Origin: a virus
Taxonomy: Duplodnaviria; Caudoviricetes
DNA: 64,000 nt
Virus record (IMG/VR): IMGVR_UViG_3300037312_000412
Location: 4,466-68,465 of that record
Direction: 5' to 3' (one strand)
Each line of letters opens with the position of its first letter. Positions within the stretch are counted from its first letter, which is position 1. Both the position numbers and the translations under genes were made by a program. The notes below the pieces were generated by a model, which saw nothing but the letters and a program-made list of their open reading frames with translations, made no database searches and was not told the DNA's origin. Below are positions 1 through 64,000 of the stretch, piece after piece.

Positions 1-34
1 TGACGCATTCCTCGCAACCGCCAAGGGGGTCTAA

Positions 35-949
35 ATGGCCGTTTCTGCCCGCAGTTCGGTTTACAGCCGGCACCAGCCCGGAGGGGTTTTTCTTCTCACG
101 GACGAGGCCCGGTATTCCGGTGAGGTGTTCTTCGTCGATTCGACGAATGCCAGCGCCTCGAATGTCACCGGAGGCGGGAAGAATCCCGACGCTCCGCTTG
201 CATCCATCGCGTACGCCCTGACTCTGTGTACCGCGGGGCAGGGCGACGTGATTATCGTTCACCCGAATCATGCCGAGCCCGTGCTCACTGCCGCCGGCAC
301 GCTGACCGTCAGCGTGAACGACGTCACGATTCTGGGGCAAGCGGTCGGTCAGCGCCGACCCAAGATCACATTCTCGACAGCGACCACGGCGAGTTTCCTG
401 ATCAGCGGTTCGGGCGTGCGGATCAGCAATCTGTACTTCGATTGCACGGGCTTCGACGCCCTAGCGAACCCGGTCAACGTGACTGGTCCGGACTGCGAAA
501 TCACCGATTGCTCGTTCCTTCTGGCGAATTCCACGAATCAGGCGGTCTGCGGTGTCAACGCCAGCGCCGCCGCAAATCGTCTCAAGATCGAGCGGTGCAG
601 ATTCCTAGGTTCGAGCGATGCGGGCTGCACGGCCGCAGTGGTTCTCACTGGTGGCGACGGAGCGCAAGTCGTCGATTGCTTCATGCAAGGGGCGTACAGC
701 TCTGGTGTGGGCGGAATCCAGAACGTCACCACCGCCTGCACGAACACGCTCGTCAAGGGCAACACGATCAACAACCTCACCGCCTCGAATACGAAGGCGA
801 TGGTGTTTGTCTCGGGTTCCACGGGTGTGATTCGCGACAACCGCATGCAGATTCTGTCGGGCACCGCGCCCATCACGGGAGCGGCGATGTCGTGGGTCGG
901 AGGCAATTATTACGCGGCCGGCATCGCTACTGGCGGCACACTCATCTGA
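35..949 (+). CDS. Right-handed parallel beta-helix (pectin-lyase-like) protein, probable head-associated virion protein
   Basis: Periodic strands ISNLYF/ITDCSF/IERCRF/VVDCFM/VKGNTI/IRDNRM; lies just upstream of the head-tail connector genes. Confidence 0.7.
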   Translation: MAVSARSSVYSRHQPGGVFLLTDEARYSGEVFFVDSTNASASNVTGGGKNPDAPLASIAYALTLCTAGQGDVIIVHPNHAEPVLTAAGTLTVSVNDVTILGQAVGQRRPKITFSTATTASFLISGSGVRISNLYFDCTGFDALANPVNVTGPDCEITDCSFLLANSTNQAVCGVNASAAANRLKIERCRFLGSSDAGCTAAVVLTGGDGAQVVDCFMQGAYSSGVGGIQNVTTACTNTLVKGNTINNLTASNTKAMVFVSGSTGVIRDNRMQILSGTAPITGAAMSWVGGNYYAAGIATGGTLI

Positions 950-962
950 TTGGAGGTGAGCC

Positions 963-1385
963 GTGTCTGGCTCGGCGATGACATTCGACATCGACAAGGT
1001 GGGGCCGCTCTGCGTCCTCATCGTGTCATGGACTTCGGACTCTTCGACAGGAGCTGTCACCGGCACCTCTCCGAAGATCACCGGAACGCTGGTCAAAGGA
1101 CAGACGATTCCCAGCGGAACCGCTGTTCCGAGCGACAACTACGACATCAACATCACGGACGAATCGAGCATCGACGTGCTCACGGCATGCCAGAGCAATC
1201 TGACGAACCGCGACACGTCAAACCACGAGGAAGCCTATTTCCTCGTGACCAATGCAGACGGCACGCCCAGCGCTTCGAGTGCCCATCCGGTCGTTTGCGA
1301 CAAACTCACTGTCGCAATCACCAATGCCGGAAATGCGACCAAGGGAACCATCCGCATCTACTACATCCCCGGTGCTAAGTCGTGA
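963..1385 (+). CDS. Hypothetical virion protein (beta-rich, Ser/Thr-rich)
   Basis: GTG start after GGAGG; overlaps the next gene; located in the morphogenesis module. Confidence 0.65.
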   Translation: MSGSAMTFDIDKVGPLCVLIVSWTSDSSTGAVTGTSPKITGTLVKGQTIPSGTAVPSDNYDINITDESSIDVLTACQSNLTNRDTSNHEEAYFLVTNADGTPSASSAHPVVCDKLTVAITNAGNATKGTIRIYYIPGAKS

Positions 1386-1993
1386 CGGGAATCTTCACTT
1401 GGTTTCATCAGGTCTGGCCGGATTCGTCCGTCAAGTACGGCATCCGCCAGACCGTTGCTCCCGAATCTACCGTGGTGACGGTGGACGACGCCAAGCATCA
1501 CTGCCGCATCGATACGAGTTTTGACGACGACTACGTGAACGGGCTGATCCTGGCAGCAGAGTCAGCATTGCAGAAGGAATACGGCTGCCAGTTTTTAACT
1601 GCGACGTGGCAACTCGTTCTCGACTACTTCCCGCCCACAATTCGCGTCCCGATTAGCCCTCTGCAGTCGGTGACCAGCATCACTTACGACGACGTGCAAG
1701 GAAATCAGCAGACGCTCGATACCTCGTGGTATCTGGTGGACGACGTGCGACAACCGGCTCGCATCCAGCCCTCTTACGGGCATGCGTGGCCGCCGACATA
1801 CACGGTTCTGAACCCCATCACAATCACGTTCACCGCAGGCTATGGCGATGAAGCGGCATCCGTACCAGCCGGTTGTGTCCACGCCATCAAGCTCTACGTC
1901 AATGCGCTCTATCAGAACCGCGAACCGACCGAGATGGAATGGAGCACCATCGGCAACCTGATGATCGATGTGAACCGTGGTATCTACGCTTAG
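1382..1993 (+). CDS. Head-tail connector (gp6/gp15-like adaptor)
   Basis: Motifs VTVDDAKHHCRID..DDDYV..LILAA, PLQSVTSITY.D, ITFTAGYG, AIKLYVNALYQNRE. Confidence 0.88.
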   Translation: MTGIFTWFHQVWPDSSVKYGIRQTVAPESTVVTVDDAKHHCRIDTSFDDDYVNGLILAAESALQKEYGCQFLTATWQLVLDYFPPTIRVPISPLQSVTSITYDDVQGNQQTLDTSWYLVDDVRQPARIQPSYGHAWPPTYTVLNPITITFTAGYGDEAASVPAGCVHAIKLYVNALYQNREPTEMEWSTIGNLMIDVNRGIYA

Positions 1994-2342
1994 GGAACTC
2001 AAAGCCGGCGAACTGAGACACCGGATCCAGTTTCAATACAACTCCGCGGTGGCGGACGCAGACACAGGTACACAGGATCCCGCTGGACCGTGGAAATTGC
2101 TGTTCGAGTGCTGGGCGAAGATTGAGGACTTGAGTGGCAGTGAACAGTGGCTGGACGAAACAAACAGGGCGATTGCCTCACATCTGATTACCTGCCGGGG
2201 AGCGAGAGAACTCGGAACACTGACGGCAGCCATGCGGATTCAGTCGCTCGATAACCAGCAGCTCTACGGAATCGTGAACATCAACGACGTTGAGGAGCGT
2301 GGGGTGCGGATGGAAATCGCCTGCATGCGAGAAACAGGATGA
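1977..2342 (+). CDS. Head closure / head-tail joining protein
   Basis: AGELRHRI.FQ and WAKIE.LSG.E motifs; gene order. Confidence 0.85.
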   Translation: MVSTLRELKAGELRHRIQFQYNSAVADADTGTQDPAGPWKLLFECWAKIEDLSGSEQWLDETNRAIASHLITCRGARELGTLTAAMRIQSLDNQQLYGIVNINDVEERGVRMEIACMRETG

Positions 2343-2893
2343 GTGGTTTGACCGGAGTCCGGAAGCTCGACCGCAAGCTCCAGGCTCTCGACCGGAAAGT
2401 GCAAAAGAAGCTCATCAGGTCTGCGGTCAATAAGGCGCTGACGATCGCGAAGAAAGCGATTCAAGCGGAAATCCCCGGTAGATATCCCGACCTCAAAAAA
2501 GCGGTCGGCAAGCGGCTGAATAAAGCGAAGACAGGGAATCAGAAGGGGCAAACGGTTGGCAAGGTGGGCGCTGCGGTCGGCATGAACGCCAAACGTCGCG
2601 CGAAGATGGCCGAGAAGAAGGGACCACGCAAGCGACCCGGAGTTGGAATCGGACCGGAGAACGCGCACTGGTTTTTGGTTGGGACGGGACAGCGGACACG
2701 CGGCTATCGGCGGATTCGAGTCAAAAGCGGCTGGAGAAGGAAGCGGACAACGCATCCGATTCAGTCCACTGGACGCATGAAGCCAGTTGCCCCGAATGCG
2801 GTCAAAAGAGGATTCGAAAAGTCGGCGGCGCAGCAGATGGAAAAGATTCGCTCCTCGCTTGAGGACGGGATTGCCAAGGAAGCCAAGGCGTGA
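2339..2893 (+). CDS. HK97 gp10-like tail completion protein
   Basis: LTGVRKLDRKL..L, HWFLVGT, TGRM.P..AVKRGF; gene order. Confidence 0.8.
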   Translation: MSGLTGVRKLDRKLQALDRKVQKKLIRSAVNKALTIAKKAIQAEIPGRYPDLKKAVGKRLNKAKTGNQKGQTVGKVGAAVGMNAKRRAKMAEKKGPRKRPGVGIGPENAHWFLVGTGQRTRGYRRIRVKSGWRRKRTTHPIQSTGRMKPVAPNAVKRGFEKSAAQQMEKIRSSLEDGIAKEAKA

Positions 2894-3321
2894 TTGAGAG
2901 CGGAATCAGAACATTGCTCGGGGCGCAGTCCTCAATCACGAATCTGCTGACATCGCAGACCATCGGAACAGTGACGTTTAACGGGATTTTCGTTCAGCAG
3001 GCGAAGCAGGGATTCATTCCACCGTTCATCGCCATCAAGCGGATCGAGCGTGATCCGATGGCATGTCTCGACGGGACGGTCGGAATGATGTCCAGCGACA
3101 TCGTGGTGAGTTGCGTGGCGCTGACATCAGACAAGGCGGATGCAGTGGCAAAAGCGGTCACGGATTACTTCAAGGATTACACGGGCGCGGCGGGTTCCGA
3201 CACCATCGACGCGGTGATTTGGACCGATGCACCCACGGACGAAATCGCGGACCCAGCCGGCGGCGAAGTCGCGTGGAAGTCGGTGGACCTCGAATTCACG
3301 GTACAGCACCACACGACATGA
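2890..3321 (+). CDS. Tail terminator protein (DUF3168-like)
   Basis: Size, PPFIAI.RI motif, position just before the tail tube gene. Confidence 0.75.
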   Translation: MIESGIRTLLGAQSSITNLLTSQTIGTVTFNGIFVQQAKQGFIPPFIAIKRIERDPMACLDGTVGMMSSDIVVSCVALTSDKADAVAKAVTDYFKDYTGAAGSDTIDAVIWTDAPTDEIADPAGGEVAWKSVDLEFTVQHHTT

Positions 3322-3500
3322 AAATCGACTGGGACCAGGGGCTCTGGCGCGTGTGCGACCTCAACGGGAATGTCCTGCAGCGAGCGAAGCACATCGTCAT
3401 CACCAAGCCGGTGGAACTCATCATCGAACGCGGCAAGCACGGTTGGGCAGTGACCTCTGGGGAATTAACGCAACACGGCGACACGCTGTTTATCACATAG
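3318..3500 (+). CDS. Small hypothetical protein
   Basis: ATGA-coupled start MKIDWDQG; fills the gap before the tail tube gene. Confidence 0.55.
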   Translation: MKIDWDQGLWRVCDLNGNVLQRAKHIVITKPVELIIERGKHGWAVTSGELTQHGDTLFIT

Positions 3501-3509
3501 GAGCAGAAC

Positions 3510-3929
3510 ATGGCGAAAGTTCCCTGCAAGGGCACCTCCCTGAAAATGACGATCAGCATGTCGCTTACGGCGGTCTCGCAGATCATTTCGATGGACCTCC
3601 CGAAGCCGGAATCGGAGACCTACGACTCCACGACTCTCGACCAGTCGAATGCGTGGAAGACCTACGACCCGACCGGCTATTCCGAGCCCGGCGAACTCTC
3701 GGGCGAGTTGTTCTACGACCCGGCTGCTGCTTCCCATGTCGCGCTCTCGGCACTCGTGGCGAATCCCGCATCGAACGCCTGCGAGATCGGCTACATGGAC
3801 TCCGGCACGACCACGCAGGACTTCAACGCGACAGGTTTCTCGCTCGGTGCCACGGTCGCGATGAACGATGGGCTCAAGGGCGAATTCAAGCTCAAGGTCT
3901 CCGGCAACCCCGGCTATCCCACCTCGTAA
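3510..3929 (+). CDS. Major tail (tube) protein
   Basis: GGAG RBS; ETYDSTTLD..WKTY.PTG.SEPGELSGELFYDP, typical siphovirus tail-tube pattern. Confidence 0.85.
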   Translation: MAKVPCKGTSLKMTISMSLTAVSQIISMDLPKPESETYDSTTLDQSNAWKTYDPTGYSEPGELSGELFYDPAAASHVALSALVANPASNACEIGYMDSGTTTQDFNATGFSLGATVAMNDGLKGEFKLKVSGNPGYPTS

Positions 3930-3941
3930 CGAAGGCGAGCA

Positions 3942-4352
3942 ATGAAGGCGAAGATTATCCGCGACGACATCCAGGTCTCTGGTCCGATTCCGGACAGCCT
4001 GAAAGACCAGGTTGCGACGAAGAACGTCAAGCGCAACGGCCGCATGGTGGACCTCCCGTTCTGGAAGGTTGGCGCTGTGTTGGAGCACCGCGAAGCGTGG
4101 CTGCTGGTGCTCTCTGGTTGCGCCGAAGCCGCCGACGACGAATGCAAGGCGAAGGTCAATCGCACTCCCGAACAGCAGAAAGCGGCGGAACTGGCGTACA
4201 GCCGGATTGCCGCTGGCATCGTCCCGAAGGACTTCGAGGCGTTCAACGCCGGCTACATGGTCGGCTATACGCCGAAGGGTGACTGGATTCCCGGTCCGAA
4301 CTACGCGGAATACGTGAAGCAGAAGGAGGCGTCCGAGAATGGCGCTGCGTGA
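3942..4352 (+). CDS. Hypothetical protein between tail tube and chaperone genes
   Basis: 136-aa ORF, tightly packed in the operon. Confidence 0.7.
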   Translation: MKAKIIRDDIQVSGPIPDSLKDQVATKNVKRNGRMVDLPFWKVGAVLEHREAWLLVLSGCAEAADDECKAKVNRTPEQQKAAELAYSRIAAGIVPKDFEAFNAGYMVGYTPKGDWIPGPNYAEYVKQKEASENGAA

Positions 4353-4656
4353 TTTGAAGTCGAAACCCCGCACGGTGCCGATCGGCGATACCACGGTCTT
4401 CGTGCGGTCGCTGACGCTCGGCGAAATCGAGCAGGTGGGAACGCTCGAAAAGACCGACGGCGTCGGCTCGTTGAAGCTCATGCTGTCGCTCGGGCTGGTG
4501 AACGAGGACGGCTCTCCATGCACTGCCGACGACATCGCGGCGGTCCCGATGGAATGCGTGGACCAACTCACCGACGCGATTCGCAAGGCGTCCACTCCGG
4601 GGAGCGTGGACACCATCGTAAAAAACTCCGAAACGACCAGCGCACCATCTTCCTGA
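4339..4656 (+). CDS. Tail assembly chaperone (gpG-like)
   Basis: VFVRSLTLGE motif; lies two ORFs before the tape measure gene; carries a slippery site. Confidence 0.8.
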   Translation: MALRDLKSKPRTVPIGDTTVFVRSLTLGEIEQVGTLEKTDGVGSLKLMLSLGLVNEDGSPCTADDIAAVPMECVDQLTDAIRKASTPGSVDTIVKNSETTSAPSS

Positions 4657-4952
4657 TGCGGCTTGCCGACGACGCTGGTCGGCTCCACGAATGGCGAACA
4701 CTGGCGGCAGAACTCACCCCGCAGCAACTCGCGGAACTCCAGGCGTATCGAAGGCTGTACCCGTGGCAGGATGACCGCGACGACCTGCGACACGCTCTGA
4801 TGACCTCGGTTGTGGCGGGAGCGTGGGGCGGGGAAGTCGATGTCGGCGAACTAGCGATGTACATGGAAAAAATGCGGGAGCAGTCACTCGAAGAGAACGT
4901 GCTCTCGCCCGAGGCTGCCGCTGCAATGATGCGCGGCTTGTTGTCGAGGTAA
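4339..4952 (+). CDS. Tail assembly chaperone gpGT-like product of a programmed -1 frameshift
   Basis: A-AAA-AAC at 4620-4626 is in frame with the chaperone; the -1 frame stays open to 4952 (IFLMRLA..TLAAELTPQQLAELQAYRRLYPW). Confidence 0.8.
4620..4626 (+). other. -1 ribosomal frameshift slippery heptamer AAAAAAC
   Basis: X-XXY-YYZ pattern in the correct phase (GTA AAA AAC). Confidence 0.85.
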
Positions 4953-4955
4953 CGG

Positions 4956-6608
4956 ATGGCTGCCTCAGTCGGCGACCTGGTCGCCAATCTGAACGCGAAC
5001 ACGACCGGATTTACCAAGGGGCTCACGAAGGCCCGCGGTGAACTCTCCGGGTTTTCGTCGTTCGCAGCCAGCGCTCTGTCTGGAATCGCGATTGGCGGCG
5101 GAGTTGGGGCAGTCACCGCGCTGATTTCCGGACTAAAAAGTCTCGGGACATCCGCCTTCGGAACGGCGAAGGAGATGGTGGGACTCGCCGCAACCGCTGA
5201 ATCGAATCAGGTTGCGTTCTCGACGATGCTGGGATCCGCCGACAAGGCGAAGACCGTTCTGGCGCAGATCACCGACCTGGCTGCAAAGACCCCGCTCGAA
5301 ACGTCGGAACTGGTGAGCGCCGGACGCTCCCTCATCGCGTTCAAGCACTCCGCCGAAGAGGTTGTGCCGACGCTCCGCATGCTGGGCGACATCTCTTCGG
5401 GCGTGCAGCAGCCCATCGGTGAGATTGCCGAGATTTACGGCAAGGCTCGCGTGCAGGGTCGACTCTTCGCGGAGGACATCAACCAGTTCACCGGGCGCGG
5501 CATCCCGATTATTCAGGAACTCGCCAAGCAGTTCGGCGTTGGCGACGAAAAGGTCCGCAAGCTGGTTGAGGACGGCAAAGTCGGTTTCCCGCACCTGCAG
5601 AAAGCCTTCATGGCGCTGACCGCCGATGGCGGGAAGTTCCACGGGATGATGGAGGCGCAGTCGAAGACCCTCGCAGGGCTCTGGTCCACGGCGAAGGATA
5701 ACGTCGCCATCGCCATGAAGGGCATCGGCGAGACCATCGTCGAGTCGTTCGGGCTGAAAGACTTGCTCGCGGACTCCAACAGCTTCGCCGAGACATTCCA
5801 GAGCGAGTGGCTGCCGGCGATTCAGGGGACCGTCCAAGCGGCGGGAGAGGTGTTCCGCGGTGTCGTGGACGGGATGAAGGCGGCGTGGAATGGCTGGTTG
5901 GGAGAGACGTTTGAATTGCTGAAGTTCGGTGTTCAGAACTGGGACATCCTGTTCGACATCGCACTCGAACACTTCATTCTGTTTGTCCACAACATTCCCG
6001 AATACTTCTCGACAGCGATGACCAACGTCGTCGAAATCCTGTCGTGGATGGGAGAGAACTGGTTCGACATTCTCAAGACGATGTTGAGCGTTGAGGAAAC
6101 GGTACTCAAGAATCTCGCATCGAATGCCGTCGGCTATTTCAAGGAGATTTTCGACTACTACTACAGCCTTGGGGATGACCCGGTTGAGTTTCAGTTCAAA
6201 GGACTGACAGAGGGGTTCAAGAACTCCATCAAGGAACTGCCGAAGCTCACCGAGGCAAATTTGGCGACTACGACGCCGCGACTGGAATCTCTGTATTCGC
6301 AACTTGGATCGCGTGAAGCGGAGGCGAATAAAAAGGCAGTCGCGCAGGCCGCGGGGGTGGCAGCTCCAGGAGAATTGAAAGTCACCGACACCTTCAAAAC
6401 CGAAGGGAAAAAGCACAAGGATACTGTTGCCGCTGCGCTGCAGGGATCCAAAGAGGATCTATCCGCTGTTGCTGCTGCCGTCAACGGGACTCGCGGCAAG
6501 AATCCCCTTGAGAAGATCGGCAATCAGCAGCTTGGCGAACTGAAAGCCATCCATACCGAGATTGCAAAGGTCGGAAAAACGCCAGCGGTTGTGCGGAGGG
6601 GGCTCTAA
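4956..6608 (+). CDS. Tape measure protein (550 aa)
   Basis: N-terminal VGDLVANLNANTTGF; tape-measure domain TPLETSELV..GDISSG..GKARVQGRL.AEDINQF.GRGIPI. Confidence 0.95.
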   Translation: MAASVGDLVANLNANTTGFTKGLTKARGELSGFSSFAASALSGIAIGGGVGAVTALISGLKSLGTSAFGTAKEMVGLAATAESNQVAFSTMLGSADKAKTVLAQITDLAAKTPLETSELVSAGRSLIAFKHSAEEVVPTLRMLGDISSGVQQPIGEIAEIYGKARVQGRLFAEDINQFTGRGIPIIQELAKQFGVGDEKVRKLVEDGKVGFPHLQKAFMALTADGGKFHGMMEAQSKTLAGLWSTAKDNVAIAMKGIGETIVESFGLKDLLADSNSFAETFQSEWLPAIQGTVQAAGEVFRGVVDGMKAAWNGWLGETFELLKFGVQNWDILFDIALEHFILFVHNIPEYFSTAMTNVVEILSWMGENWFDILKTMLSVEETVLKNLASNAVGYFKEIFDYYYSLGDDPVEFQFKGLTEGFKNSIKELPKLTEANLATTTPRLESLYSQLGSREAEANKKAVAQAAGVAAPGELKVTDTFKTEGKKHKDTVAAALQGSKEDLSAVAAAVNGTRGKNPLEKIGNQQLGELKAIHTEIAKVGKTPAVVRRGL

Positions 6609-7513
6609 TGGCAGTCCTCTCCATCAATCGCATTTCGGGAGAATCTTCGGATTACTCGAAGATCATCGACAGCAGCGCAAGCCTGCAGTGGCTGGCGAAG
6701 GTGTCGAGCCGGCAGGACAAAGGGAAAGACATCCTGCTGTATGGCTGGAACAACGAAATTCTGCCGTTCCCATTCGAGGATTTCTTTCCCGATTCGCCAA
6801 TCCTCTCCTGTCGCCACATTAAGGCGGAACAGGACAAATCCGCACCGCTCAAGTGGATTGTCACCGCCGACTATTCCAGCGAACCGCTGATCCAGGCGGA
6901 CAAGGACGAGGTGAAGGAAGAGAACCCGTTAATGCGGCCGGCGCGCATTAAGTGGTCCACGAACAAATACCTCAAAGGCATCAACAAGGACATCAACGGC
7001 AAAGCCATCGTCAATTCTGCCGGGGATTTCTTCGACCCAACGGTCGAGATCGACTGCTCCCACTGGACGGCAACAATCCAGAAGAACCTGCCGTGGGTGC
7101 CAAGCTGGCTCATCGACTACGACAACACTATCAACTCGAAGTCGTTCAACATCCAGGGGCTGACTATCCAGCCCTACAAGGCTCGTATCGACGAAATCGA
7201 GATCAGCGAGCCGCAGGAGCAGAACGGATATGAGTTCGTCGTCTTCACGTACAAGCTCGAATTCCGTGGAGAGGGATTCAAGTTGGTCGTGCAGGACCAG
7301 GGGATGAGACAGAAGGTCGCGGCGGGCATTGTGGACGGCAAAGCCACATACAACTGGGTGAAGTGCAAGAACGATGACGGATCCGACGTGACCGCCCCGG
7401 TTCCTCTGGACGGAAGTGGGGGGCAACTCGAAAACCCCACCGTGGACACCATCAAATACCTGTCGTTCGACGGCTACAACGCGCAGGACTTCAACGTCCT
7501 GCCATTGGAATAG
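6608..7513 (+). CDS. Probable distal tail/hub protein
   Basis: Directly follows the tape measure gene (TAATG overlap); beta-rich. Confidence 0.6.
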   Translation: MAVLSINRISGESSDYSKIIDSSASLQWLAKVSSRQDKGKDILLYGWNNEILPFPFEDFFPDSPILSCRHIKAEQDKSAPLKWIVTADYSSEPLIQADKDEVKEENPLMRPARIKWSTNKYLKGINKDINGKAIVNSAGDFFDPTVEIDCSHWTATIQKNLPWVPSWLIDYDNTINSKSFNIQGLTIQPYKARIDEIEISEPQEQNGYEFVVFTYKLEFRGEGFKLVVQDQGMRQKVAAGIVDGKATYNWVKCKNDDGSDVTAPVPLDGSGGQLENPTVDTIKYLSFDGYNAQDFNVLPLE

Positions 7514-7522
7514 GAGTTTTCA

Positions 7523-7987
7523 ATGAGATTCACGGGAACGGGAACATTCGACGCCGGGTTTATCTTCGACACGCACGTCAACAGCAACGCCGGCATCGAC
7601 GTGTCGAAGATGGAGCATGCACTTCCCAAGGGCACCAATTTCAACACCGCGATCGGCGGCACGCCCGCTACCCGCGAAGAACTCGTCCACTGCTTCACTC
7701 AGGACGGGCGCATCGTTGGGTTTCACGCATTGCTGAACGCCGTTGGCAGCGGTACCAGCATTGTGTTCGACCTGAAAAAGAACGGGACGAGCATTCTGGG
7801 TGCCGGCACAGTCACCATCACGAACTCCGACACCTCGGGGCAGACCTACGATGGCACGCTGACCGCGAGTCCGACCGCATGCGTCGCCGGCGACAGGATC
7901 TCTATTCTGATGACCGTGGGCAGTTCCACCGGAGCGCAGGGCGCGTTCGCGTGGGCGGAGATCATCGAGGACACCGCGACCTCGTGA
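7523..7987 (+). CDS. Hypothetical tail protein
   Basis: GGAG RBS; Gly/Thr-rich; position in the tail module. Confidence 0.6.
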   Translation: MRFTGTGTFDAGFIFDTHVNSNAGIDVSKMEHALPKGTNFNTAIGGTPATREELVHCFTQDGRIVGFHALLNAVGSGTSIVFDLKKNGTSILGAGTVTITNSDTSGQTYDGTLTASPTACVAGDRISILMTVGSSTGAQGAFAWAEIIEDTATS

Positions 7988-7988
7988 T

Positions 7989-9191
7989 ATGCCTGACGCA
8001 ATTGTTGCCTTTGATTCCGAAGATTCCTTTGACCGCATGGCCCGTGTGGTCCATCGGGAGGAGCGTTCGTATCGCCAGCGGCTGAACCGTCCCCAGAGAG
8101 GAAGGTATCAGGGCGAGCAGGAACAAATCCTCTGCGGTCGCATCGTCAGCAGTCTTTCGCAGTACGGGACATGCGCCGTATTGCTGACAATCGCAGATGG
8201 AAACGGCAGTGAAGTCGCGTTTGAGCCGGCGCAGACATACACGGTCTGGGATCGGCGCGGAGATGCGAGTCCCGCTATCACGTCAGTTAGCAGCGTGCAG
8301 ACAATCACGCTGAACTCAGGAACCACGAGCGGCAACGGCATTGTCAGCACCAGCGCCGGGGACACCGGCAGCGTGGTGTACAACGAAACCGCGAGCCAGT
8401 TCCAAACGGAGATGGATACGCTCTTCGGGGCGGGTAACACGGTCGTCTCTGGCGGTCCGCTGGGCACTGCGGCACTGACTATCACATTTCAGGGCACGCT
8501 CGCGGGAGTCGATGTCCCGACGTTCTCCCTTGGGACGAACAGCTTCTCTGGCGGAAGCAACCCCGGCTTGACATTCGCGACCACGACTGCCGGCATTGAA
8601 TGGCGGTGCGATTTTCGGTTCAGCAGCCAGTTCGGGAAGTTTGTTTTCGAGAACATCCCGTGCCAAGGGATTTCGTCGAGTAGTTCCTCATCGTCCAGCA
8701 GTTCTTCCAGTTCTTCGAGCAGTTCAAGCTCAAGTAGTTCTTCAAGCTCGTCCAGCAGCAGTTCCTCAAGCTCTTCTTCGTCGAGTTCGAGCAGCTCGTC
8801 CTCCAGCAGTTCTTCGAGTTCTTCGTCATCAAGCAGCATCAACCCGAATTGCGCGGCGTGCAGCAGTGCGGCGAGTTCCTACACCCTGGGTATCACCGCC
8901 CCGTCGAACGGAACGTGTTCGAATTGCGGCGGAATCGCAGGGTCATTCAGCCCGATTGCTCGCGTGTCTGATTGCAACTGGACATTAGTTACCAGCACTG
9001 CGATTTGCAGTGGCTTCCTGCATATCAATATCTCATATAGCGGCGGCACGACGACGCTCACGATGACAGACGGGACGAGCACGATTGCCACCTATACTGC
9101 CGCGGCGTGCCCATCAAGCGGATTGTCGCTGACGCGGGCATCCAATAGCGGCGCATGCACCAGTTGGCCCACGACAGTCACGATTTCATGA
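7989..9191 (+). CDS. Tail tip/fibre protein with an Ig-like module, a 55-Ser tract and a Cys-rich C-terminal domain
   Basis: VQTITL..G..SG...YN.TA..Q..D.L.G.GN.VVSGG..TITFQG module; poly-Ser; 8 Cys after the tract. Confidence 0.75.
   Translation: MPDAIVAFDSEDSFDRMARVVHREERSYRQRLNRPQRGRYQGEQEQILCGRIVSSLSQYGTCAVLLTIADGNGSEVAFEPAQTYTVWDRRGDASPAITSVSSVQTITLNSGTTSGNGIVSTSAGDTGSVVYNETASQFQTEMDTLFGAGNTVVSGGPLGTAALTITFQGTLAGVDVPTFSLGTNSFSGGSNPGLTFATTTAGIEWRCDFRFSSQFGKFVFENIPCQGISSSSSSSSSSSSSSSSSSSSSSSSSSSSSSSSSSSSSSSSSSSSSSSSSSSSSSSINPNCAACSSAASSYTLGITAPSNGTCSNCGGIAGSFSPIARVSDCNWTLVTSTAICSGFLHINISYSGGTTTLTMTDGTSTIATYTAAACPSSGLSLTRASNSGACTSWPTTVTIS
8673..8837 (+). repeat. Poly-serine tract (55 codons)
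   Basis: Counted codon by codon; all six Ser codons are used with no nucleotide periodicity. Confidence 0.97.
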
Positions 9192-9655
9192 CTCCTGCCC
9201 AAGCCGCCGCCATCGCAGACCAAATCGAAGGCTGGATGTATCCGGACGAACTGCTCTGGATCGCACAGACCGCGGCCACTTGTCAGCGATGGCTGGAGAT
9301 CGGCGTGCATCGCGGTCGCAGCCTGACGGCCGCCGCGCTTGTGTGTCCGGAAGTCTACGGCGTGGATCCCGAGATGCCCGCGCACATCGAAGCTGACGCG
9401 ACGTTCTTGCGACTTCCAAGCCTCGCGGCCGTCACGCGATTCCCAGACGGCTACTTCGACGCGGTATTCATCGACGGGGATCACAGCTACGAGGGCGTGA
9501 AGGCCGACATTGCCGCGTGGCGACCGAAAACGAAAGGGCTGCTCTGCGGACATGACTATGGAAAGAGTGATTTGCCTGGCGTGACGCAGGCGGTGGATGA
9601 GGCGTTTGGCGTTCCCGAGCGTGGGTCCGGGAGCATTTGGTTTGTGAGGGTTTGA
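9188..9655 (+). CDS. Class I SAM-dependent methyltransferase (Methyltransf_24-like)
   Basis: LEIGVHRGRS and DAVFIDGDHSYEGVKADI..W.P..G.LCGHDY; ATGA overlap with the poly-Ser gene. Confidence 0.9.
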   Translation: MTPAQAAAIADQIEGWMYPDELLWIAQTAATCQRWLEIGVHRGRSLTAAALVCPEVYGVDPEMPAHIEADATFLRLPSLAAVTRFPDGYFDAVFIDGDHSYEGVKADIAAWRPKTKGLLCGHDYGKSDLPGVTQAVDEAFGVPERGSGSIWFVRV

Positions 9656-12561
9656 TGCACATTTTCATCGCCGGCTACGCCGGTCACTGCGGCGGAGCGG
9701 AAACCGAAACGCTGCATCTCTGTGATGCGTTTGTGAAAGCTGGCATCACTCCCCATCTGGTCCCGCTCGGCGAGCCGGATAAGGAGTGGCGAGAACAGAC
9801 CGACGCCATCGGCTGCATCACGCACAGATACTCGCCCGACATCTTCGCGGGGCAAGTCGTGCTTAATCTCTGCAACGGCGACCATCTGCGGAAGCTCCCA
9901 GAGATTTACGCCAACGGTCCACCGAAGGCGTACATTTTCGGGGACTGCATGGCGCGTCAGGTCTACGGGCAGGACGCACATCGCGCGGGACATATTACGC
10001 ACTTCCTGTTTCAGTCGCAGTACCAGCGGAATAATCACCTGCCAGAGTTGGAGAAAATCGCCCCGGTGACGGAGTTGACCGGCTACCGCCCGTATTTCTC
10101 GTGGCAACGGGGCACTGAGGATGGACTGTGGGCTCCCGGCTGTCCCTGCAACAAGCTAGATGGCACGTTCAACGTCGGGCGACTGTCGCGCGATGACTAC
10201 TACAAGTTCCCGGATGCGTTCTGGAAAAACTGGCAGGAGATCCGCGCAGAGAAGCCGGTCCATTTCTGGGTTCTGGGTTATGGGCAGAACGCCCGGAATC
10301 GCTGCGGCGAGCCCCCGAGCGGCGACACGTTCCACGTCTACCCCGCGTACGCGATGCCCGCGGCGGATTTCGTCTCCCGGCTCGATGTGCTGATCCATAC
10401 CACAGGCGGCAGCGGCGAGAACTGGCCGCGGGTGCTGTTCGAGGCGTGGGCAAGCGGCGTGGTGCCGATTTTCGAGCGCGACACAGGCGCATCGGAGATT
10501 ATCACCGACGGTGTTGACGGGTTTCTCGTCCGCTCTGGGGACGAAGCCGCAGAGCGTGCCTCGCAAATTGCACAGGATGACGCCCTACGCACACGGCTGG
10601 TCAAAGCCGGATATGAGACGCTACTCCGCGAGCACTGCAGCGTGGAACGCAGCGTGGGGCCGTTCCTGCCGTTGCTGGAGGGTTGCCCGGAGGTAACGGC
10701 GGACCCGATGCCGAAGCGTGGAACGCTCGATGTGTCCCGTATTCGCGCCATCAACGACTCTCAGAACGCGATTGTGCAGAAATCGACGCGGTTCATGGTG
10801 GCGCAGTGGCACATCGCGGACGGCAAGGTGCATCTCGACCGGCACACGCACGACTTCCCTAAAGAGGACATGGCGAGGGCGCTCGCGATGCTGTCGGCTG
10901 ACTTGGGGCAGCCCGCTCCCGCCCCTGAGAAACGAGACGGGCAAATCAAGAATCTCTGCATCTGCCACTGGGGCCACTCCCGCAGCGTCTGTCTCGCGCG
11001 TCTGCTCCACGGGAAGGGACAGGCGGCGGTTGCCATCGGGTTCGCCTCAAGCGGCGGCGCAATCGCCCCGCTGAGCGCATGGGCGGATCGGATCTTCGTC
11101 CTACAGGCGGATTATGCGAAGTATGTGCCTGCCGAGCATGCGGCAAAAGTCGTCGTGATGGATGTCGGACCCGATGTGTGGGCGAATCCGTACAACGCTG
11201 ATCTGCGGGCGAAGCTGGAGGGGATGTACGCGGCGTGGGAGCAGTCTCAGTTACCCCGCAAGCTCACCATCGCCTGCCAGACGTTCCCCGGAAGTCCCAT
11301 GCCGGAAGTCTGCCGCGAAACGTGGATCCCACGCGCCCGCGAACTCGGTATTGAGGTGCTGTTCTATTCTGGCGGAGGAGAAGGACAGGATGGCGATACC
11401 TGCTCCTTCCCTGTCCGCACCGACTATGGAGGCCACACTGAACGCACGAACGCACTGCTGCAGTGGTTCTCCCAGACGCATCCGAACACCTGGCTGTTTG
11501 ACGGCGACGACGACACGCTTGTGGCTCCCGAGCGTATGCTGGCGTACCTGGAGACCGCAGAGGAGTACTGCGGCTGGGACCTCGGCGCGTACGGCTCCGG
11601 CGGCGCGGGTGTGCTGCTCAGCCCGCGCGCCGTTCGGATTCTCGCGGACAATCCGCTCCCTGATCCGAGCGGATGGGATGACATCCAGATTGGCGAAGTG
11701 CTCCGAGCGCACGGAATCAACCTGACGCACGACGAACGCTTCCGCCCGTGGTGCAACAGCGACCCAAACGACGGCAACGAACCGGGACCGCAGAACGCCT
11801 ACATTACCGGACACTGCAAAACGCCCGCGCGAGATCCGTACCCGCACCGTATCGCTCTAATGCGGAAGGCGTGGGCGGATCTGACGAACCGTAAACTGAC
11901 GATTGGTGTGATGACCTTCCCTGGCAGTCCTCTCGCAAACGCCTGCCGAGAGACCTGGGTGCCTCGCGCGCGCGAGTTGGGCGTCGAAGTGCTGTTCTAC
12001 AGTGGCTCAAAGAAGCCCTGCTGCGGTCAACCGTGGGAGACGAGACAGGAAGGCGACTTGCTCCAGTTCGCGGCCGAGCCCGACTACGCGCACAGTTGCG
12101 ACCGAATGGAGGCGTTCGCTCAATGGATGTCGCAGAATCGTCCCGGCCATTGGCTGCTGGGCGTGGATGATGACACGCTCGTTTTGCCTGATCGACTCTT
12201 GGCGATGCTGCCGAGCGTGGGCGAATACGTCGGCTGGGGCTGCGATGCCAATCACCGGATCGGACACGGCGGCGCGGGCTACATTCTCTCGCCGCAGGCT
12301 GTTGCGCTCATCGCGGAAAAGGGGCTCCCGCCGACAGGGCATCACGACATCGAAATCGGCAATGTGATGTACGACAGTGGCGTGGTGTTCACGCACGATA
12401 CGCGGTTTCGCCCGCATCGTAATTCGGTGCCTGGGGACGATAACGAGCCGACGCGAAAGAACGGATACGTGACGTGTCACTGCAAGTCGGGGGCAATTGG
12501 AGATGATCCGCACGCCGACAGAATCAGGCTGATGCGGCGGATCTGGGCGGAGGTGGCGTGA
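9655..12561 (+). CDS. Multidomain glycosyltransferase: GT-B (GT4-like) + CX5R phosphatase-like + two Fringe/GT31-like domains
   Basis: GGAETE; ENWPRVLFEAWASGV.PI..ITDGVDGFLV; CHWGHSRS at 10963-10986; tandem RKLTI..TFPGSP..CRETW.PRARELG repeats at 11257 and 11890, each with DDDT and GGAG..LS. Confidence 0.85.
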   Translation: MHIFIAGYAGHCGGAETETLHLCDAFVKAGITPHLVPLGEPDKEWREQTDAIGCITHRYSPDIFAGQVVLNLCNGDHLRKLPEIYANGPPKAYIFGDCMARQVYGQDAHRAGHITHFLFQSQYQRNNHLPELEKIAPVTELTGYRPYFSWQRGTEDGLWAPGCPCNKLDGTFNVGRLSRDDYYKFPDAFWKNWQEIRAEKPVHFWVLGYGQNARNRCGEPPSGDTFHVYPAYAMPAADFVSRLDVLIHTTGGSGENWPRVLFEAWASGVVPIFERDTGASEIITDGVDGFLVRSGDEAAERASQIAQDDALRTRLVKAGYETLLREHCSVERSVGPFLPLLEGCPEVTADPMPKRGTLDVSRIRAINDSQNAIVQKSTRFMVAQWHIADGKVHLDRHTHDFPKEDMARALAMLSADLGQPAPAPEKRDGQIKNLCICHWGHSRSVCLARLLHGKGQAAVAIGFASSGGAIAPLSAWADRIFVLQADYAKYVPAEHAAKVVVMDVGPDVWANPYNADLRAKLEGMYAAWEQSQLPRKLTIACQTFPGSPMPEVCRETWIPRARELGIEVLFYSGGGEGQDGDTCSFPVRTDYGGHTERTNALLQWFSQTHPNTWLFDGDDDTLVAPERMLAYLETAEEYCGWDLGAYGSGGAGVLLSPRAVRILADNPLPDPSGWDDIQIGEVLRAHGINLTHDERFRPWCNSDPNDGNEPGPQNAYITGHCKTPARDPYPHRIALMRKAWADLTNRKLTIGVMTFPGSPLANACRETWVPRARELGVEVLFYSGSKKPCCGQPWETRQEGDLLQFAAEPDYAHSCDRMEAFAQWMSQNRPGHWLLGVDDDTLVLPDRLLAMLPSVGEYVGWGCDANHRIGHGGAGYILSPQAVALIAEKGLPPTGHHDIEIGNVMYDSGVVFTHDTRFRPHRNSVPGDDNEPTRKNGYVTCHCKSGAIGDDPHADRIRLMRRIWAEVA

Positions 12562-13829
12562 TGGGACGCGGGCGCGGGAGATGCTGCTGCGGTTGCGCTA
12601 TCGACTATTACGACTTGATCGTATTCGGAGGTGCCTACAAGTCGAATTCGGACGGCACGTTCAGCGCTGCTGCTGGGTTTATGCCGCCGACTGGAATCGA
12701 CTTTGACGACGATGGACCGAATGGCGGCGACTATCGCAACGACGACAACTTCTTTCTGATCCGCAGGCCCACGAAATACTTGCTACCCTCGTACTACGGC
12801 ACATTTCAGCTCTATCAGGCCTGTTCGAGCGCTCCGACGTTCATCAACTCGCCTCAGCAACCGACAGGCGTTGGCGGCCTCGGTTTCGTGCCTGGGGTCG
12901 GCGCGTTCTCGCAGGGACCGATCGGGTACATCTGCAATTACACCTACGAGACAAACACTTCGAACGTCTACTCGGTGTCGTCTTCGGGCTGCACGATGAT
13001 CGCTCAGATGCCGTCGAGCACGGGCTACCCGATGTGCTGGAGCGGTGACGATTTCATGGCGGTCTGCCCACCGTCAGGTTCGCTCACTGGTGGCAGCGCG
13101 ACATCAACCGACAACATCGCGTACACATTCGACGGATCGACCTTCACAGCCCAGACAACTGGCAGTATTCCGTTGCCCGCAGACAGCGGCGGCGGCTACG
13201 CATCGATCTACAGAATCTTCGGTCCGTACAGTAGCAGTATAAGCCAGATCGGCGGATCTGGAGGGGGGATCTTTGCCTGGAACGGGAGCACGCTCGGGTT
13301 TTGGCTCCTGGCCTCGGGGACAGGCGGCGGTGCAGACGGCTTCGTGACGATGCAGAGAACCGGAAACGACCTATCGGCAGGGACAGCTTTCGCGCTGACT
13401 GTGGCGAACGACAGTATCGCATCGGATTCTCTCGCGGACTCCGCCGGAGCATTTGCGATCAGTCCAGACGGGAGCATTATTGCATTTTCTGCGAGTTCAT
13501 CGGATGCAGGCACCTTCAATCCGCTTTATCCGCCTCGCGATGGCGGCGGCAGGAGTCGCCGCAATCGAATCCACATCTACAAAAACGGCACCCTCACCGC
13601 AAACGTTCTGCCGGCGAACGCGATCAGCGATTCTCTGATCTACCAGATGAGCATCAGCGACGACGGAAAGGCGCTTGTCGCCTGTTCTGAAACAGCCAGC
13701 GGGAGCATTCCGAACCCCGGAAATACCACCACCTACAAAATCAACAGCGACGGCAGCCTGACGCAGTTGGATCAGAAGGGGCCGGGGCGAGTCGCGTTCT
13801 TTTCTCACCAGTACCGCTGCCCGGTGTGA
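12558..13829 (+). CDS. Putative receptor-binding tail protein (beta-propeller-like) with an N-terminal CCCGC motif
   Basis: GTGA overlap; AISPDGSIIAF and MSISDDGKALV blade motifs; Gly/Ser-rich. Confidence 0.6.
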   Translation: MMGRGRGRCCCGCAIDYYDLIVFGGAYKSNSDGTFSAAAGFMPPTGIDFDDDGPNGGDYRNDDNFFLIRRPTKYLLPSYYGTFQLYQACSSAPTFINSPQQPTGVGGLGFVPGVGAFSQGPIGYICNYTYETNTSNVYSVSSSGCTMIAQMPSSTGYPMCWSGDDFMAVCPPSGSLTGGSATSTDNIAYTFDGSTFTAQTTGSIPLPADSGGGYASIYRIFGPYSSSISQIGGSGGGIFAWNGSTLGFWLLASGTGGGADGFVTMQRTGNDLSAGTAFALTVANDSIASDSLADSAGAFAISPDGSIIAFSASSSDAGTFNPLYPPRDGGGRSRRNRIHIYKNGTLTANVLPANAISDSLIYQMSISDDGKALVACSETASGSIPNPGNTTTYKINSDGSLTQLDQKGPGRVAFFSHQYRCPV

Positions 13830-14080
13830 CGATGGATCTGCCGCCATTCAGAACCCGGATCGTCAACTTTTTTAGGACATTCGTCGCGCACGTCGGGAAC
13901 GACATGCGGATCGTGCCTCAAGAGAAGTTGGAGGAGCGGCTTTCCATCTGCGAGACAAACGCTTGCGGCCACTTCACGGGAACGCACTGCGCTCAATGCG
14001 GATGCCCAGCGAACAGCGAAAGCGTGTTCTTCAACAAGGTCGCGTGGGAGTCCAGCAAGTGCCCTGATGGCCGCTGGTGA
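13826..14080 (+). CDS. Small Cys-rich protein ending the tail operon
   Basis: RLSIC...C......CAQCGC........K......CPDGRW pattern. Confidence 0.7.
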   Translation: MTMDLPPFRTRIVNFFRTFVAHVGNDMRIVPQEKLEERLSICETNACGHFTGTHCAQCGCPANSESVFFNKVAWESSKCPDGRW

Positions 14081-14081
14081 C

Positions 14082-15719
14082 TCACTCGACGAAGCTGTGA
14101 AGGATCGTCAGATCTCGCATCGACTGCGTCGGCACGTCGTAGTACCGGATATGAATGGCTATCGCCTTCATGTCGTGCCAGTCGTCAGAGCCGGGCCAGC
14201 CCGCTTCTCCTGCGTCGTCGATGCCGTTGATCTTGTCGTCATCGATCCCAGCAACCCCTGGCTGACCATCAATTCCGGTGTCGAAGTTTCGGAACGGGGC
14301 CACATCCACCGAGGCGTCAGCGGTCCATGTGTCGTAGACGTTTTTGTTGTAGCCCGCGGCGGTGTTCGGGTTGTTGTTGCCATAGTTCACGCTCTGGGAC
14401 GTGAGATACTTCGAGGCGTTCGTGCCGCCAATGTCCACGAACATCCCGGTCATCCCTGTGATCGGGTTGGTGGCCCAGTCGTCCCAAACCTTGATGTCGA
14501 ACTCGTGGACGTTCGTCGCCAGCAGATCGTGAGAGACGCGAGTCCCGTTGAATTGATTGCCGTTGATCGTGGCGAAGCCGTTGGCGTTGACGGCAGTCGT
14601 CGAGGCGGTCAATGGGCAGGTGTCGTCTCCGGTGTAATAAACGCCATCCGGTCCGTATCCCGGAGAGCCCGGCCAACTGAATCCAGGGTCGCTCGTCTCC
14701 ATCTGCGTGAAGCGGCCGATGTAGCTCTGATCGGCGGTATACTCCATTGAGTGCGGAATCACACTGGATGTTCCGGGCGCGAAGCCCCAGCGATTCTGCG
14801 GCTGCCCCATGCTCATCGGTCGGCCGTTGAAGTTATCGAGAGCGCCGCTCTGAACACCCACAAACCGGAGTCCGCCGCTCCATGTCGCCGAATAGTCGAA
14901 GTCACCCCAAAAACTCGCATTAGCGAAGCCGAAGCCATTCGACAGCGGGTTATCCGTGTTCGATGGGGACGACGGGTTCCAGATCATGCCGGCGGTGTAA
15001 ACCGTCGCGTTGGGGATCAACGCCGTTCCATCTGGCCGAAGCGGCTGGTCGTCGGATTTCGTGCCATCAATCGGCTGCCGGATCAGCATCTGTCGGCGGT
15101 AGAGATTGCCGTTCCGAAGGAAGTAGGCGATCTCGGCGTAGCCCGATGTTCCGGTCTGGTCCGAGGTGAGAGCGCCGGTTGAATACCGCCCGGCCTGATC
15201 GTCGAACACCGGCTGATCCGGATTGTGCTGCAACAGGTCGCGGGCGCTGGTGTCGTTTGGCGGGGAAAATGGACCGTTGTCGGAGCCGAACTGGAGCGCG
15301 CGTCCGTAGAATGTCGGCGTTTCGAAATTGTTCGAGGCGTTACTCGCGTCAACCGTAAACTGGATCATGTCATCGATCTGGTCGTTCGGGTTGTTCTCGG
15401 CGATATAGACGTAGCCGCGGGCGTACGATGCCATCAACGGGGACTTGCTTGGGGTCTTGTCGCTCGACGCGAGTGCCCGAATTCCGAACTCGCCGTGAAT
15501 CTGCCGGTAGCTGCGGCTGCTCAGATCTCCCCGGATCAGGATGTTGAGCATGCGGGCTTTCTGGTCGTTCTCCGCGACGCCCTTCATCTTCGACATGCTC
15601 TTGGTGGCAATCGAAAACACTTCTCCGAACATCGCCAACATCAGGCAGACGAGGGCAACGGCGACGAGCATTTCGACCAGGGTGAAGCCCGAACGGCGAT
15701 TTGGGGCGTGTTTCTTCAC
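14082..15719 (-). CDS. Prepilin-type N-terminal cleavage/methylation protein (type IV minor pilin/GspJ-like), 545 aa
   Basis: GTG start after AGGAG; MKKHAPNRRSG|FTLVEMLVAVALV class III signal; EIAYFLRNGNLYRRQMLIR; DGQPGVAGIDDD..GIDD acidic loop; C-terminal RDLTILHSF. Confidence 0.92.
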   Translation of the reverse strand: MKKHAPNRRSGFTLVEMLVAVALVCLMLAMFGEVFSIATKSMSKMKGVAENDQKARMLNILIRGDLSSRSYRQIHGEFGIRALASSDKTPSKSPLMASYARGYVYIAENNPNDQIDDMIQFTVDASNASNNFETPTFYGRALQFGSDNGPFSPPNDTSARDLLQHNPDQPVFDDQAGRYSTGALTSDQTGTSGYAEIAYFLRNGNLYRRQMLIRQPIDGTKSDDQPLRPDGTALIPNATVYTAGMIWNPSSPSNTDNPLSNGFGFANASFWGDFDYSATWSGGLRFVGVQSGALDNFNGRPMSMGQPQNRWGFAPGTSSVIPHSMEYTADQSYIGRFTQMETSDPGFSWPGSPGYGPDGVYYTGDDTCPLTASTTAVNANGFATINGNQFNGTRVSHDLLATNVHEFDIKVWDDWATNPITGMTGMFVDIGGTNASKYLTSQSVNYGNNNPNTAAGYNKNVYDTWTADASVDVAPFRNFDTGIDGQPGVAGIDDDKINGIDDAGEAGWPGSDDWHDMKAIAIHIRYYDVPTQSMRDLTILHSFVE

Positions 15720-16027
15720 GGCGAATCTCCTACTTGGATCCCAGCCCGTCTGCTGTAAGTCCCAACCTGCGTCCCGCCCATCATCAACCGGATTTCCCCA
15801 TCGCCAGCGGCTGCCCGCAACTCTGGCTCGATTCGGTGGAAGTCGCTCGCCCAAACGCTCAGAGAGCCAGTATCGGTGAAGTTCTGAACGTGCCCGGTTG
15901 CTGCAGCTCGCTCCAGCGCCGACAGGTCGCGCGGACTGGTATCGGCTCGCGGCTTCATGGCAACCCAGATCGCAGCCACGATACAGGTCATCACCGCCAG
16001 AATCGAGACGACGGCGCGGCTACTCAC
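15716..16027 (-). CDS. Small membrane-anchored protein coupled to the pilin gene
   Basis: N-terminal hydrophobic segment; GTGA overlap with the pilin start. Confidence 0.7.
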   Translation of the reverse strand: MSSRAVVSILAVMTCIVAAIWVAMKPRADTSPRDLSALERAAATGHVQNFTDTGSLSVWASDFHRIEPELRAAAGDGEIRLMMGGTQVGTYSRRAGIQVGDSP

Positions 16028-16184
16028 GGCTCAGATCCTCAAGCATCTCCACGAGCGCCCCCTTGAGAGCGGACCGCTCTTCGAAGGGAAGCTCTTTGCT
16101 CCGGATGACCTTGAGATACCGGCGGACCACGCCCTTCAACGTCAACAGTTCCTGCTCGACTGATTCCATCAGCACTGCCGTCAT
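16020..16184 (-). CDS. Small helical hypothetical protein
   Basis: MTAVLMESVEQ...; 8-nt overlap with the next gene. Confidence 0.55.
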   Translation of the reverse strand: MTAVLMESVEQELLTLKGVVRRYLKVIRSKELPFEERSALKGALVEMLEDLSRE

Positions 16185-16380
16185 GATTTCGACCCCACGA
16201 AACACCGAAACCCGCGCATCCTGGGGCAAGCAGAAATGCCGGGCCGGTGCCGGACGAAACGTCCGTGTTTCAGTATTTCCTGCCCGCCTTGCCCGCGGGC
16301 ACTGTTCAGCGTACCGAGATTCAGCAACGAGTGCCAATATTGGCTGGATCAACCAGTTACGAAAACGTAACAAAACCCAG

Positions 16381-16408
16381 TTGACATGCGTTCAGTACCG
16401 CGTATAGT
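16381..16408 (+). promoter_or_regulatory. Sigma70-like promoter TTGACA-N16-TATAGT
   Basis: Near-consensus hexamers read directly from the sequence. Confidence 0.7.
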
Positions 16409-16534
16409 AAGCCCATCGCACGAACGCGCCACGTCCCATTGACGGGATTCCGCCATTGTCAGCCAGAGTGCTGCCACGCCACACGCGGGTGTATCCGGGT
16501 GTCCACGAGCAGGTAGAGGCGAGATGTCTCCCTG

Positions 16535-16723
16535 TCACACCCTTGGCGGCTTCCCGCGCCCCCGTACCTCGCTGAGCTGCCGTTTCGAACCGCGCCGTTT
16601 CAGGAGCTGTAGGTATCCAGCGCGGATCAGGTCTGCTTCGGTCTCGCCGGGCTTGAGGTGTGCGGCGATTTCCTCGCGGTGGTCGTCGGGGATTACGAGG
16701 CGGATGCTCGGGGTGATGGGCAT
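16535..16723 (-). CDS. Ribbon-helix-helix-like DNA-binding protein with a basic RGKPP tail (paralogue A)
   Basis: AAGGAG RBS; SIRLVIP..LKPGETEADLIRAG..LKRRG. Confidence 0.75.
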   Translation of the reverse strand: MPITPSIRLVIPDDHREEIAAHLKPGETEADLIRAGYLQLLKRRGSKRQLSEVRGRGKPPRV

Positions 16724-16724
16724 G

Positions 16725-17096
16725 CTAGACTCCTTCGGCATCGCGGGCTTGCAACACCTCTTTCGGTTCCGCGAGCAGTTGGGCGCGAATCGCTTCGATA
16801 GTGTCGCGATTGGCCTCACCGCAATGGTCCGCCAAGATGTCGAGCATTCGGGCACGTTCGAAGACACGAGCTTCAAAATGCGGGTCGGCAGCGCAAATCT
16901 CGTCGCGGCTATCGCGCTGCAGCATGACGATTTGACCGTCCCGCGAGACGACACGCAGGCGAGGCAGTTTGCCGACTCCGTGAAACAGGATGAACCAATC
17001 GAACCCCAAGGATTCGACGGACTGGTTGACCATGTTTTGCCAGTAGGCCACCTGTGTCTGGTTGTCGCCGTCGCTGAGTTTCCACTGCATTTTCAA
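16725..17096 (-). CDS. Hypothetical protein
   Basis: GGAG RBS; downstream of the leftward promoter. Confidence 0.7.
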   Translation of the reverse strand: MKMQWKLSDGDNQTQVAYWQNMVNQSVESLGFDWFILFHGVGKLPRLRVVSRDGQIVMLQRDSRDEICAADPHFEARVFERARMLDILADHCGEANRDTIEAIRAQLLAEPKEVLQARDAEGV

Positions 17097-17143
17097 TCTC
17101 CCGGTTTGATTCCCGCAGGTCTCAGTTGCCCGCGTCTGGGTTT

Positions 17144-17171
17144 ATTATACACACAATATCGGCACCGTCAA
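17144..17171 (-). promoter_or_regulatory. Leftward promoter TTGACG-N16-TATAAT
   Basis: Consensus -10 on the minus strand; palindrome AATTATG-GA-CATAATT at 17175-17190 lies just upstream. Confidence 0.8.
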
Positions 17172-17283
17172 TGGAATTATGGACATAATTTCTGAAAACA
17201 CCAACCCCCGCGGGCGTATCGTCCCTCTGGCGAGTCTCCCGGTACGCTCGCGGGGTGTTTCCTAAAATCGCATACATTTTCTG

Positions 17284-17311
17284 TTGACGTGCCGTTAATG
17301 GTATGTACAAT
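17284..17311 (+). promoter_or_regulatory. Rightward promoter TTGACG-N16-TACAAT
   Basis: Near consensus; about 50 nt before the ORF at 17364. Confidence 0.8.
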
Positions 17312-17363
17312 ACGCTCCGACGCAGGCAACTGAGACCTGCGAACCGCAAACCGAGGGGTCAAC

Positions 17364-17741
17364 ATGAGCGAAGTTCGGATGAACGCCAAGGTCGGAGAGA
17401 TCGTAATCCGCTGGCACAAAGAGGATGAGGGCGTGGACTACCGCGCCATCGTTGATGCGGTTTCCGCCGCCTTGAAAGAGGTCTGCGAGCCACGAATCGT
17501 CGATGAGGAATCGGAAGTCGAGTACAAGGGCTGGAAGATTCGCAGGGTGCCGGGAAGTGAATTCAAGGGGCTGCGAGGTCGCACCAAGGATTGCTACGGC
17601 TGGATCGCGACTCACATCGAGACTGGGCATGAAGTGTCGTTCCCACCCGAGAGCGGCGATGACTGCCGGATGCGAATCGTGGAGCTTCAACTCGACACGG
17701 CGAACGAAGCTTACGAGACGCTTGGGAGGTTCCTGCGATGA
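17364..17741 (+). CDS. Hypothetical protein
   Basis: GAGG RBS; first gene after the promoter. Confidence 0.7.
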   Translation: MSEVRMNAKVGEIVIRWHKEDEGVDYRAIVDAVSAALKEVCEPRIVDEESEVEYKGWKIRRVPGSEFKGLRGRTKDCYGWIATHIETGHEVSFPPESGDDCRMRIVELQLDTANEAYETLGRFLR

Positions 17742-17959
17742 GGTACGTTGTCAGAATCAACGGCTCCAGATTCGTCACGGTCGAGGCCTTCGACGAAGCG
17801 GAAGAGGCGGCGAAGCAACTTGCGGAGTCAGCAGCGCCTCGCGACGTAATCACGGCCGACATTGCCCTTGAGGACGCAGGTCGTGGAGATCCGACGAACT
17901 GGAGATTTGAAGGCGGTCGCCTCGCGGCAACACGACGACGCGGAGATAGGATTCACTGA
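17738..17959 (+). CDS. Hypothetical protein
   Basis: ATGA coupling. Confidence 0.65.
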   Translation: MRYVVRINGSRFVTVEAFDEAEEAAKQLAESAAPRDVITADIALEDAGRGDPTNWRFEGGRLAATRRRGDRIH

Positions 17960-17961
17960 AC

Positions 17962-18171
17962 ATGAGCAAGCGCCGAGAATCCATCGTCCTGCCGCCGGAA
18001 TGGCTGGCGGCAGCGACCGCCGCCCTGAAAGACGGCGAGACCATCGCAGACCTGATCCGCGCCGGGATGAAGCGCGAACTCAAGCGCCGTGGCGTAGACG
18101 TGGCTGCCCTGCCGGACGTGGGAAAGAGGGGGAGACCACCTAAGGGCAACGGCAACATCTCGGCAGGATAA
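17962..18171 (+). CDS. Ribbon-helix-helix-like DNA-binding protein with an RGRP tail (paralogue B)
   Basis: ESIVLP..LKDGETIADLIRAG..LKRRG..KRGRPP; clear similarity to 16535-16723. Confidence 0.78.
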   Translation: MSKRRESIVLPPEWLAAATAALKDGETIADLIRAGMKRELKRRGVDVAALPDVGKRGRPPKGNGNISAG

Positions 18172-18436
18172 CGGCAGGTTGCATAAACCAGAGCGAATAT
18201 GTCGGAGGTTTTTCACCGCACCTAGGGAATTTCCCCATTGCGTAGTGGGAACTCGTCTTGAAGTCGGAACGGGAGTGAGTGAGTTTTGATACTGGCCATC
18301 CGGGAAGATGGTTAGTTGCTGTAGCGGATGCGACCCGCGGCGGTCGCCTGGATGCTCTCGCCCAGTTTTAACAGCAAGCCTCGCGATTGGAGCGAACCGG
18401 GGCACGAGAGCGGAATCGGAAGCGGAGGCTGCAAAG

Positions 18437-18643
18437 ATGCGGCAAGAGCAGGACGAGGGCAACGGAGGGAACGAGCCGAATGAAGTAGCGACCAAAAAAG
18501 TTCAGGCGTATCGGGTTGTGGATGAGGCTGGGAATGTCCTGTACGATTGCGTGTCGTCGGATGAAGCGGACGGGTTCGTGAGTTCGTGGAATGGGCGGGC
18601 GAAGTCGATGCCCCGCGTCAGGAAAGTTCCGGTCGAGGAGTGA
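18437..18643 (+). CDS. Hypothetical protein upstream of the integrase
   Basis: GGAGG RBS; ends 3 nt before the integrase start. Confidence 0.55.
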   Translation: MRQEQDEGNGGNEPNEVATKKVQAYRVVDEAGNVLYDCVSSDEADGFVSSWNGRAKSMPRVRKVPVEE

Positions 18644-18646
18644 GGC

Positions 18647-20248
18647 ATGAAGCCTGCAGCGATGTACCTGCGGATGTCTTCCGCCAAGCAGGACACGTCG
18701 ATTCCGGACCAGCGAAAGGCGGTCAAGGAATACGCCAAAAAGAACGGATTCAAGCTGGTCGCGGAGTACGCCGACCACGCCATCAGCGGTGACGATACCG
18801 AACGTCGCATTGAGTTCCAGCGGATGATTGCCGACGCTGTCTCCGGCAAGTTCAAGTTCATCCTGTGCTGGGACGCGAGCCGGTTCGGCCGCTTCGATTT
18901 GATCGAGGGCGGCTACTGGATCCGCCCATTGCGAGACGCCGGTATCACGCTGGTCACGCTGGACCGCGGCGAGATCTCATGGAACGACTTCGCCAGCCGG
19001 ATTATCTGGAGCGTCGAAACGGAAGGGCGACACGCCTATTTGCGAGACCTTGCCCGCAATGTGATGCGCGGCAAACTCGCAGCGGCGCAGCAGGGAATCT
19101 GGACCGGAAAACCGCCATTCGGTTACAGGCTCGTGGATAAGCGACTCGCCGTCCACGATGAAGAAGCATCGATCGTGCGGCAGATCTTCGCGGACTACCT
19201 CGCAGGCACGGGACTATTCTCGCTTGCCAATGACCTGCAGATCCGCGGCGTTCGGACTTCTAAAGGCGGAATCTGGGGACGCACGAGTCTGGCGCGGTTG
19301 CTGAGAAACACAGCCTACATCGGGATATACCGCTGGAATCACCGCTCGACTGCGAAATACATCCAGGTGACCGGCGGCGTGTGCTCTGAGGTGACGAGCA
19401 AAGGACGGACGATCTACCACTCGGAAGAGGACTGGGTCACCATTGAAGACGCCCACCCCCCGCTCGTGGAGCGCGACGTGTTCGATGCGGTTCAGCGAGA
19501 GTTGAAGGTGCGGCAGCGATGCACAACGCCGGGTGCCTCGAAGCGGTTTTTGCTAACCGGACTGCTGGTGTGCGGGCACTGCGGAGCGCCGATGCACGGA
19601 CGGGAGAACAAGCGCAGCGGCGTGATTCGTTACACCTGCGGAGCCTACCTACGCGGTGTGCACGATCACGCCAACACCGTTGGGCAGGACGAAGTGCTCG
19701 CTGCGATCATCGAGCAAGTCAACCAAAGATACTGCACTGCCCGTGGAATTGCGGCTCTCCGCAAACGCGCCGAGAAGGCGCGAGCGCGGCTGGAATCGCA
19801 TGACGATCAAGCCGACGTCGCCCGAAAGATCGACGCTATCGACGCGAAGCTCGCCAAGGCAAAGCGCCGGCTCGTCGAGGTGGACTCAGACCTTGTGGGC
19901 GTGGTCCAGGATCACATCCGGGAACTGCAGCAGAGCCGCGAGCATCTGGAGTCCCAACTGCCCACGAAGCCCATCAAGCCGACCGACATTGATGTCGGAA
20001 TCGACGAGGTCGTTCAGAGCTATCGCAAGATCGTCGAGACACTGATGCGAAGAAACCCCGCCGACGTAAAGCGTTGGCTGCGGAAGATTGTTCATTTCGC
20101 CACTGTGACCGCGGTCAAGAGACAGGCTGGCAGTCGATCGTTCCACGATTTCGATTCCTGCGACGTGAATCTGCATCCCGCGAGCGCAGTGTTGTCCACT
20201 CCGTCTGAACAAACGGAACAAGTCTGCGCATTGCTGCGGCGAGCCTAA
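18647..20248 (+). CDS. Large serine recombinase (integrase)
   Basis: YLRMSS catalytic Ser, SIPDQ, D.AISG..R.EFQRM, SRFGR, G.W.GKPPFGY, zinc ribbon LLTGLLVCGHCGAPM, coiled coil. Confidence 0.96.
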   Translation: MKPAAMYLRMSSAKQDTSIPDQRKAVKEYAKKNGFKLVAEYADHAISGDDTERRIEFQRMIADAVSGKFKFILCWDASRFGRFDLIEGGYWIRPLRDAGITLVTLDRGEISWNDFASRIIWSVETEGRHAYLRDLARNVMRGKLAAAQQGIWTGKPPFGYRLVDKRLAVHDEEASIVRQIFADYLAGTGLFSLANDLQIRGVRTSKGGIWGRTSLARLLRNTAYIGIYRWNHRSTAKYIQVTGGVCSEVTSKGRTIYHSEEDWVTIEDAHPPLVERDVFDAVQRELKVRQRCTTPGASKRFLLTGLLVCGHCGAPMHGRENKRSGVIRYTCGAYLRGVHDHANTVGQDEVLAAIIEQVNQRYCTARGIAALRKRAEKARARLESHDDQADVARKIDAIDAKLAKAKRRLVEVDSDLVGVVQDHIRELQQSREHLESQLPTKPIKPTDIDVGIDEVVQSYRKIVETLMRRNPADVKRWLRKIVHFATVTAVKRQAGSRSFHDFDSCDVNLHPASAVLSTPSEQTEQVCALLRRA

Positions 20249-20523
20249 ACCCGCTCCAGGCGGTCGTTCAGGTCTGACCCCGACTTGTTGACGAACTTCG
20301 TCAGCAGTTTCACGCCCTGCGATCCGGCGAGCGAGCCGTCGAACTGTACGAACTCGACGTGCTGCTGCTCCATATCGACCGCCAGCGATTCGACCGCGCC
20401 TGCGATTTGACGCAGTTTCGCGGCCAGCGCTCGCATGTCGGAAACCGTCACCTTCACTTTTCGCGGCGACCGGCCCTTTTCGTCTGCCGCCTTCTTGGTG
20501 GTCTTTTTTGGCGACTTTGCCAT
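20245..20523 (-). CDS. Small basic protein, paralogue of 20811-21053
   Basis: Lys-rich N-terminus; ungapped 67-aa alignment to the divergent gene. Confidence 0.75.
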   Translation of the reverse strand: MAKSPKKTTKKAADEKGRSPRKVKVTVSDMRALAAKLRQIAGAVESLAVDMEQQHVEFVQFDGSLAGSQGVKLLTKFVNKSGSDLNDRLERV

Positions 20524-20605
20524 CGCTGCCCCCTGGGGTTCGATAGGTAATCCGCAAAACTCCACCAGATAACAGCATCTTGCTCCTTTAGTGGCAATAC
20601 GTTGC

Positions 20606-20664
20606 GGCAAGTTGAAGAAAACTTGCCAAAAAGTTATTGACTAACTTGCAGACAAGATTAGAAT
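20606..20664 (+). promoter_or_regulatory. Promoter TTGACT-N16-TAGAAT with overlapping operator-like palindromes
   Basis: GGCAAGTT-N6-AACTTGCC (20606-20627) and AAGTTA-N5-TAACTT (20631-20647, overlapping the -35). Confidence 0.75.
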
Positions 20665-20810
20665 AGGGTCCATGCGACGTGCAAGCAACGGCAAAAAACG
20701 AGAGGTCAAGGTGACGTGCCGGATCAGTGAGACCGGCACCGAGTCCGATTTCCTCGACGACTTCGCCGAGACGCTTCTCAGGGAATGGATCAACACACGG
20801 AGGGCTGCTG

Positions 20811-21053
20811 ATGACCAGCAGAACGCCAAGACGGCGAGAGTTCGCCGCAAAGGATCTCGACGGGTTCGCGAAGCATCTGGAGGCGTGGGCGGCCGAACTG
20901 CGGTCGATCACGTCGGAGATGCGGACGAAGAAAGTGAAGGCGGTCGCGATTGATGGCGGCAAACAGCCGACCGTTGCCGAATCGGCGATTCGCCTGTTTG
21001 TTGGGAAGGCGCGCGGGGCGCTGACGACAGCCGGCACGCTGGTTGAAGCCTAG
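20811..21053 (+). CDS. Small protein, paralogue of 20245-20523
   Basis: GGAGG RBS; DLDGFAKHL..WAAELRSI..EM...V..V.IDG. Confidence 0.75.
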   Translation: MTSRTPRRREFAAKDLDGFAKHLEAWAAELRSITSEMRTKKVKAVAIDGGKQPTVAESAIRLFVGKARGALTTAGTLVEA

Positions 21054-21062
21054 AGGTGCAAC

Positions 21063-21659
21063 ATGGAAGTCACCGAATCCCTGCGAAAGCGATTCAACGA
21101 CAAGGTGCATGTCACAGACGGATGCCACTTCTGGCGCGGTGCCAGTCGAGGCGTCGGCTACGGCTGCATCAAGATTGAAGGCAAGGTGGTGGACGCCCAT
21201 CGCGTTGCGTGGGTGCTCGCTAATGGACAAGTGCCGGAAGGAATGTTCGTGCTGCACAGTTGCGACCATCGAAGCTGCGTGAACCCAGTGCATCTGCGTC
21301 TGGGGAGTGCGGCCGACAACGCGCACGACGCCGTGAACCGCGGGCGGATGGGTGGATCAAATCGCGTCCTGTCCTACGCACAGGCGGAACACATCCGGGC
21401 TCTATACGAACTCGGCAACACGACCATTGCGGCGCTGGCGACAGAGTTTGGCGTGGGCGACGAAACGGTCCGCAAGATTATCATCGGCGAGACGTACACC
21501 AGCCCGTCAATCGACTTGAAGCCGACAAGCCGCGCACCGCTGACGCCAGAGCAGATCGCACAGATTCGGAATGAGTACGAGAGCGGCGTGTCGAAGCGGC
21601 AACTGGCGCGGAAGCATCGGATTGCGCCCACCACGTTGCATCGACTGCTCGCGAAGTAA
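21063..21659 (+). CDS. HNH endonuclease with C-terminal HTH repeats
   Basis: AHRVAW, VLHSCDHRSCVNPVHL..GSAADNAHD; two HTH-like segments. Confidence 0.9.
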   Translation: MEVTESLRKRFNDKVHVTDGCHFWRGASRGVGYGCIKIEGKVVDAHRVAWVLANGQVPEGMFVLHSCDHRSCVNPVHLRLGSAADNAHDAVNRGRMGGSNRVLSYAQAEHIRALYELGNTTIAALATEFGVGDETVRKIIIGETYTSPSIDLKPTSRAPLTPEQIAQIRNEYESGVSKRQLARKHRIAPTTLHRLLAK

Positions 21660-21808
21660 GGATCCCCCAGCCATGAACCCCATACTCAACCACCCGGCAA
21701 CACTTCTCGGTCTCGCGATTGCGATTCTGTGGGCGATGAGTCGGGTGCATGGGTGGATTTTCGACGGCTGGGAACAAACGTAGGACGCAACAGAACAGGG
21801 AGAGTTCG

Positions 21809-22054
21809 ATGGCCGAGAAACTTGAGTCGTTCGATTTTGGTGGTCACGGGGGAAGGCGCGCTACTTATCCGTGGGGTGAATGGCTCGACGGGTCAATCTG
21901 GAAGCTGACCCTTGGTGTCGATTTTTCAGGGTCGTTGAATTCATTCCGAAACAACATCTACGTCACCGCTCGCCGCAAAGGCAGGGGCGTGAGACTGAGA
22001 ATTGTTGAGGGTGCAATCGTGTTACAGGCATTCGAACGCAAACAGCCTGCATGA
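21809..22054 (+). CDS. Hypothetical DNA-binding protein
   Basis: YPWGEWLDG motif seen in small phage proteins; GGAG RBS. Confidence 0.65.
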   Translation: MAEKLESFDFGGHGGRRATYPWGEWLDGSIWKLTLGVDFSGSLNSFRNNIYVTARRKGRGVRLRIVEGAIVLQAFERKQPA

Positions 22055-22136
22055 GTTTTAGCCAGAGGGGCGATTGTCGCCCAAGCAATACCGGCTGACT
22101 ATGGACGGCCGGGGACTACCTGTGGAGTTGACAGCA

Positions 22137-22367
22137 ATGGATGAACGACAAGGGAAACGTGGGCTTGTGCTTACCCGCAAGCTGGGTGAAACAGTGGTCG
22201 CGGGCGACATGACCGTGACGGTGGTGGAACTCAAGCGTGGCTCGGTGCGGTTGCAGTTCAAGGCACCGCAGGAGCGGCGGATTCTTCGCGGCGAGTTGCT
22301 TGAGTCGGAGCAGTCGCCAAAACAGTCAGTATCGCAGAGGCAGCCCGCGCTTCGTCGGGTTGCATAG
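22137..22367 (+). CDS. csrA: CsrA/RsmA family RNA-binding protein (copy 1)
   Basis: LVLTRKLGETVVAGDMTVTVVE...SVRL.F.AP....ILRGEL. Confidence 0.88.
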   Translation: MDERQGKRGLVLTRKLGETVVAGDMTVTVVELKRGSVRLQFKAPQERRILRGELLESEQSPKQSVSQRQPALRRVA

Positions 22368-22428
22368 GCGAAACCAAGGACGGCTTGTTGGCTAGATCCA
22401 ACAATGACCCGCCGGCGGAGCCGGCACA

Positions 22429-22503
22429 TGTGGGATGGAGTAATGGCAACTCACTGAACCGCCCCAGCGTTCAGAGTCTCGGGTCCGATTCCCGATCCCG
22501 CGC
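22429..22503 (+). ncRNA. tRNA-like cloverleaf with an 11-nt anticodon loop (degenerate tRNA or regulatory RNA)
   Basis: Acceptor TGTGGGA/TCCCGCG, T8, D-arm GAGT-AATGGCA-ACTC, CTGAA/TTCAG arm, T-arm TCGGG-TCCGATT-CCCGA. Confidence 0.7.
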
Positions 22504-22644
22504 TCGCGTTACACGGACTTTTCGTAACAGCTCAAGTCCCGCCATTCCGAGCGGGCTCCCACAGAAGGGAACTCCCATGCCAACCATCCTGGCCGTCATC
22601 GGTGGCTTTGCTGTCGCAATCGCAATTGCGCTGCGAGGTGACCT

Positions 22645-22860
22645 GTGAGCACTCAGAACTACGACGAAGCTCGCGATAGCCTGCCTGTCGAACTGGTGCC
22701 TGTGTTCGAGCAGATGCTTGAGGAATACAAGTTCTCGACGACGCTGCATCACGGTCGCGGGGTCTCGTCTCCGAAGGTCATCGCCGAGATGGTGCGCGCT
22801 GGCTGGAGACCGAGTGGAGAGCCTATCGGTGGCTGGGCGAAAAAACCCAAGGACGACTGA
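22645..22860 (+). CDS. Hypothetical protein
   Basis: GAGG RBS; compact ORF. Confidence 0.65.
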   Translation: MSTQNYDEARDSLPVELVPVFEQMLEEYKFSTTLHHGRGVSSPKVIAEMVRAGWRPSGEPIGGWAKKPKDD

Positions 22861-22930
22861 CCAGGGACGCACGGGAAACGGACTTCCACGCCGCATGACG
22901 CGGCACTTTGTTCACACAGGAGACCGGGTG

Positions 22931-23383
22931 ATGAAAACCGCAACCTTCAAGCCGCTCTGTGTCCGTTGGATGATCCGTGCAGACCTACCGAGCGTCGAGT
23001 ACGCAGACGGGTTCACCGGCGGACAAGAAATCATCGACCTGCTGCGGGACAAGAACACCATCGGCATGGTCATCGAGCAAGAGGACGAATCACTTGGGTT
23101 CATGGTGTACCAACTGAGCGCATCGCACATCGAACTGCTTCGCCTCGGCGTGCATGCCGAACACCGCCGCATGGGCGTCGGCACCAGGATGATTCAGCGG
23201 CTCGCTGGCAAGATCGTCCACAGCAAGCGCGACCACATCGCCTGCGAGGTTGCCGAGCGGAACGTGGCGGCGCAGTTGTTCCTTCGCAATTCAGGCTTCA
23301 AGGCGCTACCGCCGGAGCGGGGCGCAGAGAGTTACAGGATGTGCCTCTGGAGACCGGAATCATGCTGTTCGGAATCGCGGTGA
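22931..23383 (+). CDS. rimI: RimI-like GNAT N-acetyltransferase
   Basis: VRWMIR.D, IGMV.E..GFMVY, GVHAEHRRMGVGT (acetyl-CoA motif), EVAERNVAAQLFL...GF. Confidence 0.85.
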   Translation: MKTATFKPLCVRWMIRADLPSVEYADGFTGGQEIIDLLRDKNTIGMVIEQEDESLGFMVYQLSASHIELLRLGVHAEHRRMGVGTRMIQRLAGKIVHSKRDHIACEVAERNVAAQLFLRNSGFKALPPERGAESYRMCLWRPESCCSESR

Positions 23384-23672
23384 TTTACGGCGTGTCGATA
23401 CCGGGCGTGATCCTGGCGTTTTGTTTCAGCCGGTGCGAAGTGCCGGGTGACTGGGAGATTTGAGGCAATGGACAATCGGCAGTTCAACGTAAACGGCAGT
23501 GGTCTGCAGATGCTGATAGACGCCATAAATTTGGCATGCCAGCAACAGGCAGACGGTAGCGGAATACAAGGTATCGTTGCGTGGATTGTGATCCCCAACA
23601 AGGGGCTCGTGTGGCTCTGGGCGAAGCACGACGTGTGCGCCGACGCGATGGGTGTCTGACAGGAATCGAGCG

Positions 23673-24701
23673 ATGGAGCGCCTGAATGAGTTGGCACTAT
23701 TTGCCGGAGCTGGCGGAGGCATCCTTGGTGGCATCCTGTGCGGGTTCCACACCGTCTGTGCAGTGGAAATCGAGCCCTTCTGCCGGGAAGTGCTGCTGCG
23801 GCGTCAAAGGGACGGTTTGCTCCCCGTGTTCCCAATCTGGGACGACGTGCGAACCTTCGACGGGCGACCGTGGCGTGGACTCGTGGATGTCGTCACTGGC
23901 GGCTTCCCGTGCCAAGACATCTCTGTTGCCGGAAGCGGCGCGGGCATCGACGGAGAGCGAAGCGGACTCTGGAAAGACATGGCACGCATCATCGGCGAAG
24001 TGGGACCGCGATTTGTGCTTGTGGAGAACTCACCAGCGCTCACTTCTCGGGGGCTGGGAACCGTACTCAGCGACCTTTCCGAGATGGGGTTCGATGCGAA
24101 ATGGGGAGTTGTATCCGCAGAAGACGCCATCTGGCTTGGCGGAACTCCGTGCGTATATCACGAGCGGGAAAGAATCTGGATTGTCGCAACAGTTCCCGAC
24201 TCCGAACTGCATCGGTTATCGCTCGGATGGGGAATTGAGGATTCTAGCCCGCACGATGGATCGGGACGAGTTGCGGCAGATTTGCGACCGGGCGGCACAG
24301 AGCAAGATCGACAAGGCGTTGTCCGAGAAGGTTCCGACGCCTCGCTCTGCAGATGGTCAGCACGGCGGGGTGACGCCAACGGACACCACGGCCCGCAGAG
24401 TGGCGAACGGCAAAGCGAACTTGTCGGAGTACATCCGGGAGCAGACCCGCAAAGTCCCGACACCAACAGCAACGAGTTGGAAGGGCTGGAGTCCAGGTCA
24501 CAACCGAGCGAACTCCGACGACCGATTGGACTACACGATAGAACGGGAAGCATCGCAGGCGGGGACTGGTGGGCGACTGAACCCGACGTGGGAAGAGTGG
24601 CTCATGGGGTGGCCAATCGGATGGACCGAATTGAAGCCATCGGCAACGGGCAGGTTCCAGCAGTGGTGCGACTCGCATGGAATCTCCTGCGAAACAGTTG
24701 A
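23673..24701 (+). CDS. DNA cytosine-C5 methyltransferase, alpha polypeptide (motifs I-VIII and X)
   Basis: LFAGAGG, VEIE, GGFPCQD, ENSP, ERERIWIV, AIGNGQVP; no motif IX in this frame. Confidence 0.9.
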   Translation: MERLNELALFAGAGGGILGGILCGFHTVCAVEIEPFCREVLLRRQRDGLLPVFPIWDDVRTFDGRPWRGLVDVVTGGFPCQDISVAGSGAGIDGERSGLWKDMARIIGEVGPRFVLVENSPALTSRGLGTVLSDLSEMGFDAKWGVVSAEDAIWLGGTPCVYHERERIWIVATVPDSELHRLSLGWGIEDSSPHDGSGRVAADLRPGGTEQDRQGVVREGSDASLCRWSARRGDANGHHGPQSGERQSELVGVHPGADPQSPDTNSNELEGLESRSQPSELRRPIGLHDRTGSIAGGDWWATEPDVGRVAHGVANRMDRIEAIGNGQVPAVVRLAWNLLRNS

Positions 24702-24705
24702 GTAG
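23686..24705 (+). CDS. Overlapping +1-frame ORF: C5 methyltransferase beta polypeptide (motif IX, PTP repeats)
   Basis: 339 aa without a stop; own GGAG RBS; GRLNPTWEEWLMGWPIGWT; three PTP segments. Confidence 0.82.
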   Translation: MSWHYLPELAEASLVASCAGSTPSVQWKSSPSAGKCCCGVKGTVCSPCSQSGTTCEPSTGDRGVDSWMSSLAASRAKTSLLPEAARASTESEADSGKTWHASSAKWDRDLCLWRTHQRSLLGGWEPYSATFPRWGSMRNGELYPQKTPSGLAELRAYITSGKESGLSQQFPTPNCIGYRSDGELRILARTMDRDELRQICDRAAQSKIDKALSEKVPTPRSADGQHGGVTPTDTTARRVANGKANLSEYIREQTRKVPTPTATSWKGWSPGHNRANSDDRLDYTIEREASQAGTGGRLNPTWEEWLMGWPIGWTELKPSATGRFQQWCDSHGISCETVE

Positions 24706-24739
24706 CCCCCGCTTACCCCCGAGCACACAGGAGCAGCAC

Positions 24740-27710
24740 ATGGCGACGAAGCACACGGCGGGACCTTGGGCGACATTTGACGAAGAGACTGGCGAAGCGA
24801 AGGAAGGCGAACTGTCCGTAGGAGTCGGGACCGATGCGTCCGACGGACCGGCTATCGCGTGGTGCAATCCGCTATCGAATTATGAGGAGTCGCAGGCAAA
24901 CGCGAAGCTGATTGCCGCCGCGCCTGACCTACTTGAAGTCCTGGACGACGCCCCGCTCCCATCTGTCCAAGGCAGATGGGACGAATTTCTGCCGCGATAC
25001 ACAGCTTGGCTGAAACGACGCACCGCCGCAATCGCCCGCGCCACCAACTGAGCGAAAGGACACGCCATGAGCGGACACAAAGATCCCAAGAACTACGCCC
25101 ACAGCGAGAAGTTCGAATGCCCGCACTGCGGCGAGGAGCAGGACAGTACGGTTGACCACTACGTAGTTCATGACGAGCCCGGAGCATTCGCGCACAACTG
25201 CTGGGTTTGTGGCAAGAAATTCACGGTCGAGGACAACGGCGGCGGGTCGTTCACTGTCACGCCCAAGTAGCCCGAGCCCACAAGGAGTGAGCCATGACGA
25301 TTTATTTCGCCACCTACGACCTCCGCACCGACCTGCTCGAAGCTGGCGGCAGATCCGACCGCCACGACCTGCGGATGTACATCTCGTTTTCAGTCCCGTT
25401 CAGCGTACATGCCCACGGCGAGCACGCAGAACTCGTGACCGAGGACATCGTCTGTAAGTCCTGGGAACTCTGGGACTACACAACCGGCAAGCGGTTGCTG
25501 GGGAGCGGCAGGTACACCGAACTGGAGGGGCGTGCCTGGGTAGCGACGTTCGTGGAGATGATTTCAGGCGACAGCACTGACGCCGTGAATCTGCGGTGCG
25601 AGGTGCAGCGGGAGTGCTTGAAGTCGCTGGATGCGGATACGGATAGGGGCTGGAAGGAACGTCATTCAGGAGACGCGGCATGACACAGCCAATATCGCCT
25701 GCGGAAATTCTCAGCAACTCCAAGGTGTCAGCGACGTGCGTAGCTCGAATTAACGAACTGCTGCAGGAGCGGCTGTCCACTCATGGAAACAAATTCGGAA
25801 CAGCAGGACGGGTGGACATTCTGCACGAAGAACTCGACCAGTTCTCATATCGCGTCGAGGACGTAATTCGCCTGTACGAAGGCGTTGGGTGGACCGTGAC
25901 AGACAATCCGAGCAGCCGAGGCGGACCATATCTGTGCTTTGAATGCTGACGCGGCGTAACTCCGTCGAGCATTGAGACGGTGGCTTTTGAGAGGGGAGAG
26001 AGGGCATGAAGTTTATAGCGACAAGGCAGAGCTATCACGGAACGATTCGAGCCAACGCGAATTACTGCATCATCGCGTGCCTTGTGAATCGCCGGCTGAA
26101 ACGCGGTTTCAAAGCATGCGTTGGGCTGGATGACCTGCTCATCGTCAGGGGGGACGCCACGGTTTGCACTCGCAAGCTCCCGCCGAAAGCGCTGGCCCTG
26201 CGGGAGCGTTTCGACTCCGGACATTCCGATCCCTGGACATTCGCAATTCAGATTCCCGCGACGTTCCTGCGCAATTAGGGAGACGTCTGATGTTCCAGAA
26301 CGACGCGGAGCGGGGCGAATACTGCTGGACTGAACCGGCTCCGCGCGCAGCCTTGAGTATGCCTCTGGTGATTCGCGACCCCTGCAAGCTCGTTAAGAGT
26401 CGCTGTGAATGGCTGGGCGCGATGACAACTACCGACTTGGCGACACGCCTTGCGACCGTGAACGCCGCGTATTTCACCCTCATCGAACTCCACAAACTCT
26501 GAACCCAGTTTTCCCGATTCACCGAGCAGTACCTGAGGGCGAAATGAGCGAACAACTTCGGATTGAATGCCGTGGCGATGTGTCAGAAGTCTGGAAAGGC
26601 GATTGTCGCATCGCCCAGTTCTATGGCGCAGACGCTCACGAGGATGCCCTGAAGCATCTCCGCTCCAAGCAACCCCCGTCCGGCGAGACGGTGCGGGTGC
26701 GGATTGCTGTGGCTGTTGATGACCGTGGCTGGTGGGCGGCATTTGGAACCGGATGCCAGCATGGCAATCAGGACGACGACAGCATGAAGGCTGAGGCAGA
26801 CACTAGCGGAATGGGACGCGAGGTGTGGCATTTCATCGAAGCCGACATGCCCATACCCGCCAAGGTCGAGCCGCAAGTGATTGAAGGGACGGTGACGGAA
26901 TGAGCAGCCGCTTCAAGTACATGACTCGCGACGGGCACTCCACTAGCGTCGAGTTCTGGGAGTCGCAACCAGAGTGGGATGAGGATTCCCGGATGTGGGA
27001 TAGCGACGAAGAGACGCCAGCGATGACTGTGCATTTCGTTCTACTGGAGCACTTCGTCGAAGAGGGGGAATGTCGCGAGATCAGCGAAATGCCGCGAATC
27101 AAAAGCTGCGGGAGTCATCCGCAATGATCCGCCTCCACGAACCACCCGCCACCCCCTACGCGCTGACAGTCCAAGCGAGCCTGGAACTCACCAGCGCCGC
27201 GAAGTTCATCGAAGCAGCAGTCGAGACACAGAGCCTGTTGCCCAACATCGACTCGGCGATTCAGTCGCTCGTGCGGGCACGGGAGTTGATTGGCGGGGAG
27301 TCCAACAGAGAAGGAGCACGGAAGTGAAATACGACATCGTTGAATTCATGGAGAACTACGGCTGGCAGCACGCTTTTAACGAAGCCGTCAACGGGCAGTG
27401 CCTCGACACCTACAACCCAGAGACAGATGAGCGCAACTTCGGTCCCGTTGCGAATGTCGCGGAAGTGTACGCCGCATCCGAAGGCGAGAACGACGGAGCA
27501 ATCTGGATCTGCGTATGCCGCATGGATGATGGTCGATTCGCCGTGATGCGTGCCGGCTGCGACTACACGGGATGGGACTGCCAAGCCAGTGGCACGATGG
27601 AATACTTCGGCTCGCTCGAATTGGCCGTCAGCAAGTTGACCCTCACGGCGGAGGAAATCGAGCGACTTCGCGCCGACATCGAAGAACGCGGCATTCACAC
27701 GGACTGGTAG
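24740..27710 (+). other. Array of small early hypothetical genes (24740-25051, 25067-25270 Zn finger, 25294-25683, 25680-25949, 26006-26278, 26290-26502, 26544-26903, 26900-27127, 27124-27327, 27324-27710)
   Basis: Same-strand tiling with RBSs and ATGA overlaps; the first belongs to the KHT.GPW..ANA.LIAAAPDLL family. Confidence 0.7.
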
Positions 27711-27848
27711 CTCCCGCCGGAGCCTAAACGGCCGTTGGCGACTGACGCTCCAGTTGTGGCGACACCTTGCCTCCGTTGAGTTAGTGGTGTGGCAGTCGGG
27801 AGAGACCGGCGACGTTTTGAAAAACCACAACGCAAAGGACTGCGAAAC

Positions 27849-28037
27849 ATGCTGGTACTCAAGCGGAAGCCGGGAGAACGAATCATTCTGGACAACGGCG
27901 TGGTTATCACGCTCGTGCGATTGGACAACGGTTCTGCGCGAATCGGCGTTGACGCGCCGGGTGTCGCCGTCCACCGCGAAGAAGTCTACAACGCAATTCA
28001 CGCTGACGACCTGGGGCAACGCGGGGAGGGGACATGA
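27849..28037 (+). CDS. csrA: CsrA/RsmA family RNA-binding protein (copy 2)
   Basis: MLVLKRKPGERIIL..V.ITLV......RIGVDAP.V.VHREEVY. Confidence 0.92.
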   Translation: MLVLKRKPGERIILDNGVVITLVRLDNGSARIGVDAPGVAVHREEVYNAIHADDLGQRGEGT

Positions 28038-28502
28038 GCCTTTATCCAACATATGTTCTGACCGACAGTGGCGAGTGGTTTCGTGATCCGGTGATTCGCG
28101 GAGATGGTTGGTTTCTCTGTTTCGATGAGGACGAACCGCCCGAGTTGGTCGTGCGAATCATGCCTGAAGACAAGCCGGGCGACGCTTACCAACGTGGGCT
28201 TCAAATCCTGAATGGTTGCGGGATCAAGTACCGCAACAAGGGAAGTGGCCCAACTGGCAGCCGATGCTTTGGAAGCAGCGTCAAAGCCCATTGGTATCAG
28301 GCAATCAGCATGTTCGTTGAGATCCTTGAGCCGATTCCGCGACGACTGCTGCACGAGAAGCGTAAGCCTGCGACCAACATGGGTCTGGGAACTTTCCTGA
28401 GATTCGGTAGCAATGCGGTGGTGACATGACAGCTTTGCAGAGAGCCTTAGACGCCATCGACGCTCAGCAGTCCGATCCGCTGATTCGGGCGAAGGAGATC
28501 CA

Positions 28503-29336
28503 ATGACAAACGAACTGACGACCGTACCGCAACCAGCAAATCCTCTCGAAGAGGGGCGAGCCCTTGCAGATTTGCGCTCTCGGGCAATGCTCGTGAGCCC
28601 CGAGCAGATGCGACAAGGGTTGTCGGAGTATTGGGACCGCAGACAGGCGTTCCGCGACTGGATCAAGAGCCACATGCAGGAGGGGTTGCACTTCGGATAC
28701 CCGCCTGGATGCAAACCCGGAAACGCTGATCCAAAGCAGTGGCAGGCGAAGCCGTCGCTCTACAAAGCCGGCGCGGACTTCATCTGTGACCTTCTGGGGT
28801 TGCAGCCGATGTTCGAGGCGGACCTTGACGGATGGAAGCAGCTCGGCGAGCCCAAGGGCACGTTCGTCTCGTCGTGCAAGCTCATCTCGCGGGCGACAGG
28901 GGAAGTCATCGGGCACGGTCGAGGTGCATTCAAAATCGGCACGAAGGGCATGCAGGAAAACGCATCCCTGAAAATGAGCCAGAAAGCGGCGAAGGTCGAT
29001 GCTGTGCTGAATGCCTACGGTCTCTCTGACCTGTTTACTCAGGACGTGGAGGATATGGGACCGGAGCAGCACGAGAACCCAGCCGCCGACGCCAGCAAGC
29101 CGAAGCAGACACCCCGCGCCCAGCGTGTCACAAAGGAAGAACTCGGCGAACTGCACGTAGCGTGGACCGAGGTCGCCTACGATCCGAAGGACAGCGAAGA
29201 GTTCTTCAAACTCATCTACGAGACGACCATGCGCGAGTTCAACCCGCGCAAGCCTGGCGAGTGGACGCGCGACGACTTCACGAAGGTCGCGGAAGCTATC
29301 CGCCTCAAGCGTGACGGGGAGGCACCGCCGCAATGA
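28503..29336 (+). CDS. Putative single-strand annealing/recombination protein
   Basis: KPSLYKAGAD.I..LLGL motif; sits in the recombinase-exonuclease-SSB block. Confidence 0.55.
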   Translation: MTNELTTVPQPANPLEEGRALADLRSRAMLVSPEQMRQGLSEYWDRRQAFRDWIKSHMQEGLHFGYPPGCKPGNADPKQWQAKPSLYKAGADFICDLLGLQPMFEADLDGWKQLGEPKGTFVSSCKLISRATGEVIGHGRGAFKIGTKGMQENASLKMSQKAAKVDAVLNAYGLSDLFTQDVEDMGPEQHENPAADASKPKQTPRAQRVTKEELGELHVAWTEVAYDPKDSEEFFKLIYETTMREFNPRKPGEWTRDDFTKVAEAIRLKRDGEAPPQ

Positions 29337-30346
29337 GCGACCTTTTCACGGATGACACGATTGTTGCCGACCGCTCGACCCTGGAGAAGTGGCAGGAATG
29401 CCCCCGGCAGGCCCGCTATCTCTCTGATGGCGGCTTCAATGGAAAATCCTTCGCGGCAGAGAGCGGGAACGCGGCACACGACGTTCTGAGCACGGCAACG
29501 GCTACCTACGTGGATTCGCAGGGGGCATACAATGCTGTCGAGTTGCGAGAAGAGGTCGAGACGCTGCTTCTCTCGACTCGCCCCGACCTGCAGCCGGATG
29601 TGATTCGGGCGCTGCGTCCATCCCTCTGGGCGTGGTGCAAATACCTGAATGATCTGCATTTCTCCAACATACTTCGATTCGATGGCGGGCGCGGCGACAA
29701 GAGCGGGCAACTGGCGCACGACTTCGACGACCTGGGGTTACGCCCCACGTCGGAAATCGACCTACTGCACGCGACCCAATCCACCGAGGTCATCGAGGAA
29801 ATCGACTACAAGTCCGGGCATACGCCGTGGTCGATGGATTCCGTTGCCGACGCCTTCCAGTTCGACATGCACGGTATGCTGCTCCTGATGCACTACCCCG
29901 ACGTGAAGTGCGTCCGCATCTCCGTCTGGTGTACCCGGCTGAACCGCCGGACCTACCGTGTCGATTTCACCCGCGACCGCTACAACGAGTACCTCTATCG
30001 GGTCCGCAAAGCCTGCGAACTGATGGCGCGATGGCAGGATAAGCCGGTCGAGCAGGTGCCGGCGCATCCGATGTACGAGCGGTGCTTGCTCTGCCCAGCA
30101 AATCTCAAGTGCGCATCCGCTGGAGGCGACGTGCAGGAATTGGTTGCTGATCCGGGCGCTGCCGTTGACAAGCTGCACACGCTGGAAGCCGCAGCCGACA
30201 CGCTTCGGGAATCGCTCGGTAAAATCGTGGATGCGACGGGGCGCGACATCATTTCGCCATCAGGGAACGCATTCGGCGCGGAGAAGCCGAAGCAGAACAG
30301 GAAGCCCGTGAAGGGCATCTACAAGTCCAACAGGGAGAGCGAATAG
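29333..30346 (+). CDS. PD-(D/E)XK exonuclease-like protein
   Basis: STLEKWQECP, IDLL...IDYKSG, C-terminal CLLCP. Confidence 0.75.
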   Translation: MSDLFTDDTIVADRSTLEKWQECPRQARYLSDGGFNGKSFAAESGNAAHDVLSTATATYVDSQGAYNAVELREEVETLLLSTRPDLQPDVIRALRPSLWAWCKYLNDLHFSNILRFDGGRGDKSGQLAHDFDDLGLRPTSEIDLLHATQSTEVIEEIDYKSGHTPWSMDSVADAFQFDMHGMLLLMHYPDVKCVRISVWCTRLNRRTYRVDFTRDRYNEYLYRVRKACELMARWQDKPVEQVPAHPMYERCLLCPANLKCASAGGDVQELVADPGAAVDKLHTLEAAADTLRESLGKIVDATGRDIISPSGNAFGAEKPKQNRKPVKGIYKSNRESE

Positions 30347-30765
30347 TGGCGAGCTACAACAAAGTGATCCTGATTGCGAATCTGACTCGCGACCCGCAGG
30401 TGAAATACACACCGAAGGGGACGGCGGTTGCTGAACTCGGTCTGGCGGTCAATCGAGACTGGTTCGACAAGGCGTCCAACTCCAAGAAGTCTGAAACGAC
30501 GTTTGTTGACGTGACCCTGTGGGGCAAGCAGGCGGAAGTCGCCGCGGAATATCTCACGAAGGGGCGGCAGGTGTTCATCGAGGGGCGGCTTCAACTCGAC
30601 ACCTGGGATGACAAAGAGAGCGGTCAGAAGCGCTCCAAGTTGCGAGTCGTCGCCGAGAACATGCAGATGATGGGCGGCGGAAAGCAGAACGGCGGAGGCG
30701 GTCAGCGCCAGAAGCCCGAAGCAGAGCCGGAATACGAGGATCCATTCTCGGAAGCGCCGTTCTGA
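30346..30765 (+). CDS. ssb: Single-stranded DNA-binding protein
   Basis: YNKVILIANLTRDP, LAVNR, WGKQAE....YL.KG.QVFIEGRL; acidic tail ending PF. Confidence 0.97.
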   Translation: MASYNKVILIANLTRDPQVKYTPKGTAVAELGLAVNRDWFDKASNSKKSETTFVDVTLWGKQAEVAAEYLTKGRQVFIEGRLQLDTWDDKESGQKRSKLRVVAENMQMMGGGKQNGGGGQRQKPEAEPEYEDPFSEAPF

Positions 30766-30862
30766 GCAGCGTTCACATCCCCCGGCTTCGCAAGCCGGGC
30801 GCGGGATTTCAGGTGTCACTTACGCCGGACAGTTTTATTCCACGGTGAAAGGACTTACCATC

Positions 30863-31162
30863 ATGTCGGTTACGGCAACTCAGGCAAAACAGACGAAGGA
30901 CGGCGGGATGGGTCGCCCACGTAGCGAGCCCGATCAGAGCACGTTTGCAGGGCGGTTCGGATTGAAGATCCGACAACGCCGCGATGCGCTTGGATGGTCC
31001 GTCAAGGAACTCAGCAAGAAGTTGACCGATTCCGGGATGAAGGCGTCCCCCCCGTTGATTTACAACTGGGAAATGGGCTATCGCCTCCCCTCGATTGAAA
31101 CCGTGCCGATTCTGGCGACGGTGCTCCGCCTCAAGGTCTCCGACCTGTTCAAAGGCGAGTAG
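30863..31162 (+). CDS. XRE-family HTH transcriptional regulator
   Basis: FGLKIRQRRDALGWSVKELS......IYNWEMGYRLPSIE. Confidence 0.9.
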   Translation: MSVTATQAKQTKDGGMGRPRSEPDQSTFAGRFGLKIRQRRDALGWSVKELSKKLTDSGMKASPPLIYNWEMGYRLPSIETVPILATVLRLKVSDLFKGE

Positions 31163-31176
31163 GTTCCCAGCTGTTT

Positions 31177-31227
31177 TAATGCTTTTGGCATTATTCGCTT
31201 GACCGGGTTTAATGCCACTGGCATAAT
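31177..31227 (+). promoter_or_regulatory. Promoter TTGACC-N17-CATAAT flanked by two 17-bp operators
   Basis: TAATGCTTTTGGCATTA (31177-31193) and TAATGCCACTGGCATAA (31210-31226). Confidence 0.78.
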
Positions 31228-31810
31228 TGGACCTGTTGGGAATGAAACAGGCACCCCGAACCGGAGACGATCATGCAGACGACCGAAATCACCACCGGAA
31301 CCGAAATCATCGACCTCGACGGGAGACAGTGGACCGTGATGAAAATCGTCGAATTCAAAGGCTCGCGGTGGTACGAAGTCCGCAACGACCGTGGCACGGC
31401 CGTTCGGTATGACTCGGACATCGCTGGCGTGGAGTTGAAGTGATGGCGTGGGTGAAACTCAATCAGGCTCCAACGTCATCTGGTTGGAGCCTGTATTCGA
31501 CAGTGCAACATGGCGTTGTGTGGCAGTCCAGATCCGGCAAGCTGTTTCTGAAGTCGCACGATGGGCGATGGTTTGCGTGGAGAAAGGATCGCAATGGGCC
31601 GGTTAGTCGCAGTGCTATTTCGGGGTGAGGAACGGGACGTAGAAATCGACTTCGATGGTGGATACGAGGCAGACACGAACGCGCATGAAATCCAGTGGCA
31701 TTTCCACGGGATGACGCCAGAGGAACACGACGCTCTGCGAATTACGGACGAAGAGGAACAATCGGTCTATGAGCAGATTGCGCGGTGTCTGGATGGTTAT
31801 TGAGGTGTAG

Positions 31811-31972
31811 ACCCCGCCGCCGCGAAAGCGGAGAGGGCCGTCAGATTGGAGATAAGGGCTTAAAACCAATCGGGGGAGTTGAAAAGCGGCTGCAATGCCG
31901 CAACCCCATCAGGCAGTAGCCGACGAACAGGCCGCAGCAATGCGGGGTGGCCGCACCCGGAAACAACGGCGG
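31811..31972 (+). ncRNA. Candidate structured intergenic RNA
   Basis: Five hairpins in about 160 nt, including CCGC-GAAA-GCGG and two GCAAT-loop hairpins. Confidence 0.4.
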
Positions 31973-32007
31973 CATTTGAACTATCCAGATTTTTCGGAGA
32001 GTTGAAC

Positions 32008-32694
32008 GTGGCTAATGATCTCTCGCCAAACCCGCACGAAATCGACTACGCACTGATTCAGCGCTACAACCAATCGCCGCAGTCGAAGATGGATACGCGG
32101 CAGTTGTACGAACTGCTGATTGAGCCCATTCGCTCGCAGTGCCGCAATTTGGGCTATGCCATCGCTGTTCACGGGAGCCTGAATCGCGACATCGACCTGA
32201 TTGCGGTTCCGTGGACTGCCGACGCCGTGTCTCCGCGACGATTGGCGGAAGAAGTATTCGCGGTCGCATGGCATGTGAACTGGCTGGCGCACTGGTCGTG
32301 GTTCCCTGCTCGTGGGCAGGAGTTCACGCTCGAAGGCGGACCGGGGATAAAGCCGCACGGCCGGCTGGGGTGGGTCATCAATCTGACGATGGGCAAAGGA
32401 CCGTACATCGACCTATCGGTTATGCCGCCACAGGCGGCGGATTCGGCGCACGGCATCACCCCGGAGTGGCTTTTCGGGTTGAGCTATCTGCGGTTCAAGC
32501 GGTCCGACTGGACGTCTGGAACATTCGACGTGGATGTATTCCTCGATGAAGCCGAATTGTGCGTTCGATTCTGGGAGGACGGAAAGGTTGATGTGATTCT
32601 CGGCAAGACCGGCGATACGCAATTGCACGACATCACGCGACAGCAGTTTCTATGCTTGCTGCGAGCGTGTGGTGTGACAGAGGTGATTACATGA
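32008..32694 (+). CDS. Hypothetical protein with a nucleotidyltransferase-like HGSLNRDIDL motif
   Basis: GYAIAVHGSLNRDIDLIAVPW; GTG start after GGAG. Confidence 0.55.
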   Translation: MANDLSPNPHEIDYALIQRYNQSPQSKMDTRQLYELLIEPIRSQCRNLGYAIAVHGSLNRDIDLIAVPWTADAVSPRRLAEEVFAVAWHVNWLAHWSWFPARGQEFTLEGGPGIKPHGRLGWVINLTMGKGPYIDLSVMPPQAADSAHGITPEWLFGLSYLRFKRSDWTSGTFDVDVFLDEAELCVRFWEDGKVDVILGKTGDTQLHDITRQQFLCLLRACGVTEVIT

Positions 32695-33615
32695 AATTAG
32701 ATTACTGGCGAGAGGCATTTGCGGCGGCTCTTGACGTGGCTGGGATCGATATTCAAGGGGAACAACAACTTGAATCTGCCGCCGAAGTGCTGGTTAGCTA
32801 TTACGACACCTACGGTATGTCAAACGGTTACGAATGTATCTCCGACCCGCGAGATGTTGAAATCAAGACGCTGAAAAAAGCGCTGAGCACAGAACGCGAA
32901 AAGGTCACATGCGATGCGTGCGGAGGATCGGGCTGCCTCGTAAGGGGAGATTCTGTGCGCTCGTCTGAGTCGCAGTGCTGGAAATGCAGCGGAGAGGGGC
33001 GATATCTCCAATGAACTGGATCTGGAGTTTGTGGCGACGACCGCGAGAACTGCCCGGAAGAATCGCCATTCTTGAGGCGGAGATTGCCCGACTGCGCAGC
33101 CATCTGCTGCACACAAAGGACGGAGAGCTAGTTATCGACTGCGAGAGGCTGTACTGCCCCCGATGTGGTGGCGAAGTATTTCAATCCACTGACATCACAC
33201 ACAAAGACATTCAGTGGAAATGTGCCATTTGCCTAAAGTGCAATCACGCCTTCGCACTGAACGAAGTATTTTCCAGACCACGACATATATCCAATGACCG
33301 ACGCTGAATCGCTTTACCTCGAAGCCTCCCACTGGCAGGCAATCTGTACCGCTCTAGCCACCGCCATCTCAACCGGCAGCGAACTGGAATGGCTGGAAAC
33401 CATTCGTGCCCGTATCGCTACCGTCTCATGGGCGGCAGAGGAGTACGAGATGCTGGAAGTGAGCTGCACCCCAGACCAATGGGACATCTGCCAAGCCGCT
33501 GTAGATACCGTGGATAAGCCGGGAGAGGGGAAGACTTGCGGGTACTGGCTGATGAAGGCGCGGGCGTGTGCGAAGCGGTCGCGGGAGATGGCTAACCAGA
33601 ACAAGGAGAAAGTTC

Positions 33616-34200
33616 GTGGCTAAGGATTGGAAGAAACTCCCGGACGGAAAAGAGAAGTACGCTGCCTACCTGTGCAGTCGGGAATGGTCGGTACTGAAAG
33701 AGGCGGTGCACAAGCGGGCCGGCGGTATTTGCGAGCGGTGCCACGTATTCGCGATTGACGCGGTGCACCACACGACCTATGCCCGCAAGTACCACGAGGA
33801 ACTTGAAGACCTCCAGGGGAATTGCAAGCACTGCCACGACTTCACGCACGCTAAGTCGCAGAGGGATCCAGACGCTGACAAGTATTGGATTCTTTATGTG
33901 CGCGAGTGCAAACGACTCGCGAAACAGCCCGTGTCGATGCTCGTGTCCGAGGGATATTGCATCATGCCTCCCTTCGGCGTAATTGACCATTGCGTCACCC
34001 AAGCGGCGATTCTCGAAGAGATGGCACGCAGGAATTTTGACGCAGATGACGGTCAGGACATCTATAGCGCTGCCGAGCAGTATCGGGAAATAGCCTGGCT
34101 GATCCAGGAGCAGTTCCTCGAAGTTGGGTATCTCATCTGGATTCAGATGGAACGGCCGCGACCGAGGCATTGGGGCGAGACCTGGGAAGACGTTGCCTGA
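33616..34200 (+). CDS. HNH-like nuclease
   Basis: YL.S.EW......V..R....CERC.....VHH.TY..E..EDL...C..CH. Confidence 0.75.
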   Translation: MAKDWKKLPDGKEKYAAYLCSREWSVLKEAVHKRAGGICERCHVFAIDAVHHTTYARKYHEELEDLQGNCKHCHDFTHAKSQRDPDADKYWILYVRECKRLAKQPVSMLVSEGYCIMPPFGVIDHCVTQAAILEEMARRNFDADDGQDIYSAAEQYREIAWLIQEQFLEVGYLIWIQMERPRPRHWGETWEDVA

Positions 34201-34242
34201 GATTGACCTCGACCGAGAACGGACTTTCGGAGTTCGCCAAAG

Positions 34243-35163
34243 ATGGCTGCGGAACCTCAATACCCAAGGCGGGAATCCCATTTCGCCCACAAAGCGGTTC
34301 GGGCGATGGTCAAGACATGTGTGGCTTCCGAGTTTGGGCCGGAGGTGTTCGCGCTTCTGACCATAGTCGCCCACACCGAGGACGCAGCGCACTACCGCCG
34401 TCCCGTGACGTTCTATAACCCGATCCTGATGCCGCTGGTCGGATGTCGGAGCGAGTCCACATTCAAACGTGTGCGAGACAAAGCCGTTAAGGCTGGGTGG
34501 CTCGTTTACATACCTGGAAATATCGGCAAGCCGGCGAAGTATTGGGTGACAATCCCGGATCACGCCACTGGACTTGACGACCAGCCGACCGATGAGGGGT
34601 TCAAACCGACCCCAGAAATTGACCCTCAGGATGAACTTACAACGGACTCAGGATGGACTCAGGATGAACTCAGCCTGAACTCAGAACGGCCCACTTTCAA
34701 CCCTATCCCTGACCCTATCCCTGACCCTGTAAATACCTTGTCCGACCCTGCGGGATCGGACGATGCACCACCCGAAGAATCCGGACCTGGATATCAGGAA
34801 TTGCTTGATCTGGAGCGTGAGTTCGTCACCGTCTGGAACTCCCTCGAAGGCAATGTGCATTCACAGACTGCGATGCTCACCCCGAAGCGTAGGACATGGT
34901 TTCGCGCTCGCTTGAAAGACAAACCGCCATGGAGGTGGCGGGAGGCTCTTGCCAAATTCCCGCTGCAGTGTTTAGTCGGCAGGAAATCGTGGGCTGATCT
35001 GGAGTGGTTTCTCAAGCATCCCGACTCTGTGACAAAGATCCTCGAAGGCAAATACGACTGGTCGCCCAACGGCAACCGTTCTCAGAAGCACGACCCAACC
35101 CGCATCGGAGGCCAAAGTGCCCCTTTCCCAACGGACACTACCCCAGACGGCGACGATGGCTGA
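34243..35163 (+). CDS. Phage replication initiator (O-like)
   Basis: N-terminal HTH-like region; internal iterons; C-terminal ADLEWFL...K.LEGKYD; precedes loader and helicase genes. Confidence 0.8.
   Translation: MAAEPQYPRRESHFAHKAVRAMVKTCVASEFGPEVFALLTIVAHTEDAAHYRRPVTFYNPILMPLVGCRSESTFKRVRDKAVKAGWLVYIPGNIGKPAKYWVTIPDHATGLDDQPTDEGFKPTPEIDPQDELTTDSGWTQDELSLNSERPTFNPIPDPIPDPVNTLSDPAGSDDAPPEESGPGYQELLDLEREFVTVWNSLEGNVHSQTAMLTPKRRTWFRARLKDKPPWRWREALAKFPLQCLVGRKSWADLEWFLKHPDSVTKILEGKYDWSPNGNRSQKHDPTRIGGQSAPFPTDTTPDGDDG
34624..34710 (+). repeat. Iteron-like repeats, probable replication origin
   Basis: Tandem 11-mers ACTCAGGATGG/ACTCAGGATGA/ACTCAGCCTGA/ACTCAGAACGG (34646-34689) plus an in-phase copy at 34624; followed by an ACCCTATCCCTG repeat. 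Confidence 0.7.
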
Positions 35164-35698
35164 CATCTCGCAAGTCCCGTTGGACCTGCGAAAAGCTGTC
35201 ACATACGCAATCACCAAGAAGCTATTCCCGGTCTACCTGTTCGGTGGAACTGGCGTAGGCAAAACCTGCATGTCGGCGCTCGTGTACGAGACCTGGCCCG
35301 CGGAAGCCGGTTGGATGGAATGCGACGAGGTGCTTCGGGCTGTGGCGGCGACTCGGGTTGATCCTTTGACCCGCATTCCGTGGACTTGCCCAGACGACGG
35401 TCACAAAGGATTTACCGACCTGGGGCGGTTCTGGTCCCTCGTGGACCGTTGCGGACTGCTGTGCATTGACGACCTTGGCGTGCGACCGCCATCCGAGGCT
35501 CAGCGCGACATCCTCTTGGAAATCCTGAACCGCCGCAAAGGGAAGGCAACCATCATCACCGGCAACCTGGAGCCGCACAAACTGGCGGAAGTCTACGACG
35601 GCCGCATTCAGAGCCGGTGCAACGAAGGGCGCATGATCCGCGTCAAGGGCACGGACCAGCGCACGGATGGCAATCGCATCAAGGAGGTGCAGGTGTGA
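35156..35698 (+). CDS. DnaC/IstB-like helicase loader ATPase
   Basis: Walker A GGTGVGKT, LLCIDDLG, TIITGNL, GRIQSR. Confidence 0.88.
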   Translation: MADISQVPLDLRKAVTYAITKKLFPVYLFGGTGVGKTCMSALVYETWPAEAGWMECDEVLRAVAATRVDPLTRIPWTCPDDGHKGFTDLGRFWSLVDRCGLLCIDDLGVRPPSEAQRDILLEILNRRKGKATIITGNLEPHKLAEVYDGRIQSRCNEGRMIRVKGTDQRTDGNRIKEVQV

Positions 35699-37062
35699 TT
35701 GACGCCACTGGGCTGATGAAAGAATCCGAGCAATTCGCCCTCTACAACGAAGAGGCGGAGAAGGGCTGTCTCGGTTCGATGATGCTGGTCTCGATGACCA
35801 CGGAAGAGTGCCGGGCAATCGTGAAACCCGAGCAGTTTCGGCAGTTGGCACATCAGCATATCTGCCGGGCAATTTACAAACTTCGGGATCAGGGGAGCGA
35901 ACTCGACCCCCTCATTGTCTCAGCGGAACTGGAACGCGCCGGGCAGCTCGAAAATGTGGGCGGTGATTTGTACCTGGGCGAACTGATGGACTCCACTCCG
36001 CACGCAGCACATGCGGAGTATTACGCTCGCGAAGTCGTCAAATGGTGGAAGCGCCGCACGATCGCATTCGCCACGGCCCGCGTGAACCGCTCTTGCTACA
36101 ACCCGACCATCGACGAGCACGACCTCGTGTCGGAACTCGCTGAAGCGGTCGAAGAGGCGAACAGAGACGAGGCACGGGGGGCGACATCGCTGCGGGACGC
36201 CACGCTTCGCGTGATGGACAAGCTCGACCCCGACACGCCCAAGGAGCCGCCGTTGTCCACCGGGTTGTGTGACCTTGACGAAACCCTCACGGGCGGACTT
36301 CGGAAGAAGGCAATGTATGTCTTGGCGGCGCGTCCCGGCACCGGAAAGACAGCCTTGGCGTGTGACCTCGTGGAGAACATCGGCGCGGCTGGTGTCTACT
36401 TCGCGTGCATGGAGATGCCCGAGATCGAACTGACAGAGCGGCTGGTCTCCATCAAGACGGGCATTCCATTCACGGACATTACACAGAGCAAACTGACTTC
36501 GAGCCAACGTGAATCGGTTGCGTTTCATATGAACGCACTCGCGGCACTCCCGGTTTTCATCGATGACCGCACGAGCCGAACCGTTCCGCAGCTCAAGGCG
36601 GCGTGTCGAACCCACTCTCTCAGAAACCCACTCCGCGTGCTGATCGTCGATTACCTGCAACTGCTCGCCCCAGACAACGCGAAGGACTCTCGAGAGCAGC
36701 AGGTTGCCAAGATGGCGGTCGGGTTGAAGAACCTGGCGATGGAACTCGACATTACGGTTATCGCACTTTGTCAGTTGAGCCGGGAAATCGAGAAGCGGTC
36801 AGACCGCAGACCACACAACTCGGATCTCCGGGACAGCGGCGTTATCGAGCAAGCCGCGGACGTGGTGATGTTTCTTGACCGCCCATCGGTCTACGACGAC
36901 AGCGCCGAAAAGAGCGAGGCGGGAATCTATGTGACCAAGAACCGGCACGGTGCGACCGGGCAGGTTCCGTTGTTCTGCGACATGGCGACGTTGACGTTCA
37001 AGAATGCGTCGAAGCTGACAGGTCCAATGGAGCCCGACTACTTCGACGAGTGGAACCACTGA
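35695..37062 (+). CDS. dnaB: Replicative DNA helicase
   Basis: AARPGTGKT, LIVDYLQL, ALCQLSR, SDLRDSG.IEQ.AD.V.FL, KNRHG.TG. Confidence 0.96.
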   Translation: MIDATGLMKESEQFALYNEEAEKGCLGSMMLVSMTTEECRAIVKPEQFRQLAHQHICRAIYKLRDQGSELDPLIVSAELERAGQLENVGGDLYLGELMDSTPHAAHAEYYAREVVKWWKRRTIAFATARVNRSCYNPTIDEHDLVSELAEAVEEANRDEARGATSLRDATLRVMDKLDPDTPKEPPLSTGLCDLDETLTGGLRKKAMYVLAARPGTGKTALACDLVENIGAAGVYFACMEMPEIELTERLVSIKTGIPFTDITQSKLTSSQRESVAFHMNALAALPVFIDDRTSRTVPQLKAACRTHSLRNPLRVLIVDYLQLLAPDNAKDSREQQVAKMAVGLKNLAMELDITVIALCQLSREIEKRSDRRPHNSDLRDSGVIEQAADVVMFLDRPSVYDDSAEKSEAGIYVTKNRHGATGQVPLFCDMATLTFKNASKLTGPMEPDYFDEWNH

Positions 37063-38460
37063 GATGCTACGGAAGCGTACCCCACTCCACCGCAAGACGC
37101 CGCTTAAAGCGAAGCAGTCGCTCAAGCGGAGCGGACGGCTGAAACTGAAAGGGAAGTGATGAGCAGAGAAACCGAAGCAATCGAACGCCTGAGGAAGCAT
37201 CGACGAGGAGAAACGCCATACGAAGGCTGGCACGAAGTTGGAATTCTTCGGGACTGCAACGACATCGTGGACGCATACCTCGCGGAACATCCCGCCGACG
37301 AAGACGAGCTAATCACGCCGGAATGGCTGGAGAGCATGGACTTCAAGAACAACATGGCCTACCTCGCGGACGATCAGCGAACGCTGCTTCAACTTACAGA
37401 GCGGCACAACGGATTCGGCGCGATTGTGTGGCAGCAACCGGACCGGCAGATGGTGTCGGTAACAATCGTTCTTCCGGGGGTATTGGTCAAGACCCGCGGC
37501 GAGCTTCGCGCCCTACTACGTGGTCTCGGCGTGGAACCGAAGCAATGAAACGCACCCGCCTCCAGCGCAAGCCCCCTCCCGCCAATCGGAGCGACCGACG
37601 CGGGAAAGGACAGGAGAAAGAAAAACCCCGCCAGTCGCTAAATCCCCGGAAGGGGAATCGCCCACGCGGAAGCGTGAGGTTTCGCGACAGGCAGGGTTCC
37701 ACCGTCCTGCGGACGATGCAAGCCTCCGAAGAGGGACACGGGCAAGACGTACATCCGCCGCTATAGACGGTTTCTGACCTGCGAAATGGATTATACACGA
37801 ATGGTCACACGGCGCAAACACCTTGAATTCTGGACAGAAACAAAACGCACCATCATCGGCACTGATGGGGAGCCGTTCGTGAAAGTCAATCTCTGCTGTT
37901 GCAAAGCGCCGGGAGCAACGAGGCGCGAGTGTTCCGACGCGGCAGGTAACAAAACGCCGTGCCGGTGCGATTGCCATCGAACTAAACCATGAAGCGTTGG
38001 TGGAACTGTTCGCGGTGAATTGAATCTCTCTAACGGCCAGCACAGCCCGAAAGGACAAGCGAAGCAATGGGAACGAAGCACACACCGGGACCGTGGCATG
38101 TTCACAGTGGGAAGCTCCGACCTAACTTTCCAACCGAGATTTTCGCGATCCATTCCGAAGATGGCCAAGAAGTTGTGGGATGGACAGGCTTCGATGGAAC
38201 CGCATTCCCAGAAGACAGGGAAGCCAATGCGCGATTAGCGGCTGCAGCTCCAGAACTTCTGGAGGCATGTCGCGAAGGGATTCGAATGTGCGATTTCTTC
38301 GGGCATTCTCTGCGAAAAATGCGACCCGTGTTTGAAGCAGCCATCGCCAAGGCAACCGGCGACACCCCATGACCCTGCCGGGACAACGCGAACTTCCCTT
38401 TCCGGTCGAACCCATCCCGTTCGACACGAACCTCCCGGACAACTGGATAGGATTCCTGAT

Positions 38461-39276
38461 ATGACGACACCCACAGTGCTGAAATGGTTTGGCGGCAAAA
38501 GCTATCTGGCTCCCGAGATCATCAAGCTGGCGCAGCGAACGAAGTATGTTCACTACGTCGAATCGTTCTTTGGCGGCGGCTCCGTGCTACTCGCAATGGA
38601 CCCCGATAACGTCAGCGAGGTCGTGAATGATGTGGACTGGGATCTCATCAATTTCTGGTCCGTGCTGCGATCGGAAGAGATGTTCCCGCAGTTCCAACGG
38701 GCAATGCAGGCGATGCCGTTCTGTGAGGGTGAATGGCAGGTGGCGCGCGAGGCGGTGAAGCACGAATTTCCCGCCGTACAGCATGCCATCAACTTCTTCG
38801 TGTTCTGCCGGCAGTCGATGGGCGGCAAGATGAAGAACTTCGCCCCACTGAGTCGGAACCGCGTACGTCGCGGCATGAACGAGCAGGCGTCGGCGTGGTT
38901 GACCTGCATTGAAGGGCTGCCCGAGGTTCACGCTCGCCTGCGATCAGTGGCAATCCTTAACCGCGAAGGTGTCGAAGCCATCAGGACTCAGGACGGAAAG
39001 CAGACCATGCACTATTGCGATCCACCGTACATGCACGACACGAGGACCGGAACCGACGACTACTCGCACGAGATGAGTCGCGAGGAACACGTCGCGTTGC
39101 TCGATACGCTGTCTGCAGTCGAAGGGCGATTTATGTTGAGCGGCTACGAGAACGAGCTGTATGCCGACTACGCGAAGCAGAACCGCTGGAACGTGCATCG
39201 GTTCGATTTGCCCAACAACGCGGCTGGCGGCAAATCCAAGCGGCGAATGACTGAGTGCATCTGGTGCAACTTCTGA
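38461..39276 (+). CDS. DNA adenine methyltransferase (Dam/D12 class)
   Basis: LKWFGGK, YVESFFGGGSV, NDVD.DLINF, YCDPPY. Confidence 0.93.
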   Translation: MTTPTVLKWFGGKSYLAPEIIKLAQRTKYVHYVESFFGGGSVLLAMDPDNVSEVVNDVDWDLINFWSVLRSEEMFPQFQRAMQAMPFCEGEWQVAREAVKHEFPAVQHAINFFVFCRQSMGGKMKNFAPLSRNRVRRGMNEQASAWLTCIEGLPEVHARLRSVAILNREGVEAIRTQDGKQTMHYCDPPYMHDTRTGTDDYSHEMSREEHVALLDTLSAVEGRFMLSGYENELYADYAKQNRWNVHRFDLPNNAAGGKSKRRMTECIWCNF

Positions 39277-39728
39277 CGTGCTGTGCGTGCTACCTGGAGC
39301 ATCGGGGTACGCACAAGGTGGGGCCGAAGCGGCGGAATAAACAGGAGAGTCCAGGGAATGGGCAGCGAAAGGGACTTGCAACTGATTGCTCTCGGGATCT
39401 GCATGGCCAGCAAAGCCGCGCTGAACGCGACAGATCCGAAGCAGTTCAGCGACATGGCGATGGAAGTCGCAGTTGCCGACATGAAGAAGACTCCAGAGGG
39501 CGTGCCGCAAACACTTTCGATGCTGCTGACGGGGCTCGGGTGCAACGTTGGCGACGACAAACCCACTGCGGCAGTCTTGCGGCGTATCGGCGTTTACTCG
39601 CGATTTAAGAAGGCGGCAGACGCGGTTACGAAGCTTGCCGGAGGCGGCAAGATAAACCGCGGCAACTCGGAGTCGGGACAGGAGCAATATCTGGCTGAAC
39701 TGAAACACTTGCTGCAGAGTCTCGAGCT

Positions 39729-40442
39729 GTGATTGTCGCCAACGCCAAAGACCTGACGTGGCAGCGCATCGACCTGGACGAGTGGCACAAAGGCTGGGAG
39801 TCGCAAGGCTGGAGAATCGTGGACGCGGCGTGGTTGACGTGGATGGAAGGTAAGGTTCGGAACTCGGGCCTGTGGAAGAAAACGGACGCGGAGAGCAACG
39901 ACTACCTGGGACGGATTATCGCGTGGTTGTGGAGGTCAGGGATGAATTTGAAACGCCGCACGCCCCTTAAGCGCACCGCCATGAAGCCGAGCCAATCGCA
40001 GTTGAAGCGGACGGGTATCAAGCGCGGCAAGCCTGTGAGCCAGAGGAAGAACCGCGAGGTTAGCGTCATCAAGGCGTACATGGAAGCACACCCGTTCTGT
40101 GAGTTTGAGGCGACAGGCGCTTACACGGGACCGGGCGGACACTTCAATCTCAACGGCGAGTTCGAGCCACACCACACGGCACGGATCAAATGCGACGACA
40201 AGCGAATCTTAGTGTCCCTCTGCACGAACTGCCACAACCTGCACGACATCCACGACCCGTCGTTCGTGGTTATCTGCCTCTGGGTCAAGATGCAAACCGG
40301 GCTGTTAGACCTGCCGTTCCTGAGTACCAAGTTCAGAGGCGGCGACATCGTGCAGTACATCCAGCGGGACCACGACTGGATTTGTGAAGAGATTATTGAC
40401 ATGCGGGATGCGGTTCTGAGGCACGCGGGGGAATGCGAATGA
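39729..40442 (+). CDS. Hypothetical protein with an HNH/NinG-like C-terminal part
   Basis: KRTPLKR basic segment; EPHH...D..ILVSLCTNCH. Confidence 0.55.
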   Translation: MIVANAKDLTWQRIDLDEWHKGWESQGWRIVDAAWLTWMEGKVRNSGLWKKTDAESNDYLGRIIAWLWRSGMNLKRRTPLKRTAMKPSQSQLKRTGIKRGKPVSQRKNREVSVIKAYMEAHPFCEFEATGAYTGPGGHFNLNGEFEPHHTARIKCDDKRILVSLCTNCHNLHDIHDPSFVVICLWVKMQTGLLDLPFLSTKFRGGDIVQYIQRDHDWICEEIIDMRDAVLRHAGECE

Positions 40443-41281
40443 GTGCGTACAGCGGCTGGGATGTGCAGGAGACGGCAGTCGGCTTGCGGCTTGAGAGAGC
40501 CGGGGTCGTGCTGTGGCGCGGGGATTGTCTGAACATCCTGCCGACCATCGAGGATGAGTCGGTGGACATGATCTGGACTGACCCGCCGTTCGGGCACGGC
40601 AACATGCAGGACGATTTGCAAGCCGCCCGCGTTCGCGACGGAGTGAAGGGAGCCCGCGTCCGTCAAGCTGAACCCATCGCCAACGACATCGGGCCGGAGT
40701 TCGACGACGTGATGCTCGGATTCTTGGATCACGCCGGAAGAGTTCTCAGACGCGACTGCTGCTGCTGCTGCTGCTGCATGGCTGGCGGTGGACCGAATGT
40801 GACGTTCGCTCGCGTGGCGAAGTGGGTCGACGAAAAGCTGGCGTTCTTTCAGGCAATCGTCTGGGACAAGAGCGCTCGAGGGAACGGCATGGGCTGGCGG
40901 TATCGCCGCAATTACGAGTTCGTGATGGTGGCACACCGCAAGGGCGGCAGGCTGCTTTGGGCTGACGATGACGTGCAGGTGCCCAACATCGTCCGGCACA
41001 TGCCCGTCCGTGAGCGGAAGCACCCGAACGAGAAGCCGCTGGCGATGGTGGAGGACTTCCTGCAATGGCATACGGAGCCGGACCAAGTTGTTCTCGACCC
41101 GTTCGCCGGGAGTTTTACAACCGCCGAGGCGTGCGTTCGCCTGCAACGTCGCTGCATCGCGATTGAGCAAGACCCGCAGCACTTCGCGACGGGCGTCCAG
41201 CGCATCACCGCCGCGATACTCGCCGAGAAGTCGAGTCTCTTCCCAGCGACAAAGCCACCGCAGCAAGTTGAGTTGTTCTGA
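40439..41281 (+). CDS. N4/N6 DNA methyltransferase (beta class) containing a Cys7 run
   Basis: GDCL, DMIWTDPPF, HPNEKP, VLDPFAGS; (TGC)7 at 40757-40777. Confidence 0.92.
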   Translation: MSAYSGWDVQETAVGLRLERAGVVLWRGDCLNILPTIEDESVDMIWTDPPFGHGNMQDDLQAARVRDGVKGARVRQAEPIANDIGPEFDDVMLGFLDHAGRVLRRDCCCCCCCMAGGGPNVTFARVAKWVDEKLAFFQAIVWDKSARGNGMGWRYRRNYEFVMVAHRKGGRLLWADDDVQVPNIVRHMPVRERKHPNEKPLAMVEDFLQWHTEPDQVVLDPFAGSFTTAEACVRLQRRCIAIEQDPQHFATGVQRITAAILAEKSSLFPATKPPQQVELF

Positions 41282-42078
41282 GTTTGTCCGTGGTGTTTCC
41301 AAGGGTCTCTGGAGGGTGAGGCGAAATGGCGAAGAAACGGCTGTGGCTGGTGCGGCGGGTTGCTGTTGGAGGTGGGGATAGAACACTGCTGCTTGAATGC
41401 GAAGGAGAGCCAGAGATTGGGCGTGGCGGACTGGTGGACCTGGAGTTCTGCCGCGACATCGTGATTGACGCTACATCGAAAGATTTCCGAAGGCGTACCG
41501 GCATCAGCGTCCCCAAGGGCCACGTCGTCGAGGTCGAGTCGATTCAGATCACGCTGGCAGGCAAAGCACGAAAGGCGAAGGTGGCGACGTGAGCGATTTG
41601 CAGCAGGAAACGGAACGGGCAATTGCGACCATCAAGGCGAAGATTCGCCGACTCACGAAGCTGCGAGATGCGTTCCGTTCTCGGTCTGATGCGTTCACTC
41701 GCCGCGCCGCAGAAGAAGGACGCAACGCGAATCTGATGGGCGAACAGTTGCAGATGCTGTCGGAGCTTCTGGGATACGTCTCGGAAATCAGGGAAGAATC
41801 AAAGGAGCCAACCCCGTGAAGACGCTAGGCGAAATCGAGGCGAAGGCGCGGGAGTTGGCGGGAGAGTTCTACGTCGATTCGTGGCATGCCGTGGTCGTGT
41901 ACTTCGCTCACCGCGAGCCGATTGATTATCCGAAGACGTTCGTCTCGTTTCTGGAGACTGGATTTCACGAGATGCGTGTTGAGTTCGGAGTCACTCGGGA
42001 GCCGGCGGAGTTCGAGGCGTTCACTCGCTTCATGGCGGCGTGTCAGCAACTGGACGCCTGGATCAAGGAGCCCACCCC

Positions 42079-42549
42079 ATGACGACCATCAACTACTCCG
42101 CAGCGTTGCCGGTGTTGGACGGATGGATCCCCGTACTCGCCTTTCGCGTCGAAGGCGTAGCCCAGACCCGGGGAAGCAAGGTGCCGATACGGCGTGGGGC
42201 GCACTTGGGGGTACGGGACAGCAACCCGAAATCCGGCGCGTGGATGTCGCACGTCTCGCAGTGCGCGGCAGAGGCGAAGGGCTGGGACGGCGTTCTCGAC
42301 TGCCCGCTGCTACTTCGGGTCACGTTCTACCGCGTGCGTCCGAAGGGGCACTACGGCAAGCGTGGATTGAAGCCAACCGCCCCGGAGTACCCGACGACCA
42401 AGCCGGACGCCGGCAAGCTGCTACGCGGCGTTGAGGACGCATTGACGGGCGTGGTCTACCGTGACGACTCGCTATTGGTGGACTCGTGGGCACGGAAGCG
42501 GTTCGGGGATGCGGCGTACACGGTGGTGGAAGTGTTCAGGACGCAGTGA
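42079..42549 (+). CDS. rusA: RusA-like Holliday junction resolvase
   Basis: GVAQTRGSK, KPDAGKLLRGVEDALTG.VY.DDS.V. Confidence 0.88.
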   Translation: MTTINYSAALPVLDGWIPVLAFRVEGVAQTRGSKVPIRRGAHLGVRDSNPKSGAWMSHVSQCAAEAKGWDGVLDCPLLLRVTFYRVRPKGHYGKRGLKPTAPEYPTTKPDAGKLLRGVEDALTGVVYRDDSLLVDSWARKRFGDAAYTVVEVFRTQ

Positions 42550-42803
42550 CACGGCAACTCGCGGCGAAGTGACCCGAGTAGGTTTCTCAGGAGAGCGAAG
42601 ACGATGAGCCGGCTATGCGACATCTGCGGGAAGCCGATGGGAGAGGCGAATCGACCGCCGCTATATGGTGCCGTCGTGTGCGATGCTTGCGCCGCAGAGG
42701 ACGACTGGGACACCGAAGAGGAAGTCCCGTGCTCTGAGTGCGGCGGTTCTGGTCGAGTTTGGGGGCAGGAATGCGAATGGTGCCTTGGTACTGGCGTCGA
42801 GGA

Positions 42804-42995
42804 TTACTGACCACACGCCCGATCACACAACCCCCTGATCCACTCACTGACAGTTTTCCCTTCGCGCTCTGCCTGGCGTTTCCAGCGAGCCCATTGGGCG
42901 TCGGAGACACGGATAGTTTTCCGGGGCAGGGAATCGCCAGTTGCGGGACGGCCAGCGCCGGGACGCGCTCCACCATGTTTGGACTTTTTCGCCAT
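42804..42995 (-). CDS. Ribbon-helix-helix protein with a GGARPGAGRP arm
   Basis: HGGARPGAGRP..TIRVSD.QW..W...A...G.TVSEWIR. Confidence 0.85.
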   Translation of the reverse strand: MAKKSKHGGARPGAGRPATGDSLPRKTIRVSDAQWARWKRQAEREGKTVSEWIRGLCDRACGQ

Positions 42996-43012
42996 AATGC
43001 TTGATTTGCGTC

Positions 43013-43040
43013 TTGACTGTATTCAAGTGGTCGATACACT
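43013..43040 (+). promoter_or_regulatory. Promoter TTGACT-N16-TACACT with a CTTGA-N6-TCAAG palindrome
   Basis: Read directly; precedes the small gene at 43088-43261. Confidence 0.7.
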
Positions 43041-45635
43041 TGATAATCGTACTGACGGGAATCAACCAAGGCAAGATCAGGAACGAAATGATGCAGACGA
43101 CTGTGAAACTCAAGAGGGCGGACAAGAATGGCAAAGGCTGGGTTTTGTTCGGCTGCGTGAATGGCGACCTCGCCAATTGGTTCGAGCGGTGGTTTGAGAC
43201 GGACGCGAAGGCAATTTCCTATGCACAGAAGCGAGGATGGTCAGTTGAAAACGAAATGTGAACACCCGAATTTTATTGCGTCGGTCGATGTTGGCCGGAT
43301 CGAGAGCACGACTGGCGGTCCGATGCGGTTTTCCGCTGATGTGAAGATCAACTGCACCGAATGCGGAGTGCCATTTCGGTTCATTGGCCTTCCAGCGGGG
43401 ATGGACCTGAATGGTGCGGCCACGTCAGTTGACGCTACAGAGGCTAGGCTGACGATTGCTCCGAAGGGTCAGGTGTGGACAGCGCTTGAGGGGGCACCGT
43501 CAGGTTTCAGTGTTCGCGCTTCCGACGTTCTGGGCATTGATCCGGCTGAAAACGCCGCAGATTGCATTGAGGGATATTTGAAATTCAAGTGTCGCCTCAA
43601 TGTGCCAGACGAGTTTCACGAGACTGCCACGCGAATGATTCAGACCGCAATCGACAGGGCGAAGAAATGAAACACCCCTACCACTGCACGCGCTGCGACT
43701 ACATCAAATGGAGCGCAGCCTTAAAAGCACCGAAGTGCCCGAACTGCAAGAAGCCGATGGACCTGACATCGAAGGCGCACTGCAACTGTTGCGGGCGCGA
43801 ACTGATTAACCAGCAAGAGGACCGATGCGGTCTGTGCAAGGTGTGCCAATGAACGAAACCCGCATCACGCTGACCGAATCCCAACTCCGCAGCCTCGTGG
43901 AATCAATCTGGCTGGAAGCGTATTCGGACGGATGTCGTGACGGTGCCGATGGTGCGCGGCCACATGACCAGCGGGCAGCGAAAGCGGCGTTCGCGGAAAG
44001 CTGCGTTAAAGAAACCGTCAACAAACTCATTGAACTGGAGAAGTCCGATGGCTGACAGATTTTTCGTAGACGAGCGGAATGGTTGTGTCGCGGTGCGAGA
44101 CCGATTCCGCACTGACGACAGAGATCAAGGGTTGGATTTCGACACTCGCGGCGTGGTCAAGTTCTGGATGGGCAGGCAGGTCAAGGCGGACAGTATTGGC
44201 TGGGGACAGACCTTCAGTTGGATGGTTCCGCCAGAGTTTGTCGCCGAGGCCCGCGAACTGTGCGACAAGATGAACGCCGACGAGACGTGCGCGGCTGCGA
44301 TGATCGCGAACGGCGTCCACTGGCTCAAGGAGCAGATGAGCGATGCGAACAATGATCCTCCGTCTGGTCTGTGACACCTGCGGCTTCATCGCCCAATTCG
44401 AGACGCTGAATAGCGAGCCGCTGACCGCGACGACGGACATCCCCGCGATGGTCGAGCGTGCAGGCTGGCGGTCGATTCGGAAGATTGGTTCGAGCTTCGC
44501 GATGCAGGACACATGCCCGACGTGCGTGGCGAGAGAGCGGCGATAATTTTCAGTCAGTCAATCCCAGAGGGAGAGAGACAACGATGGCAAACTGGCAAGA
44601 AATGGATACGGCCCCGAAGGACGGCACGGAGTTCATCTGCTGCTATCCGCTGCAAGGATGTGTCATGCAGCTAACGTGCTGGAACACGGTTCACGGATAT
44701 TGGCAGAGCAAGGGACAATCGTGCGGCTGCGCATTCGCGTTGTGGCATCCGCTTCCCGAGCCCCCAGACAAATCTGCTACCCGTTCCGCCATCTCCAAGG
44801 CGACCGGGGCGCAGGGCTGTACGCGGTGAACGCCGAACCGCTGGGGCTGTAAACACAGGAGAGAGATGCGATGAATGCATCCTTACACCTGCCCGAATTG
44901 CAGCGTGCCGCTGGATGTCTCCGCGATTTTGTTCTGCCCGCAGAAGTGTGGCTACGTGCAGGAGTGGGCACGTACTGAGGGGTTGGAGATTGCCAAGTTC
45001 GAGGAGTCGGCGGATAGGTCATTCTCGCGGTATCGAAAGGCGATGAAGCGACTGAGCGAGTAGGTTTCTCCACTCCTCCAACAGCAGACGCCGCTGTATA
45101 ATTTCACTCAGCAAAATCACCGAACGGTCTATCGGTGATTCCACCATGCACAGGGACGGGCACAACAGATGGCAGAGGTTGAATTGCGGCGGAGCGGCAG
45201 CGGGATTGTTCTGGACGAGGCGTTGCCGGTGGGCACGCGAATCAGATATTCAAGGTCGTCGCGGAACGGCGTCTATATCACCATCATGCCGCCCGTAGAA
45301 CCGATTGCGCGGGTGGTGGATCCGAAACCGACAATGCTGGGGAAGCCGAGCCATGCGTGAGAAACTCACGATGTCGATAGACGAAGCGATTGCGGCTCTT
45401 CAGAAGGCGAAGGTTGAACTGCAGGGCGCGGAAGACGAGCCCACGTTAGTGCTGATCCTGCCGGACTACGGATTAGCCACGAACATCATCGACCTCGTGG
45501 CCAACAAAGAGGACGGATCAGTGCGAGTCATCCCGAGATTGCGGTAGTTTGGGATTGACTCACAGGAGGAGCGTGCATCACAATGTTGATGCTGCGGAAA
45601 ATTAGCTGAAGCCCCGACCGGCCGAGTCTTACGAG

Positions 45636-45676
45636 CCTCGCAAATCGTCCCGATGGACGGCTTGCGAGGTTTTTTT
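45636..45676 (+). terminator. Intrinsic terminator upstream of the late operon
   Basis: CCTCGCAA-at-CGTCC-cgat-GGACG-gc-TTGCGAGG followed by 7 T. Confidence 0.85.
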
Positions 45677-45818
45677 CGTTTCTTTGCCTCTCTGAAACAG
45701 CGAAGGGAGGTGATCCAGCATCTACGGAATCTCTTCCCGCTCCCGCCGACTGCAATGACTGCACCCCACCCGCAAGATGCGGCGGCGGGACGTTTCAAAC
45801 CTCAACAGGAAAACAGCA

Positions 45819-47995
45819 ATGGGAATCAACGTCGCGGCGTTTCTGGCGAATCTCGAAGCGAAGGTTGCGGCTGCGGTGACGACTGCTGACGGGCTCAAGG
45901 TGGTGCAGGATCTCGCTCCCGAATTCGCGACACTGGCGCTGCAGTTGAATGGCGACTTCGCCGCGACAGCCCGGAACGTCTACACCTCAGTCGAGAATGG
46001 CGCGGTCAGCGCTGAGCAGCATCTGGTGCTCGCGGCGAAAGCCGGCTACGCCAAGCTCGTGATGGACGTGACGAACATCTTCCACCGGACCCCCGCGGCA
46101 CCTGCTGCCTGACTCTGAAAGGGCGGCACGATGCCGGATATCGGAACGGTCATGACCATCATCGGCGCTGTTGCTGGAGCTGGCAGCGTCTCTTTCGGCG
46201 TCATCCGCTGGATGATGTACATGGCGAAGGAAGCCGGCGCGATTACCTCGAAGCTGGAGCACATCACGTCCTTCTGCGGCGAGATGAAGGATCACTACAC
46301 AGTCCAGATCGACCTGAACCACGAGTACGGAACGCGGCTGACAAAGGTCGAGGGTTTGACAGAGCACCACGGCGAAGAACTGGACCGCCATCGCCGCGAA
46401 ATCCACGAACTCCGACACAGGAAAACGCACGATGCCTGACCAGCAGAACAACACGACCATCGACACCGGCAACGGCTGGAACATCGCCTGCCTCTTGGGT
46501 GGCGTACTGCTCGGAATCCTCGTGACGCTGGGGGCACTCCACACCTGGGGCTGCCTGGCGTTTGGCGGTCCCGTGGGCACGGATACCGTCGCCAGCGTCA
46601 TGGGGATGGTCAAGGACCAAAAACGAGAAGTGAAAGAAGAACTGGGCGTGTTCCGTGCCGAACTGGATGCGTGGGAGCACCACATCGAGCGGCGGATTGG
46701 TGCCAAGCCAATTGGCGCGCCTGTCGGGAGCCCATGAATGGTTCCGCGTAAGCCCGCGGCTAAGAAGCCTGCGAAGAAAAAGCCGCTAATCCCGGTTGCA
46801 AAGACTGGCAGCGCCGCCGGTTCACTGAACTGGAAGGACTGCTTGTATGCCGCAGCCCACAAAGCCGTGGTGATGCTGGTTGCTGTTCTGTGGGGTGCCT
46901 GGGAGTCACTGGGTACCGCTGCGGAAGAGATCAAGCAGAACTCCATTCAGGACGTGAAGCTCATTCCCACCTATGGCTGGTGGATTTTCGGTGCCGTGCT
47001 CGCCATTTGGGCACTGCGGCGACAGCACAAGGCGGACAATACGAAGCCCCCGGAGGCAAAGTAGATGCGGTCATTCGTTCACGCAATCATGCGGATCGTG
47101 GCATGCGGGATGGGGCTATTCGCCATCCTGTCGGGCATTGGTGGCATTCTGGGCGGCTGGATCATCACGCCTGCCGCGTTCTTCGGCTGGGTGCTGTTCG
47201 GGCTCGGCGTCCTGATGGTCGAGTTCTCGCGCGGCATCGCGGATTGGGTGACAGACCTGTTTGTCCCGGTCGCGACGAACACGCCTGTCGCGAATGCTCC
47301 TGCAGCCAATCCCTTCTCTGGACTGGAAAGCATCTTCACGACCGTCGCCGCAGTGGGGCTGAATGATCTTGCGGCGCTGGATGCAGAAATCCAGGTGAAG
47401 TGCGAACAGCGTGCTGCGGCAATTCAGGCGGCCGAGCAGCAGAACAACGCCAAGGCTGCTGCAGTGAATCGAGAAGCCCAGCAGATCAAGGCGATGAAGG
47501 CGAAGGTGCCGAATGCAGCCTGATCCGCAGAAACGCGCCCGAGGGCTCGCGGCGCTGGTCGCAATCGTAGGGCTCGGCGTGCTGCTGTTTTGGCATCACG
47601 GCGGCATCCAGGAATCCGAATCCTCCCTCACCGCGGAGATCCGCACGGCGCTGAACGGGGACACGGAAGCGGCAGGGAGATTCTCTGACCTGTTCGCCGC
47701 AGTCCCGAAGATGCTGGAAAGCTCCAGGGTCAAGTCCGCGGAAGACCTCAAAGAGGCGATGATTGCAGCCCGCGACAGCATGAAGCAGGGGCACGTTGAA
47801 GCCTTGCGACCGATCACGACGCGGGAACTCGCCTGCCTCGAAGCCGATGGACCGCTGGACTCATCGCGGCGGGCGGAGATCACAGCAGCCTGCAAACGGC
47901 TGTCGGCTGCGTATCGAGCGGCTGCATCGAAAAGCCCGCGGAGCGTGGCGGACACCCTGCGTTCCTTTGCCGACAAGATGGAGGCTCGCCAGTGA
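45819..47995 (+). other. Lysis-type cluster of small, mostly membrane proteins (45819-46112, 46131-46439, 46432-46737, 46738-47064, 47065-47523, 47513-47995); holin/spanin candidates
   Basis: Five of six ORFs have 1-2 predicted transmembrane segments, several with coiled coils; first genes of the late operon. Confidence 0.6.
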
Positions 47996-48804
47996 GTCAA
48001 TTGGGCGGACAGTATGGTCTGGGGTACGACCCGTCAAAGGAACGGCACGACGAACTGCGCCGGTACTCGATTCCGTTCCTGATGCGAGCGACCGCTGAAT
48101 CGGAACTCCAGACGTTCGACCCGCGCGGGAAACTGATCTACCCGAGCCAGTTCAATCTTGGCTCGTGCGAGGGTCATGAAATCGCCCTGTGCATGCAGTA
48201 CATCAACTTCCTGGCGACCGGCAAGATTGTTCCGATGTCGCGGATGTGGGGCTACCTGCAAGCCCAGATCAAGGACGGGGGCATGCGTGGTGACATGGGA
48301 GCCAGCATCGCCGGTGGCGTGGCTGCCATGAAGGACGTCGGCATGTGCAAGGAATCGACGTTCCCCTACCCGAACCCAGTCCAGTACGTCACCCGATGGC
48401 CTGCAAACGCTCCGGTCGAAGCCAAGCAGCATCGCCTCAAGAATTCATCCGTGATGCAGTCCTACGAGGACGTGCGGCATTGGGTGGGCATGGCGATTGG
48501 TCCCACCGGAATCGGAATCAACTGGACACCGGCACTGGCGAACAATCGCAGTGGCGTTATCCGCCTGGCGGACTGCAAAGGGCAGAGCCTTGGCGGTCAC
48601 GCTCTGGCTCTCGTGTCCCTGGCGTCAGACCGCAGTCACGTCTGGCTGGTGAATTCGCACGGTGAGCAGTGGGGCGACAGGGGCTGTGCCCAAGTCGAGC
48701 CCGAAGCGGTGGATTACTGGTGCAAATCCGGCGCTGCTGTGATCGGCGTTAGTGACATGGAAACGTACGGGCGGCGGCACATTCCCGTAGGAGACATTAC
48801 GTGA
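47992..48804 (+). CDS. Papain-like (C1) cysteine peptidase, candidate endolysin
   Basis: Q..LGSC (catalytic Cys), GGHALALV (His), WLVNSHG.QWG..G (Asn). Confidence 0.88.
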   Translation: MSQLGGQYGLGYDPSKERHDELRRYSIPFLMRATAESELQTFDPRGKLIYPSQFNLGSCEGHEIALCMQYINFLATGKIVPMSRMWGYLQAQIKDGGMRGDMGASIAGGVAAMKDVGMCKESTFPYPNPVQYVTRWPANAPVEAKQHRLKNSSVMQSYEDVRHWVGMAIGPTGIGINWTPALANNRSGVIRLADCKGQSLGGHALALVSLASDRSHVWLVNSHGEQWGDRGCAQVEPEAVDYWCKSGAAVIGVSDMETYGRRHIPVGDIT

Positions 48805-49802
48805 GCAAATCCACAAAAGACACCCTCGCAGGGATCGTGGGCGCGATTCTGATCTTTGCCGTTGTCGCTGTTGCGGTTTCATCCTGCTCTGGATGCGCCG
48901 CACCGGCTGCTGCAGACGACAGCCGTGTGAAGTCCGCCGCTGAGGCTGGAATCGACGCTCTGGGCGACAACCAGCCGCAGGAATCAGCCGCACCGCCCGT
49001 GGAGATTCAGCCGCCCGCATCCATCACCGAGCCACACATCGAACCCGAGCCCGTGAAGTATTTCCCTCCTGATGAGCCAAAAGAGCCCACAATCGCCGTG
49101 CGGTTCTTCACGGCGGCAAGCTGTGCGCCGTGCGTTCTCGCGGAGAGGGAAATAAACAGGTTCAACTCGCCCCCTATGAATGCGTCCCGCTGGTCTGTTG
49201 GGGATTGGGAGCCCGGAACGAAGCGGCACATCCACATCGTTCGCTGGGAGAAGTCACGCGACCAGTTCGAACTGTATGGGGTCAACGCCACCCCCACCTA
49301 CGTCATGACCGTCGATGGGAAAGAAATCGGACGCCGAGAAGGGCGACAGACTGCCGAACAGGTTGAGCAGTGGATTCGCGTTCGTTATTCCCTACTGGTC
49401 AACGCCCCCGAGGTGGCGACCCAGCGCCCTTTTGCGGAGCCGTGGCGACAGGAGCTACTCCGCAAGCACGGCAGGCAGGCAATCGGCGCACACACCGACC
49501 TGGAAACCGCGATGGTGGCATTGCCGGAGACGCGGATCAACCTGCGTCAGCAGTGCGTCGAGTTTTCGGGACCGTCGCGCGTGTCGCAGCTCAATCGCTG
49601 GTTCTCGGTTTCGTTCGGCGCAGGCAACGTATCGCACAGCGGCTCAACGGTGGAGTTCAGCAATCCCCCGGAGTTGCGGTTCCATCTGTTCAAAGACCGC
49701 GCTGGGGAAAAGCTCGATTCGCTCAAGGCGATTGAGTTCGTGGACGGGGGCGTGTCGTTTGATTTGGTGCGGTTCGGGCGGCTCAAGTTCAAGGTGAAGT
49801 AA
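48801..49802 (+). CDS. Exported (lipo)protein with a thioredoxin-fold CxxC domain
   Basis: Signal with VSSC lipobox-like site; Pro-rich linker; FFTAASCAPC; YGV..TPTYV..DGKE.GR.EG. Confidence 0.82.
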   Translation: MSKSTKDTLAGIVGAILIFAVVAVAVSSCSGCAAPAAADDSRVKSAAEAGIDALGDNQPQESAAPPVEIQPPASITEPHIEPEPVKYFPPDEPKEPTIAVRFFTAASCAPCVLAEREINRFNSPPMNASRWSVGDWEPGTKRHIHIVRWEKSRDQFELYGVNATPTYVMTVDGKEIGRREGRQTAEQVEQWIRVRYSLLVNAPEVATQRPFAEPWRQELLRKHGRQAIGAHTDLETAMVALPETRINLRQQCVEFSGPSRVSQLNRWFSVSFGAGNVSHSGSTVEFSNPPELRFHLFKDRAGEKLDSLKAIEFVDGGVSFDLVRFGRLKFKVK

Positions 49803-50692
49803 ATGGCTCACGAACTGATTGAATTGCAAAGACACATGCAGACCTACGGCGACCTGACAAACACGTACAACATCAAAGTCTCGTGCACCAACTGTGGTTT
49901 TAACGGCAACGCAGCGATACCGCGCGTGCAACCCGTCGCGGAAAAGATTCAATGCCCGAACTGCAGGTGTGACACTGCGAAGAAGATGGCGACGCGATGA
50001 TGCGACGTTTCTATAGTCTCATGGGCTGGTGCTACCACGATTGGAATGATTGGCGAGCATGCGGGCGGGGAATCTCGGCGTACTTCTCCAAGCGAGCATT
50101 TCGTCGCTGCCAGATCTGCGGCAAGGAGCAGTCGAAAAGGGTTGATTTCCCGTGGAGATGGTTCGGCTGACGCGGCGGCGTTTGATTTGGTGCGGTTCGG
50201 GAAACTGCGGTTCAAGGTGAAGTGATGCGATTTATTGGTCCGATTCTTGAGCGTCTATTCGACGACTTCCGCCGAATGCTCGACCGCGAAGTTCTGGGAG
50301 CGATTCTGTGACCAAGGAAGACGAAGCGGCTGAAAAGCTGGCGAAGTCCGTGCTGGGAGTTGTGGCTGTGCCATTCTTCGCGCCAGTCGCCATGTGCATC
50401 AACGCGGCGGTGGTGGCACTGAAAGCTCTGTCGCTGACGTGGCTATGGCAGTGGTTCGTTGTCGAGCAATTCGGGTTGCGACCGTTGCCGTTTGCCCTGT
50501 GTGGCGGATTGCTGCTGATTCGCGCCACGATTCGCGGACCGCAGAAGGCTAGCGATTTGCATTTCCTGTGGCCGTTCGTCTATCCGCTCACGACCCTTGT
50601 GATGGGTTGGGCAGTTCATCAGTGGCTCATGTGATGGTGCGGTCGTGATTCACACGCGGCGGTTCAAGGGGATTCGGTTCAAGGTGCAGTAG
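49744..50692 (+). repeat. Three homologous copies of the thioredoxin gene 3' end separating short gene cassettes
   Basis: 49756-49800 vs 50179-50223 match at 39/45 nt; a third, more divergent copy lies at 50633-50692. Confidence 0.8.
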
Positions 50693-51161
50693 GAAACATG
50701 AAACAGCAAATCGAATGGTCGGAATGGGAGCGGCAGGCAAAGGCGTATTACCGCCAACTCGGATGGGAAGAACGGGTTATTGAAACGCTCGATTGGGGCG
50801 TGTATCGCGAGACGTATTACGACGGCGGATATACGCCAGAGGACGCGATTGACGAAGACTTGTCCTACGGCTGAATCTGACCCATGCCTGAATACTGCAT
50901 CTCCTGCGAAATTGACCGAGGCGCGTTCAGCGATGAGCGGACGTATGAATTCCCGACTCCGGACGGCGGGCTATTCGTCGGTCTTTGTTGTTCCGAGCAC
51001 TTGATGGACACCACGTTTCAGAAGCTGCGACCGAATGACGTGCGACTTCGTGGCTATGTAAAATGTCGCGTCCTGAAGGCAACCGAGACTCGGGCGCTTG
51101 TTGATGTGCCACAAGGCGATGTTCTCACAATCTTGCGGTCGCAACTCACCGAGGTGCCTGC

Positions 51162-51545
51162 ATGACCGCCCTGATCCTCGCCACAGCCCTGCTCGCGCAA
51201 TGGCCGCTCCCCGAGAGCGAGCCAGAAATCACCGTCCACCAGATCCAAACCATCGAGGTCAACTACTACACGGAGTTCAACGGCGAAGAGACGCCGCAAC
51301 TGGTGTTCTGGGAAAAGGACCGCATCGACCAGAACGGCGCAGCGTGGATGGTCTACAAGGGGCATCTGCGGATGTACAACGAGCAGTGGCCGACACTGGA
51401 AGGGGATACATGGGTCTGGCGTGGGCGCGGCGTGGAGATGCGGGCTCAGTATTTGATTGTGACGGGTGGGTATGACTCGGAGCAGATGCTGACGAAGTGG
51501 GGGCGGGTGTTGAGGTTTCCGGTGGTTCTTCGTTGGGGAAATTAG
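51162..51545 (+). CDS. Secreted hypothetical protein
   Basis: Signal peptide MTALILATALLA; TIEVNYY...QLVFW. Confidence 0.65.
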   Translation: MTALILATALLAQWPLPESEPEITVHQIQTIEVNYYTEFNGEETPQLVFWEKDRIDQNGAAWMVYKGHLRMYNEQWPTLEGDTWVWRGRGVEMRAQYLIVTGGYDSEQMLTKWGRVLRFPVVLRWGN

Positions 51546-53810
51546 ATGAATCTCGCAGACGTGCTCGGAGGAGCGATTCCGACAACTGCTGAGGAGAGGC
51601 TTGAAGTCCAGATGGAAGCGTTCGCGATATTGGCGTCTCGTGGGCATATCTTCAATTTGCGGCAGTGGAATCAGATTCGGGAAGCAGCAAACGCTGGCAA
51701 CTATCACGCACTGTGGATTGTCGGGCGTAAGTAAGCATTTCGGCTGATCACTTTACTAACGACGCGGCGTAGGAAAGGCGGCTTTACCAGTGAGGGCTCC
51801 CGGTAATCCAGAACTCGGAAAGTGTGAATTCTGCAGCGACTACGGCAGCATCTGCACAAAAGATGACGAGTGGGAACCGTGCCCGAAGTGCCAGAGGAAA
51901 CCCGAGCCAATCATTTTCGGGACATCCATCGACGGAAAGTTCTATCCCGGAGTGGCGATAAAAGGCGGTCTAGTGTGGAAAGGACATCCAAACACATGAG
52001 CCTCTGGAGCCGTCTGAAACTCGCCCTCGAAGCCGTCTGGCTGATCCTCTGGTGCGGCAATCTGCCCGACGCAGAAGAGACGGCGAAGGGGATGACGAAC
52101 CGCATTGCCGCGCTCGAGGGAAAGCTCGCGTGGACCAGCGAAATGCTGGCGCTCGAGGAAACGCTCACGAAGAGCCTGAACGACAAAATCGCCGAATTGA
52201 CCGACGACCGCGACAAGTGGTGCGCCGCCTACTACGACGAAGTGCACAAGGCGTCCATCGTGGCGTGCGAAATGCGAAAGCGTGAAATGGCTGACGCATC
52301 CGAGATTATCAGGCTTCGTGAAGACGTGCAGATTGCGAACATGGAGCGGGACGCCCTGAAAGCGGAGGCTTGCCGATGACGTTCTGGCGACGAATTGCCG
52401 AGTGGGTATTTCCGGTGTACCGCGACCCGTTTGAGGAAGCGGGCATCGAGCGGCCGAAACCGCTCGTTGGGGTGGTTGTGGACCGGGATGAACTCGCCGC
52501 GCTGGAAGATGAACGCGACGAACTTCGCGAACGTCTCACCAAAGAGGAATCGGACCATCTTCACGAAAACATCTTGCGAGACGCGGCAACCGCAGAGCTA
52601 AACGCTGAGGTCATCAAACTTCGCGGCTACTGCGAGCGTTGGGAAGCCCAATACGACGAGCATGCCAACAAGACCAATGCGGCGTTGCGGGAAGTGTCGG
52701 AACTCCGTGAACGCCTCACCTCCGCAGCCGACGCCCTCGAAGTCGAGCGTACCCGTGCAGGCAACGCCGAGCGGCTGGCGGCGCGGGCGGAAGAGGATCT
52801 GGGGAAAGAACGGGCGAAGTGCACTGCGATTGCTGGAAAACTCAAATCCGCGAAGACGCAGGTTGAAACAGACAAGAAGCGACTCGCTCAACAGCTGGCA
52901 TCGTTCATCGAGGACACGGGGCTGAAGAACGAAATATGGTGCGGTTGGACGTACCCGAATCATCTTTTAGAACCCGCCCTCGTGGACACCGCGCCGCTCT
53001 CAGAGCAGGAAGGGTTGCCCCAAACCAGCCGCGTCATCGTTGTGGATGAAGTGGATGAGCAAGCCGTCGATTGCGGTGTGCGCCGCGCCGGCGTCCACTC
53101 AACGCCCATCCCCGAAGCGATACAGGCTCGCGTCACCGAGGCGATTCGGAAAGCGGGGGTGCATCCTGACTGACGAATCCTGCCGCACATTCAGCGACCT
53201 GCCGACTCTGTATTGGGACTTTGTCGAGCAGCAGCGAGAGCCGCCAGAATCTCCGGCGTGGGTGTTCCTTCTGGAGTGGTCGTCGAGCAGATTCTTGGAA
53301 CTGAAATGCCAGTTACTGTTCCTGATATTTGAATCGCAGTGGGAGCTGGCAGCATGAACGACCTCGACAACGAAACCCTCCAAGCCTGCGAAGCCGGTCC
53401 ACCAGGAGACAACCCGACACCGGCAGATCGGCACCGACGCAATCAGGCTGCATACAAGCTGCACGGGTGGCTCCGAGATAACGCGCACCGCTACCCCAAC
53501 GCACAGGCAGCGAAGTCCGATGCCTGCCAGTTCGTACTGACCACGATGATTCTGGGCGCTGTGCTGACAGCGGTGATTGAGTGGGTGGTGGGGCGGGTTC
53601 TGAGACGGTGGTTCGGGGAGTGAGCGATGGGTGCAAACGGAAAACCGCCGCCGAAAGGCAATAGACCCCCGCCTCCGCAAGGTAGTGGGATGACATCGCC
53701 TCCGCCGCCTCCGTATCGAGGCGAACGGAACGAGCGAAAGCGGCAAAAACAGGAATCGGGAGACGGGTGGTTTTGGGCTGGTGTTGCTGGCTATCTACTC
53801 GGCGCAAGCG

Positions 53811-54224
53811 ATGGCGGTAACTGAGGTGTTCGCATCGGACTTCGACCCGAACACATGGCGTTTGTTTCAGGGATGGAAACCAGTGGCAGAGATCAGCATC
53901 TACATCGCAGGACCGTACACAGGCGCTGTGGGAGAAAACGTCCACACGGCAATTCGTGCCTTTCACGACCTATCCGATATGGGGTTCGTGCCATTCTGCC
54001 CGCACTTGAGCCTGCTGGCTGAACTGCATCGCCCCCGCAATTATGAGTTCTGGTTGGATCAGTGTTTGTACTGGGTGACGAAGTGCGACGGACTCTATCG
54101 TTTGCCGGGCGACAGTCCCGGAGCTGACCGCGAAGTCGCTAAGGCGGACGAACTTGGAATTCCGGTATTCCACAACCATCACCAGCTTCTCTCGTGGAAG
54201 GATCCGAAAGGATGGCACCAGTGA
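53811..54224 (+). CDS. DUF4406/nucleoside deoxyribosyltransferase-like protein
   Basis: IYIAGPYTG, PFCPH, CD.LYRLPG.S.GAD.E...A..LGIPV. Confidence 0.8.
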   Translation: MAVTEVFASDFDPNTWRLFQGWKPVAEISIYIAGPYTGAVGENVHTAIRAFHDLSDMGFVPFCPHLSLLAELHRPRNYEFWLDQCLYWVTKCDGLYRLPGDSPGADREVAKADELGIPVFHNHHQLLSWKDPKGWHQ

Positions 54225-54826
54225 GCGAAGTAGCCGAACGCATGGCACACGTCAAGAAAATCACCGGCGGCAATCCCGATGCCGTGGACGGGATGAACGA
54301 GGCGTGGGTGCCGCAGATTGTTGGGGGCAGTAATCCGGAGATCCGCCTGCCTCCGCTGCCCGATAAGCCCAAGGAGTGCAAGTGCGAACCTGTAAGCAAT
54401 GCTTACGAGTTGCCCGAACTATCCGGAAATTCCGGACAGTTGCCCAACTGCCTCCACGAAGCCGACCGCCTCACGAGCACAGACCGCAACCAGAGCTACG
54501 GGCACCCACTGGACGACTACGAATGCACGGCGGACCTATGGAACGCTGTATTCCGTCGCGCTGGGATTCTCGCAGAAGGGAAAGCTGTAACCGCCGAGAT
54601 GGCGCAATTGTGCATGGTTCTGGTGAAGGCGAGTCGTGAAGCGCATTGCCACAAGCCCGACAATCTCATCGACGCAGCGGGATACTGCCGAACCATCGAG
54701 ATGACGATTCAGGAGCGGGAACGACGGGCGCTTGCGGCATTGGAAGAACTGTCGCGGCTGGATCAGGAATGGGGTCTCGGATACCAGACAACCCCAGAAG
54801 ATTGTTCCACGGAAAACAACGCCTAG
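54221..54826 (+). CDS. DUF6378-like (dATP/dGTP diphosphohydrolase-related) protein
   Basis: EAD.L...DRNQSYG.P.D.Y...A.LW, MVLVK.SR, DN.IDAAGY. Confidence 0.78.
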   Translation: MSEVAERMAHVKKITGGNPDAVDGMNEAWVPQIVGGSNPEIRLPPLPDKPKECKCEPVSNAYELPELSGNSGQLPNCLHEADRLTSTDRNQSYGHPLDDYECTADLWNAVFRRAGILAEGKAVTAEMAQLCMVLVKASREAHCHKPDNLIDAAGYCRTIEMTIQERERRALAALEELSRLDQEWGLGYQTTPEDCSTENNA

Positions 54827-54838
54827 AGGTTGTCAGGG

Positions 54839-55132
54839 ATGGCACGCAAGCGCGAACGCACGATGCAGATCACAGTTCTCGGGAAGCCCGTACCCGTGCG
54901 CTTCACGAAGAAACTGCCGCGTGGCGTTGACGGCGAGTGCGACGGACCGGAAGTGCAGAACCGAGAGATCCGCATCCGTGAAGGGCTGACGCCTGAACGG
55001 GAACTGGCGGTGTTGCATCACGAGTACCACCACTGGGTCGATTGGTATCGGGATGAGTCGTGGGTGGTGCTCGTGGGCGAAGAGTCCGCGGCATTGACTG
55101 TTCAGTTGGGCTGGCGCAAGGAGAGCGAATAG
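54839..55132 (+). CDS. Small HExxH metallopeptidase-like protein
   Basis: DGECD...IRI..GL....VLHHEYHH. Confidence 0.65.
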   Translation: MARKRERTMQITVLGKPVPVRFTKKLPRGVDGECDGPEVQNREIRIREGLTPERELAVLHHEYHHWVDWYRDESWVVLVGEESAALTVQLGWRKESE

Positions 55133-56359
55133 ATGGCTGCTGGATGGAGCGAAAAGGAATTGAAGATCGTCCGCGCCAATCTCGGAAAGGCGACCGACGA
55201 AGAGATTGCCGCGCTTCTGCCGAGTCGGTCCGCCAAGGCAGTCAAGCACTGTCGGCTGACTCTGGCAAAAGAGCGCAACGCCGACGAGCTAAAACAAGCC
55301 CGCGAAGCCGCACTGAACCCGCCCGTCGAAATCGACAAAGACGCCCACATCCGGAAGGTGGAAGAGGAAAACGCCCGCCTCAGACAGCAGATTACCTGGG
55401 CACAGCATGCGGACGCCAAGAACCGCACCGGTGGCGTTCTGACCCTGAGAGCGAGTGACCACCACTACGGCGATGCAAACCATCTGCTGAGCTGCGGTCT
55501 CTCTCTGGAAGCCAAGTCCATCGAGGTCTGCAAGCAATACCAGCCCGACCGCATCAACATTGTCGCCGGAGACGACTGGATTGCCGGCAACGGCATCTTC
55601 AAGGAACAGGAGCAAGAATCGGTCACATCGAGCGCCATCGAGCAATGCCAGATTGGCGCAATGCACGCCCGGCGCTGGTTGCTCAAGATTCGCTCCGAAG
55701 GGATCAGGGCTCCGATTTCCTGGCACATCATGCGTGGAAACCATGACTATGCCAAGGGGCAGTCGATGACCGAATACCTGCTCCTGTTGATGGAGAAGGT
55801 CTGCAGCGACATTCCGAAGTTGAAATTCGTCATGCACTGGGACCGCAACATTCTGAATCTTGCACACAAGGGCAGTTATTACGCGCTGATCCGTCACGGC
55901 ATGGGGCACAGCAACACGAGTCCCAATAGCCCGGCATTCGTCAACTCAGTCATGCAGGAAATTCTCATCGAGCAGCGACGGAATCCGGATAAGCCGATTT
56001 ACCGCGTGGTGAGTGGGCACACACACTGGGCCAGTATCGGGCTGGAACGCATCGTCGGGTTGGAATTCGACACCACCGGCGGTCTGCAGCGCAACAAGCG
56101 AACAAAACTCGGAAGCAACCAGCGCCCGTCCGGCTGGATCGTCTATGTGTCAACCCGAGGAATGAAAGACAACATTCTGCTGCCGATTCTGCTCAAGCCG
56201 GAAGAGGACGTATACATGCGGGAAATCGCCAGCGCCGTGTTGGAGCAAGAGAACCGCGCCGACGCAGCCGAACGGCTCAAGGAATTCCGCGACCTGATGG
56301 AGAACAAAGGCACCTACGCCAAGAACGAAGGCGCTGGTCCAAAAGAATGCAGATGGTAA
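55133..56359 (+). CDS. Calcineurin-like metallophosphoesterase with an N-terminal Myb/SANT-like domain
   Basis: SDHHYG, GDD, GNHD, RHG, SGHTH; WSEKE.........EIAALL..RS.KAV. Confidence 0.85.
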   Translation: MAAGWSEKELKIVRANLGKATDEEIAALLPSRSAKAVKHCRLTLAKERNADELKQAREAALNPPVEIDKDAHIRKVEEENARLRQQITWAQHADAKNRTGGVLTLRASDHHYGDANHLLSCGLSLEAKSIEVCKQYQPDRINIVAGDDWIAGNGIFKEQEQESVTSSAIEQCQIGAMHARRWLLKIRSEGIRAPISWHIMRGNHDYAKGQSMTEYLLLLMEKVCSDIPKLKFVMHWDRNILNLAHKGSYYALIRHGMGHSNTSPNSPAFVNSVMQEILIEQRRNPDKPIYRVVSGHTHWASIGLERIVGLEFDTTGGLQRNKRTKLGSNQRPSGWIVYVSTRGMKDNILLPILLKPEEDVYMREIASAVLEQENRADAAERLKEFRDLMENKGTYAKNEGAGPKECRW

Positions 56360-56787
56360 GGCACGGATGGGAAACCGCCTGGAGCATGCTGCTGCTTGCC
56401 GGTGTCGGCTGGATCATCATCGCCACAATCGCCTACTTCCGCAGCCAACAACCGCCGTATCTGTAAACGCCGAAAATCAAGAAAATGACAATGGGAAATC
56501 GAGCCAACGGACAAGCGCAGCGTGAAGGACCAGGAAGCCAGCCGTTCGCGGTTGTCTCAATGGATCTCAGCGGTGCTCTGTCCATCGAACGCATGGATGC
56601 GCACACGTTCGAACATGCGGCGAATGCCGTGGAGCGATTCTCGCCTGAGACTCGGGCTGTGTTCGTTGGAAGGATGATTCTGGGTAGGTGCAGTCGATGC
56701 GGAAACGTCGTGCGGGATGACACCAAATGGCAGGTCATCAATAACCTGCTGCGGTGTGAGGATCACAGGGACGAGAGGGTGTAGTCA

Positions 56788-58257
56788 TTGACGCTGGTCT
56801 GGCAAGGCAATTTCACGGGGACGAGCGGGACGAACCTGTCGGCGTACACGCCAGATCTGGGGAGCGCCCTCGCTTCGCTCAGTGGAACGGCGACCATCAA
56901 CGGCAGCAACCAGGCGACCAACACGACCAATACCGCATGGTACACGGCGAGTACGAGCGCGGCGAATCTTCGCATGACGATGAGTGTGATCACGCTCAAT
57001 CCGGCATACACAGGGTTCATTGTTCGGGCGCAGGACTCCAGCAATTTTATCTGGGCGGTCGTGGACGTTGTGGACTTTACACCTGCGAGACTGGCGATTT
57101 GGACACGCATCGCAGGGTTAACCTCACTGAAAGTCAGCGGGGCGTTTGTTGGGGTGCCAGCAACACTGGACATGATCGCGACGGGAACGAGCATCTTCCT
57201 GTCGGACGGCACGAACCGCATCAATACGACTATCAGCAATTTCAGTTCGAACACCTCGCACGGGCTCTACTTCGCCGGCGGAGCCGGTGGGGTTGTGGAC
57301 GCGCTGCAGATGTTCTCGCTCGCCAACATCACAGCCAGCGGGGCGGTTCCATTCGCGAACCTGTTAGGCGTTTCCAGAGCCTCATCGGTGCCGTTCGCCT
57401 CGCTGCTCAGCATCTCGCGCGGTGGAGTGGTTCCCTTTGGTGTTCTGGCAGCAATCGCCCGCTCTCAATCGGTTCCATTCGCCAATGTTCTGAGCATGAG
57501 CCGTTCGCAGTCGGTGCCGTTTGCGAGCCTGATCTCGGTCAGCCGTTCGCAGTCCATCCCGTTCGAAAACACGCTCTCCGTGAGCCAGTCGGGCTCTGTG
57601 CCTATCGGCTGGCTGGCAACCGCGACCAGATCCGGAGTGGTGCCATTCGAAGTGCTCGGCAGCGTGAATGCCTCGGGAGTTGTTCCGCTCGATTGGCTGG
57701 CGTCAGTGCTCAACGCCTCGCAGGTGCCGATTGCGAATCTAGGAAGCATCAGTGCGCAGGGAATCGTTCCGGTCGAGTGGTTGAATTCCATCTCAGAGAG
57801 CGGCACGGCCGCAGTGGCGTGGGTGCAGGCTGTCTCGCGTGGAGTAACCGTCCCCTTGGCGTATCTGGGCAGCGTGAGGGCGGCCAATCCCATTCCTGTG
57901 GATTGGGGAGCGAATATCCAGGTGAGCGGACAGGTGCCGTTCGCGCATGTTCTCTCGGTGAGTCAATCAGCGACAGCGTGTGTCGAGCATCTCGCCTCAC
58001 TGAGCAGCAACGCGATTACGCCACTGGCGTGGACGGCGACTCTTCAGGCGCACGGCGTGGTGCCTGTGGCGTGGGGTGGCGTTTCGGTCACGCCACACAT
58101 GGTCTATCTGGCGAATCCACGAAACGAAGTGTTCATAGCGACGGCCCGCGGCGACCTGTGGAAAGCGAACACGCGGAAATCTGAGGCAACGGCACAACAG
58201 CGGATCAACGAAGCGTCAGCGAATTTCAGGAAGAATCAAGCGGACATGGAGCAGTAA
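56788..58257 (+). CDS. Fibre-like protein with 18 x 14-aa repeats
   Basis: Beta-rich N-terminal domain; xSxxVP[FILV]xxLxxx repeats at 57334-58089. Confidence 0.72.
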   Translation: MTLVWQGNFTGTSGTNLSAYTPDLGSALASLSGTATINGSNQATNTTNTAWYTASTSAANLRMTMSVITLNPAYTGFIVRAQDSSNFIWAVVDVVDFTPARLAIWTRIAGLTSLKVSGAFVGVPATLDMIATGTSIFLSDGTNRINTTISNFSSNTSHGLYFAGGAGGVVDALQMFSLANITASGAVPFANLLGVSRASSVPFASLLSISRGGVVPFGVLAAIARSQSVPFANVLSMSRSQSVPFASLISVSRSQSIPFENTLSVSQSGSVPIGWLATATRSGVVPFEVLGSVNASGVVPLDWLASVLNASQVPIANLGSISAQGIVPVEWLNSISESGTAAVAWVQAVSRGVTVPLAYLGSVRAANPIPVDWGANIQVSGQVPFAHVLSVSQSATACVEHLASLSSNAITPLAWTATLQAHGVVPVAWGGVSVTPHMVYLANPRNEVFIATARGDLWKANTRKSEATAQQRINEASANFRKNQADMEQ

Positions 58258-59028
58258 ATGAGCCTTGCCTCAACCGATATTGTGATCTATGGCAGTGCGA
58301 ACATGCCCGAGGACGGCGTTTCGACTGTCGGCGGCGCGATTGATACCGCAACACGAATAATTCCCGACTCGGCGAGCCTATTCAATTCGCTCTCCGACAA
58401 GGTGGACATCGTTTCGTCCAATTCTGGGGATACGACCCAGACCGTGACCATCACGGGGCTCTTGGCGTCTGGGGTGCGGACTAGCGAGACGCTGAGCCTT
58501 AACGGCACAACGACCGTCAATGGGACGAACACTTACGCCCGTCTGGAAAAGGTCGTCGCGTCCGGATCACACACAGGCACAATCACCTTCAAGAAGCACA
58601 CGGGCGGCTCGACCATCACTTCGATGGAGAGCGGCGTTTTGACCATCCGTCGTCCGTTCTACGGAGACTTCGCAGACGCATCCGGCGGATCGAGCCACAC
58701 GTACTACGAAAAGTGCTTCGCGAAGAACACCAACGGCACGAGCGCGCTATTGCCTGTCGGTGGTCAATCTGCGGCGCAGGTGAGCATTACGGACGGCACT
58801 GGGTTGATCCAGTTTGGGCTTGCTGGCTCCGTGAACGACTCGTTGACGACCACAAATCGCACCACAGCGCCCAGCGGCATCAGCTTTGGCACATCCGCGG
58901 TGAATATCCCCGGAACAAACCTCAACGCTGGAGATGCCATTGGTATTTGGATGTCGTTGACCCTGTCGGCTGGAACCGCCGCCGCGGTGAACACGTTTAC
59001 GCTGACCACTAGCGGGACTACGGCATGA
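58258..59028 (+). CDS. Hypothetical virion structural protein
   Basis: Thr/Ser/Gly-rich and beta-rich; C-terminal NLNAGDAIGIWMSLT. Confidence 0.6.
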   Translation: MSLASTDIVIYGSANMPEDGVSTVGGAIDTATRIIPDSASLFNSLSDKVDIVSSNSGDTTQTVTITGLLASGVRTSETLSLNGTTTVNGTNTYARLEKVVASGSHTGTITFKKHTGGSTITSMESGVLTIRRPFYGDFADASGGSSHTYYEKCFAKNTNGTSALLPVGGQSAAQVSITDGTGLIQFGLAGSVNDSLTTTNRTTAPSGISFGTSAVNIPGTNLNAGDAIGIWMSLTLSAGTAAAVNTFTLTTSGTTA

Positions 59029-59366
59029 GCGAAGTCACCTCATTGGATGTATTCACGATTCTGCCCGGCGAGATCCGAAAGCCGATGGCGAACTACTTTC
59101 CGGACCTGGGAACCGGAGAGACGCTCACTGGCACGCCCACGGTGACAATCGCCCAGCACAACACCACCGCGCCGGCACCTGCGGTCAGCAATCCAGCGAT
59201 TATCGCCAATAAGGAAGGCAATGCAAATTCGGCAGTCGAGTTCGTCGTGGACGCGAGCGGAGAAGGAATTACGAACGGGGACTTTCTGGCTACCGTACTG
59301 TGCGAGACATCAAACTCCCCCGTGCGGAAGGGATTCGTGATGATTATCCGAGTTCGGGACAAGTGA
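59025..59366 (+). CDS. Hypothetical Ig-like virion protein
   Basis: D...ETLT..TVT pattern; coupled to the previous gene. Confidence 0.55.
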   Translation: MSEVTSLDVFTILPGEIRKPMANYFPDLGTGETLTGTPTVTIAQHNTTAPAPAVSNPAIIANKEGNANSAVEFVVDASGEGITNGDFLATVLCETSNSPVRKGFVMIIRVRDK

Positions 59367-59367
59367 T

Positions 59368-59700
59368 GTGCCTCACGCAGCCAAAAAACTGACCGAATGC
59401 AAAAGGACCGACTACCGCCGATCAGCCACCGAGCGAGGCTATGATTCGACATGGGCAAAGGTCGCAGATCTCAGGCGAATGCTGAACCCCATCTGCCAGC
59501 ACTGCGAAGCACGCGGCATTACCAAAGAGTACGACATCGGAGAGGACGGAAAGACGCTCAAGCTGATCGTGGACCACGTTATCCCGGTGCATGTGAGACC
59601 GGACCTGCGATTGGTGCTGGAGAACACCCAGACGCTGTGCCGAGCGTGCCACAAGGTTAAGACCGACAACGACGTTTTGATTTATGGAGCGGCGGAATGA
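59368..59700 (+). CDS. Packaging-associated HNH endonuclease
   Basis: RGYD..W, PICQHC, VDHVIP, ENTQTLCRACH..KT. Confidence 0.92.
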   Translation: MPHAAKKLTECKRTDYRRSATERGYDSTWAKVADLRRMLNPICQHCEARGITKEYDIGEDGKTLKLIVDHVIPVHVRPDLRLVLENTQTLCRACHKVKTDNDVLIYGAAE

Positions 59701-60409
59701 GCGAAACGCTGTTTATCAACCTGACGACACGGGACCACGAGCGCCGCACTATAAACGCAGCCCAGTTCAGGCTATCCAGCGATTTGCTGTGCCAGCTTCT
59801 ACTGCTTCCCGAGGGATCGGAGATTACCGGAATACAGATGCACCCATACGAGCCTTTCACGATTCAGATCACGGCATCGCATCCGGATTTGCCAGCAGTG
59901 GCAGAAGGCGACCGATTCCCCGAGATCAGCCCGTCGTACCGGCAGACCCTGAAGGACGGAGAGCATTACGTCCCTGAGTTCGTCCAGTGGGACAGCAACA
60001 TCCCCAAGCGAGGTGGTGAATGAAGGAACTGTTCGGAATACCCATCGTGGAGAGCAGCGACTTTCCCAAGCTGAATGACGGCGACATTGAGCTGGGGTCA
60101 TTACCGCAGCCCATTCGCCTCACGGACATCTACGGCGAATGGTACGTACTGCGACCCGAAGACCCCATCCTGTTTGTGCTGCAGCTATCAGAGCCTGCCA
60201 GTGTAGAGAGCAAGCGTATTGTGATTACCGCATTCCAGCGGGAAGAACCAAACGTGCCGCTGCTCATCACTGATCCACGAGGCAGCATCATGTGCAGCCA
60301 CGACATGACCGGGTTAGGGTTGGTGCGGCCTGCGAATAGTTCGGAAAGTTAACGATGGTCAGCAAACGACCAGAGCAAAATGCAACATCGTTCGGACACG
60401 AACCATTGG

Positions 60410-60500
60410 GGTGGGGGTAACCTCAATTCTCAACAAGTTTTACGCCAAAACCGCAACGCCGTCGAACGCGGATTTTGGCAGTTGAAGACCTTTTTTGGGC
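60410..60500. other. Candidate cos/packaging region
   Basis: Non-coding gap before terS with GGGGTGGGGG and the inverted repeat CCAAAA-CCGC...GCGG-ATTTTGG; position is typical of HK97-like phages. Confidence 0.4.
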
Positions 60501-60514
60501 AAGTTGGGTGACGT

Positions 60515-60943
60515 ATGGTGATGCCTCGCAAAACCGCAGCAGAGCTAAAGCTGCATGGGACTTACCGCGACGACCGGCACGGTGAACGGAACGAACCGGA
60601 GATGCCCGGAATCCCCGAGAAGCCGGACAACCTGGCTGAACACGCCTCGTGGTTCTGGGATCGCACGGTGCCGGGGCTCGTGGCGAATGGCGTGGTGAAG
60701 GAAGCCGACAGCGCCGCACTCCTTGCTGCCTGCCGGCTGTGGCACCTGTTCGTCGTGGCGATGGGTGAAGCCGAACTCGACCCGCTCGACAAGAACGCTG
60801 CCTGCCGGGCGGCGCAGTATCACTCCGCGTGGGACCGGGCGGCGTCGAAGCTGGGGCTTACTCCAGTGGATCGGCGGCGGGTCGCTGCCGAGAAGCCCCA
60901 GAGAAATGATGACGACGGAATTCCGACCCGTAACCGCGCATGA
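60515..60943 (+). CDS. terS: Terminase small subunit (P27 family)
   Basis: PRKT.AELKLHGT.R.DRH, P..L...A..FW, KLGLTP.DR. Confidence 0.92.
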   Translation: MVMPRKTAAELKLHGTYRDDRHGERNEPEMPGIPEKPDNLAEHASWFWDRTVPGLVANGVVKEADSAALLAACRLWHLFVVAMGEAELDPLDKNAACRAAQYHSAWDRAASKLGLTPVDRRRVAAEKPQRNDDDGIPTRNRA

Positions 60944-62631
60944 TTACCGCAACCATCGACTCCCTCACTCGCGAATGGATCCGCAACGCCTCCGACGAGA
61001 AGGCGGCGCTCAACGGCTGCCGATTCGACGGCGAGCGCGGGCAGTTCGTCGTGGACTGGATTCAGAAGTGTTGCGTGCTCTACGAAGGGGAACGTGCCGG
61101 CCAGCCGATGATTCTGGACGACTGGCAGTACGAAGTCACCATGCGGCTGTTCGGTTGGGTCCGATGGTCGTCCGACTGGAATCGCGAAGTCCGCCGGTTC
61201 CGTCGCGCAAGCATTTGGATCCCCAAAAAGAACGGCAAGAGCCCGACCTTAGCAGCGTGGGGACTGTATCTGTTCTGCGGGGATGGCGAGCAGGGGCAAA
61301 AGGTCTACTCGACCGCGAAGGACGGGCGGCAGGCGATGATTTCGCATACGCACGCCCTGGAAATGGTGCGCCGGTCTCCACGGCTTGAGCGGCAATGCTC
61401 CATCAACAAGAGCACCAATCAGATCACCCACGAGCCCACCCGCAGCTTCTACCGCATCGTCGCAGGCGACAACATCAACTCTCAGGAAGGTCTCAATGGG
61501 TCCGTCATGGTGGACGAGACCCACGTTGTTGATCGTCGGTTGATGAAGGTGCTTCGCGGTGCTGGCATCTCTCGGTCAGAGCCGCTGCAGATCGAGGTGT
61601 CTACCGCCGGCAACAACCCGGACGGCTACGGAAAGTCTCAGTTCGACTATGGGACTAAAGTGGCCGAAGGCACATTGGACGACCAAGAGTTCTTCTTTCA
61701 GAGCTATGCCGCGCCGCAGGACATTGGCGATGCGGAGCTGGACGAGCGAATCGTGGAGATCGGCAAAGCCGCGAACCCGACATGGGGGCGCATCGTCCGT
61801 GAAGGGGAATTCCTGGCGGAATACAACCGCTCCAAGGTCAGCATCTCCGACCTCGCTGACTTCAAAATGTACCGCCTCAATATCTGGCAGAGCGCGGCGA
61901 ACCCGTGGCTCCGTTCCGGTGACTGGGCATCCTGCAAGCAGCAGTTCGCCGATGAGCAACTTGCTGGCATGGAGTGCTACGCGGGGCTCGACCTCTCGAA
62001 GACTCGGGACATGAGCGCATTGGTGCTCGCGTTCCCGGAAGGCGATGAAGTCGTGAAGTTGCTGCCGTATTTCTTCCTGCCCGAAGAGACTGCCCGCAAA
62101 TACAACCATCTCGCCCCGTTCCTGCAGTGGGAAGCGGATGGGTTCCTGACGCTCACTCCTGGCGACGTGATTGACTACGGATTCATCAAAGCGCGGTTCC
62201 GGAAGCTCGCCAAGCAGTTCCAGATTCTGAAAATGGGGTACGACAAGACCTACGCGGAGGAACTGACGCAGACTCTGGAGCAAGGACAAACGAACGACAA
62301 CGGCGACATCATCGAGGAAGGGACTGGCGTGGAGCGGATGGAACTGGGGCAGTCCATCATGCAGTTCGCCAACCCGACCGAGGAATTCGAGCGGCTGGTT
62401 ATCTCGGGGAAGTTGCACCACAACGGCAATCCGATTCTGACATGGCAGGCGGGACACGCCCAGTGCAGGCGGGACGCGAACGGCAACAAAAAGCCGGTCA
62501 AACCGACGCCTGACGACATCAAGAAAGTGGACGGGATCATTGCGGGTATCATGGCTGTGCACGTAGCGCAGCGAAGTGTAGGCGGGTATTACCAGTCGAT
62601 GTACGACGAGCCGGGAGCGCTCTACGGATGA
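60940..62631 (+). CDS. terL: Terminase large subunit
   Basis: IPKKNGKS, MVDETH, STAG, GLDLSKT.D.SA, KVDG.IA. Confidence 0.97.
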   Translation: MITATIDSLTREWIRNASDEKAALNGCRFDGERGQFVVDWIQKCCVLYEGERAGQPMILDDWQYEVTMRLFGWVRWSSDWNREVRRFRRASIWIPKKNGKSPTLAAWGLYLFCGDGEQGQKVYSTAKDGRQAMISHTHALEMVRRSPRLERQCSINKSTNQITHEPTRSFYRIVAGDNINSQEGLNGSVMVDETHVVDRRLMKVLRGAGISRSEPLQIEVSTAGNNPDGYGKSQFDYGTKVAEGTLDDQEFFFQSYAAPQDIGDAELDERIVEIGKAANPTWGRIVREGEFLAEYNRSKVSISDLADFKMYRLNIWQSAANPWLRSGDWASCKQQFADEQLAGMECYAGLDLSKTRDMSALVLAFPEGDEVVKLLPYFFLPEETARKYNHLAPFLQWEADGFLTLTPGDVIDYGFIKARFRKLAKQFQILKMGYDKTYAEELTQTLEQGQTNDNGDIIEEGTGVERMELGQSIMQFANPTEEFERLVISGKLHHNGNPILTWQAGHAQCRRDANGNKKPVKPTPDDIKKVDGIIAGIMAVHVAQRSVGGYYQSMYDEPGALYG

Positions 62632-62816
62632 AACGGTGCATGGAAGTGCTTTTCGGGCGGGACGCAGTTCACACCTACGCGATGCTGGCGGGGCTGGGAC
62701 TGCTCTGTTATGGGCTGTGGGAAATCTACCAACCGCTTTCGTTCATTACTTCCGGGGCACTGATCGTCACCGGCGTTGTGTATGCAAGGACTCGCACCTA
62801 TGCCCAGCCTGATTAA
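62628..62816 (+). CDS. Small two-TM protein between terL and portal
   Basis: Hydrophobic; position common in HK97-like head modules. Confidence 0.7.
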   Translation: MKRCMEVLFGRDAVHTYAMLAGLGLLCYGLWEIYQPLSFITSGALIVTGVVYARTRTYAQPD

Positions 62817-64000
62817 TCATTTCCTGCCAGAACGCAACCTGGGAACTCCAGGGCCGCTGGATCCGTTCTGGTATGGTCCGTTCTACAAGCCGCCCGCCTC
62901 GCGCGTGCGCGTGACGGAGGATACGTCCCTCACGTATGCCGCCGTCTGGGCGTGTACGAAGCTGCTCGCCGGCACGGAGGCGTGGTTGCCGCTGAACCTC
63001 TACCGGCACATGCCGGATGGTGGTCACAAGCTGAATCGCCAGCACATCGCCTACAAGCTGACGCAGATCTCGCCCAATCCTCGCATGTCGGCGTTGATGT
63101 TTCGCTCGCAGGCGAGCATGCAGCAGATCAACTGGGGTGGCGGGTTCGCGGAGATCGAGCGGGCGAATAACAACAAGCCGCTGAACCTGTGGCCGATCCA
63201 TGCGTCCCGCGTGAAACGGATGCGCGACGAAGAGACTGATGGCATTGTCTGGGAGATCCGCAACAACGAGGGACCACCAACCCACATCCCTGATGAGGAC
63301 ATGCTGCACATTCCCAGCATCATGTCGCACAACGGCGTGGACGGGCTCGGGATCATCAAGTTTGCCCGCGAGTCCATCGGCATGGGCATCGCGACCGAGC
63401 GGTATGGGGCTGCCCACTTCGGGAACTCAGCCATCCCGACCGGCATCATCAAACACCCGCAGAAGCTGAGCCCGGTTGCACGGACGAACCTGCGGCAAGA
63501 GTGGAACATCATCCACCAGCAGAGCGAGAACGCTGGCAACATCGGGATCCTTGGGGAAGGTGCCGACTTCACGAAACTGTCGTTCTCCGCAGAGGACAAT
63601 CAGTACCTGCAGACCCGCCAGCACAACACAGAGGAGATTTGCCGCTGGTACGGTGTGCCGCCGCACATGGTTCAGCACCTGTTGCGCTCGACCTACAACA
63701 ACATCGAGCACCAGGGCATTGAGTTTGTGATTTACAGCCTCATGCCGTGGCTGGCGGTGTGGGAACACGAGCTGACGCGGAAGCTGCTCACCGAAAACGA
63801 GCGCGAGAACTACTATTTCCGCCACAATACCAACGCCCTCATGCGTGGGGACGCGAAGACGCGGGCGGAATACTGGCGTACGCTGATTCAAATCGGCGTT
63901 ATCAAGCCTAACGAAGCTCGCGTGGAAGAGGGCTTCAACCCCTACGAGGGGGGCGATGAGGCGTTCATGCAGGGGGCGATGGTGCCTGTAAAGCAGCTTT
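62800..64000 (+). CDS. HK97-family portal protein (3' end truncated by the window)
   Basis: My translation from ATG 62800: AVWAC..LA..LPL.LY, SPNP.M, HIP...GLGII..ARE.IG, EICRWYGVPPHM, SLMPWL..WE.EL, NE.R..EG.NP..GGD; no stop within the window. Confidence 0.95.
   Translation, partial: MPSLINHFLPERNLGTPGPLDPFWYGPFYKPPASRVRVTEDTSLTYAAVWACTKLLAGTEAWLPLNLYRHMPDGGHKLNRQHIAYKLTQISPNPRMSALMFRSQASMQQINWGGGFAEIERANNNKPLNLWPIHASRVKRMRDEETDGIVWEIRNNEGPPTHIPDEDMLHIPSIMSHNGVDGLGIIKFARESIGMGIATERYGAAHFGNSAIPTGIIKHPQKLSPVARTNLRQEWNIIHQQSENAGNIGILGEGADFTKLSFSAEDNQYLQTRQHNTEEICRWYGVPPHMVQHLLRSTYNNIEHQGIEFVIYSLMPWLAVWEHELTRKLLTENERENYYFRHNTNALMRGDAKTRAEYWRTLIQIGVIKPNEARVEEGFNPYEGGDEAFMQGAMVPVKQL

Follow-up and report, generated by a model that had tools for sequence, protein, structure and literature searches.

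A temperate phage of Planctomycetaceae bacteria carries, inside its tail module, a cassette of three genes encoding a poly-Ser protein, a methyltransferase and a fusion glycosyltransferase. These genes probably constitute a cytoplasmic O-glycosylation system for a virion protein, with the acceptor gene adjacent to those of the enzymes. The phage genome is complete (68.5 kb; record completeness 100%), and the window, the whole stretch of DNA analyzed here, covers 64,000 nucleotides of it. Because related enzymes adjoin similar Ser/Thr tracts elsewhere, the stalk of the phage's own tail is most likely coated with sugars by these enzymes. Self-glycosylation of the tail had been proposed in a first-pass annotation of the same DNA; the operon, the candidate virion acceptor, the enzyme types and the recurrent linkage to tracts support this reading in part, whereas its claim to be without precedent did not hold.

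Organization of the tail operon

Features of the tail module are as follows (window coordinates, strand, description).

4956..6608, +, tape measure protein (PF20155 TMP_3, 5.4e-21), the tail-module marker
6608..7513, +, tail protein following the tape measure, 301 aa; its gene overlaps that of the tape measure by TAATG
7523..7987, +, tail-module protein, 154 aa; coding-type GC3 of 0.80
7989..9191, +, poly-Ser protein, 400 aa, a virion protein and the proposed glycan acceptor (ORF and GC3)
8286..8603, +, predicted virion-surface decoration domain, aa ~100-205 (608 relatives; AF2 pLDDT 97)
8673..8837, +, 55-Ser run, aa 229-283, flanked by Cys225 and Cys288 (codon count)
8838..9188, +, C-terminal Cys-rich beta domain, aa 284-400 (strands aa 345-399, pLDDT 66-78)
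9188..9655, +, Methyltransf_24 class I SAM methyltransferase, 155 aa (166 aa from 9155); PF13578, 6.9e-12
9655..12558, +, fusion glycosyltransferase, 968 aa
9655..10680, +, its GT4-type GT-B domain, aa 1-342 (PF13692 Glyco_trans_1_4, 2.3e-11; PF00534, 1.2e-9)
10687..10941, +, its conserved spacer, aa 345-429, shared with relatives P0002 and P0003
10942..11244, +, its inserted CX5R(S) mini LMW-PTP-like domain, aa 430-530 (motif CHWGHSRS, aa 437-444, 10963-10986)
11260..11889, +, its GT31/Fringe-like GT-A domain 1, aa 536-745 (PDB profile search and fold search)
11890..12558, +, its GT31/Fringe-like GT-A domain 2, aa 746-968 (50% identity to domain 1)
12558..13829, +, Gly/Ser-rich protein, 423 aa; weak PD40 match (7.6e-4)
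13826..14080, +, CxxC...CxxCGC protein, 84 aa, final gene of the tail module

Between the tape measure gene and the 84-aa gene, every gap or overlap is at most 9 nt, and the three cassette genes are part of a single tightly coupled tail operon. The ATG of the poly-Ser gene starts 1 nt past the TGA of the 154-aa gene. Within the cassette, the poly-Ser and methyltransferase genes join at ATGA (9188-9191), the methyltransferase and glycosyltransferase genes at TGATG (9653-9657, with the glycosyltransferase ATG at 9655), and the glycosyltransferase and 423-aa genes at GTGATG (12558-12563), which can be read as GTGA or TGATG. The ATGA, TGATG and GTGA couplings annotated earlier were verified at these coordinates, the last as GTGA(TG). 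A public collection calls the methyltransferase from an ATG at 9155, so both starts (9155 and 9188) are possible; for the glycosyltransferase, an upstream TTG at 9637 is open too.

The 301-aa protein showed weak homology (6e-7) to the post-tape-measure gene of viral loci L106, L084 and L083, and family searches with the 154-aa protein returned zero matches. The 423-aa protein, which contains PD40-like S-x-D-G-S repeats, is probably a beta-propeller tail or receptor-binding protein. The family of the 84-aa protein is the closing gene of tail modules in 24 viral loci. Hydrophobic segments were absent from all five proteins examined, which suggests action in the cytoplasm, the site of virion assembly.

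Candidate acceptor and modifying enzymes

The AF2 model of the 400-aa protein comprises a helix (aa 11-32), a folded domain (100-205), a disordered region (231-342) and a beta domain (345-400). Relatives of the folded domain (n = 608) frequently occur in tandem repeats, and in PHROGs the domain is a module inserted in tail sheath, major tail, minor tail and head-decoration proteins. Its top PDB fold matches were the Bxb1 tail tip and capsid, phage Patience, and the Milano and A-1(L) sheaths. Together these data support the assignment as a virion protein, and the tail-protein label, previously an assumption, now has a basis. The tract consists of exactly 55 consecutive Ser, as annotated, and no further Ser/Thr-rich tract is present in the window. 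All six kinds of Ser codons are intermixed in it (AGC 12, TCG 11, AGT 11, TCC 7, TCA 7, TCT 7), and Tandem Repeats Finder detected no tandem DNA repeat, merely two tiny 9-nt fragments; this argues that the homopolymer is kept at the protein level and not via DNA slippage.

The methyltransferase scored 46.6 bits against the Methyltransf_24 cut-off of 26.3, so its earlier assignment to this type stands. Searches returned 240 relatives, and viral contigs contained at least 446. The commonest recognizable neighbors of the phage relatives were glycosyltransferases, and some of these relatives carry a fused Maf-like, GT32-like or FkbM domain; these sequence contexts support a glycan-linked subfamily in phages.

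The 968-aa enzyme consists of the GT4 domain, the spacer, the CX5R(S) insert and two GT31/Fringe-like domains. All domains previously annotated in this fusion (GT-B, CX5R and two Fringe/GT31) were recovered, but the description as a four-domain enzyme was incomplete, since a fifth segment (aa ~345-430) is conserved in its two closest relatives, P0002 and P0003. An intact EX7E motif (aa 255-263) is present in the GT4 domain. The family search with the spacer was empty. The CX5R(S) segment is an insertion missing in both P0002 and P0003, with zero matches at the sequence level. Structure prediction, which had been suggested as a check, yielded a GT31 fold match for domain 1, an LMW-PTP-like model for the insert and an AF2 pLDDT below 50 for the spacer. 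The ESM Atlas model of the insert resembled stand-alone viral proteins of ~105 aa (TM 0.82-0.89) and an LMWPc cluster (TM 0.85). P0002 has an N-terminal hexapeptide acyltransferase, an enzyme type often tied to sugar modification, in place of a separate methyltransferase. Among the methyltransferase relatives listed, none came from a contig matching those of P0002 and P0003 in length.

In the profile search against PDB, domain 1 matched B3GLCT (1.2e-9) and C1GalT1 (4.2e-7), and in the fold search it matched B3GalT6 (Z 17.0), B3GalT5 (16.9), Manic Fringe (16.5) and C1GalT1 (16.1). The top six fold matches were all GT31-type chains (Z 15-17), and other glycosyltransferase folds had Z of at most 13.9. 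Domain 2 matched Galactosyl_T (5.7e-4) and Fringe (7.7e-4), both under the Pfam cut-off; DDD and GGAG motifs are present in both domains. Fringe, C1GalT1 and B3GLCT elongate a sugar already O-linked to protein Ser/Thr. Animal GT31 enzymes (Fringe, C1GalT1, B3GLCT and B3GalT5/6) were the best matches in both sequence and structure and share the fold and the DDD/GGAG motifs, with a sequence identity of only 15-25% in the fold alignments; unlike them, the phage domains are cytoplasmic, without a membrane anchor, duplicated in tandem and fused to GT4. A viral multi-domain glycosyltransferase paired with a methyltransferase is also found in chlorovirus PBCV-1, whose A064R has two glycosyltransferase domains and a methyltransferase acting on the terminal sugar of the capsid glycan. 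However, A064R belongs to a eukaryotic virus, serves N-linked glycans on the major capsid protein and has its methyltransferase fused, whereas that of the phage is separate. The structure of A064R domain 1, 2p6w, had Z 12.3 in the fold search, and the generic GT-A fold is the sole feature common to the two enzymes.

From these assignments we infer the acceptor, the step order, the sugars, a methyl cap, a role for the CX5R(S) insert and the biological function, for which a shield, a host-surface mimic or an adhesion element had been suggested. The tail operon would be translated late in infection as a coupled unit. Its product would be a protein of the tail tip or a decoration protein, in which the 55-Ser tract would form an exposed disordered spacer from the folded virion-surface domain to the small Cys-rich distal domain. 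The GT4 domain, a retaining GT-B, may prime serine hydroxyls with a first sugar; the two GT31-like domains, inverting and DxD-dependent GT-A, would extend it, and the Methyltransf_24 enzyme may then O-methylate the glycan.

Relatives beside Ser/Thr-tract proteins

Relatives of the GT31-like domains were found at seven loci in 4 of 398 Planctomycetaceae genomes and in none of 401 genomes of a phylum-wide sample. At four of these loci, the same-strand gene directly upstream encodes a protein rich in Cys whose Ser/Thr tracts, 21-113 residues long, are bounded by Cys, the Cys-tract-Cys layout also seen in the 55-Ser protein. Homology of the latter to the other tract proteins was undetectable; its C-terminal Cys-rich domain weakly resembled the first domain in the tract proteins of L198/L200 (E 0.06-0.08). 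ORFs with a Ser/Thr density of at least 0.6 accounted for 4 of 95 in the seven loci versus 0 of 390 control ORFs (evenly spaced regions, 400 kb, of one of the GT31-like-bearing genomes), these association statistics being post hoc and drawn from few independent lineages. L198-L202 are Planctomycetaceae genomic loci without phage or tail assignment. Ahead of the tract gene at L199 there is also a gene for a 1195-aa enzyme with a methyltransferase, two GT2 domains and TPR repeats. The best matches of one of the GT2 domains were GmaR, which is the flagellin O-GlcNAc transferase (3.8e-26), and SunS, an S-glycosyltransferase (1.4e-20). Also, a single ORF at L203 is a fusion of Methyltransf_24 and GT31-like domains.

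Similar neighborhoods occur in viruses. In loci L025/L053 and L072, genes for Ser-rich proteins lie just 5' of a Methyltransf_24 fusion and a GT25, and among 80 viral methyltransferase loci, Ser-rich ORFs accompanied three of the seven that have GT25 and none of the remaining 73. The L025/L053 Ser-rich protein belongs to a tail-gene family whose 15 other members, from phages without the methyltransferase, have no Ser tract. These observations support the conclusion that GT31-like and methyltransferase relatives adjoin Ser/Thr-tract proteins far above chance. The co-occurrence anticipated by the first-pass annotation was found at four of seven GT31-like loci, but not at L197 and L201, where such relatives occur without tract proteins, nor at 157 of 160 loci of Methyltransf_24 relatives, which have no Ser-rich neighbor; tract proteins were also absent from six GT25 loci.

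Alternative targets and known systems

The cassette may alternatively serve lysogenic conversion, its soluble enzymes altering a polysaccharide or glycoprotein on the host surface, perhaps as a bar to superinfection, with the Ser tract an unmodified linker. The phage is temperate, and the cassette is distal in the tail operon, whose end is followed on the 3' side by a minus-strand pilin moron and a serine recombinase (integrase), a classic place for host-conversion genes; besides, the GT4 domain has BshA-type PDB matches, and its nearest matches are enzymes for small molecules and exopolysaccharides, BshA and EpsE among them. However, the cassette sits among coupled tail genes with the module-closing gene 3' of it, no sigma-70-like promoter was found inside 1-16380, no GT2/GtrB-type transferase was found in the complete record, nor was a flippase or polymerase noticed in passing, and the pairing of enzymes with tract proteins at other loci would be unexplained, so that we regard conversion as unlikely. 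Modification of phage DNA, or of another non-protein phage component, appears very improbable. T-even phages have their DNA glucosylated by GT-B enzymes, and the methyltransferase matched phrog_2675, labeled "DNA methyltransferase" (2.9e-14). This match, however, is confined to the Methyltransf_24 core; the profile, 599 positions long, corresponds to Maf-like and methyltransferase fusions, and the complete record has no thymidylate-synthase/dCMP-hydroxymethylase homolog, which makes T4-type glucosylation unlikely. We know of no GT31-type enzyme that acts on DNA.

It is rather improbable that the enzymes glycosylate virion proteins generally (capsid, tail tube or the 423-aa protein), as in Che8, with the 55-Ser run as an adjacent flexible linker. 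Ser makes up 13% and Gly 14% of the 423-aa protein, whose gene is coupled to that of the glycosyltransferase just as closely, and the Ser tract is absent near most Methyltransf_24 and GT25 phage loci, but that run is the sole one of its kind in the window, and the adjacency of GT31-like relatives to tract proteins, compared with the control ORFs, also argues against this explanation. In mycobacteriophages Che8, Corndog and Myrna (Freeman et al. 2023, as cited in PMC11256854 and PMC12363180), the phages' own glycosyltransferases decorate their structural proteins, with glycans reported on major capsid proteins and presumed to act as a shield. These phage-encoded cytoplasmic transferases resemble our proposal; in contrast, our candidate acceptor is a homopolymeric Ser tract of a tail protein, and the transferase genes lie inside the tail operon, whereas those of the mycobacteriophages are reported outside it (in Maravista, near the genome 3' end). 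A tblastn search with the 968-aa enzyme against 50,697 GenBank phage records gave zero matches, and homology to mycobacteriophages was undetectable.

The earlier view that no dedicated poly-Ser acceptor beside its own transferases had been described is refuted by the serine-rich repeat adhesins (SRRP) of streptococci, staphylococci and lactobacilli, encoded in aSec loci next to GtfA/GtfB and extending transferases (PMC6973325). Their cytosolic GT-B priming, extension by further transferases and possible tailoring (O-acetylation in SRRP, proposed methylation in the phage) would have counterparts in the phage system. However, the phage cassette has no DUF1975/GtfB partner, SecA2/Y2, signal peptide or LPXTG anchor; its tract is pure Ser, compared with S-x dipeptide repeats, and its product is part of the virion of a Planctomycete phage, not a cell-wall adhesin. 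Long, near-pure Ser runs between folded modules also occur as polyserine linkers (mean 39-44 residues, 80-83% Ser) in secreted carbohydrate-active enzymes of Saccharophagus, Teredinibacter and Cellvibrio, which lack a dedicated transferase gene alongside (PMC2699552; Howard et al. 2004), whereas the phage tract is 100% Ser, Cys-bounded, located in a virion protein and coupled to a transferase. A phage counterpart bearing a homopolymeric tract seems to be new to the literature. If the phage does glycosylate this tract, the product would be a mucin-like bottle-brush stalk, roughly 10-15 nm when extended. Compared with bare polyserine, the stalk would gain in stiffness and protease resistance, and it would keep the distal domain off the tail.

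The tail operon and its polyserine protein

The window corresponds to bases 4466-68465 of its source record, which was 68,465 bp in length, carried direct terminal repeats and was rated 100% complete. The phage encoded a serine recombinase, and the sole relative of its pilin gene in the genome collection was found in a Planctomycetaceae MAG. A continuous late operon was located on the plus strand, and no sigma-70-like promoter sites were found within the 35-14080 stretch.

Late operon of the phage (window coordinates, strand, feature)
35-14080, +, continuous late operon
1382-1993, +, head-tail adaptor (phrog_442)
2890-3321, +, tail terminator
4956-6608, +, tape measure protein (PF20155)
6608-7513, +, first of seven genes after the tape measure gene; 301-aa product
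7523-7987, +, second gene
7989-9191, +, poly-Ser protein, 400 aa
9188-9655, +, methyltransferase
9655-12561, +, 968-aa enzyme
12558-13829, +, PD40-like protein, 423 aa
13826-14080, +, 84-aa protein

The seven genes that follow the tape measure gene (6608-14080) either overlapped or were at most 9 nt apart. The first-pass annotation described genes for a poly-Ser tail protein, a methyltransferase and a glycosyltransferase that were translationally coupled inside the tail operon; the junctions were all present (ATGA at 9188, TGATG at 9653-9657 and GTGA/TGATG at 12558-12563), and every other feature of that sequence description was found again. Homologues of the 301-aa gene and of the last gene open and close tail modules in 24 viral loci, which were essentially free of transferases. 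Since these two genes flank the cassette, the methyltransferase and glycosyltransferase genes lie inside the tail-module frame and not after it. Pfam matches of the five cassette proteins were confined to the GT4, Fringe, Methyltransf_24 and PD40 families, and no membrane, hydrophobic or signal segments were found in them. The 423-aa protein begins with MMGRGRGRCCCGC (encoded at 12558-12600). The 84-aa protein has the motif CxxC...CxxCGCP...CPxGxW and belongs to a family, usually ~175 aa long (loci L083-L106), for which no Pfam match was found; it was considered as a third cassette component and dropped, because the family closes ordinary tail modules that have neither a transferase nor a methyltransferase. 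In one viral contig of a high-GC phage that had no Ser-tract protein (L089), a 200-aa protein consisting almost entirely of CxxC/CC motifs (6198-6800) is encoded just ahead of the gene that closes the tail module and of a GT25 gene.

The poly-Ser protein contained exactly 55 uninterrupted Ser residues (aa 229-283, window 8673-8837), the length initially reported. All six Ser codons were used, mixed nearly evenly, and Tandem Repeats Finder reported two 9-nt fragments and nothing more, indicating that the homopolymer is selected at the protein level; no further Ser/Thr tracts were found in the 64-kb window. In the AlphaFold2 model, a ~100-aa module had a pLDDT of 97, residues 231-342 were disordered and residues 345-400 formed a small beta domain. 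The tract (55/55 Ser), placed between the pLDDT-97 domain and the beta domain (pLDDT 66-78), thus agrees with the definition of a polyserine linker (PSL), i.e., ~40 or more residues with at least 80% Ser that join folded modules (PMC2699552). When 1.84 billion representative proteins were searched in full with HMMER, 608 relatives of aa ~95-205 were identified, among which this ~100-aa module frequently occurred in tandem repeats; in PHROGs it is inserted into, or extends, proteins of the tail sheath, the major and minor tail and head decoration. The best Foldseek matches in PDB were the Bxb1 tail tip and capsid, phage Patience, and the sheaths of Milano and A-1(L). Both its relatives and its predicted structure identify the poly-Ser protein as a virion protein. 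Among the 150 best relatives of the module, none had a Ser run longer than 5 residues, which indicates that the tract is a lineage-specific addition.

No close relatives of the poly-Ser protein were detected in the viral, metagenome and genome contig collections or in the GenBank phage collection. A word-index protein search gave no match for it at all, and it did not show even a self-match in two large protein searches, though the products of neighboring genes were matched. The gene product thus seems to be missing from the protein collection, and its orphan status is weakly established; low-complexity proteins may be under-represented in such collections, hiding homologues.

Domain composition of the adjoining enzymes

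Only two relatives of the 968-aa enzyme, P0002 (1071 aa) and P0003 (656 aa), were found in 5.8 billion clusters; no close relatives were present in the viral, metagenome and genome contig collections, and a viral scan using the Fringe-domain alignment gave no matches. The enzyme was initially described as a four-domain glycosyltransferase. The GT-B domain, the CX5R region and two Fringe/GT31-like domains were all present, but the three-way alignment with P0002 and P0003 gave five segments rather than four.

Segments of the 968-aa enzyme
aa 1-342, GT4 segment, EX7E motif intact
aa 345-430, conserved spacer, from the alignment with P0002 and P0003
window 10942-11244, CX5R insert, ~100 aa, CHWGHSRS, absent from P0002 and P0003
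two GT31-like copies, 50% identical to each other

The N-terminal segment is predicted to be a GT4-type GT-B enzyme, with Pfam scores above cut-off (PF13692 / PF00534: 44.6 bits vs 27 and 38.4 bits vs 26.4, best E-value 2.3e-11) and the EX7E motif ENWPRVLFE at aa 255-263. For the GT31-like copies, the Pfam Fringe score (PF02434) was borderline for the whole protein (23.8 bits vs a cut-off of 21) and under cut-off for each copy alone. However, a profile of the three homologues matched B3GLCT (1.2e-9), C1GalT1 (4.2e-7) and also B3GNT2 in PDB, and comparison of the copy-1 model with 48,161 chains using VIA-align placed B3GalT6 (Z 17.0), B3GalT5 (16.9), Manic Fringe (16.5), CHSY3 (16.2), C1GalT1 (16.1) and B3GNT2 (15.2) ahead of non-GT31 glycosyltransferase folds (at most 13.9). 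The modeled GT-A fold is therefore nearest to GT31 structures (CAZy GT31 / PF02434 / Galactosyl_T PF01762). Both copies have a DDD motif (DGDDDT at aa 616-621 in copy 1, DDD at aa 838-840 in copy 2) and a GGAG motif (aa 649 and 872). P0002 carries at its N-terminus a hexapeptide acyltransferase, a type of enzyme commonly tied to sugar modification, instead of a separate methyltransferase.

The insert has a CX5R(S) P-loop after the first beta strand (CHWGHSRS, aa 437-444), in agreement with the LMW-PTP / ArsC-like motif (PF01451). It had no match in Pfam or PDB sequence searches, and the AF2 model of this region had a pLDDT below 50. The ESM Atlas model of the insert was similar to an LMWPc-bearing cluster (TM 0.85) and to stand-alone viral proteins of ~105 aa in three clusters (TM 0.82-0.89). 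These model-based matches point to a common small phosphatase-like phage protein, and an LMW-phosphatase fold of the insert is a lead only.

The assignment of the methyltransferase as Methyltransf_24-like was confirmed (PF13578, 6.9e-12, 46.6 bits vs a cut-off of 26.3). Its sequence, with a glycine-rich motif and a DGDHSY core, supports predicted membership in this family, and residues E37, G39, D96, H99, H122 and D123 were invariant among 25 relatives. Relatives numbered 240 in the protein collection and, in viral contigs, at least 446. When 150 ORFs flanking the gene at 38 viral loci were classified with Pfam, glycosyltransferases were the commonest recognizable neighbors, including GT2, GT4, GT25, GT17, GT47, GT92, GT10 and rhamnosyltransferase families. 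Besides, the Methyltransf_24 domain was fused to Maf-like (PF01973), GT32-like and FkbM domains in viral relatives, and, in one Planctomycetaceae genome (L203), to a relative of the GT31-like domain of the window. We take the Maf-like domain to be of the flagellin-glycosyltransferase type. The PHROG label 'DNA methyltransferase' belongs to the Maf-like fusion profile and is uninformative here.

Methyltransf_24 fusions in viral contigs
L008:1063-3048, Maf-like + Methyltransf_24, ~650 aa, phage
L011:5333-7267, Maf-like + Methyltransf_24, ~650 aa, phage
L033:5324-7318, Maf-like + Methyltransf_24, ~650 aa, phage
L060, FkbM + Methyltransf_24
L072, GT32-like domain + Methyltransf_24

In another viral contig (L037:2141-7537), a Fringe-like ORF, several unannotated ORFs and two tandem Methyltransf_24 genes form one block.

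Tract proteins beside related enzymes in other genomes

Among 80 viral methyltransferase loci, Ser-rich ORFs were found in three: L025, its close relative L053, and L072, from an unrelated phage of 40% GC. In all three, the Ser-rich ORF is located just upstream of a Methyltransf_24 fusion, which is followed by GT25. Seven of the 80 loci had GT25; these included all three Ser-rich cases, giving a Fisher probability of ~4e-4, or ~5e-3 when L025 and L053 are counted as one lineage (a hand calculation, with the test chosen post hoc and few independent lineages). The gene for the Ser-rich protein of L025 and L053 is a member of a family of tail genes located after the tape measure and post-tape-measure genes, and 15 other members of this family, from phages without the methyltransferase, had no Ser tract. 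The poly-Ser protein of the window was tried as a member of the same family and ruled out (no match in the profile search, pairwise E-value 1.5), and it had no detectable homology to the other tract proteins. The Ser-rich ORF of L072 (4753-5118, 121 aa) begins with MLLFFWCCCGSSSS. No Ser-rich ORF was found in 80 metagenome methyltransferase loci, most of which were on short contigs. Overall, 157 of 160 methyltransferase loci were without a tract protein, and so were several GT25 or GT31-like loci.

The GT31-like region was also used to search 398 genomes from the family to which the pilin-related MAG belongs. Relatives were found at seven loci in 4 of the 398 genomes, and none were detected in a 401-genome sample of the phylum. 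At four loci, the gene directly upstream of the GT31-like gene, on the same strand, encodes a Cys-rich protein. Its tracts are rich in Thr and Gly at L198 and L200 (protein of 411 or 478 aa); at L199 and L202 (protein of 526 or 489 aa) they are of the S11 and (SSSSSP)n types and reach up to 113 residues. The tracts at these four loci are all bounded by Cys, like that of the window (C225...C288). Thus, the expected co-occurrence of tract proteins with GT31-like genes was seen at 4 of the 7 loci and did not hold for L197 and L201, near which no tract protein was found; L203 ends at a contig edge. ORFs with a Ser/Thr fraction of at least 0.6 in any 30-residue stretch made up 4 of 95 in the seven loci and 0 of 390 in a control of 20 evenly spaced 20-kb regions from one of the four genomes. 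In L199, the tract protein gene is flanked on its far side by the gene for a 1195-aa enzyme (13287-16871, minus strand) with a methyltransferase, TPR repeats and two GT2 domains, of which one was closest to GmaR (3.8e-26) and SunS (1.4e-20), a flagellin O-GlcNAc transferase and a peptide S-glycosyltransferase, respectively. This identifies L199 as a protein-glycosylation locus. A 2770-aa protein is encoded downstream in this locus. For L198-L202, a prophage context was sought with PF10145 and PF05065, in PDB and by phage tblastn, and all results were negative or uninformative. Cys residues directly flanked every Ser/Thr tract examined.

Candidate virion glycosylation and its alternatives

The most likely explanation, which is partly supported and which we consider probable, is that the 55-Ser virion protein is glycosylated by the adjoining enzymes. 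Alternatively, the phage enzymes might convert the host envelope, which would fit a temperate lifestyle and the adjoining moron; we regard this as doubtful, as it is at odds with the coupling inside the tail operon and with the repeated pairing of these enzymes and tract proteins. DNA glycosylation of the T4 type is unlikely because the complete record lacks a homologue of the hydroxymethylase. That other virion proteins are the acceptors appears slightly more doubtful than envelope conversion, and a role of the tract as a plain linker would be consistent with the existence of polyserine linkers without dedicated transferases (PMC2699552).

Glycosylation of the tract protein would have functional parallels. 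Gram-positive bacteria have SRRP-GtfA/B systems, in which a cytosolic GT-B enzyme primes a Ser-rich acceptor dedicated to it and further transferases of the same locus carry out the extension (PMC6973325); in contrast, the cassette has no DUF1975, aSec system (SecA2/Y2), signal peptide or cell-wall anchor. It also resembles mycobacteriophage virion glycosylation in function (PMC11256854, PMC12363180). However, no transferase homology to the Che8-type system was found: tblastn of the 968-aa enzyme against 50,697 GenBank phage records, which may not include Che8, Corndog and Myrna, gave no match at an E-value of 1e-3. The cassette therefore belongs to neither system. In the literature found, experimental proof of glycosylated virions came from a few mycobacteriophages only, and full-text searches turned up no description of a phage tail protein that combines a polyserine tract with transferases of its own. 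The cassette is compact and directly testable, and has independent comparative support.

A broader and more tentative possibility, to which we give somewhat less than even weight, is that Cys-bounded Ser/Thr tracts and GT31-like, GT25 and Methyltransf_24 enzymes represent a widespread, unpublished mucin-like stalk system present both in Planctomycetaceae genomes and in uncultured tailed phages of several unrelated lineages. In such a system, the tract would be recognized by the enzymes, perhaps via the flanking Cys residues, and converted into a rigid glycan brush with methyl caps at the tail tips of the virion. If true, this would be the equivalent in phages of mucin O-glycosylation in animals, with the GT31 fold in common.

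If the poly-Ser protein is indeed glycosylated, virion glycosylation would reach another bacterial phylum and environmental phages, and GT31-type chemistry, best known from the extension of animal O-glycans, would operate in the bacterial cytoplasm. Acceptor, priming/extending transferases and methyltransferase would be combined in a compact three-gene set that could be tested directly in E. coli, and the system would offer a candidate explanation for polyserine tracts in phage fiber proteins.

Follow-up and report, generated by a model that had tools for sequence, protein, structure and literature searches.

Polyserine linkers (PSLs) have been described in modular carbohydrate-active proteins of Saccharophagus degradans, Cellvibrio japonicus, and Teredinibacter (Howard et al. 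2004, as cited in PMC2386152), and in bacterial carbohydrases such poly-Ser stretches are interpreted as linkers and nothing more (PMC2386152). Serine-rich repeat adhesins receive their O-glycans in the cytoplasm (PMC6973325); in the serine-rich repeat proteins (SRRPs) of Gram-positive bacteria, which have GtfA/GtfB, glycosylation is carried out by a GT4-type enzyme and extended by transferases encoded alongside (PMC6973325, PMC5207161). The mycobacteriophages Che8, Corndog, and Myrna use their own enzymes to glycosylate capsid and tube proteins in the cytoplasm (Freeman et al. 2023, as cited in PMC12363180 and PMC11256854), and it is in a few mycobacteriophages only that virion glycosylation has been demonstrated so far. 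CTE-like domains have been described for the distal tail protein of phage Bxb1 (PMC13252515). According to one survey, the low-complexity regions of phages are rich in Ala, Gly, and Pro (PMC6821194).

We analyzed a 64,000-nucleotide stretch, hereafter the window, from the complete 68.5-kb genome of an uncultured temperate siphophage. It encodes a 400-amino acid tail-region protein (P0001; positions 7989..9191, + strand, defined by its open reading frame and translation) in which a run of 55 serines separates a CTE-like module from a Cys-rich β-barrel. The tract shares two features of PSLs, which are near-pure Ser runs of tens of residues (PSL(58), PSL(25)) lying between modules that fold independently, one of them often a small binding module. 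PSLs, however, belong to secreted bacterial enzymes with CAZy modules, whereas this run lies in a phage tail-region protein whose gene is followed by glycosyltransferase genes. No CAZy, Pfam, or NCBIfam family was recognized on any part of P0001, and the secreted-enzyme or CBM context of a PSL is absent.

The likeness to SRRPs consists of a long Ser-rich region, which in SRRPs forms a glycosylated stalk that presents a binding domain. The differences are extensive: SRRPs carry Ser-X dipeptide repeats over hundreds of residues, a dedicated export route, and an N-terminal binding region, whereas the run in P0001 is pure Ser. Neither dipeptide repeats, a GtfA/GtfB pair, nor an accessory Sec system was found, and there are no Sec-type genes among the neighbors examined. 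As in the mycobacteriophages, the phage encodes its own glycosyltransferases, here as one GT4-like and two GT31-like domains at 9655..12561. In the mycobacteriophages, in contrast, capsid and tail tube proteins have been shown to carry glycans, while the candidate acceptor proposed here is a 55-Ser distal-tail linker.

Position of the poly-Ser gene in the tail block

The tape measure gene (4956..6608, + strand) was assigned by PHROG 9959 (E 9e-73), Pfam TMP_3, and tblastn matches to annotated tape measure proteins. The poly-Ser gene is the third gene past it, within a tightly packed same-strand block that includes overlapping genes, and starts 1 nt past the stop of the preceding gene, for which no relatives were found in metagenome contigs. 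With the tape measure upstream, the poly-Ser gene falls within the distal-tail block, and gene order together with module homology suggests that P0001 is attached to the tail. The terminase of this phage had no relative among GTDB genomes. A tRNA-Ser of the phage's own was considered and rejected, as ARAGORN finds no tRNA.

A run of 55 serines encoded by six codons

Translation of the 400-residue frame places the serines at residues 229–283 (8673..8837, + strand). The run is single and exactly 55 residues long, 55 out of 55 being Ser, as the original prediction had stated, and all six codons are used (AGC 12, TCG 11, AGT 11, TCC 7, TCA 7, TCT 7); from one codon to the next, the class changes between TCN and AGY 27 times. 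No second tract of this kind exists in the 68.5-kb genome, whichever frame is read. The head-to-tail copies of one short unit that mark a slippage microsatellite are absent, and the earlier view that the tract is not one was correct: the six codons are interspersed, the longest exact DNA repeat within the tract measures 14 nt, and Tandem Repeats Finder reports just two minor period-9 arrays of 2–3 copies (scores 36–37).

The further claim that the tract avoids DNA repeats did not survive. In 5000 shuffles of its 55 codons, the longest repeat was 12.5 ± 2.0 nt, compared with 14 observed, and the class switches numbered 26.7 ± 3.6, compared with 27. The codon order is therefore that of chance, and repeat avoidance is not demonstrated. 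Ser codon usage, by contrast, is non-random: compared with 17 other phage genes, the tract uses its codons more evenly (entropy 2.54 vs. 2.34 bits; chi-square p = 0.002), and AGT, TCA, and TCT, which are rare codons, are enriched in it. That the run is held at the protein level, as had been proposed, agrees with these results.

Low-complexity DNA can mis-assemble; in addition, two other sense-side frames across the tract have no stops or nearly none, and one antisense frame is open throughout. The tract could accordingly be an assembly or frame artifact, or the true gene could be an antisense Leu/Glu/Asp-rich ORF at 8489..8842, but we regard both as very improbable. The Logan assembly of the only public run with the sequence contains a 68,349-bp contig that is identical over 8300..9200 at a word depth of 16; this run is a rhizosphere metagenome, probably the source sample, and thus not an independent sampling, and its contigs cannot reveal length variants. 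An identical sequence from a second assembler excludes an assembler artifact for the tract, which has no long repeats able to collapse or expand. Sequence on either side of the tract secures the reading frame, since the 5′ segment matches actinophage virion proteins and the 3′ segment, in the same frame, matches a conserved domain family. The antisense ORF would encode only 117 amino acids and lies inside a block of genes on the same strand as P0001.

A CTE-like module in the N-terminal half

The first ~98 residues of P0001 (7989..8282, + strand) have no detectable relatives, with no match in Pfam, PHROGs, or PDB sequences, and are presumed to be the virion-attachment part. Homology to the N-termini of P0004 and P0006, two proteins that share the C-terminal domain described below, was considered and rejected because the BLASTP comparison was not significant. 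A protein homologue search with the whole protein or its N-terminal part returned a single protein, P0002, and the same queries gave no matches in viral contigs or metagenome contigs; the ESM Atlas held no usable match for either half of P0001.

Residues 99–204 (8283..8600, + strand) form a CTE-like virion surface module that, by sequence comparison, is homologous to the repeats of Bxb1 gp23, the tail tip cage or distal tail protein, and also to the C-terminal domains of the Bxb1 tail tube (gp19) and capsid proteins (PDB 9d93, 9d94, 9d9w; PMC13252515, PMC13148394). Profile A5 matched 9d93_Ma with an E of 4.2e-37, through four significant repeat matches and one non-significant stretch, as well as 9d93_Ja (E 6.6e-5) and 9d9w_Aa (E 0.011); the profile is composed mostly of actinophage rows, and membership rests also on a tblastn match to actinophage proteins (E 3e-6), a match to P0002 (E 1e-8), and a direct BLASTP match between the window sequence alone and Bxb1 gp23 (E 7e-5). 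The module is promiscuous, occurring in 107 ORFs at 80 viral loci; in a Mycobacterium abscessus prophage, it is found in the gene directly after the tape measure. At none of these 80 loci is it followed by a poly-Ser tract, and Bxb1 differs from P0001 in having neither such a tract nor a C-terminal barrel past the module.

In the full-length AF2 model, residues 1–228 have a pLDDT of about 25–52, with values of about 30 for both the N-terminal ~98 residues and the CTE-like module. This low-confidence model places one helix (res. 135–146) inside the module and a short helix at residues 183–185. The original prediction described an Ig-like module upstream of the serines; the separation of two independently conserved modules by the tract stands, but the upstream one is a homologue of the Bxb1 CTE-like domains, and its model, at a pLDDT of about 30, does not establish an Ig-like fold. 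A 24-residue segment with two Cys (res. 206 and 225 in the translation; 8601..8672, + strand) leads from the module to the tract.

A Cys-rich barrel at the C-terminus

The 117 residues that follow the serines (res. 284–400; 8838..9188, + strand) contain eight Cys and are predicted to fold into a β-barrel. Modeled alone by AF2 from 9 sequences, the barrel reaches a pLDDT of 86.5 and a pTM of 0.80, and its pLDDT exceeds 90 within the full-length model. A phmmer search of 1.84 billion representatives identified eight relatives (P0003–P0010; E 8e-7 to 3.5e-4). The family spans about 110 residues and is marked by the pattern N-G-x-C-x-x-C, C-x-W, C-G, and C-x-x-W-P-x-T-V-T, which P0001 also carries; C27, C30, C57, C107, and P111 are invariant in alignment A1. 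The barrel lies at the extreme C-terminus in seven of the eight metagenomic relatives, and P0007 is made up of two tandem copies. At least four unrelated N-terminal parts are found among these eight proteins, which, together with the confident stand-alone fold, indicates that the barrel is an autonomous module. The sequence that precedes it also varies: P0005 has about 140 Ser-rich residues, P0008 about 60 Ser/Gly-rich residues, and P0004 and P0006 short Gly/Thr/Ser linkers, while four family members lack a linker or have just a short one not made of Ser.

No relative of the barrel was detected in Pfam, PHROG, or PDB. The best Foldseek match in the PDB had an E of 0.47; the best BFVD match was an uncharacterised phage protein (E 0.029, TMq 0.60), and a wide VIA-align search gave at best a Z of 5.9, to designed β-barrels, a score too low to signify anything beyond a common arrangement. 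Against PDB sequences, the barrel profile gave one spurious low-complexity match only. No further members emerged from a word-indexed search with residues 284–400 or from profile A2, which recovered its own rows only; an HMM of our own found no barrel in 160 viral loci, and P0004 and P0007 had no viral relatives. By these searches, the barrel constitutes a new, previously undescribed family, and it would add a small family to the candidate receptor-binding modules. We describe it as a portable tip module that probably binds a ligand or glycan, although binding is a guess because nothing of known function is related to the barrel in structure or sequence.

A methyltransferase and a glycosyltransferase follow the poly-Ser gene

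The TGA of the poly-Ser gene overlaps the ATG of a class I SAM methyltransferase gene (Methyltransf_24; 9188..9655, + strand; Pfam E 7.8e-12) in the sequence ATGA. The methyltransferase stop in turn overlaps, as TGATG, the start of a gene for a 968-amino acid multi-domain glycosyltransferase (9655..12561, + strand; Pfam Glyco_trans_1_4, Glycos_transf_1, Fringe, and Galactosyl_T). A GTGA overlap joins the latter to the next gene of the block in the ORF list, which encodes 423 amino acids of unknown function (12558..13829, + strand), has no match to families, PDB, or phages, and overlaps at its end by 4 nt with an 84-residue ORF (13826..14080).

The 968-residue enzyme consists of an N-terminal GT4-like GT-B domain followed by two GT31/Fringe-like repeats. 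Its PDB sequence matches are BshA, B3GLCT, and C1GalT1, the last two being the nearest to the GT31 repeats among solved proteins. B3GLCT and C1GalT1 extend protein O-glycans; such glycosyltransferases also build lipopolysaccharide and capsules. In NCBIfam, the GT4 and GT31 matches score about 25 bits at best, where the cut-offs are 270–400, and are thus weak and generic; this generic GT4 similarity is a further difference from the SRRP systems. No tblastn match at E ≤ 1e-5 was found in 50,697 phage records, including the group of Che8 gp110 and Corndog gp38, and in this respect the enzyme differs from those of the mycobacteriophages. It also had no relatives in genome contigs or viral contigs.

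The methyltransferase is 34% identical to one in the glycan cassette of another phage, G001. A GT2 gene lies within 5 kb of its relatives in 15 of 50 viral records, and the methyltransferase is therefore assigned to glycan cassettes rather than to DNA methylation. Among 80 viral loci that encode a related methyltransferase, only one has a Ser-rich ORF within 10 kb. Methyltransferase and glycosyltransferase cassettes of this kind therefore usually act on something else, and the methyltransferase was rejected as a marker of poly-Ser systems.

A probable tether that may also accept glycans

Across residues 229–285, AF2 predicts coil with a pLDDT of about 30, next to the confidently folded C-terminal domain. 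The tract is very probably a linker or tether, and the earlier proposal of a flexible tether is well supported by a run predicted to be disordered between two conserved modules. We propose that the 55-Ser run is an intrinsically disordered linker, maintained by protein-level selection, in an accessory distal-tail protein. The N-terminal half, with its Bxb1-type CTE-like module, would presumably fix P0001 to the virion, and the Ser run would keep the small Cys-rich barrel at a distance from it. Calculated from general polymer values, this distance would be about 19 nm with the run fully extended and about 6–8 nm as a random coil. Should the tract be a tether only, it would still be a clear example of how phages add portable binding modules to tail proteins via disposable linkers.

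The poly-Ser gene appears translationally coupled to the methyltransferase and the three-domain glycosyltransferase and, because of this coupling to both enzymes, its serines may be the acceptor for an O-glycan, possibly methylated. Such a glycan would be made in the cytoplasm ahead of assembly and could stiffen the floppy linker into a mucin-like stalk that resists proteases. We consider glycosylation of the 55-Ser tract plausible, though at slightly less than an even chance. The combined explanation, a disordered tether for a tip module that is possibly also an O-glycan acceptor, seems to us evenly balanced between right and wrong. Glycosylation of the tract would be relevant to host recognition, particle stability, and immune visibility, and would extend virion glycosylation to unrelated environmental phages, with a simple, recognizable acceptor tag.

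Alternatively, P0001 may carry a bare, unmodified flexible linker, with the enzymes acting on a host envelope glycan (lysogenic conversion), on the nearby pilin, or on another virion protein, and with their adjacency reflecting a cargo insertion site. Methyltransferase and glycosyltransferase cassettes are common in phages, rarely with a Ser-rich ORF nearby, as the count above indicates, and the family members with no linker or a short non-Ser one likewise fit this reading. The cassette is located between the tail genes and a pilin and integrase region, adjoining a pilin-like gene and lying 6 kb before the integrase. Temperate phages often place host-surface conversion genes between their tail genes and integrase region. 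Poly-Ser also serves as a plain spacer in more than a quarter of the Saccharophagus degradans carbohydrases (PMC2386152). Set against this are the ATGA and TGATG overlaps, by which the three genes are most likely co-translated late in infection. A weak scan of 4500 to 16381 on the + strand showed no sigma-70-like promoter, the promoter and terminator scan of the phage DNA being at chance level, and neither enzyme has a signal or membrane segment in its translation, as judged by eye only. A second poly-Ser phage, G001, has such a cassette too. Overall, we rate a bare linker with enzymes directed elsewhere as a reading to be taken seriously but improbable on balance.

Phage G001 contains the only viral relative of P0005, the Ser-linked member of the barrel family, and encodes three Ser-rich virion-region proteins. 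Besides the homologous methyltransferase, its cassette includes a radical-SAM protein, a sulfotransferase, and GT2 matches. The original prediction held poly-Ser linkers to be unusual in phage tail proteins, which is borne out for cultured phages (PMC6821194) but not for uncultured ones, as G001 illustrates. Returning to tract glycosylation, we tentatively suggest that poly-Ser runs might be a general, undescribed O-glycosylation acceptor tag of phage particles, with the co-translated methyltransferase and the single three-domain glycosyltransferase building, in this phage, a brush of methylated glycans on the 55 serines, a stalk that would present a new disulfide-rich barrel at the tail tip; we would expect this broader idea to be wrong somewhat more readily than right. 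If true, it would make the run a phage counterpart of the serine-rich repeat adhesins of bacteria, in a lineage remote from the mycobacteriophages, and the prediction of sugar-coated phages from sequence would become possible.

Another modification of the serines, such as phosphorylation or dephosphorylation through a CX5R-like segment, or a cleavage that releases the barrel, is quite unlikely. Family searches recognized no phosphatase or kinase at the locus, nothing suggests a protease site, and no radical-SAM gene adjoins the tract in the window. What speaks for another modification is the radical-SAM gene in the G001 cassette and, in the 968-residue fusion itself, a CX5R-like stretch, CICHWGHSRS, located between the glycosyltransferase domains.

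Genome organization around the poly-Ser gene

The window covers bases 4466–68465 of an IMG/VR virus record that is complete at 68,465 bp and bears 127-bp terminal repeats, and the genome is that of a temperate siphophage-like virus, with a terminase (60940..62631), a head-tail adaptor (1382..1993), a tape measure (4956..6608), and a serine integrase (18647..20248). The tape measure is followed by a single same-strand gene block, in which stops and starts overlap or abut. Two genes (6608..7513 and 7523..7987) precede the poly-Ser gene (7989..9191, + strand), which overlaps at ATGA with a Methyltransf_24 methyltransferase (9188..9655). The methyltransferase in turn overlaps at TGATG with a 968-aa glycosyltransferase fusion (9655..12561), and this overlaps at GTGA with a 423-aa gene that begins at 12558. 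Just past the tail and glycosyltransferase block, the opposite strand carries a 590-aa ORF (14082..15854) bearing a prokaryotic N-terminal methylation (pilin) motif. ARAGORN found no tRNA or tmRNA gene across window positions 1..64000 and did not recognize the tRNA-like cloverleaf that the original prediction had placed at 22429..22503.

At its N-terminus, the glycosyltransferase fusion has a GT4-like domain; two GT31/Fringe-like repeats of ~210 residues follow, each containing a DDDT motif. Its closest solved relatives by sequence, all three weak matches, are BshA, the β-1,3-glucosyltransferase B3GLCT, and C1GalT1. The region between the GT4-like and GT31-like parts (residues ~440–530) contains the stretch CICHWGHSRS and was recognized by no family search.

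The serine tract is real and held at the protein level

Translation of the 400-aa poly-Ser ORF places 55 unbroken serines at residues 229–283 (8673..8837), encoded by all six codons (AGC 12, TCG 11, AGT 11, TCC 7, TCA 7, TCT 7) with 27 switches between the TCN and AGY classes. Conserved sequence on both sides anchors the reading frame, and every other frame of the 68.5-kb genome lacks a comparable tract. The sequence occurs in a single public run, from a rhizosphere metagenome that is probably the source sample; the independent Logan assembly of this run yields a 68,349-bp contig at depth 16, identical to the window over 8300..9200. The tract is thus real, and the translation, codon counts, and second assembly bear out its description as 55 consecutive serines in scrambled codons.

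Within its 165 nt, the longest exact DNA repeat measures 14 nt, and Tandem Repeats Finder reports two period-9 mini-arrays and nothing else. Shuffling the tract's own codons 5000 times gave values for longest repeat, class switches, and adjacent identical codons that were indistinguishable from those observed; the sole departure from expectation is a codon usage flatter than in 17 other phage genes (p = 0.002). Because codon order is shuffle-like and usage is flattened, we conclude, in line with the original proposal, that the tract is kept as serine by protein-level constraint and is not a microsatellite. The further proposal that the codons avoid DNA repeats was not upheld, since the observed order is no different from the shuffled ones. 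An antisense ORF (8489..8842, − strand, 117 aa, rich in Leu, Glu, and Asp) stays open across the tract and most likely reflects the Ser codons rather than a gene of its own. The genome showed just one true microsatellite-like stretch, a short (GCT/CTG)7-type trinucleotide run at 40755..40778, which encodes 7-residue homopolymers in several frames.

Conserved modules flank the tract

Upstream of the tract, residues 99–204 resemble Microbacterium and Mycobacterium phage proteins (hypothetical and minor-tail) and match an insertion in P0002, a protein that is capsid-like by eye. A profile of these module sequences matches several repeats of mycobacteriophage Bxb1 gp23, the "tail tip cage" (PDB 9d93; E 4e-37), as well as the tail tube and capsid proteins of Bxb1 in their C-terminal domains; residues 99–204 alone match gp23 at E 7e-5. 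PDB 9D93 is assigned to Bxb1 (PMC13148394), and the matched domains are described as CTE-like, in the distal tail protein of Bxb1 (PMC13252515). The predicted model of the module has a pLDDT of ~30, which leaves the Ig-like fold originally ascribed to it putative. The module is promiscuous, with one to six copies in each of 107 ORFs from 80 viral loci (L097–L176, IMG/VR) at many positions within proteins, and a Ser run follows it in none of these loci. These matches show a wide distribution of the Bxb1 CTE-like surface module beyond actinophage isolates. Some copies sit apparently inside proteins that look capsid-like by eye, and others in tail proteins of up to 2369 aa.

Downstream, residues 284–400 contain eight cysteines, and AlphaFold, run on a shallow alignment, confidently predicts a small β-barrel (pLDDT 86.5 alone, >90 within the full-length model). 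The barrel has no convincing match in PDB or BFVD and falls under no Pfam or PHROG family, and the family it represents appears undescribed to date. Among 1.84 billion representative proteins, we found eight weak but consistent relatives (P0003–P0010) sharing the motifs N-G-x-C-x-x-C, C-x-W, and C-x-x-W-P-x-T-V-T. The barrel forms the extreme C-terminus in seven of the eight, is duplicated in tandem in the eighth (P0007), and is joined to at least four mutually unrelated N-terminal parts. Long Ser-rich linkers directly precede it in P0005 (~140 aa) and P0008 (~60 aa), and short Gly/Thr/Ser linkers in P0004 and P0006. Its C-terminal position, unrelated partners, and preceding linkers point to a tethered, portable tip module. 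With eight cysteines in the barrel, disulfides may form after release, or the two CxxC pairs may make up a metal site. P0007 carries its two barrel copies after a Cys-rich N-terminal stretch (TCCCGGSICGGTCPCCGC), and P0009 has a hydrophobic N-terminal segment ending in a lipobox-like SGC; these two features raise the possibility that cellular or membrane-anchored proteins carry the barrel too.

Disorder prediction and the conserved modules on each side support the role originally proposed for the tract, that of a linker between modules. Gene order, together with a mycobacterial prophage that encodes a CTE-like module in the gene immediately after the tape measure, suggests that the N-terminal half would dock the poly-Ser protein on the distal tail and display its CTE-like module. 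The 55 serines, modeled as a disordered spacer, would then give the C-terminal barrel a search volume of several nanometers around the tip.

Possible glycosylation of the tract

If the coupled enzymes add sugars, the tract would become an extended, protease-resistant stalk. Glycosylation is suggested by the direct translational coupling of the poly-Ser gene to the methyltransferase and glycosyltransferase genes, by their late-operon position, by enzymes that look cytoplasmic and soluble, and by a similar cassette in a second poly-Ser phage. This 92-kb IMG/VR phage, G001 (IMGVR_UViG_3300031111_000008, loci L011–L015), encodes a 271-aa homolog of the N-terminal part of P0005 between its head-tail genes and tape measure, terminating in an 85-aa Ser-rich tail. 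Two more Ser-rich proteins in its late region bring the total to three (8554–10584, 19608–20294, and 25926–26741), and all their Ser-rich tracts use all six Ser codons. In one of the proteins, ~390 aa of SSSSSSIST repeats come after a ConA-like lectin domain, and the DNA repeats there are at least 199 nt long. The cassette (~36960–42711), ~10 kb downstream of the Ser-rich proteins, has Pfam matches to Methyltransf_24 (34% identical to the window's methyltransferase), a radical-SAM protein, a sulfotransferase, and GT2, one GT2 match lying above the curated cut-off (29 bits) and two under it. Precedents include glycans on mycobacteriophage capsid and tube proteins (PMC12363180, PMC11256854) and cytoplasmic O-glycosylation of serine-rich repeat adhesins (PMC6973325).

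Two observations count against this reading. Across 80 viral loci encoding a relative of the window's methyltransferase (L016–L095), a Ser-rich ORF lies within 10 kb of that relative in one, whereas among the 50 whose GT2 neighborhood was read, 21 records contain a GT2 gene, within 5 kb of the methyltransferase in 15. By this comparison, cassettes pairing a methyltransferase with a glycosyltransferase are common in phages and normally work without a poly-Ser neighbor. The window's cassette also adjoins the pilin-like gene and lies near the integrase, a location that often houses host-surface conversion genes. Glycosylation of the tract is plausible but unproven, and we consider its chance to fall slightly short of even. 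The poly-Ser system is a variant of two known kinds, polyserine linkers and phage virion glycosylation. Small Methyltransf_24 relatives were very common in viral contigs (>400 matches); they belong to glycan cassettes, though PHROGs labels them "DNA methyltransferase".

Follow-up and report, generated by a model that had tools for sequence, protein, structure and literature searches.

A predicted tip-class minor pilin in a temperate Planctomycetaceae phage and its putative role in excluding pilus-binding phages

A temperate phage infecting Planctomycetaceae bacteria carries an intact type IV pilus subunit derived from its host family, a 545-aa protein that its predicted fold places in the tip class of minor pilins. 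By analogy with the prophage-encoded minor pilin P-FimU of Pseudomonas aeruginosa (Sztanko et al., Cell Rep 2026, PMC12952977), we favour on balance the reading that the phage copy takes the place of the host tip pilin and thereby keeps out phages that bind the pilus. The gene was analysed in a stretch of 64000 nucleotides of the phage record (the window), in which the following features bear on it.

12558..13829, plus strand, last large gene of the tail module, 423 aa, candidate receptor-binding protein (from its position and hypervariability)
13826..14080, plus strand, 84-aa Cys-rich protein, convergent with the pilin gene (sole match phrog_13558, a family of unknown function, E 9.5e-8)
14082..15719, minus strand, 545-aa minor pilin, predicted GspJ/PilW structural class (open reading frame, PF07963, TIGR02532, AF2 fold)
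15716..16027, minus strand, 103-aa orphan membrane protein (N-terminal transmembrane helix and a small alpha/beta domain)
16020..16184, minus strand, 54-aa helical protein, first of the three operon genes (from sequence)
16185..16345, minus strand, leader immediately preceding the operon, non-coding and apparently structured (71-73% DNA identity to the phage contigs L001 and L011)
16461..16476, minus strand, candidate sigma-54-type -24/-12 element TGGCAG-N5-TGGCT, approximately 280 nt upstream of the operon
18647..20248, plus strand, large serine integrase (Resolvase, Recombinase and Zn_ribbon_recom domains; phrog_95, E 2.6e-96)

The pilin gene, its operon and its phage

The record that carries the pilin is a complete 68.5-kb phage genome with direct terminal repeats (CheckV completeness 100%), and the gene lies approximately 18 kb from the genome end. 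Because the record is a complete phage with terminal repeats, the gene is neither a prophage edge nor a misassembly, which an earlier note on this DNA had named as the finding that would undo its reading. The layout around the pilin was repeated in the independent assemblies L001 (sample SRR26838002) and L011 (sample JGI 3300060805), and no step in base composition was seen at the gene; the pilin is a genuine phage gene. The phage also has a tape measure gene (4956-6608 of the window) and genes for terminase, portal, adaptor and DnaB, and the slot occupied by the pilin operon is bounded on its lysogeny side by the serine integrase. Neither an integrated copy nor a host of this phage lineage was found among 398 Planctomycetaceae genomes; the best tape-measure relatives in these genomes were 43% identical and the best integrase relatives 40-42% identical.

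The open frame of the pilin runs from 14082 to 15854 on the minus strand, and its likely start is a GTG at 15719-15717, 8 nt after an AGGAG sequence, giving 545 aa. A short basic leader is followed by G|FTLVEMLVAVALVCLML, with the prepilin motif G|FTLVE (extended, G|FTLVEMLVAV). The sequence thus has the basic leader ending in Gly, the Phe+1, the Glu+5 and the hydrophobic stretch (approximately 20 residues after the motif) of a type IV pilin-like protein, and it scored 28.9 bits with PF07963 (N_methyl) and 23.1 bits with TIGR02532, against cut-offs of 21.2 and 16.3 bits respectively. The C-terminus aligned through to the end of all homologues, showing that the protein is full length. The intact class III signal peptide, ribosome-binding site and full C-terminus described in the earlier note were therefore all confirmed. 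So was the coupling to two small upstream genes: the stop codon of the 103-aa gene overlaps the pilin start as GTGA, indicating translational coupling, and the stop of the 54-aa gene overlaps the GTG start of the 103-aa gene by 8 nt. At the other end, one base separates the pilin stop codon (14084-14082) from the end of the convergent 84-aa gene at 14080. The same note had the pilin gene ending 1 nt from the last tail gene; the spacing stood, whereas the identity of the neighbour as a tail gene is drawn from its position. No PHROGs family was found for the pilin, the 103-aa or the 54-aa protein, and the last also matched no Pfam or NCBIfam family; its counterparts, of 55 aa (L011) and 41 aa (L001), are weakly conserved.

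The region directly upstream of the operon appears to be a structured non-coding leader. Its indels relative to L001 and L011 are not multiples of three, and its predicted fold has three to four hairpins, the last of which pairs with the start-codon region; RNAalifold, applied to only three sequences, gave 45 pairs, four of them with both sides changed. The leader matched no Rfam family, and when its invariant 16-mer was sought in viral and metagenome contigs, all 126 of the 126 loci were chance matches unlike the leader or the operon. The sigma-54-like element further upstream is the same in L001 except for one spacer base. With two mismatches allowed, however, this pattern was observed 23 times in the window against 33 expected, and is thus no rarer than chance, and we regard the element as a weak lead. 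A sigma-70-type scan found no operon-strand promoter near 16185-16540, where its single match (16381-16408) faces the other way.

Host family and structural class of the pilin

A total of 332 homologues of the pilin were found, the best in a host context having an E value of 1e-82, with coverage of 98-100%. The phage pilin aligned over its full length with the homologues of Planctomycetaceae hosts at 32-38% identity, and a homologue was matched in 303 of the 398 genomes surveyed (most genomes have one match, and some of those with two were split alignments). In the host operon, a T2SSE ATPase with an MshEN domain is followed by a T2SSF platform gene, four pilin-like genes, the homologue and a giant ORF; the homologue is thus the fifth pilin-like gene and in host loci lies directly upstream of this ORF of 1500-2100 aa. 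Since the ATPase is PilB-like with its MshEN domain, and one host locus (L006) adds a gene for a PilT-sized ATPase just upstream, the operon looks like a type IV pilus operon and not like one for type II secretion. None of this context surrounds the phage pilin, whose neighbours are the 103-aa orphan on one side and the 84-aa gene, facing it, on the other; the phage gene is a copy displaced from the operon and not one of its resident members. The nearest relative of the phage pilin (P0004; 58% identity by BLASTP and 66% over the tree columns) sits on a 3.2-kb contig (3176 bp, ERZ1758400), the gene order of which looks host-like.

Across 43 host rows, 71 columns reach a conservation of 90% or more; the phage pilin keeps 68 of them, including G-1, F+1 and E+5, and it differs from the host proteins mostly in the variable loops. 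The 44 invariant columns of alignment A1 are all present in the phage pilin by construction. Judged from the conserved columns, the phage pilin is kept functional. The phage genome encodes neither an A24 peptidase nor a T2SSE ATPase, and no pilin beyond this one, whereas A24 peptidases were present in all five Planctomycetaceae genomes tested. By gene content, the phage pilin therefore depends on the host machinery, in line with the need for a host prepilin peptidase stated in the earlier note.

We analysed the fold further using an AF2 model, which was of middling confidence (pTM 0.75, pLDDT 68.5). A helix at residues 14-67 is followed by beta-strands, giving the helix-on-sheet arrangement of pilins, and the predicted beta-sheet core bears large insertions. 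With VIA-align 2, the best and sole clear structural matches were TTHA1219 of Thermus thermophilus (Z 9.5, rmsd 3.6 Å, 149 residues aligned) and the pseudopilins XcpW (Z 9.3), EpsJ (Z 8.9) and GspJ (Z 8.6), the four having rmsd values of 3.6-4.0 Å over 138-149 residues; the next match had a Z of 4.5. Foldseek found no match to the model in the PDB at E ≤ 0.001, and a profile search of PDB sequences matched the N-terminal helix only, with E 0.12 or worse; the GspJ class was resolved only by the full VIA-align search. The phage pilin shares with these four proteins a class III signal peptide with Glu+5, but likeness in sequence is confined to the N-terminal helix and the phage protein is approximately three times larger. 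With TIGR01711 (gspJ), whose cut-off is 64.85 bits, it scored 13 bits, from N-terminal residues only, which leaves it outside that model and the PulJ/GspJ families by sequence. We therefore filed the phage pilin, from its model, as structurally GspJ/PilW-like and not as a GspJ orthologue. In type IV filaments, the GspJ/PilW class joins GspI and GspK in building the tip or priming complex, and by its modelled fold the phage pilin is a tip-class minor pilin.

Two other identities were considered and set aside. A FimU (GspH-class) homologue was excluded, as TIGR01708 (gspH) gave 16.5 bits from the N-terminal motif only and the fold is that of the GspJ class. For the Verru_Chthon cassette protein C family (TIGR02599), the score was 17.8 bits (cut-off 256.5) and the match was confined to residues 11-57; one relative of the pilin (P0018) bears this label in one database name, but the label finds no support for the phage pilin.

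The 103-aa protein encoded just upstream had homologues only in L011 (78% identity) and L001 (47%), and none was found outside this phage group in a word search of 5.8 billion proteins or with HMMER against 1.84 billion representatives. Its AF2 model (pLDDT 76.7) gave no fold match above Z 4.6, and the idea of a degenerate GspI-like pilin, for which there was no supporting evidence, was dropped. Prediction of its complex with the pilin gave an ipSAE of 0.63 (0.63, 0.66 and 0.50 in separate runs), compared with 0.00 for the best control; the partner had a pLDDT of at least 75, and the runs shared at least 67% of contacts. Among solved complexes, 58 of 80 attained this mark, compared with two of 110 mismatched pairs; both counts are approximate, as our own alignments were used. 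On the pilin, the predicted contacts lie in the conserved C-terminal strands (518-545), at residues 412-427 and along helix alpha-1 in its C-terminal half (52-63). Thus the 103-aa protein is predicted to bind the pilin; a partner covering the pilin core in this way might just as well retain the pilin and prevent assembly.

Recurrence in other phages and the neighbouring tail-end genes

A scan of viral contigs with the single pilin sequence gave no match, and an alignment-based scan gave four loci. In the phage contigs L007 and L009, which have different tape-measure families and tyrosine integrases, the pilin homologue lies between the tail module and the integrase; in L008 and L010, it comes directly after the tail-end genes. 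In L007, L008 and L010, the pilin is on the strand of the tail genes and immediately follows them, whereas in the window, L001 and L011 the pilin operon is opposite in strand to the tail genes and has its own upstream region. In a tree with the host homologues, the phage pilins fell in at least three places, and a single phage clade was rejected (p-AU 0.007). On this tree, at least three phage lineages carry the pilin and one shared phage origin is rejected. The earlier note had asked about related phages, and these do carry the pilin in an equivalent slot (L001 and L011), as do the other lineages L007 and L009. The pilin is an intact host-derived subunit, kept in independent assemblies and in other phage lineages. 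Five Planctomycetaceae genomes with prophages of related tape measure had the host pilin only, on another contig or far from the prophage, with no second, prophage-borne copy; the pilin is thus accessory rather than essential to this type of phage.

Next to the pilin, the position of the 84-aa and 423-aa proteins suggests that both have a tail role. In L008 and L010, two distant phage contigs, the pilin gene is directly adjoined by a homologue of the 84-aa protein; in L008, this homologue lies at 9466-9729, just upstream of the pilin (35% identity, E 1e-14). The 423-aa protein matched no Pfam, PHROG or NCBIfam family. It had no tblastn match in the syntenic L001 and 31% identity in L011, compared with 57-74% for the flanking genes, and pairwise BLASTP aligned only the N-terminal MM..GRG..CCCG motif. 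Identities to the syntenic phage (L001 in the case of the integrase, which lies at the syntenic place) were 74% for the tape measure protein, 66-70% for tail proteins, 62% for the integrase and 57-58% for the pilin. In these sequences, the pattern of divergence across the tail-pilin region fits an arms race, and the 423-aa protein is likely to be the receptor-binding protein that matches the pilin.

Proposed function and alternative explanations

P-FimU is a FimU-like minor pilin of prophages, found in F10-like siphophages of P. aeruginosa. It is encoded inside the tail cluster, expressed from the prophage and incorporated into the pilus. There it blocks phages that bind the tip, whose sensitivity depends on a variable tail-tip protein, and pilus function is left intact (PMC12952977). 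The window pilin resembles it in being a diverged homologue of a host minor pilin, carried by a temperate phage in or by the tail cluster with a variable tail-tip protein nearby, in coming without assembly genes of its own and so needing the host machine, and in the proposed replacement of a tip subunit that blocks tip-binding phages. The two differ in class and size. P-FimU is a small FimU (GspH-class) protein that aligns with its host copy over approximately 130 residues at 28% identity, whereas the window pilin has 545 aa, a predicted GspJ/PilW-class fold and large insertions, and comes from another pilus operon in another phylum. It also has a predicted orphan membrane partner and a structured leader, and is known here through sequence and models. 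The same source describes P-PilA, homologues of the major pilin in Xylella fastidiosa prophages and several lytic phages, which are likewise pilus subunits on phages without assembly genes and for which receptor change or masking is presumed, and names truncated PilA-like proteins of 60 residues as candidate blockers (PMC12952977).

In the mechanism that we propose, lysogens would produce the phage pilin, which may also be produced late in infection; the protein would enter the inner membrane and have its leader removed by the prepilin peptidase of the host. The host machine would then build it into the tip complex of the pilus, displacing the host copy, and phages that recognise the host tip through a distal tail protein would no longer adsorb because the exposed variable loops differ from those of the host. 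The phages excluded may include the source phage itself and its relatives. The outcome would be superinfection exclusion through substitution of the receptor, of the kind demonstrated for P-FimU in Pseudomonas. The 103-aa membrane protein would probably dock on the pilin core, aiding entry to the complex or competition for it. A substitute tip pilin had already been guessed at in the earlier note; the P-FimU precedent, the tip class and the hypervariable neighbour argue for it, whereas the expression, the incorporation into the pilus and the effect on adsorption, hence the exclusion phenotype, are what we infer.

Phages commonly encode proteins that shut down type IV pili. Tip (of D3112), Aqs1 (of DMS3), Zip and PfsE (of Pf) are small phage proteins that halt pilus assembly by binding to PilB, PilZ or PilC, protecting infected or lysogenic cells from pilus-dependent phages; unlike the window pilin, they are not pilus subunits, and neither the 103-aa nor the 54-aa protein matched any of the four or any family. 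The phage pilin might nevertheless give the same outcome as a dominant-negative decoy, in which the pilin, held in the membrane by its 103-aa partner, engages the minor-pilin or platform complex of the host yet fails to prime assembly, so that the lysogen loses its pili, and with them pilus function, and excludes pilus-dependent phages. The predicted footprint of the partner, on the core that pilins use to pack, is consistent with this, as is the partner itself, a transmembrane-anchored orphan with no pilin motif. However, a full-length protein with 68 of 71 host-conserved columns exceeds what a plug would need, L007, L008 and L009 carry the pilin with no homologue of the 103-aa protein, and P-FimU spares pilus function (PMC12952977). 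We therefore hold a decoy to be unlikely, although it is the strongest of the rivals. Lysogenic conversion is less probable again: an altered adhesion of the pilus tip or the giant protein would change attachment or aggregation, with exclusion not the primary role. In the hosts, the giant ORF, maybe a tip-associated adhesin, always comes immediately after the pilin copy, and phage and host pilins differ mostly in variable loops, both of which would suit such a role. Against it, the recurrent placement by tail-end genes and the hypervariable distal tail protein point to a conflict between phage and receptor and not to host ecology, and phage exclusion is the sole function so far demonstrated for a phage minor pilin (PMC12952977).

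Two further explanations appear very improbable to us. The gene could be a replacement copy that compensates for integration at the host pilus operon, or a passenger in captured host DNA, and its slot between tail genes and integrase is a frequent location of attP. Yet lineages with serine integrases (the window and L001) and with tyrosine integrases (L007 and L009) both carry it, which makes the link to the integration target raised in the earlier note unlikely, and where related prophages occur, in five genomes, the host pilin is on another contig or at a distance. Moreover, the gene is complete, with its own start, operon partners and a conserved leader, and the phage copies have diverged to 57-58% identity with the conserved columns kept, indicating long-term retention under selection. 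Equally, the pilin could be a component of the virion or of the infection cycle, made late with the tail genes as part of the tail tip or for entry or release, as its same-strand position directly after the tail genes in L007, L008 and L010 might suggest. A class III signal peptide, however, would route the protein to the membrane and away from tail assembly in the cytoplasm, the window, L001 and L011 have an opposite-strand operon with its own upstream region, and P-FimU is expressed from the prophage in spite of its place inside the tail cluster (PMC12952977).

Substitution of the tip pilin thus remains our preferred explanation. A bolder form of it, which we consider doubtful, is a two-part re-tipping module under a new RNA-leader control, in a travelling cassette of receptor and anti-receptor that phages assembled independently. 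Here the 103-aa protein would deliver the tip-class pilin into the host priming complex, or give it priority, and, if this were true, the tip complex including the giant protein would be the main phage receptor in Planctomycetaceae. To our knowledge, the biology of Planctomycetes phages is almost unexplored; for the host family, a genetic toolkit has been published (PMC4910669). Because at least three unrelated temperate lineages appear to have captured one and the same pilus subunit, the tip complex may well be a major phage receptor in these hosts. Receptor substitution, so far shown only for FimU in Pseudomonas, would be extended to another minor-pilin class, another operon and another phylum, suggesting a general strategy. 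The giant ORF of unknown function in the host operon would also gain a candidate role, as a tip-associated receptor or adhesin.

The pilin operon in the phage genome

The ORF map of the window placed three translationally coupled genes on the minus strand, spanning 14082-16184:

16020-16184, minus strand: 54-aa gene, first of the three
15716-16027, minus strand: 103-aa gene, GTG start, 8-nt overlap with the stop of the 54-aa gene
14082-15719, minus strand: 545-aa pilin gene, GTG start, GTGA overlap with the stop of the 103-aa gene

An AGGAG lies 8 nt upstream of the pilin GTG start. An N-terminal short basic leader precedes G|FTLVE and a hydrophobic segment, and the protein scored above the curated thresholds of PF07963 (28.9 bits, cut-off 21.2) and TIGR02532 (23.1 bits, cut-off 16.3). 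A convergent 84-aa gene ends at 14080, leaving one base between its stop and the pilin stop. As the ORF coordinates, overlaps, motif scores and 1-base gap were all found, the earlier note's description of a 545-aa prepilin with a signal motif, ribosome-binding site, coupling and a 1-nt tail-to-tail end was borne out. The exception is the naming of the 84-aa and 423-aa neighbours as tail genes, which follows from where they lie.

One thing that, according to the same note, would undo its claim was a host segment brought in by misassembly or lying at a prophage boundary. This was not found: the 68,465-bp virus record, of which the window is bases 4466-68465, has direct terminal repeats and a completeness rating of 100%, no step in base composition marks the pilin locus, and the arrangement recurs in two independent assemblies, L001 and L011. 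The 545-aa pilin gene is a phage gene and no artefact. In L001 (a 59-kb Logan contig) the order is tape measure, tail genes, glycosyltransferase fusion, 418-aa gene, convergent three-gene pilin operon and serine integrase, and L011 (a 3.6-kb JGI contig) carries 55-aa, 102-aa and pilin genes, then a convergent gene. The window phage encodes a terminase, portal, head-tail adaptor and DnaB-type helicase, and its genes are nearly all on the plus strand, the pilin operon being among the few minus-strand units. Further genes are:

4956-6608: tape measure
9637-12561, plus strand: 974-aa fusion within the tail module, GT-B glycosyltransferase plus two Fringe/GT31-like repeats
18647-20248, plus strand: large serine integrase

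The 974-aa fusion is one gene away from the pilin operon, and its L001 counterpart (1071 aa, 65-68% identity) additionally has hexapeptide-repeat domains; its possible roles are glycosylation of virion proteins and modification of the host surface. Neither the host of this phage lineage nor the att site was found when relatives were sought among Planctomycetaceae genomes.

Fold, host counterpart and recurrence of the pilin

In the AlphaFold model of the pilin (pTM 0.75, pLDDT 68.5), the N-terminal helix spans 54 residues and the beta-sheet core bears long insertions that are poorly predicted. A Foldseek search with this model gave no significant match. Upon exhaustive structural alignment, four matches stood clear of all others, TTHA1219 (Z 9.5), XcpW (Z 9.3), EpsJ (Z 8.9) and GspJ (Z 8.6), with the next-best target at Z 4.5. 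Because the protein fell below the threshold of the GspJ sequence models, we name it GspJ/PilW-like by fold only; the model points to a protein of this fold and not to a GspJ orthologue. Members of the GspJ/PilW class make up the tip or priming complex in type IV filaments, as established for type II secretion and type IVa pili.

Searching for homologues gave 332 proteins, almost all of them from members of the Planctomycetaceae (e.g. Gimesia, Planctomicrobium and Schlesneria), with full-length coverage and 30-38% identity. Members of the family occur in 303 of 398 Planctomycetaceae genomes, mostly as one match, some of the two-match rows being split alignments. In the host-genome loci read, the homologue (about 540 aa) always lay within one operon type, preceded by a PilB-like ATPase with an MshEN domain, a platform protein (T2SSF) and four pilin-like genes (about 315, 345, 450 and 440-457 aa), and followed by a giant ORF (1500-2100 aa, no Pfam domain) and often by DUF1559-type pilins. 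At one host locus, L006, a PilT-sized ATPase gene is directly upstream of the operon. The giant ORF is immediately downstream of the homologue in most examined loci, several exceptions being contig edges. What the phage has acquired is a single defined component of a conserved host pilus machine. The conserved giant protein (host loci L003 9694-14430, L004 9765-14813, L006 11809-16470 and others) may serve as a pilus-tip adhesin or as a phage receptor.

Scanning IMG/VR with an alignment revealed four further viral contigs with a pilin homologue (31-35% identity). Two of these, L007 and L009, have tape-measure families different from that of the window and tyrosine integrases, with the pilin between the tail module and the integrase; in the other two, L008 and L010, a homologue of the 84-aa Cys-rich gene is followed directly by the pilin on the same strand. 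In a maximum-likelihood tree of 50 sequences, phage pilins branched at three or more places from among the host copies, the window pilin grouping with those of L011, L001 and P0004, its nearest relative, on a 3.2-kb contig (SH-aLRT 100%). A single clade of all phage pilins was rejected by the AU test (p-AU 0.007); the group tested was set by genomic context, but the test came after inspection of the tree. Tape measures related to that of the window phage (up to 43% identity) mark prophages in 22 of the 398 genomes, and the five examined had the host pilin only. From the several tree positions and these five genomes, the phage pilin gene is accessory and was acquired repeatedly, as would be expected if it served in a conflict and not if it were a structural necessity. 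L007 also encodes a 319-aa tail-module protein (5404-6363) with an N-terminal head-decoration-like domain (phrog_122, E 8.7e-12).

Predicted partner protein and possible roles

Of 71 columns with a conservation of 90% or more in 43 host-context sequences, the phage pilin keeps 68, Gly-1, Phe+1 and Glu+5 among them, and its differences fall in segments variable among hosts too. The window phage genome has no prepilin peptidase, assembly ATPase or second pilin, and A24 peptidases were present in 5/5 host-family genomes tested. The pilin is probably kept functional, and it depends on host machinery.

In the 103-aa protein a transmembrane helix is joined to a small alpha/beta domain; two very large protein searches gave no relatives beyond the window phage group, and no recognisable fold match was obtained. 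Complex prediction with the pilin gave an ipSAE of 0.63 (runs 0.63, 0.66 and 0.50) against 0.00 for the best control, and 58 of 80 solved complexes scored as high, as did 2 of 110 mismatched pairs (rough counts, own alignments used). The partner had a pLDDT of at least 75, and the runs had at least 67% of contacts in common. Residues 36-57 of the 103-aa protein are predicted to contact the conserved C-terminal strands (518-545), residues 412-427 and helix 52-63 of the pilin. The modelling supports binding to the pilin, short of showing it.

P-FimU of Pseudomonas F10-like phages is the nearest known case: this minor pilin, encoded by the prophage from within its tail cluster, enters the pilus, leaves pilus function intact and blocks tip-binding phages (PMC12952977). 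Logic and genomic setting are the same; however, the window pilin is of the GspJ/PilW and not the FimU/GspH class, has 545 aa, belongs to another host phylum, and has a predicted dedicated partner and a conserved leader. By this analogy, we lean towards a phage pilin that would take the place of the tip pilin in the host pilus, the altered tip then excluding pilus-binding phages. A dominant-negative decoy, in which the phage pilin would abolish piliation, is rather unlikely, and the predicted partner contacts would fit it equally well. An adhesion change benefiting the host is improbable, and we give very little credence either to compensation at the integration site or a passenger gene, or to a virion or late-cycle role of the pilin.

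Phage-encoded pilins are already known (PMC12952977). Of value here is that Planctomycetaceae phages have captured one specific tip-class subunit repeatedly and independently, which nominates a phage receptor in this family; the testable candidate partner protein and the leader add to this. To our knowledge, the biology of Planctomycetaceae phages is almost unknown.

Distal tail protein and upstream region

Identity between the window and L001

Tape measure: 74%
Tail proteins: 66-70%
Glycosyltransferase fusion: 65-68%
Integrase: 62%
Pilin: 57-58%
423-aa distal tail gene: none detectable past the N-terminal MM..GRG..CCCG motif

The 423-aa distal tail protein has 31% identity to its L011 counterpart. 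Receptor-binding proteins typically combine a conserved N-terminal part with unrelated bodies, and this protein is a candidate for one. The window has a variable distal tail gene near its pilin, and likewise a variable tail-tip protein determines sensitivity to the phage pilin in the P-FimU system (PMC12952977). Four phages that differ widely elsewhere share a tri-cysteine motif near the N-terminus of their distal tail-module proteins, whose bodies are unrelated; the motif may be an attachment or acylation site:

Window 12558-12600: CCCG
L001 11652-12908, minus strand: CCCG
L008 7872-8834: CCCA
L010 8414-9472: CCCS

Upstream of the operon, approximately 160 nt of non-coding DNA are as conserved as coding sequence in all three phages. 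In its predicted hairpins 4 of 45 pairs are changed on both sides, which, with three sequences only, is suggestive at best of a leader RNA structure; the leader matched no Rfam family. A conserved sigma-54-like element lies approximately 280 nt upstream of the operon, its pattern no rarer than chance. The 16-mer CGGTGTTTCGTGGGGT, invariant in the leader, gave 126 chance matches, none of them resembling the leader or the operon; five metagenome and viral contigs (L096, L148, L091, L127 and L210) have a distant serine-recombinase gene at or beside the match, which may there lie within coding sequence.

A near-consensus sigma-70-type promoter (TTGACA-16-TATAGT) faces away from the pilin operon, within a block conserved in L001. 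There it would point towards integrase-side genes, from which it is separated in the window by a 'mirror-image' island, an insertion relative to L001:

16381-16408, plus strand: sigma-70-type promoter
16521-18160: island, with a 75-nt inverted repeat
~16535-16740, minus strand, and ~17962-18171, plus strand: paralogous ribbon-helix-helix-like genes of the island
17171-17144, minus strand, and 17284-17311, plus strand: divergent island promoters, TTGACG-N16

At L001 9322, matches to window 16370-16521 and 18160-18181 (22 nt, 100% identical) abut, and the island could be a regulatory cassette that is mobile or can be swapped.
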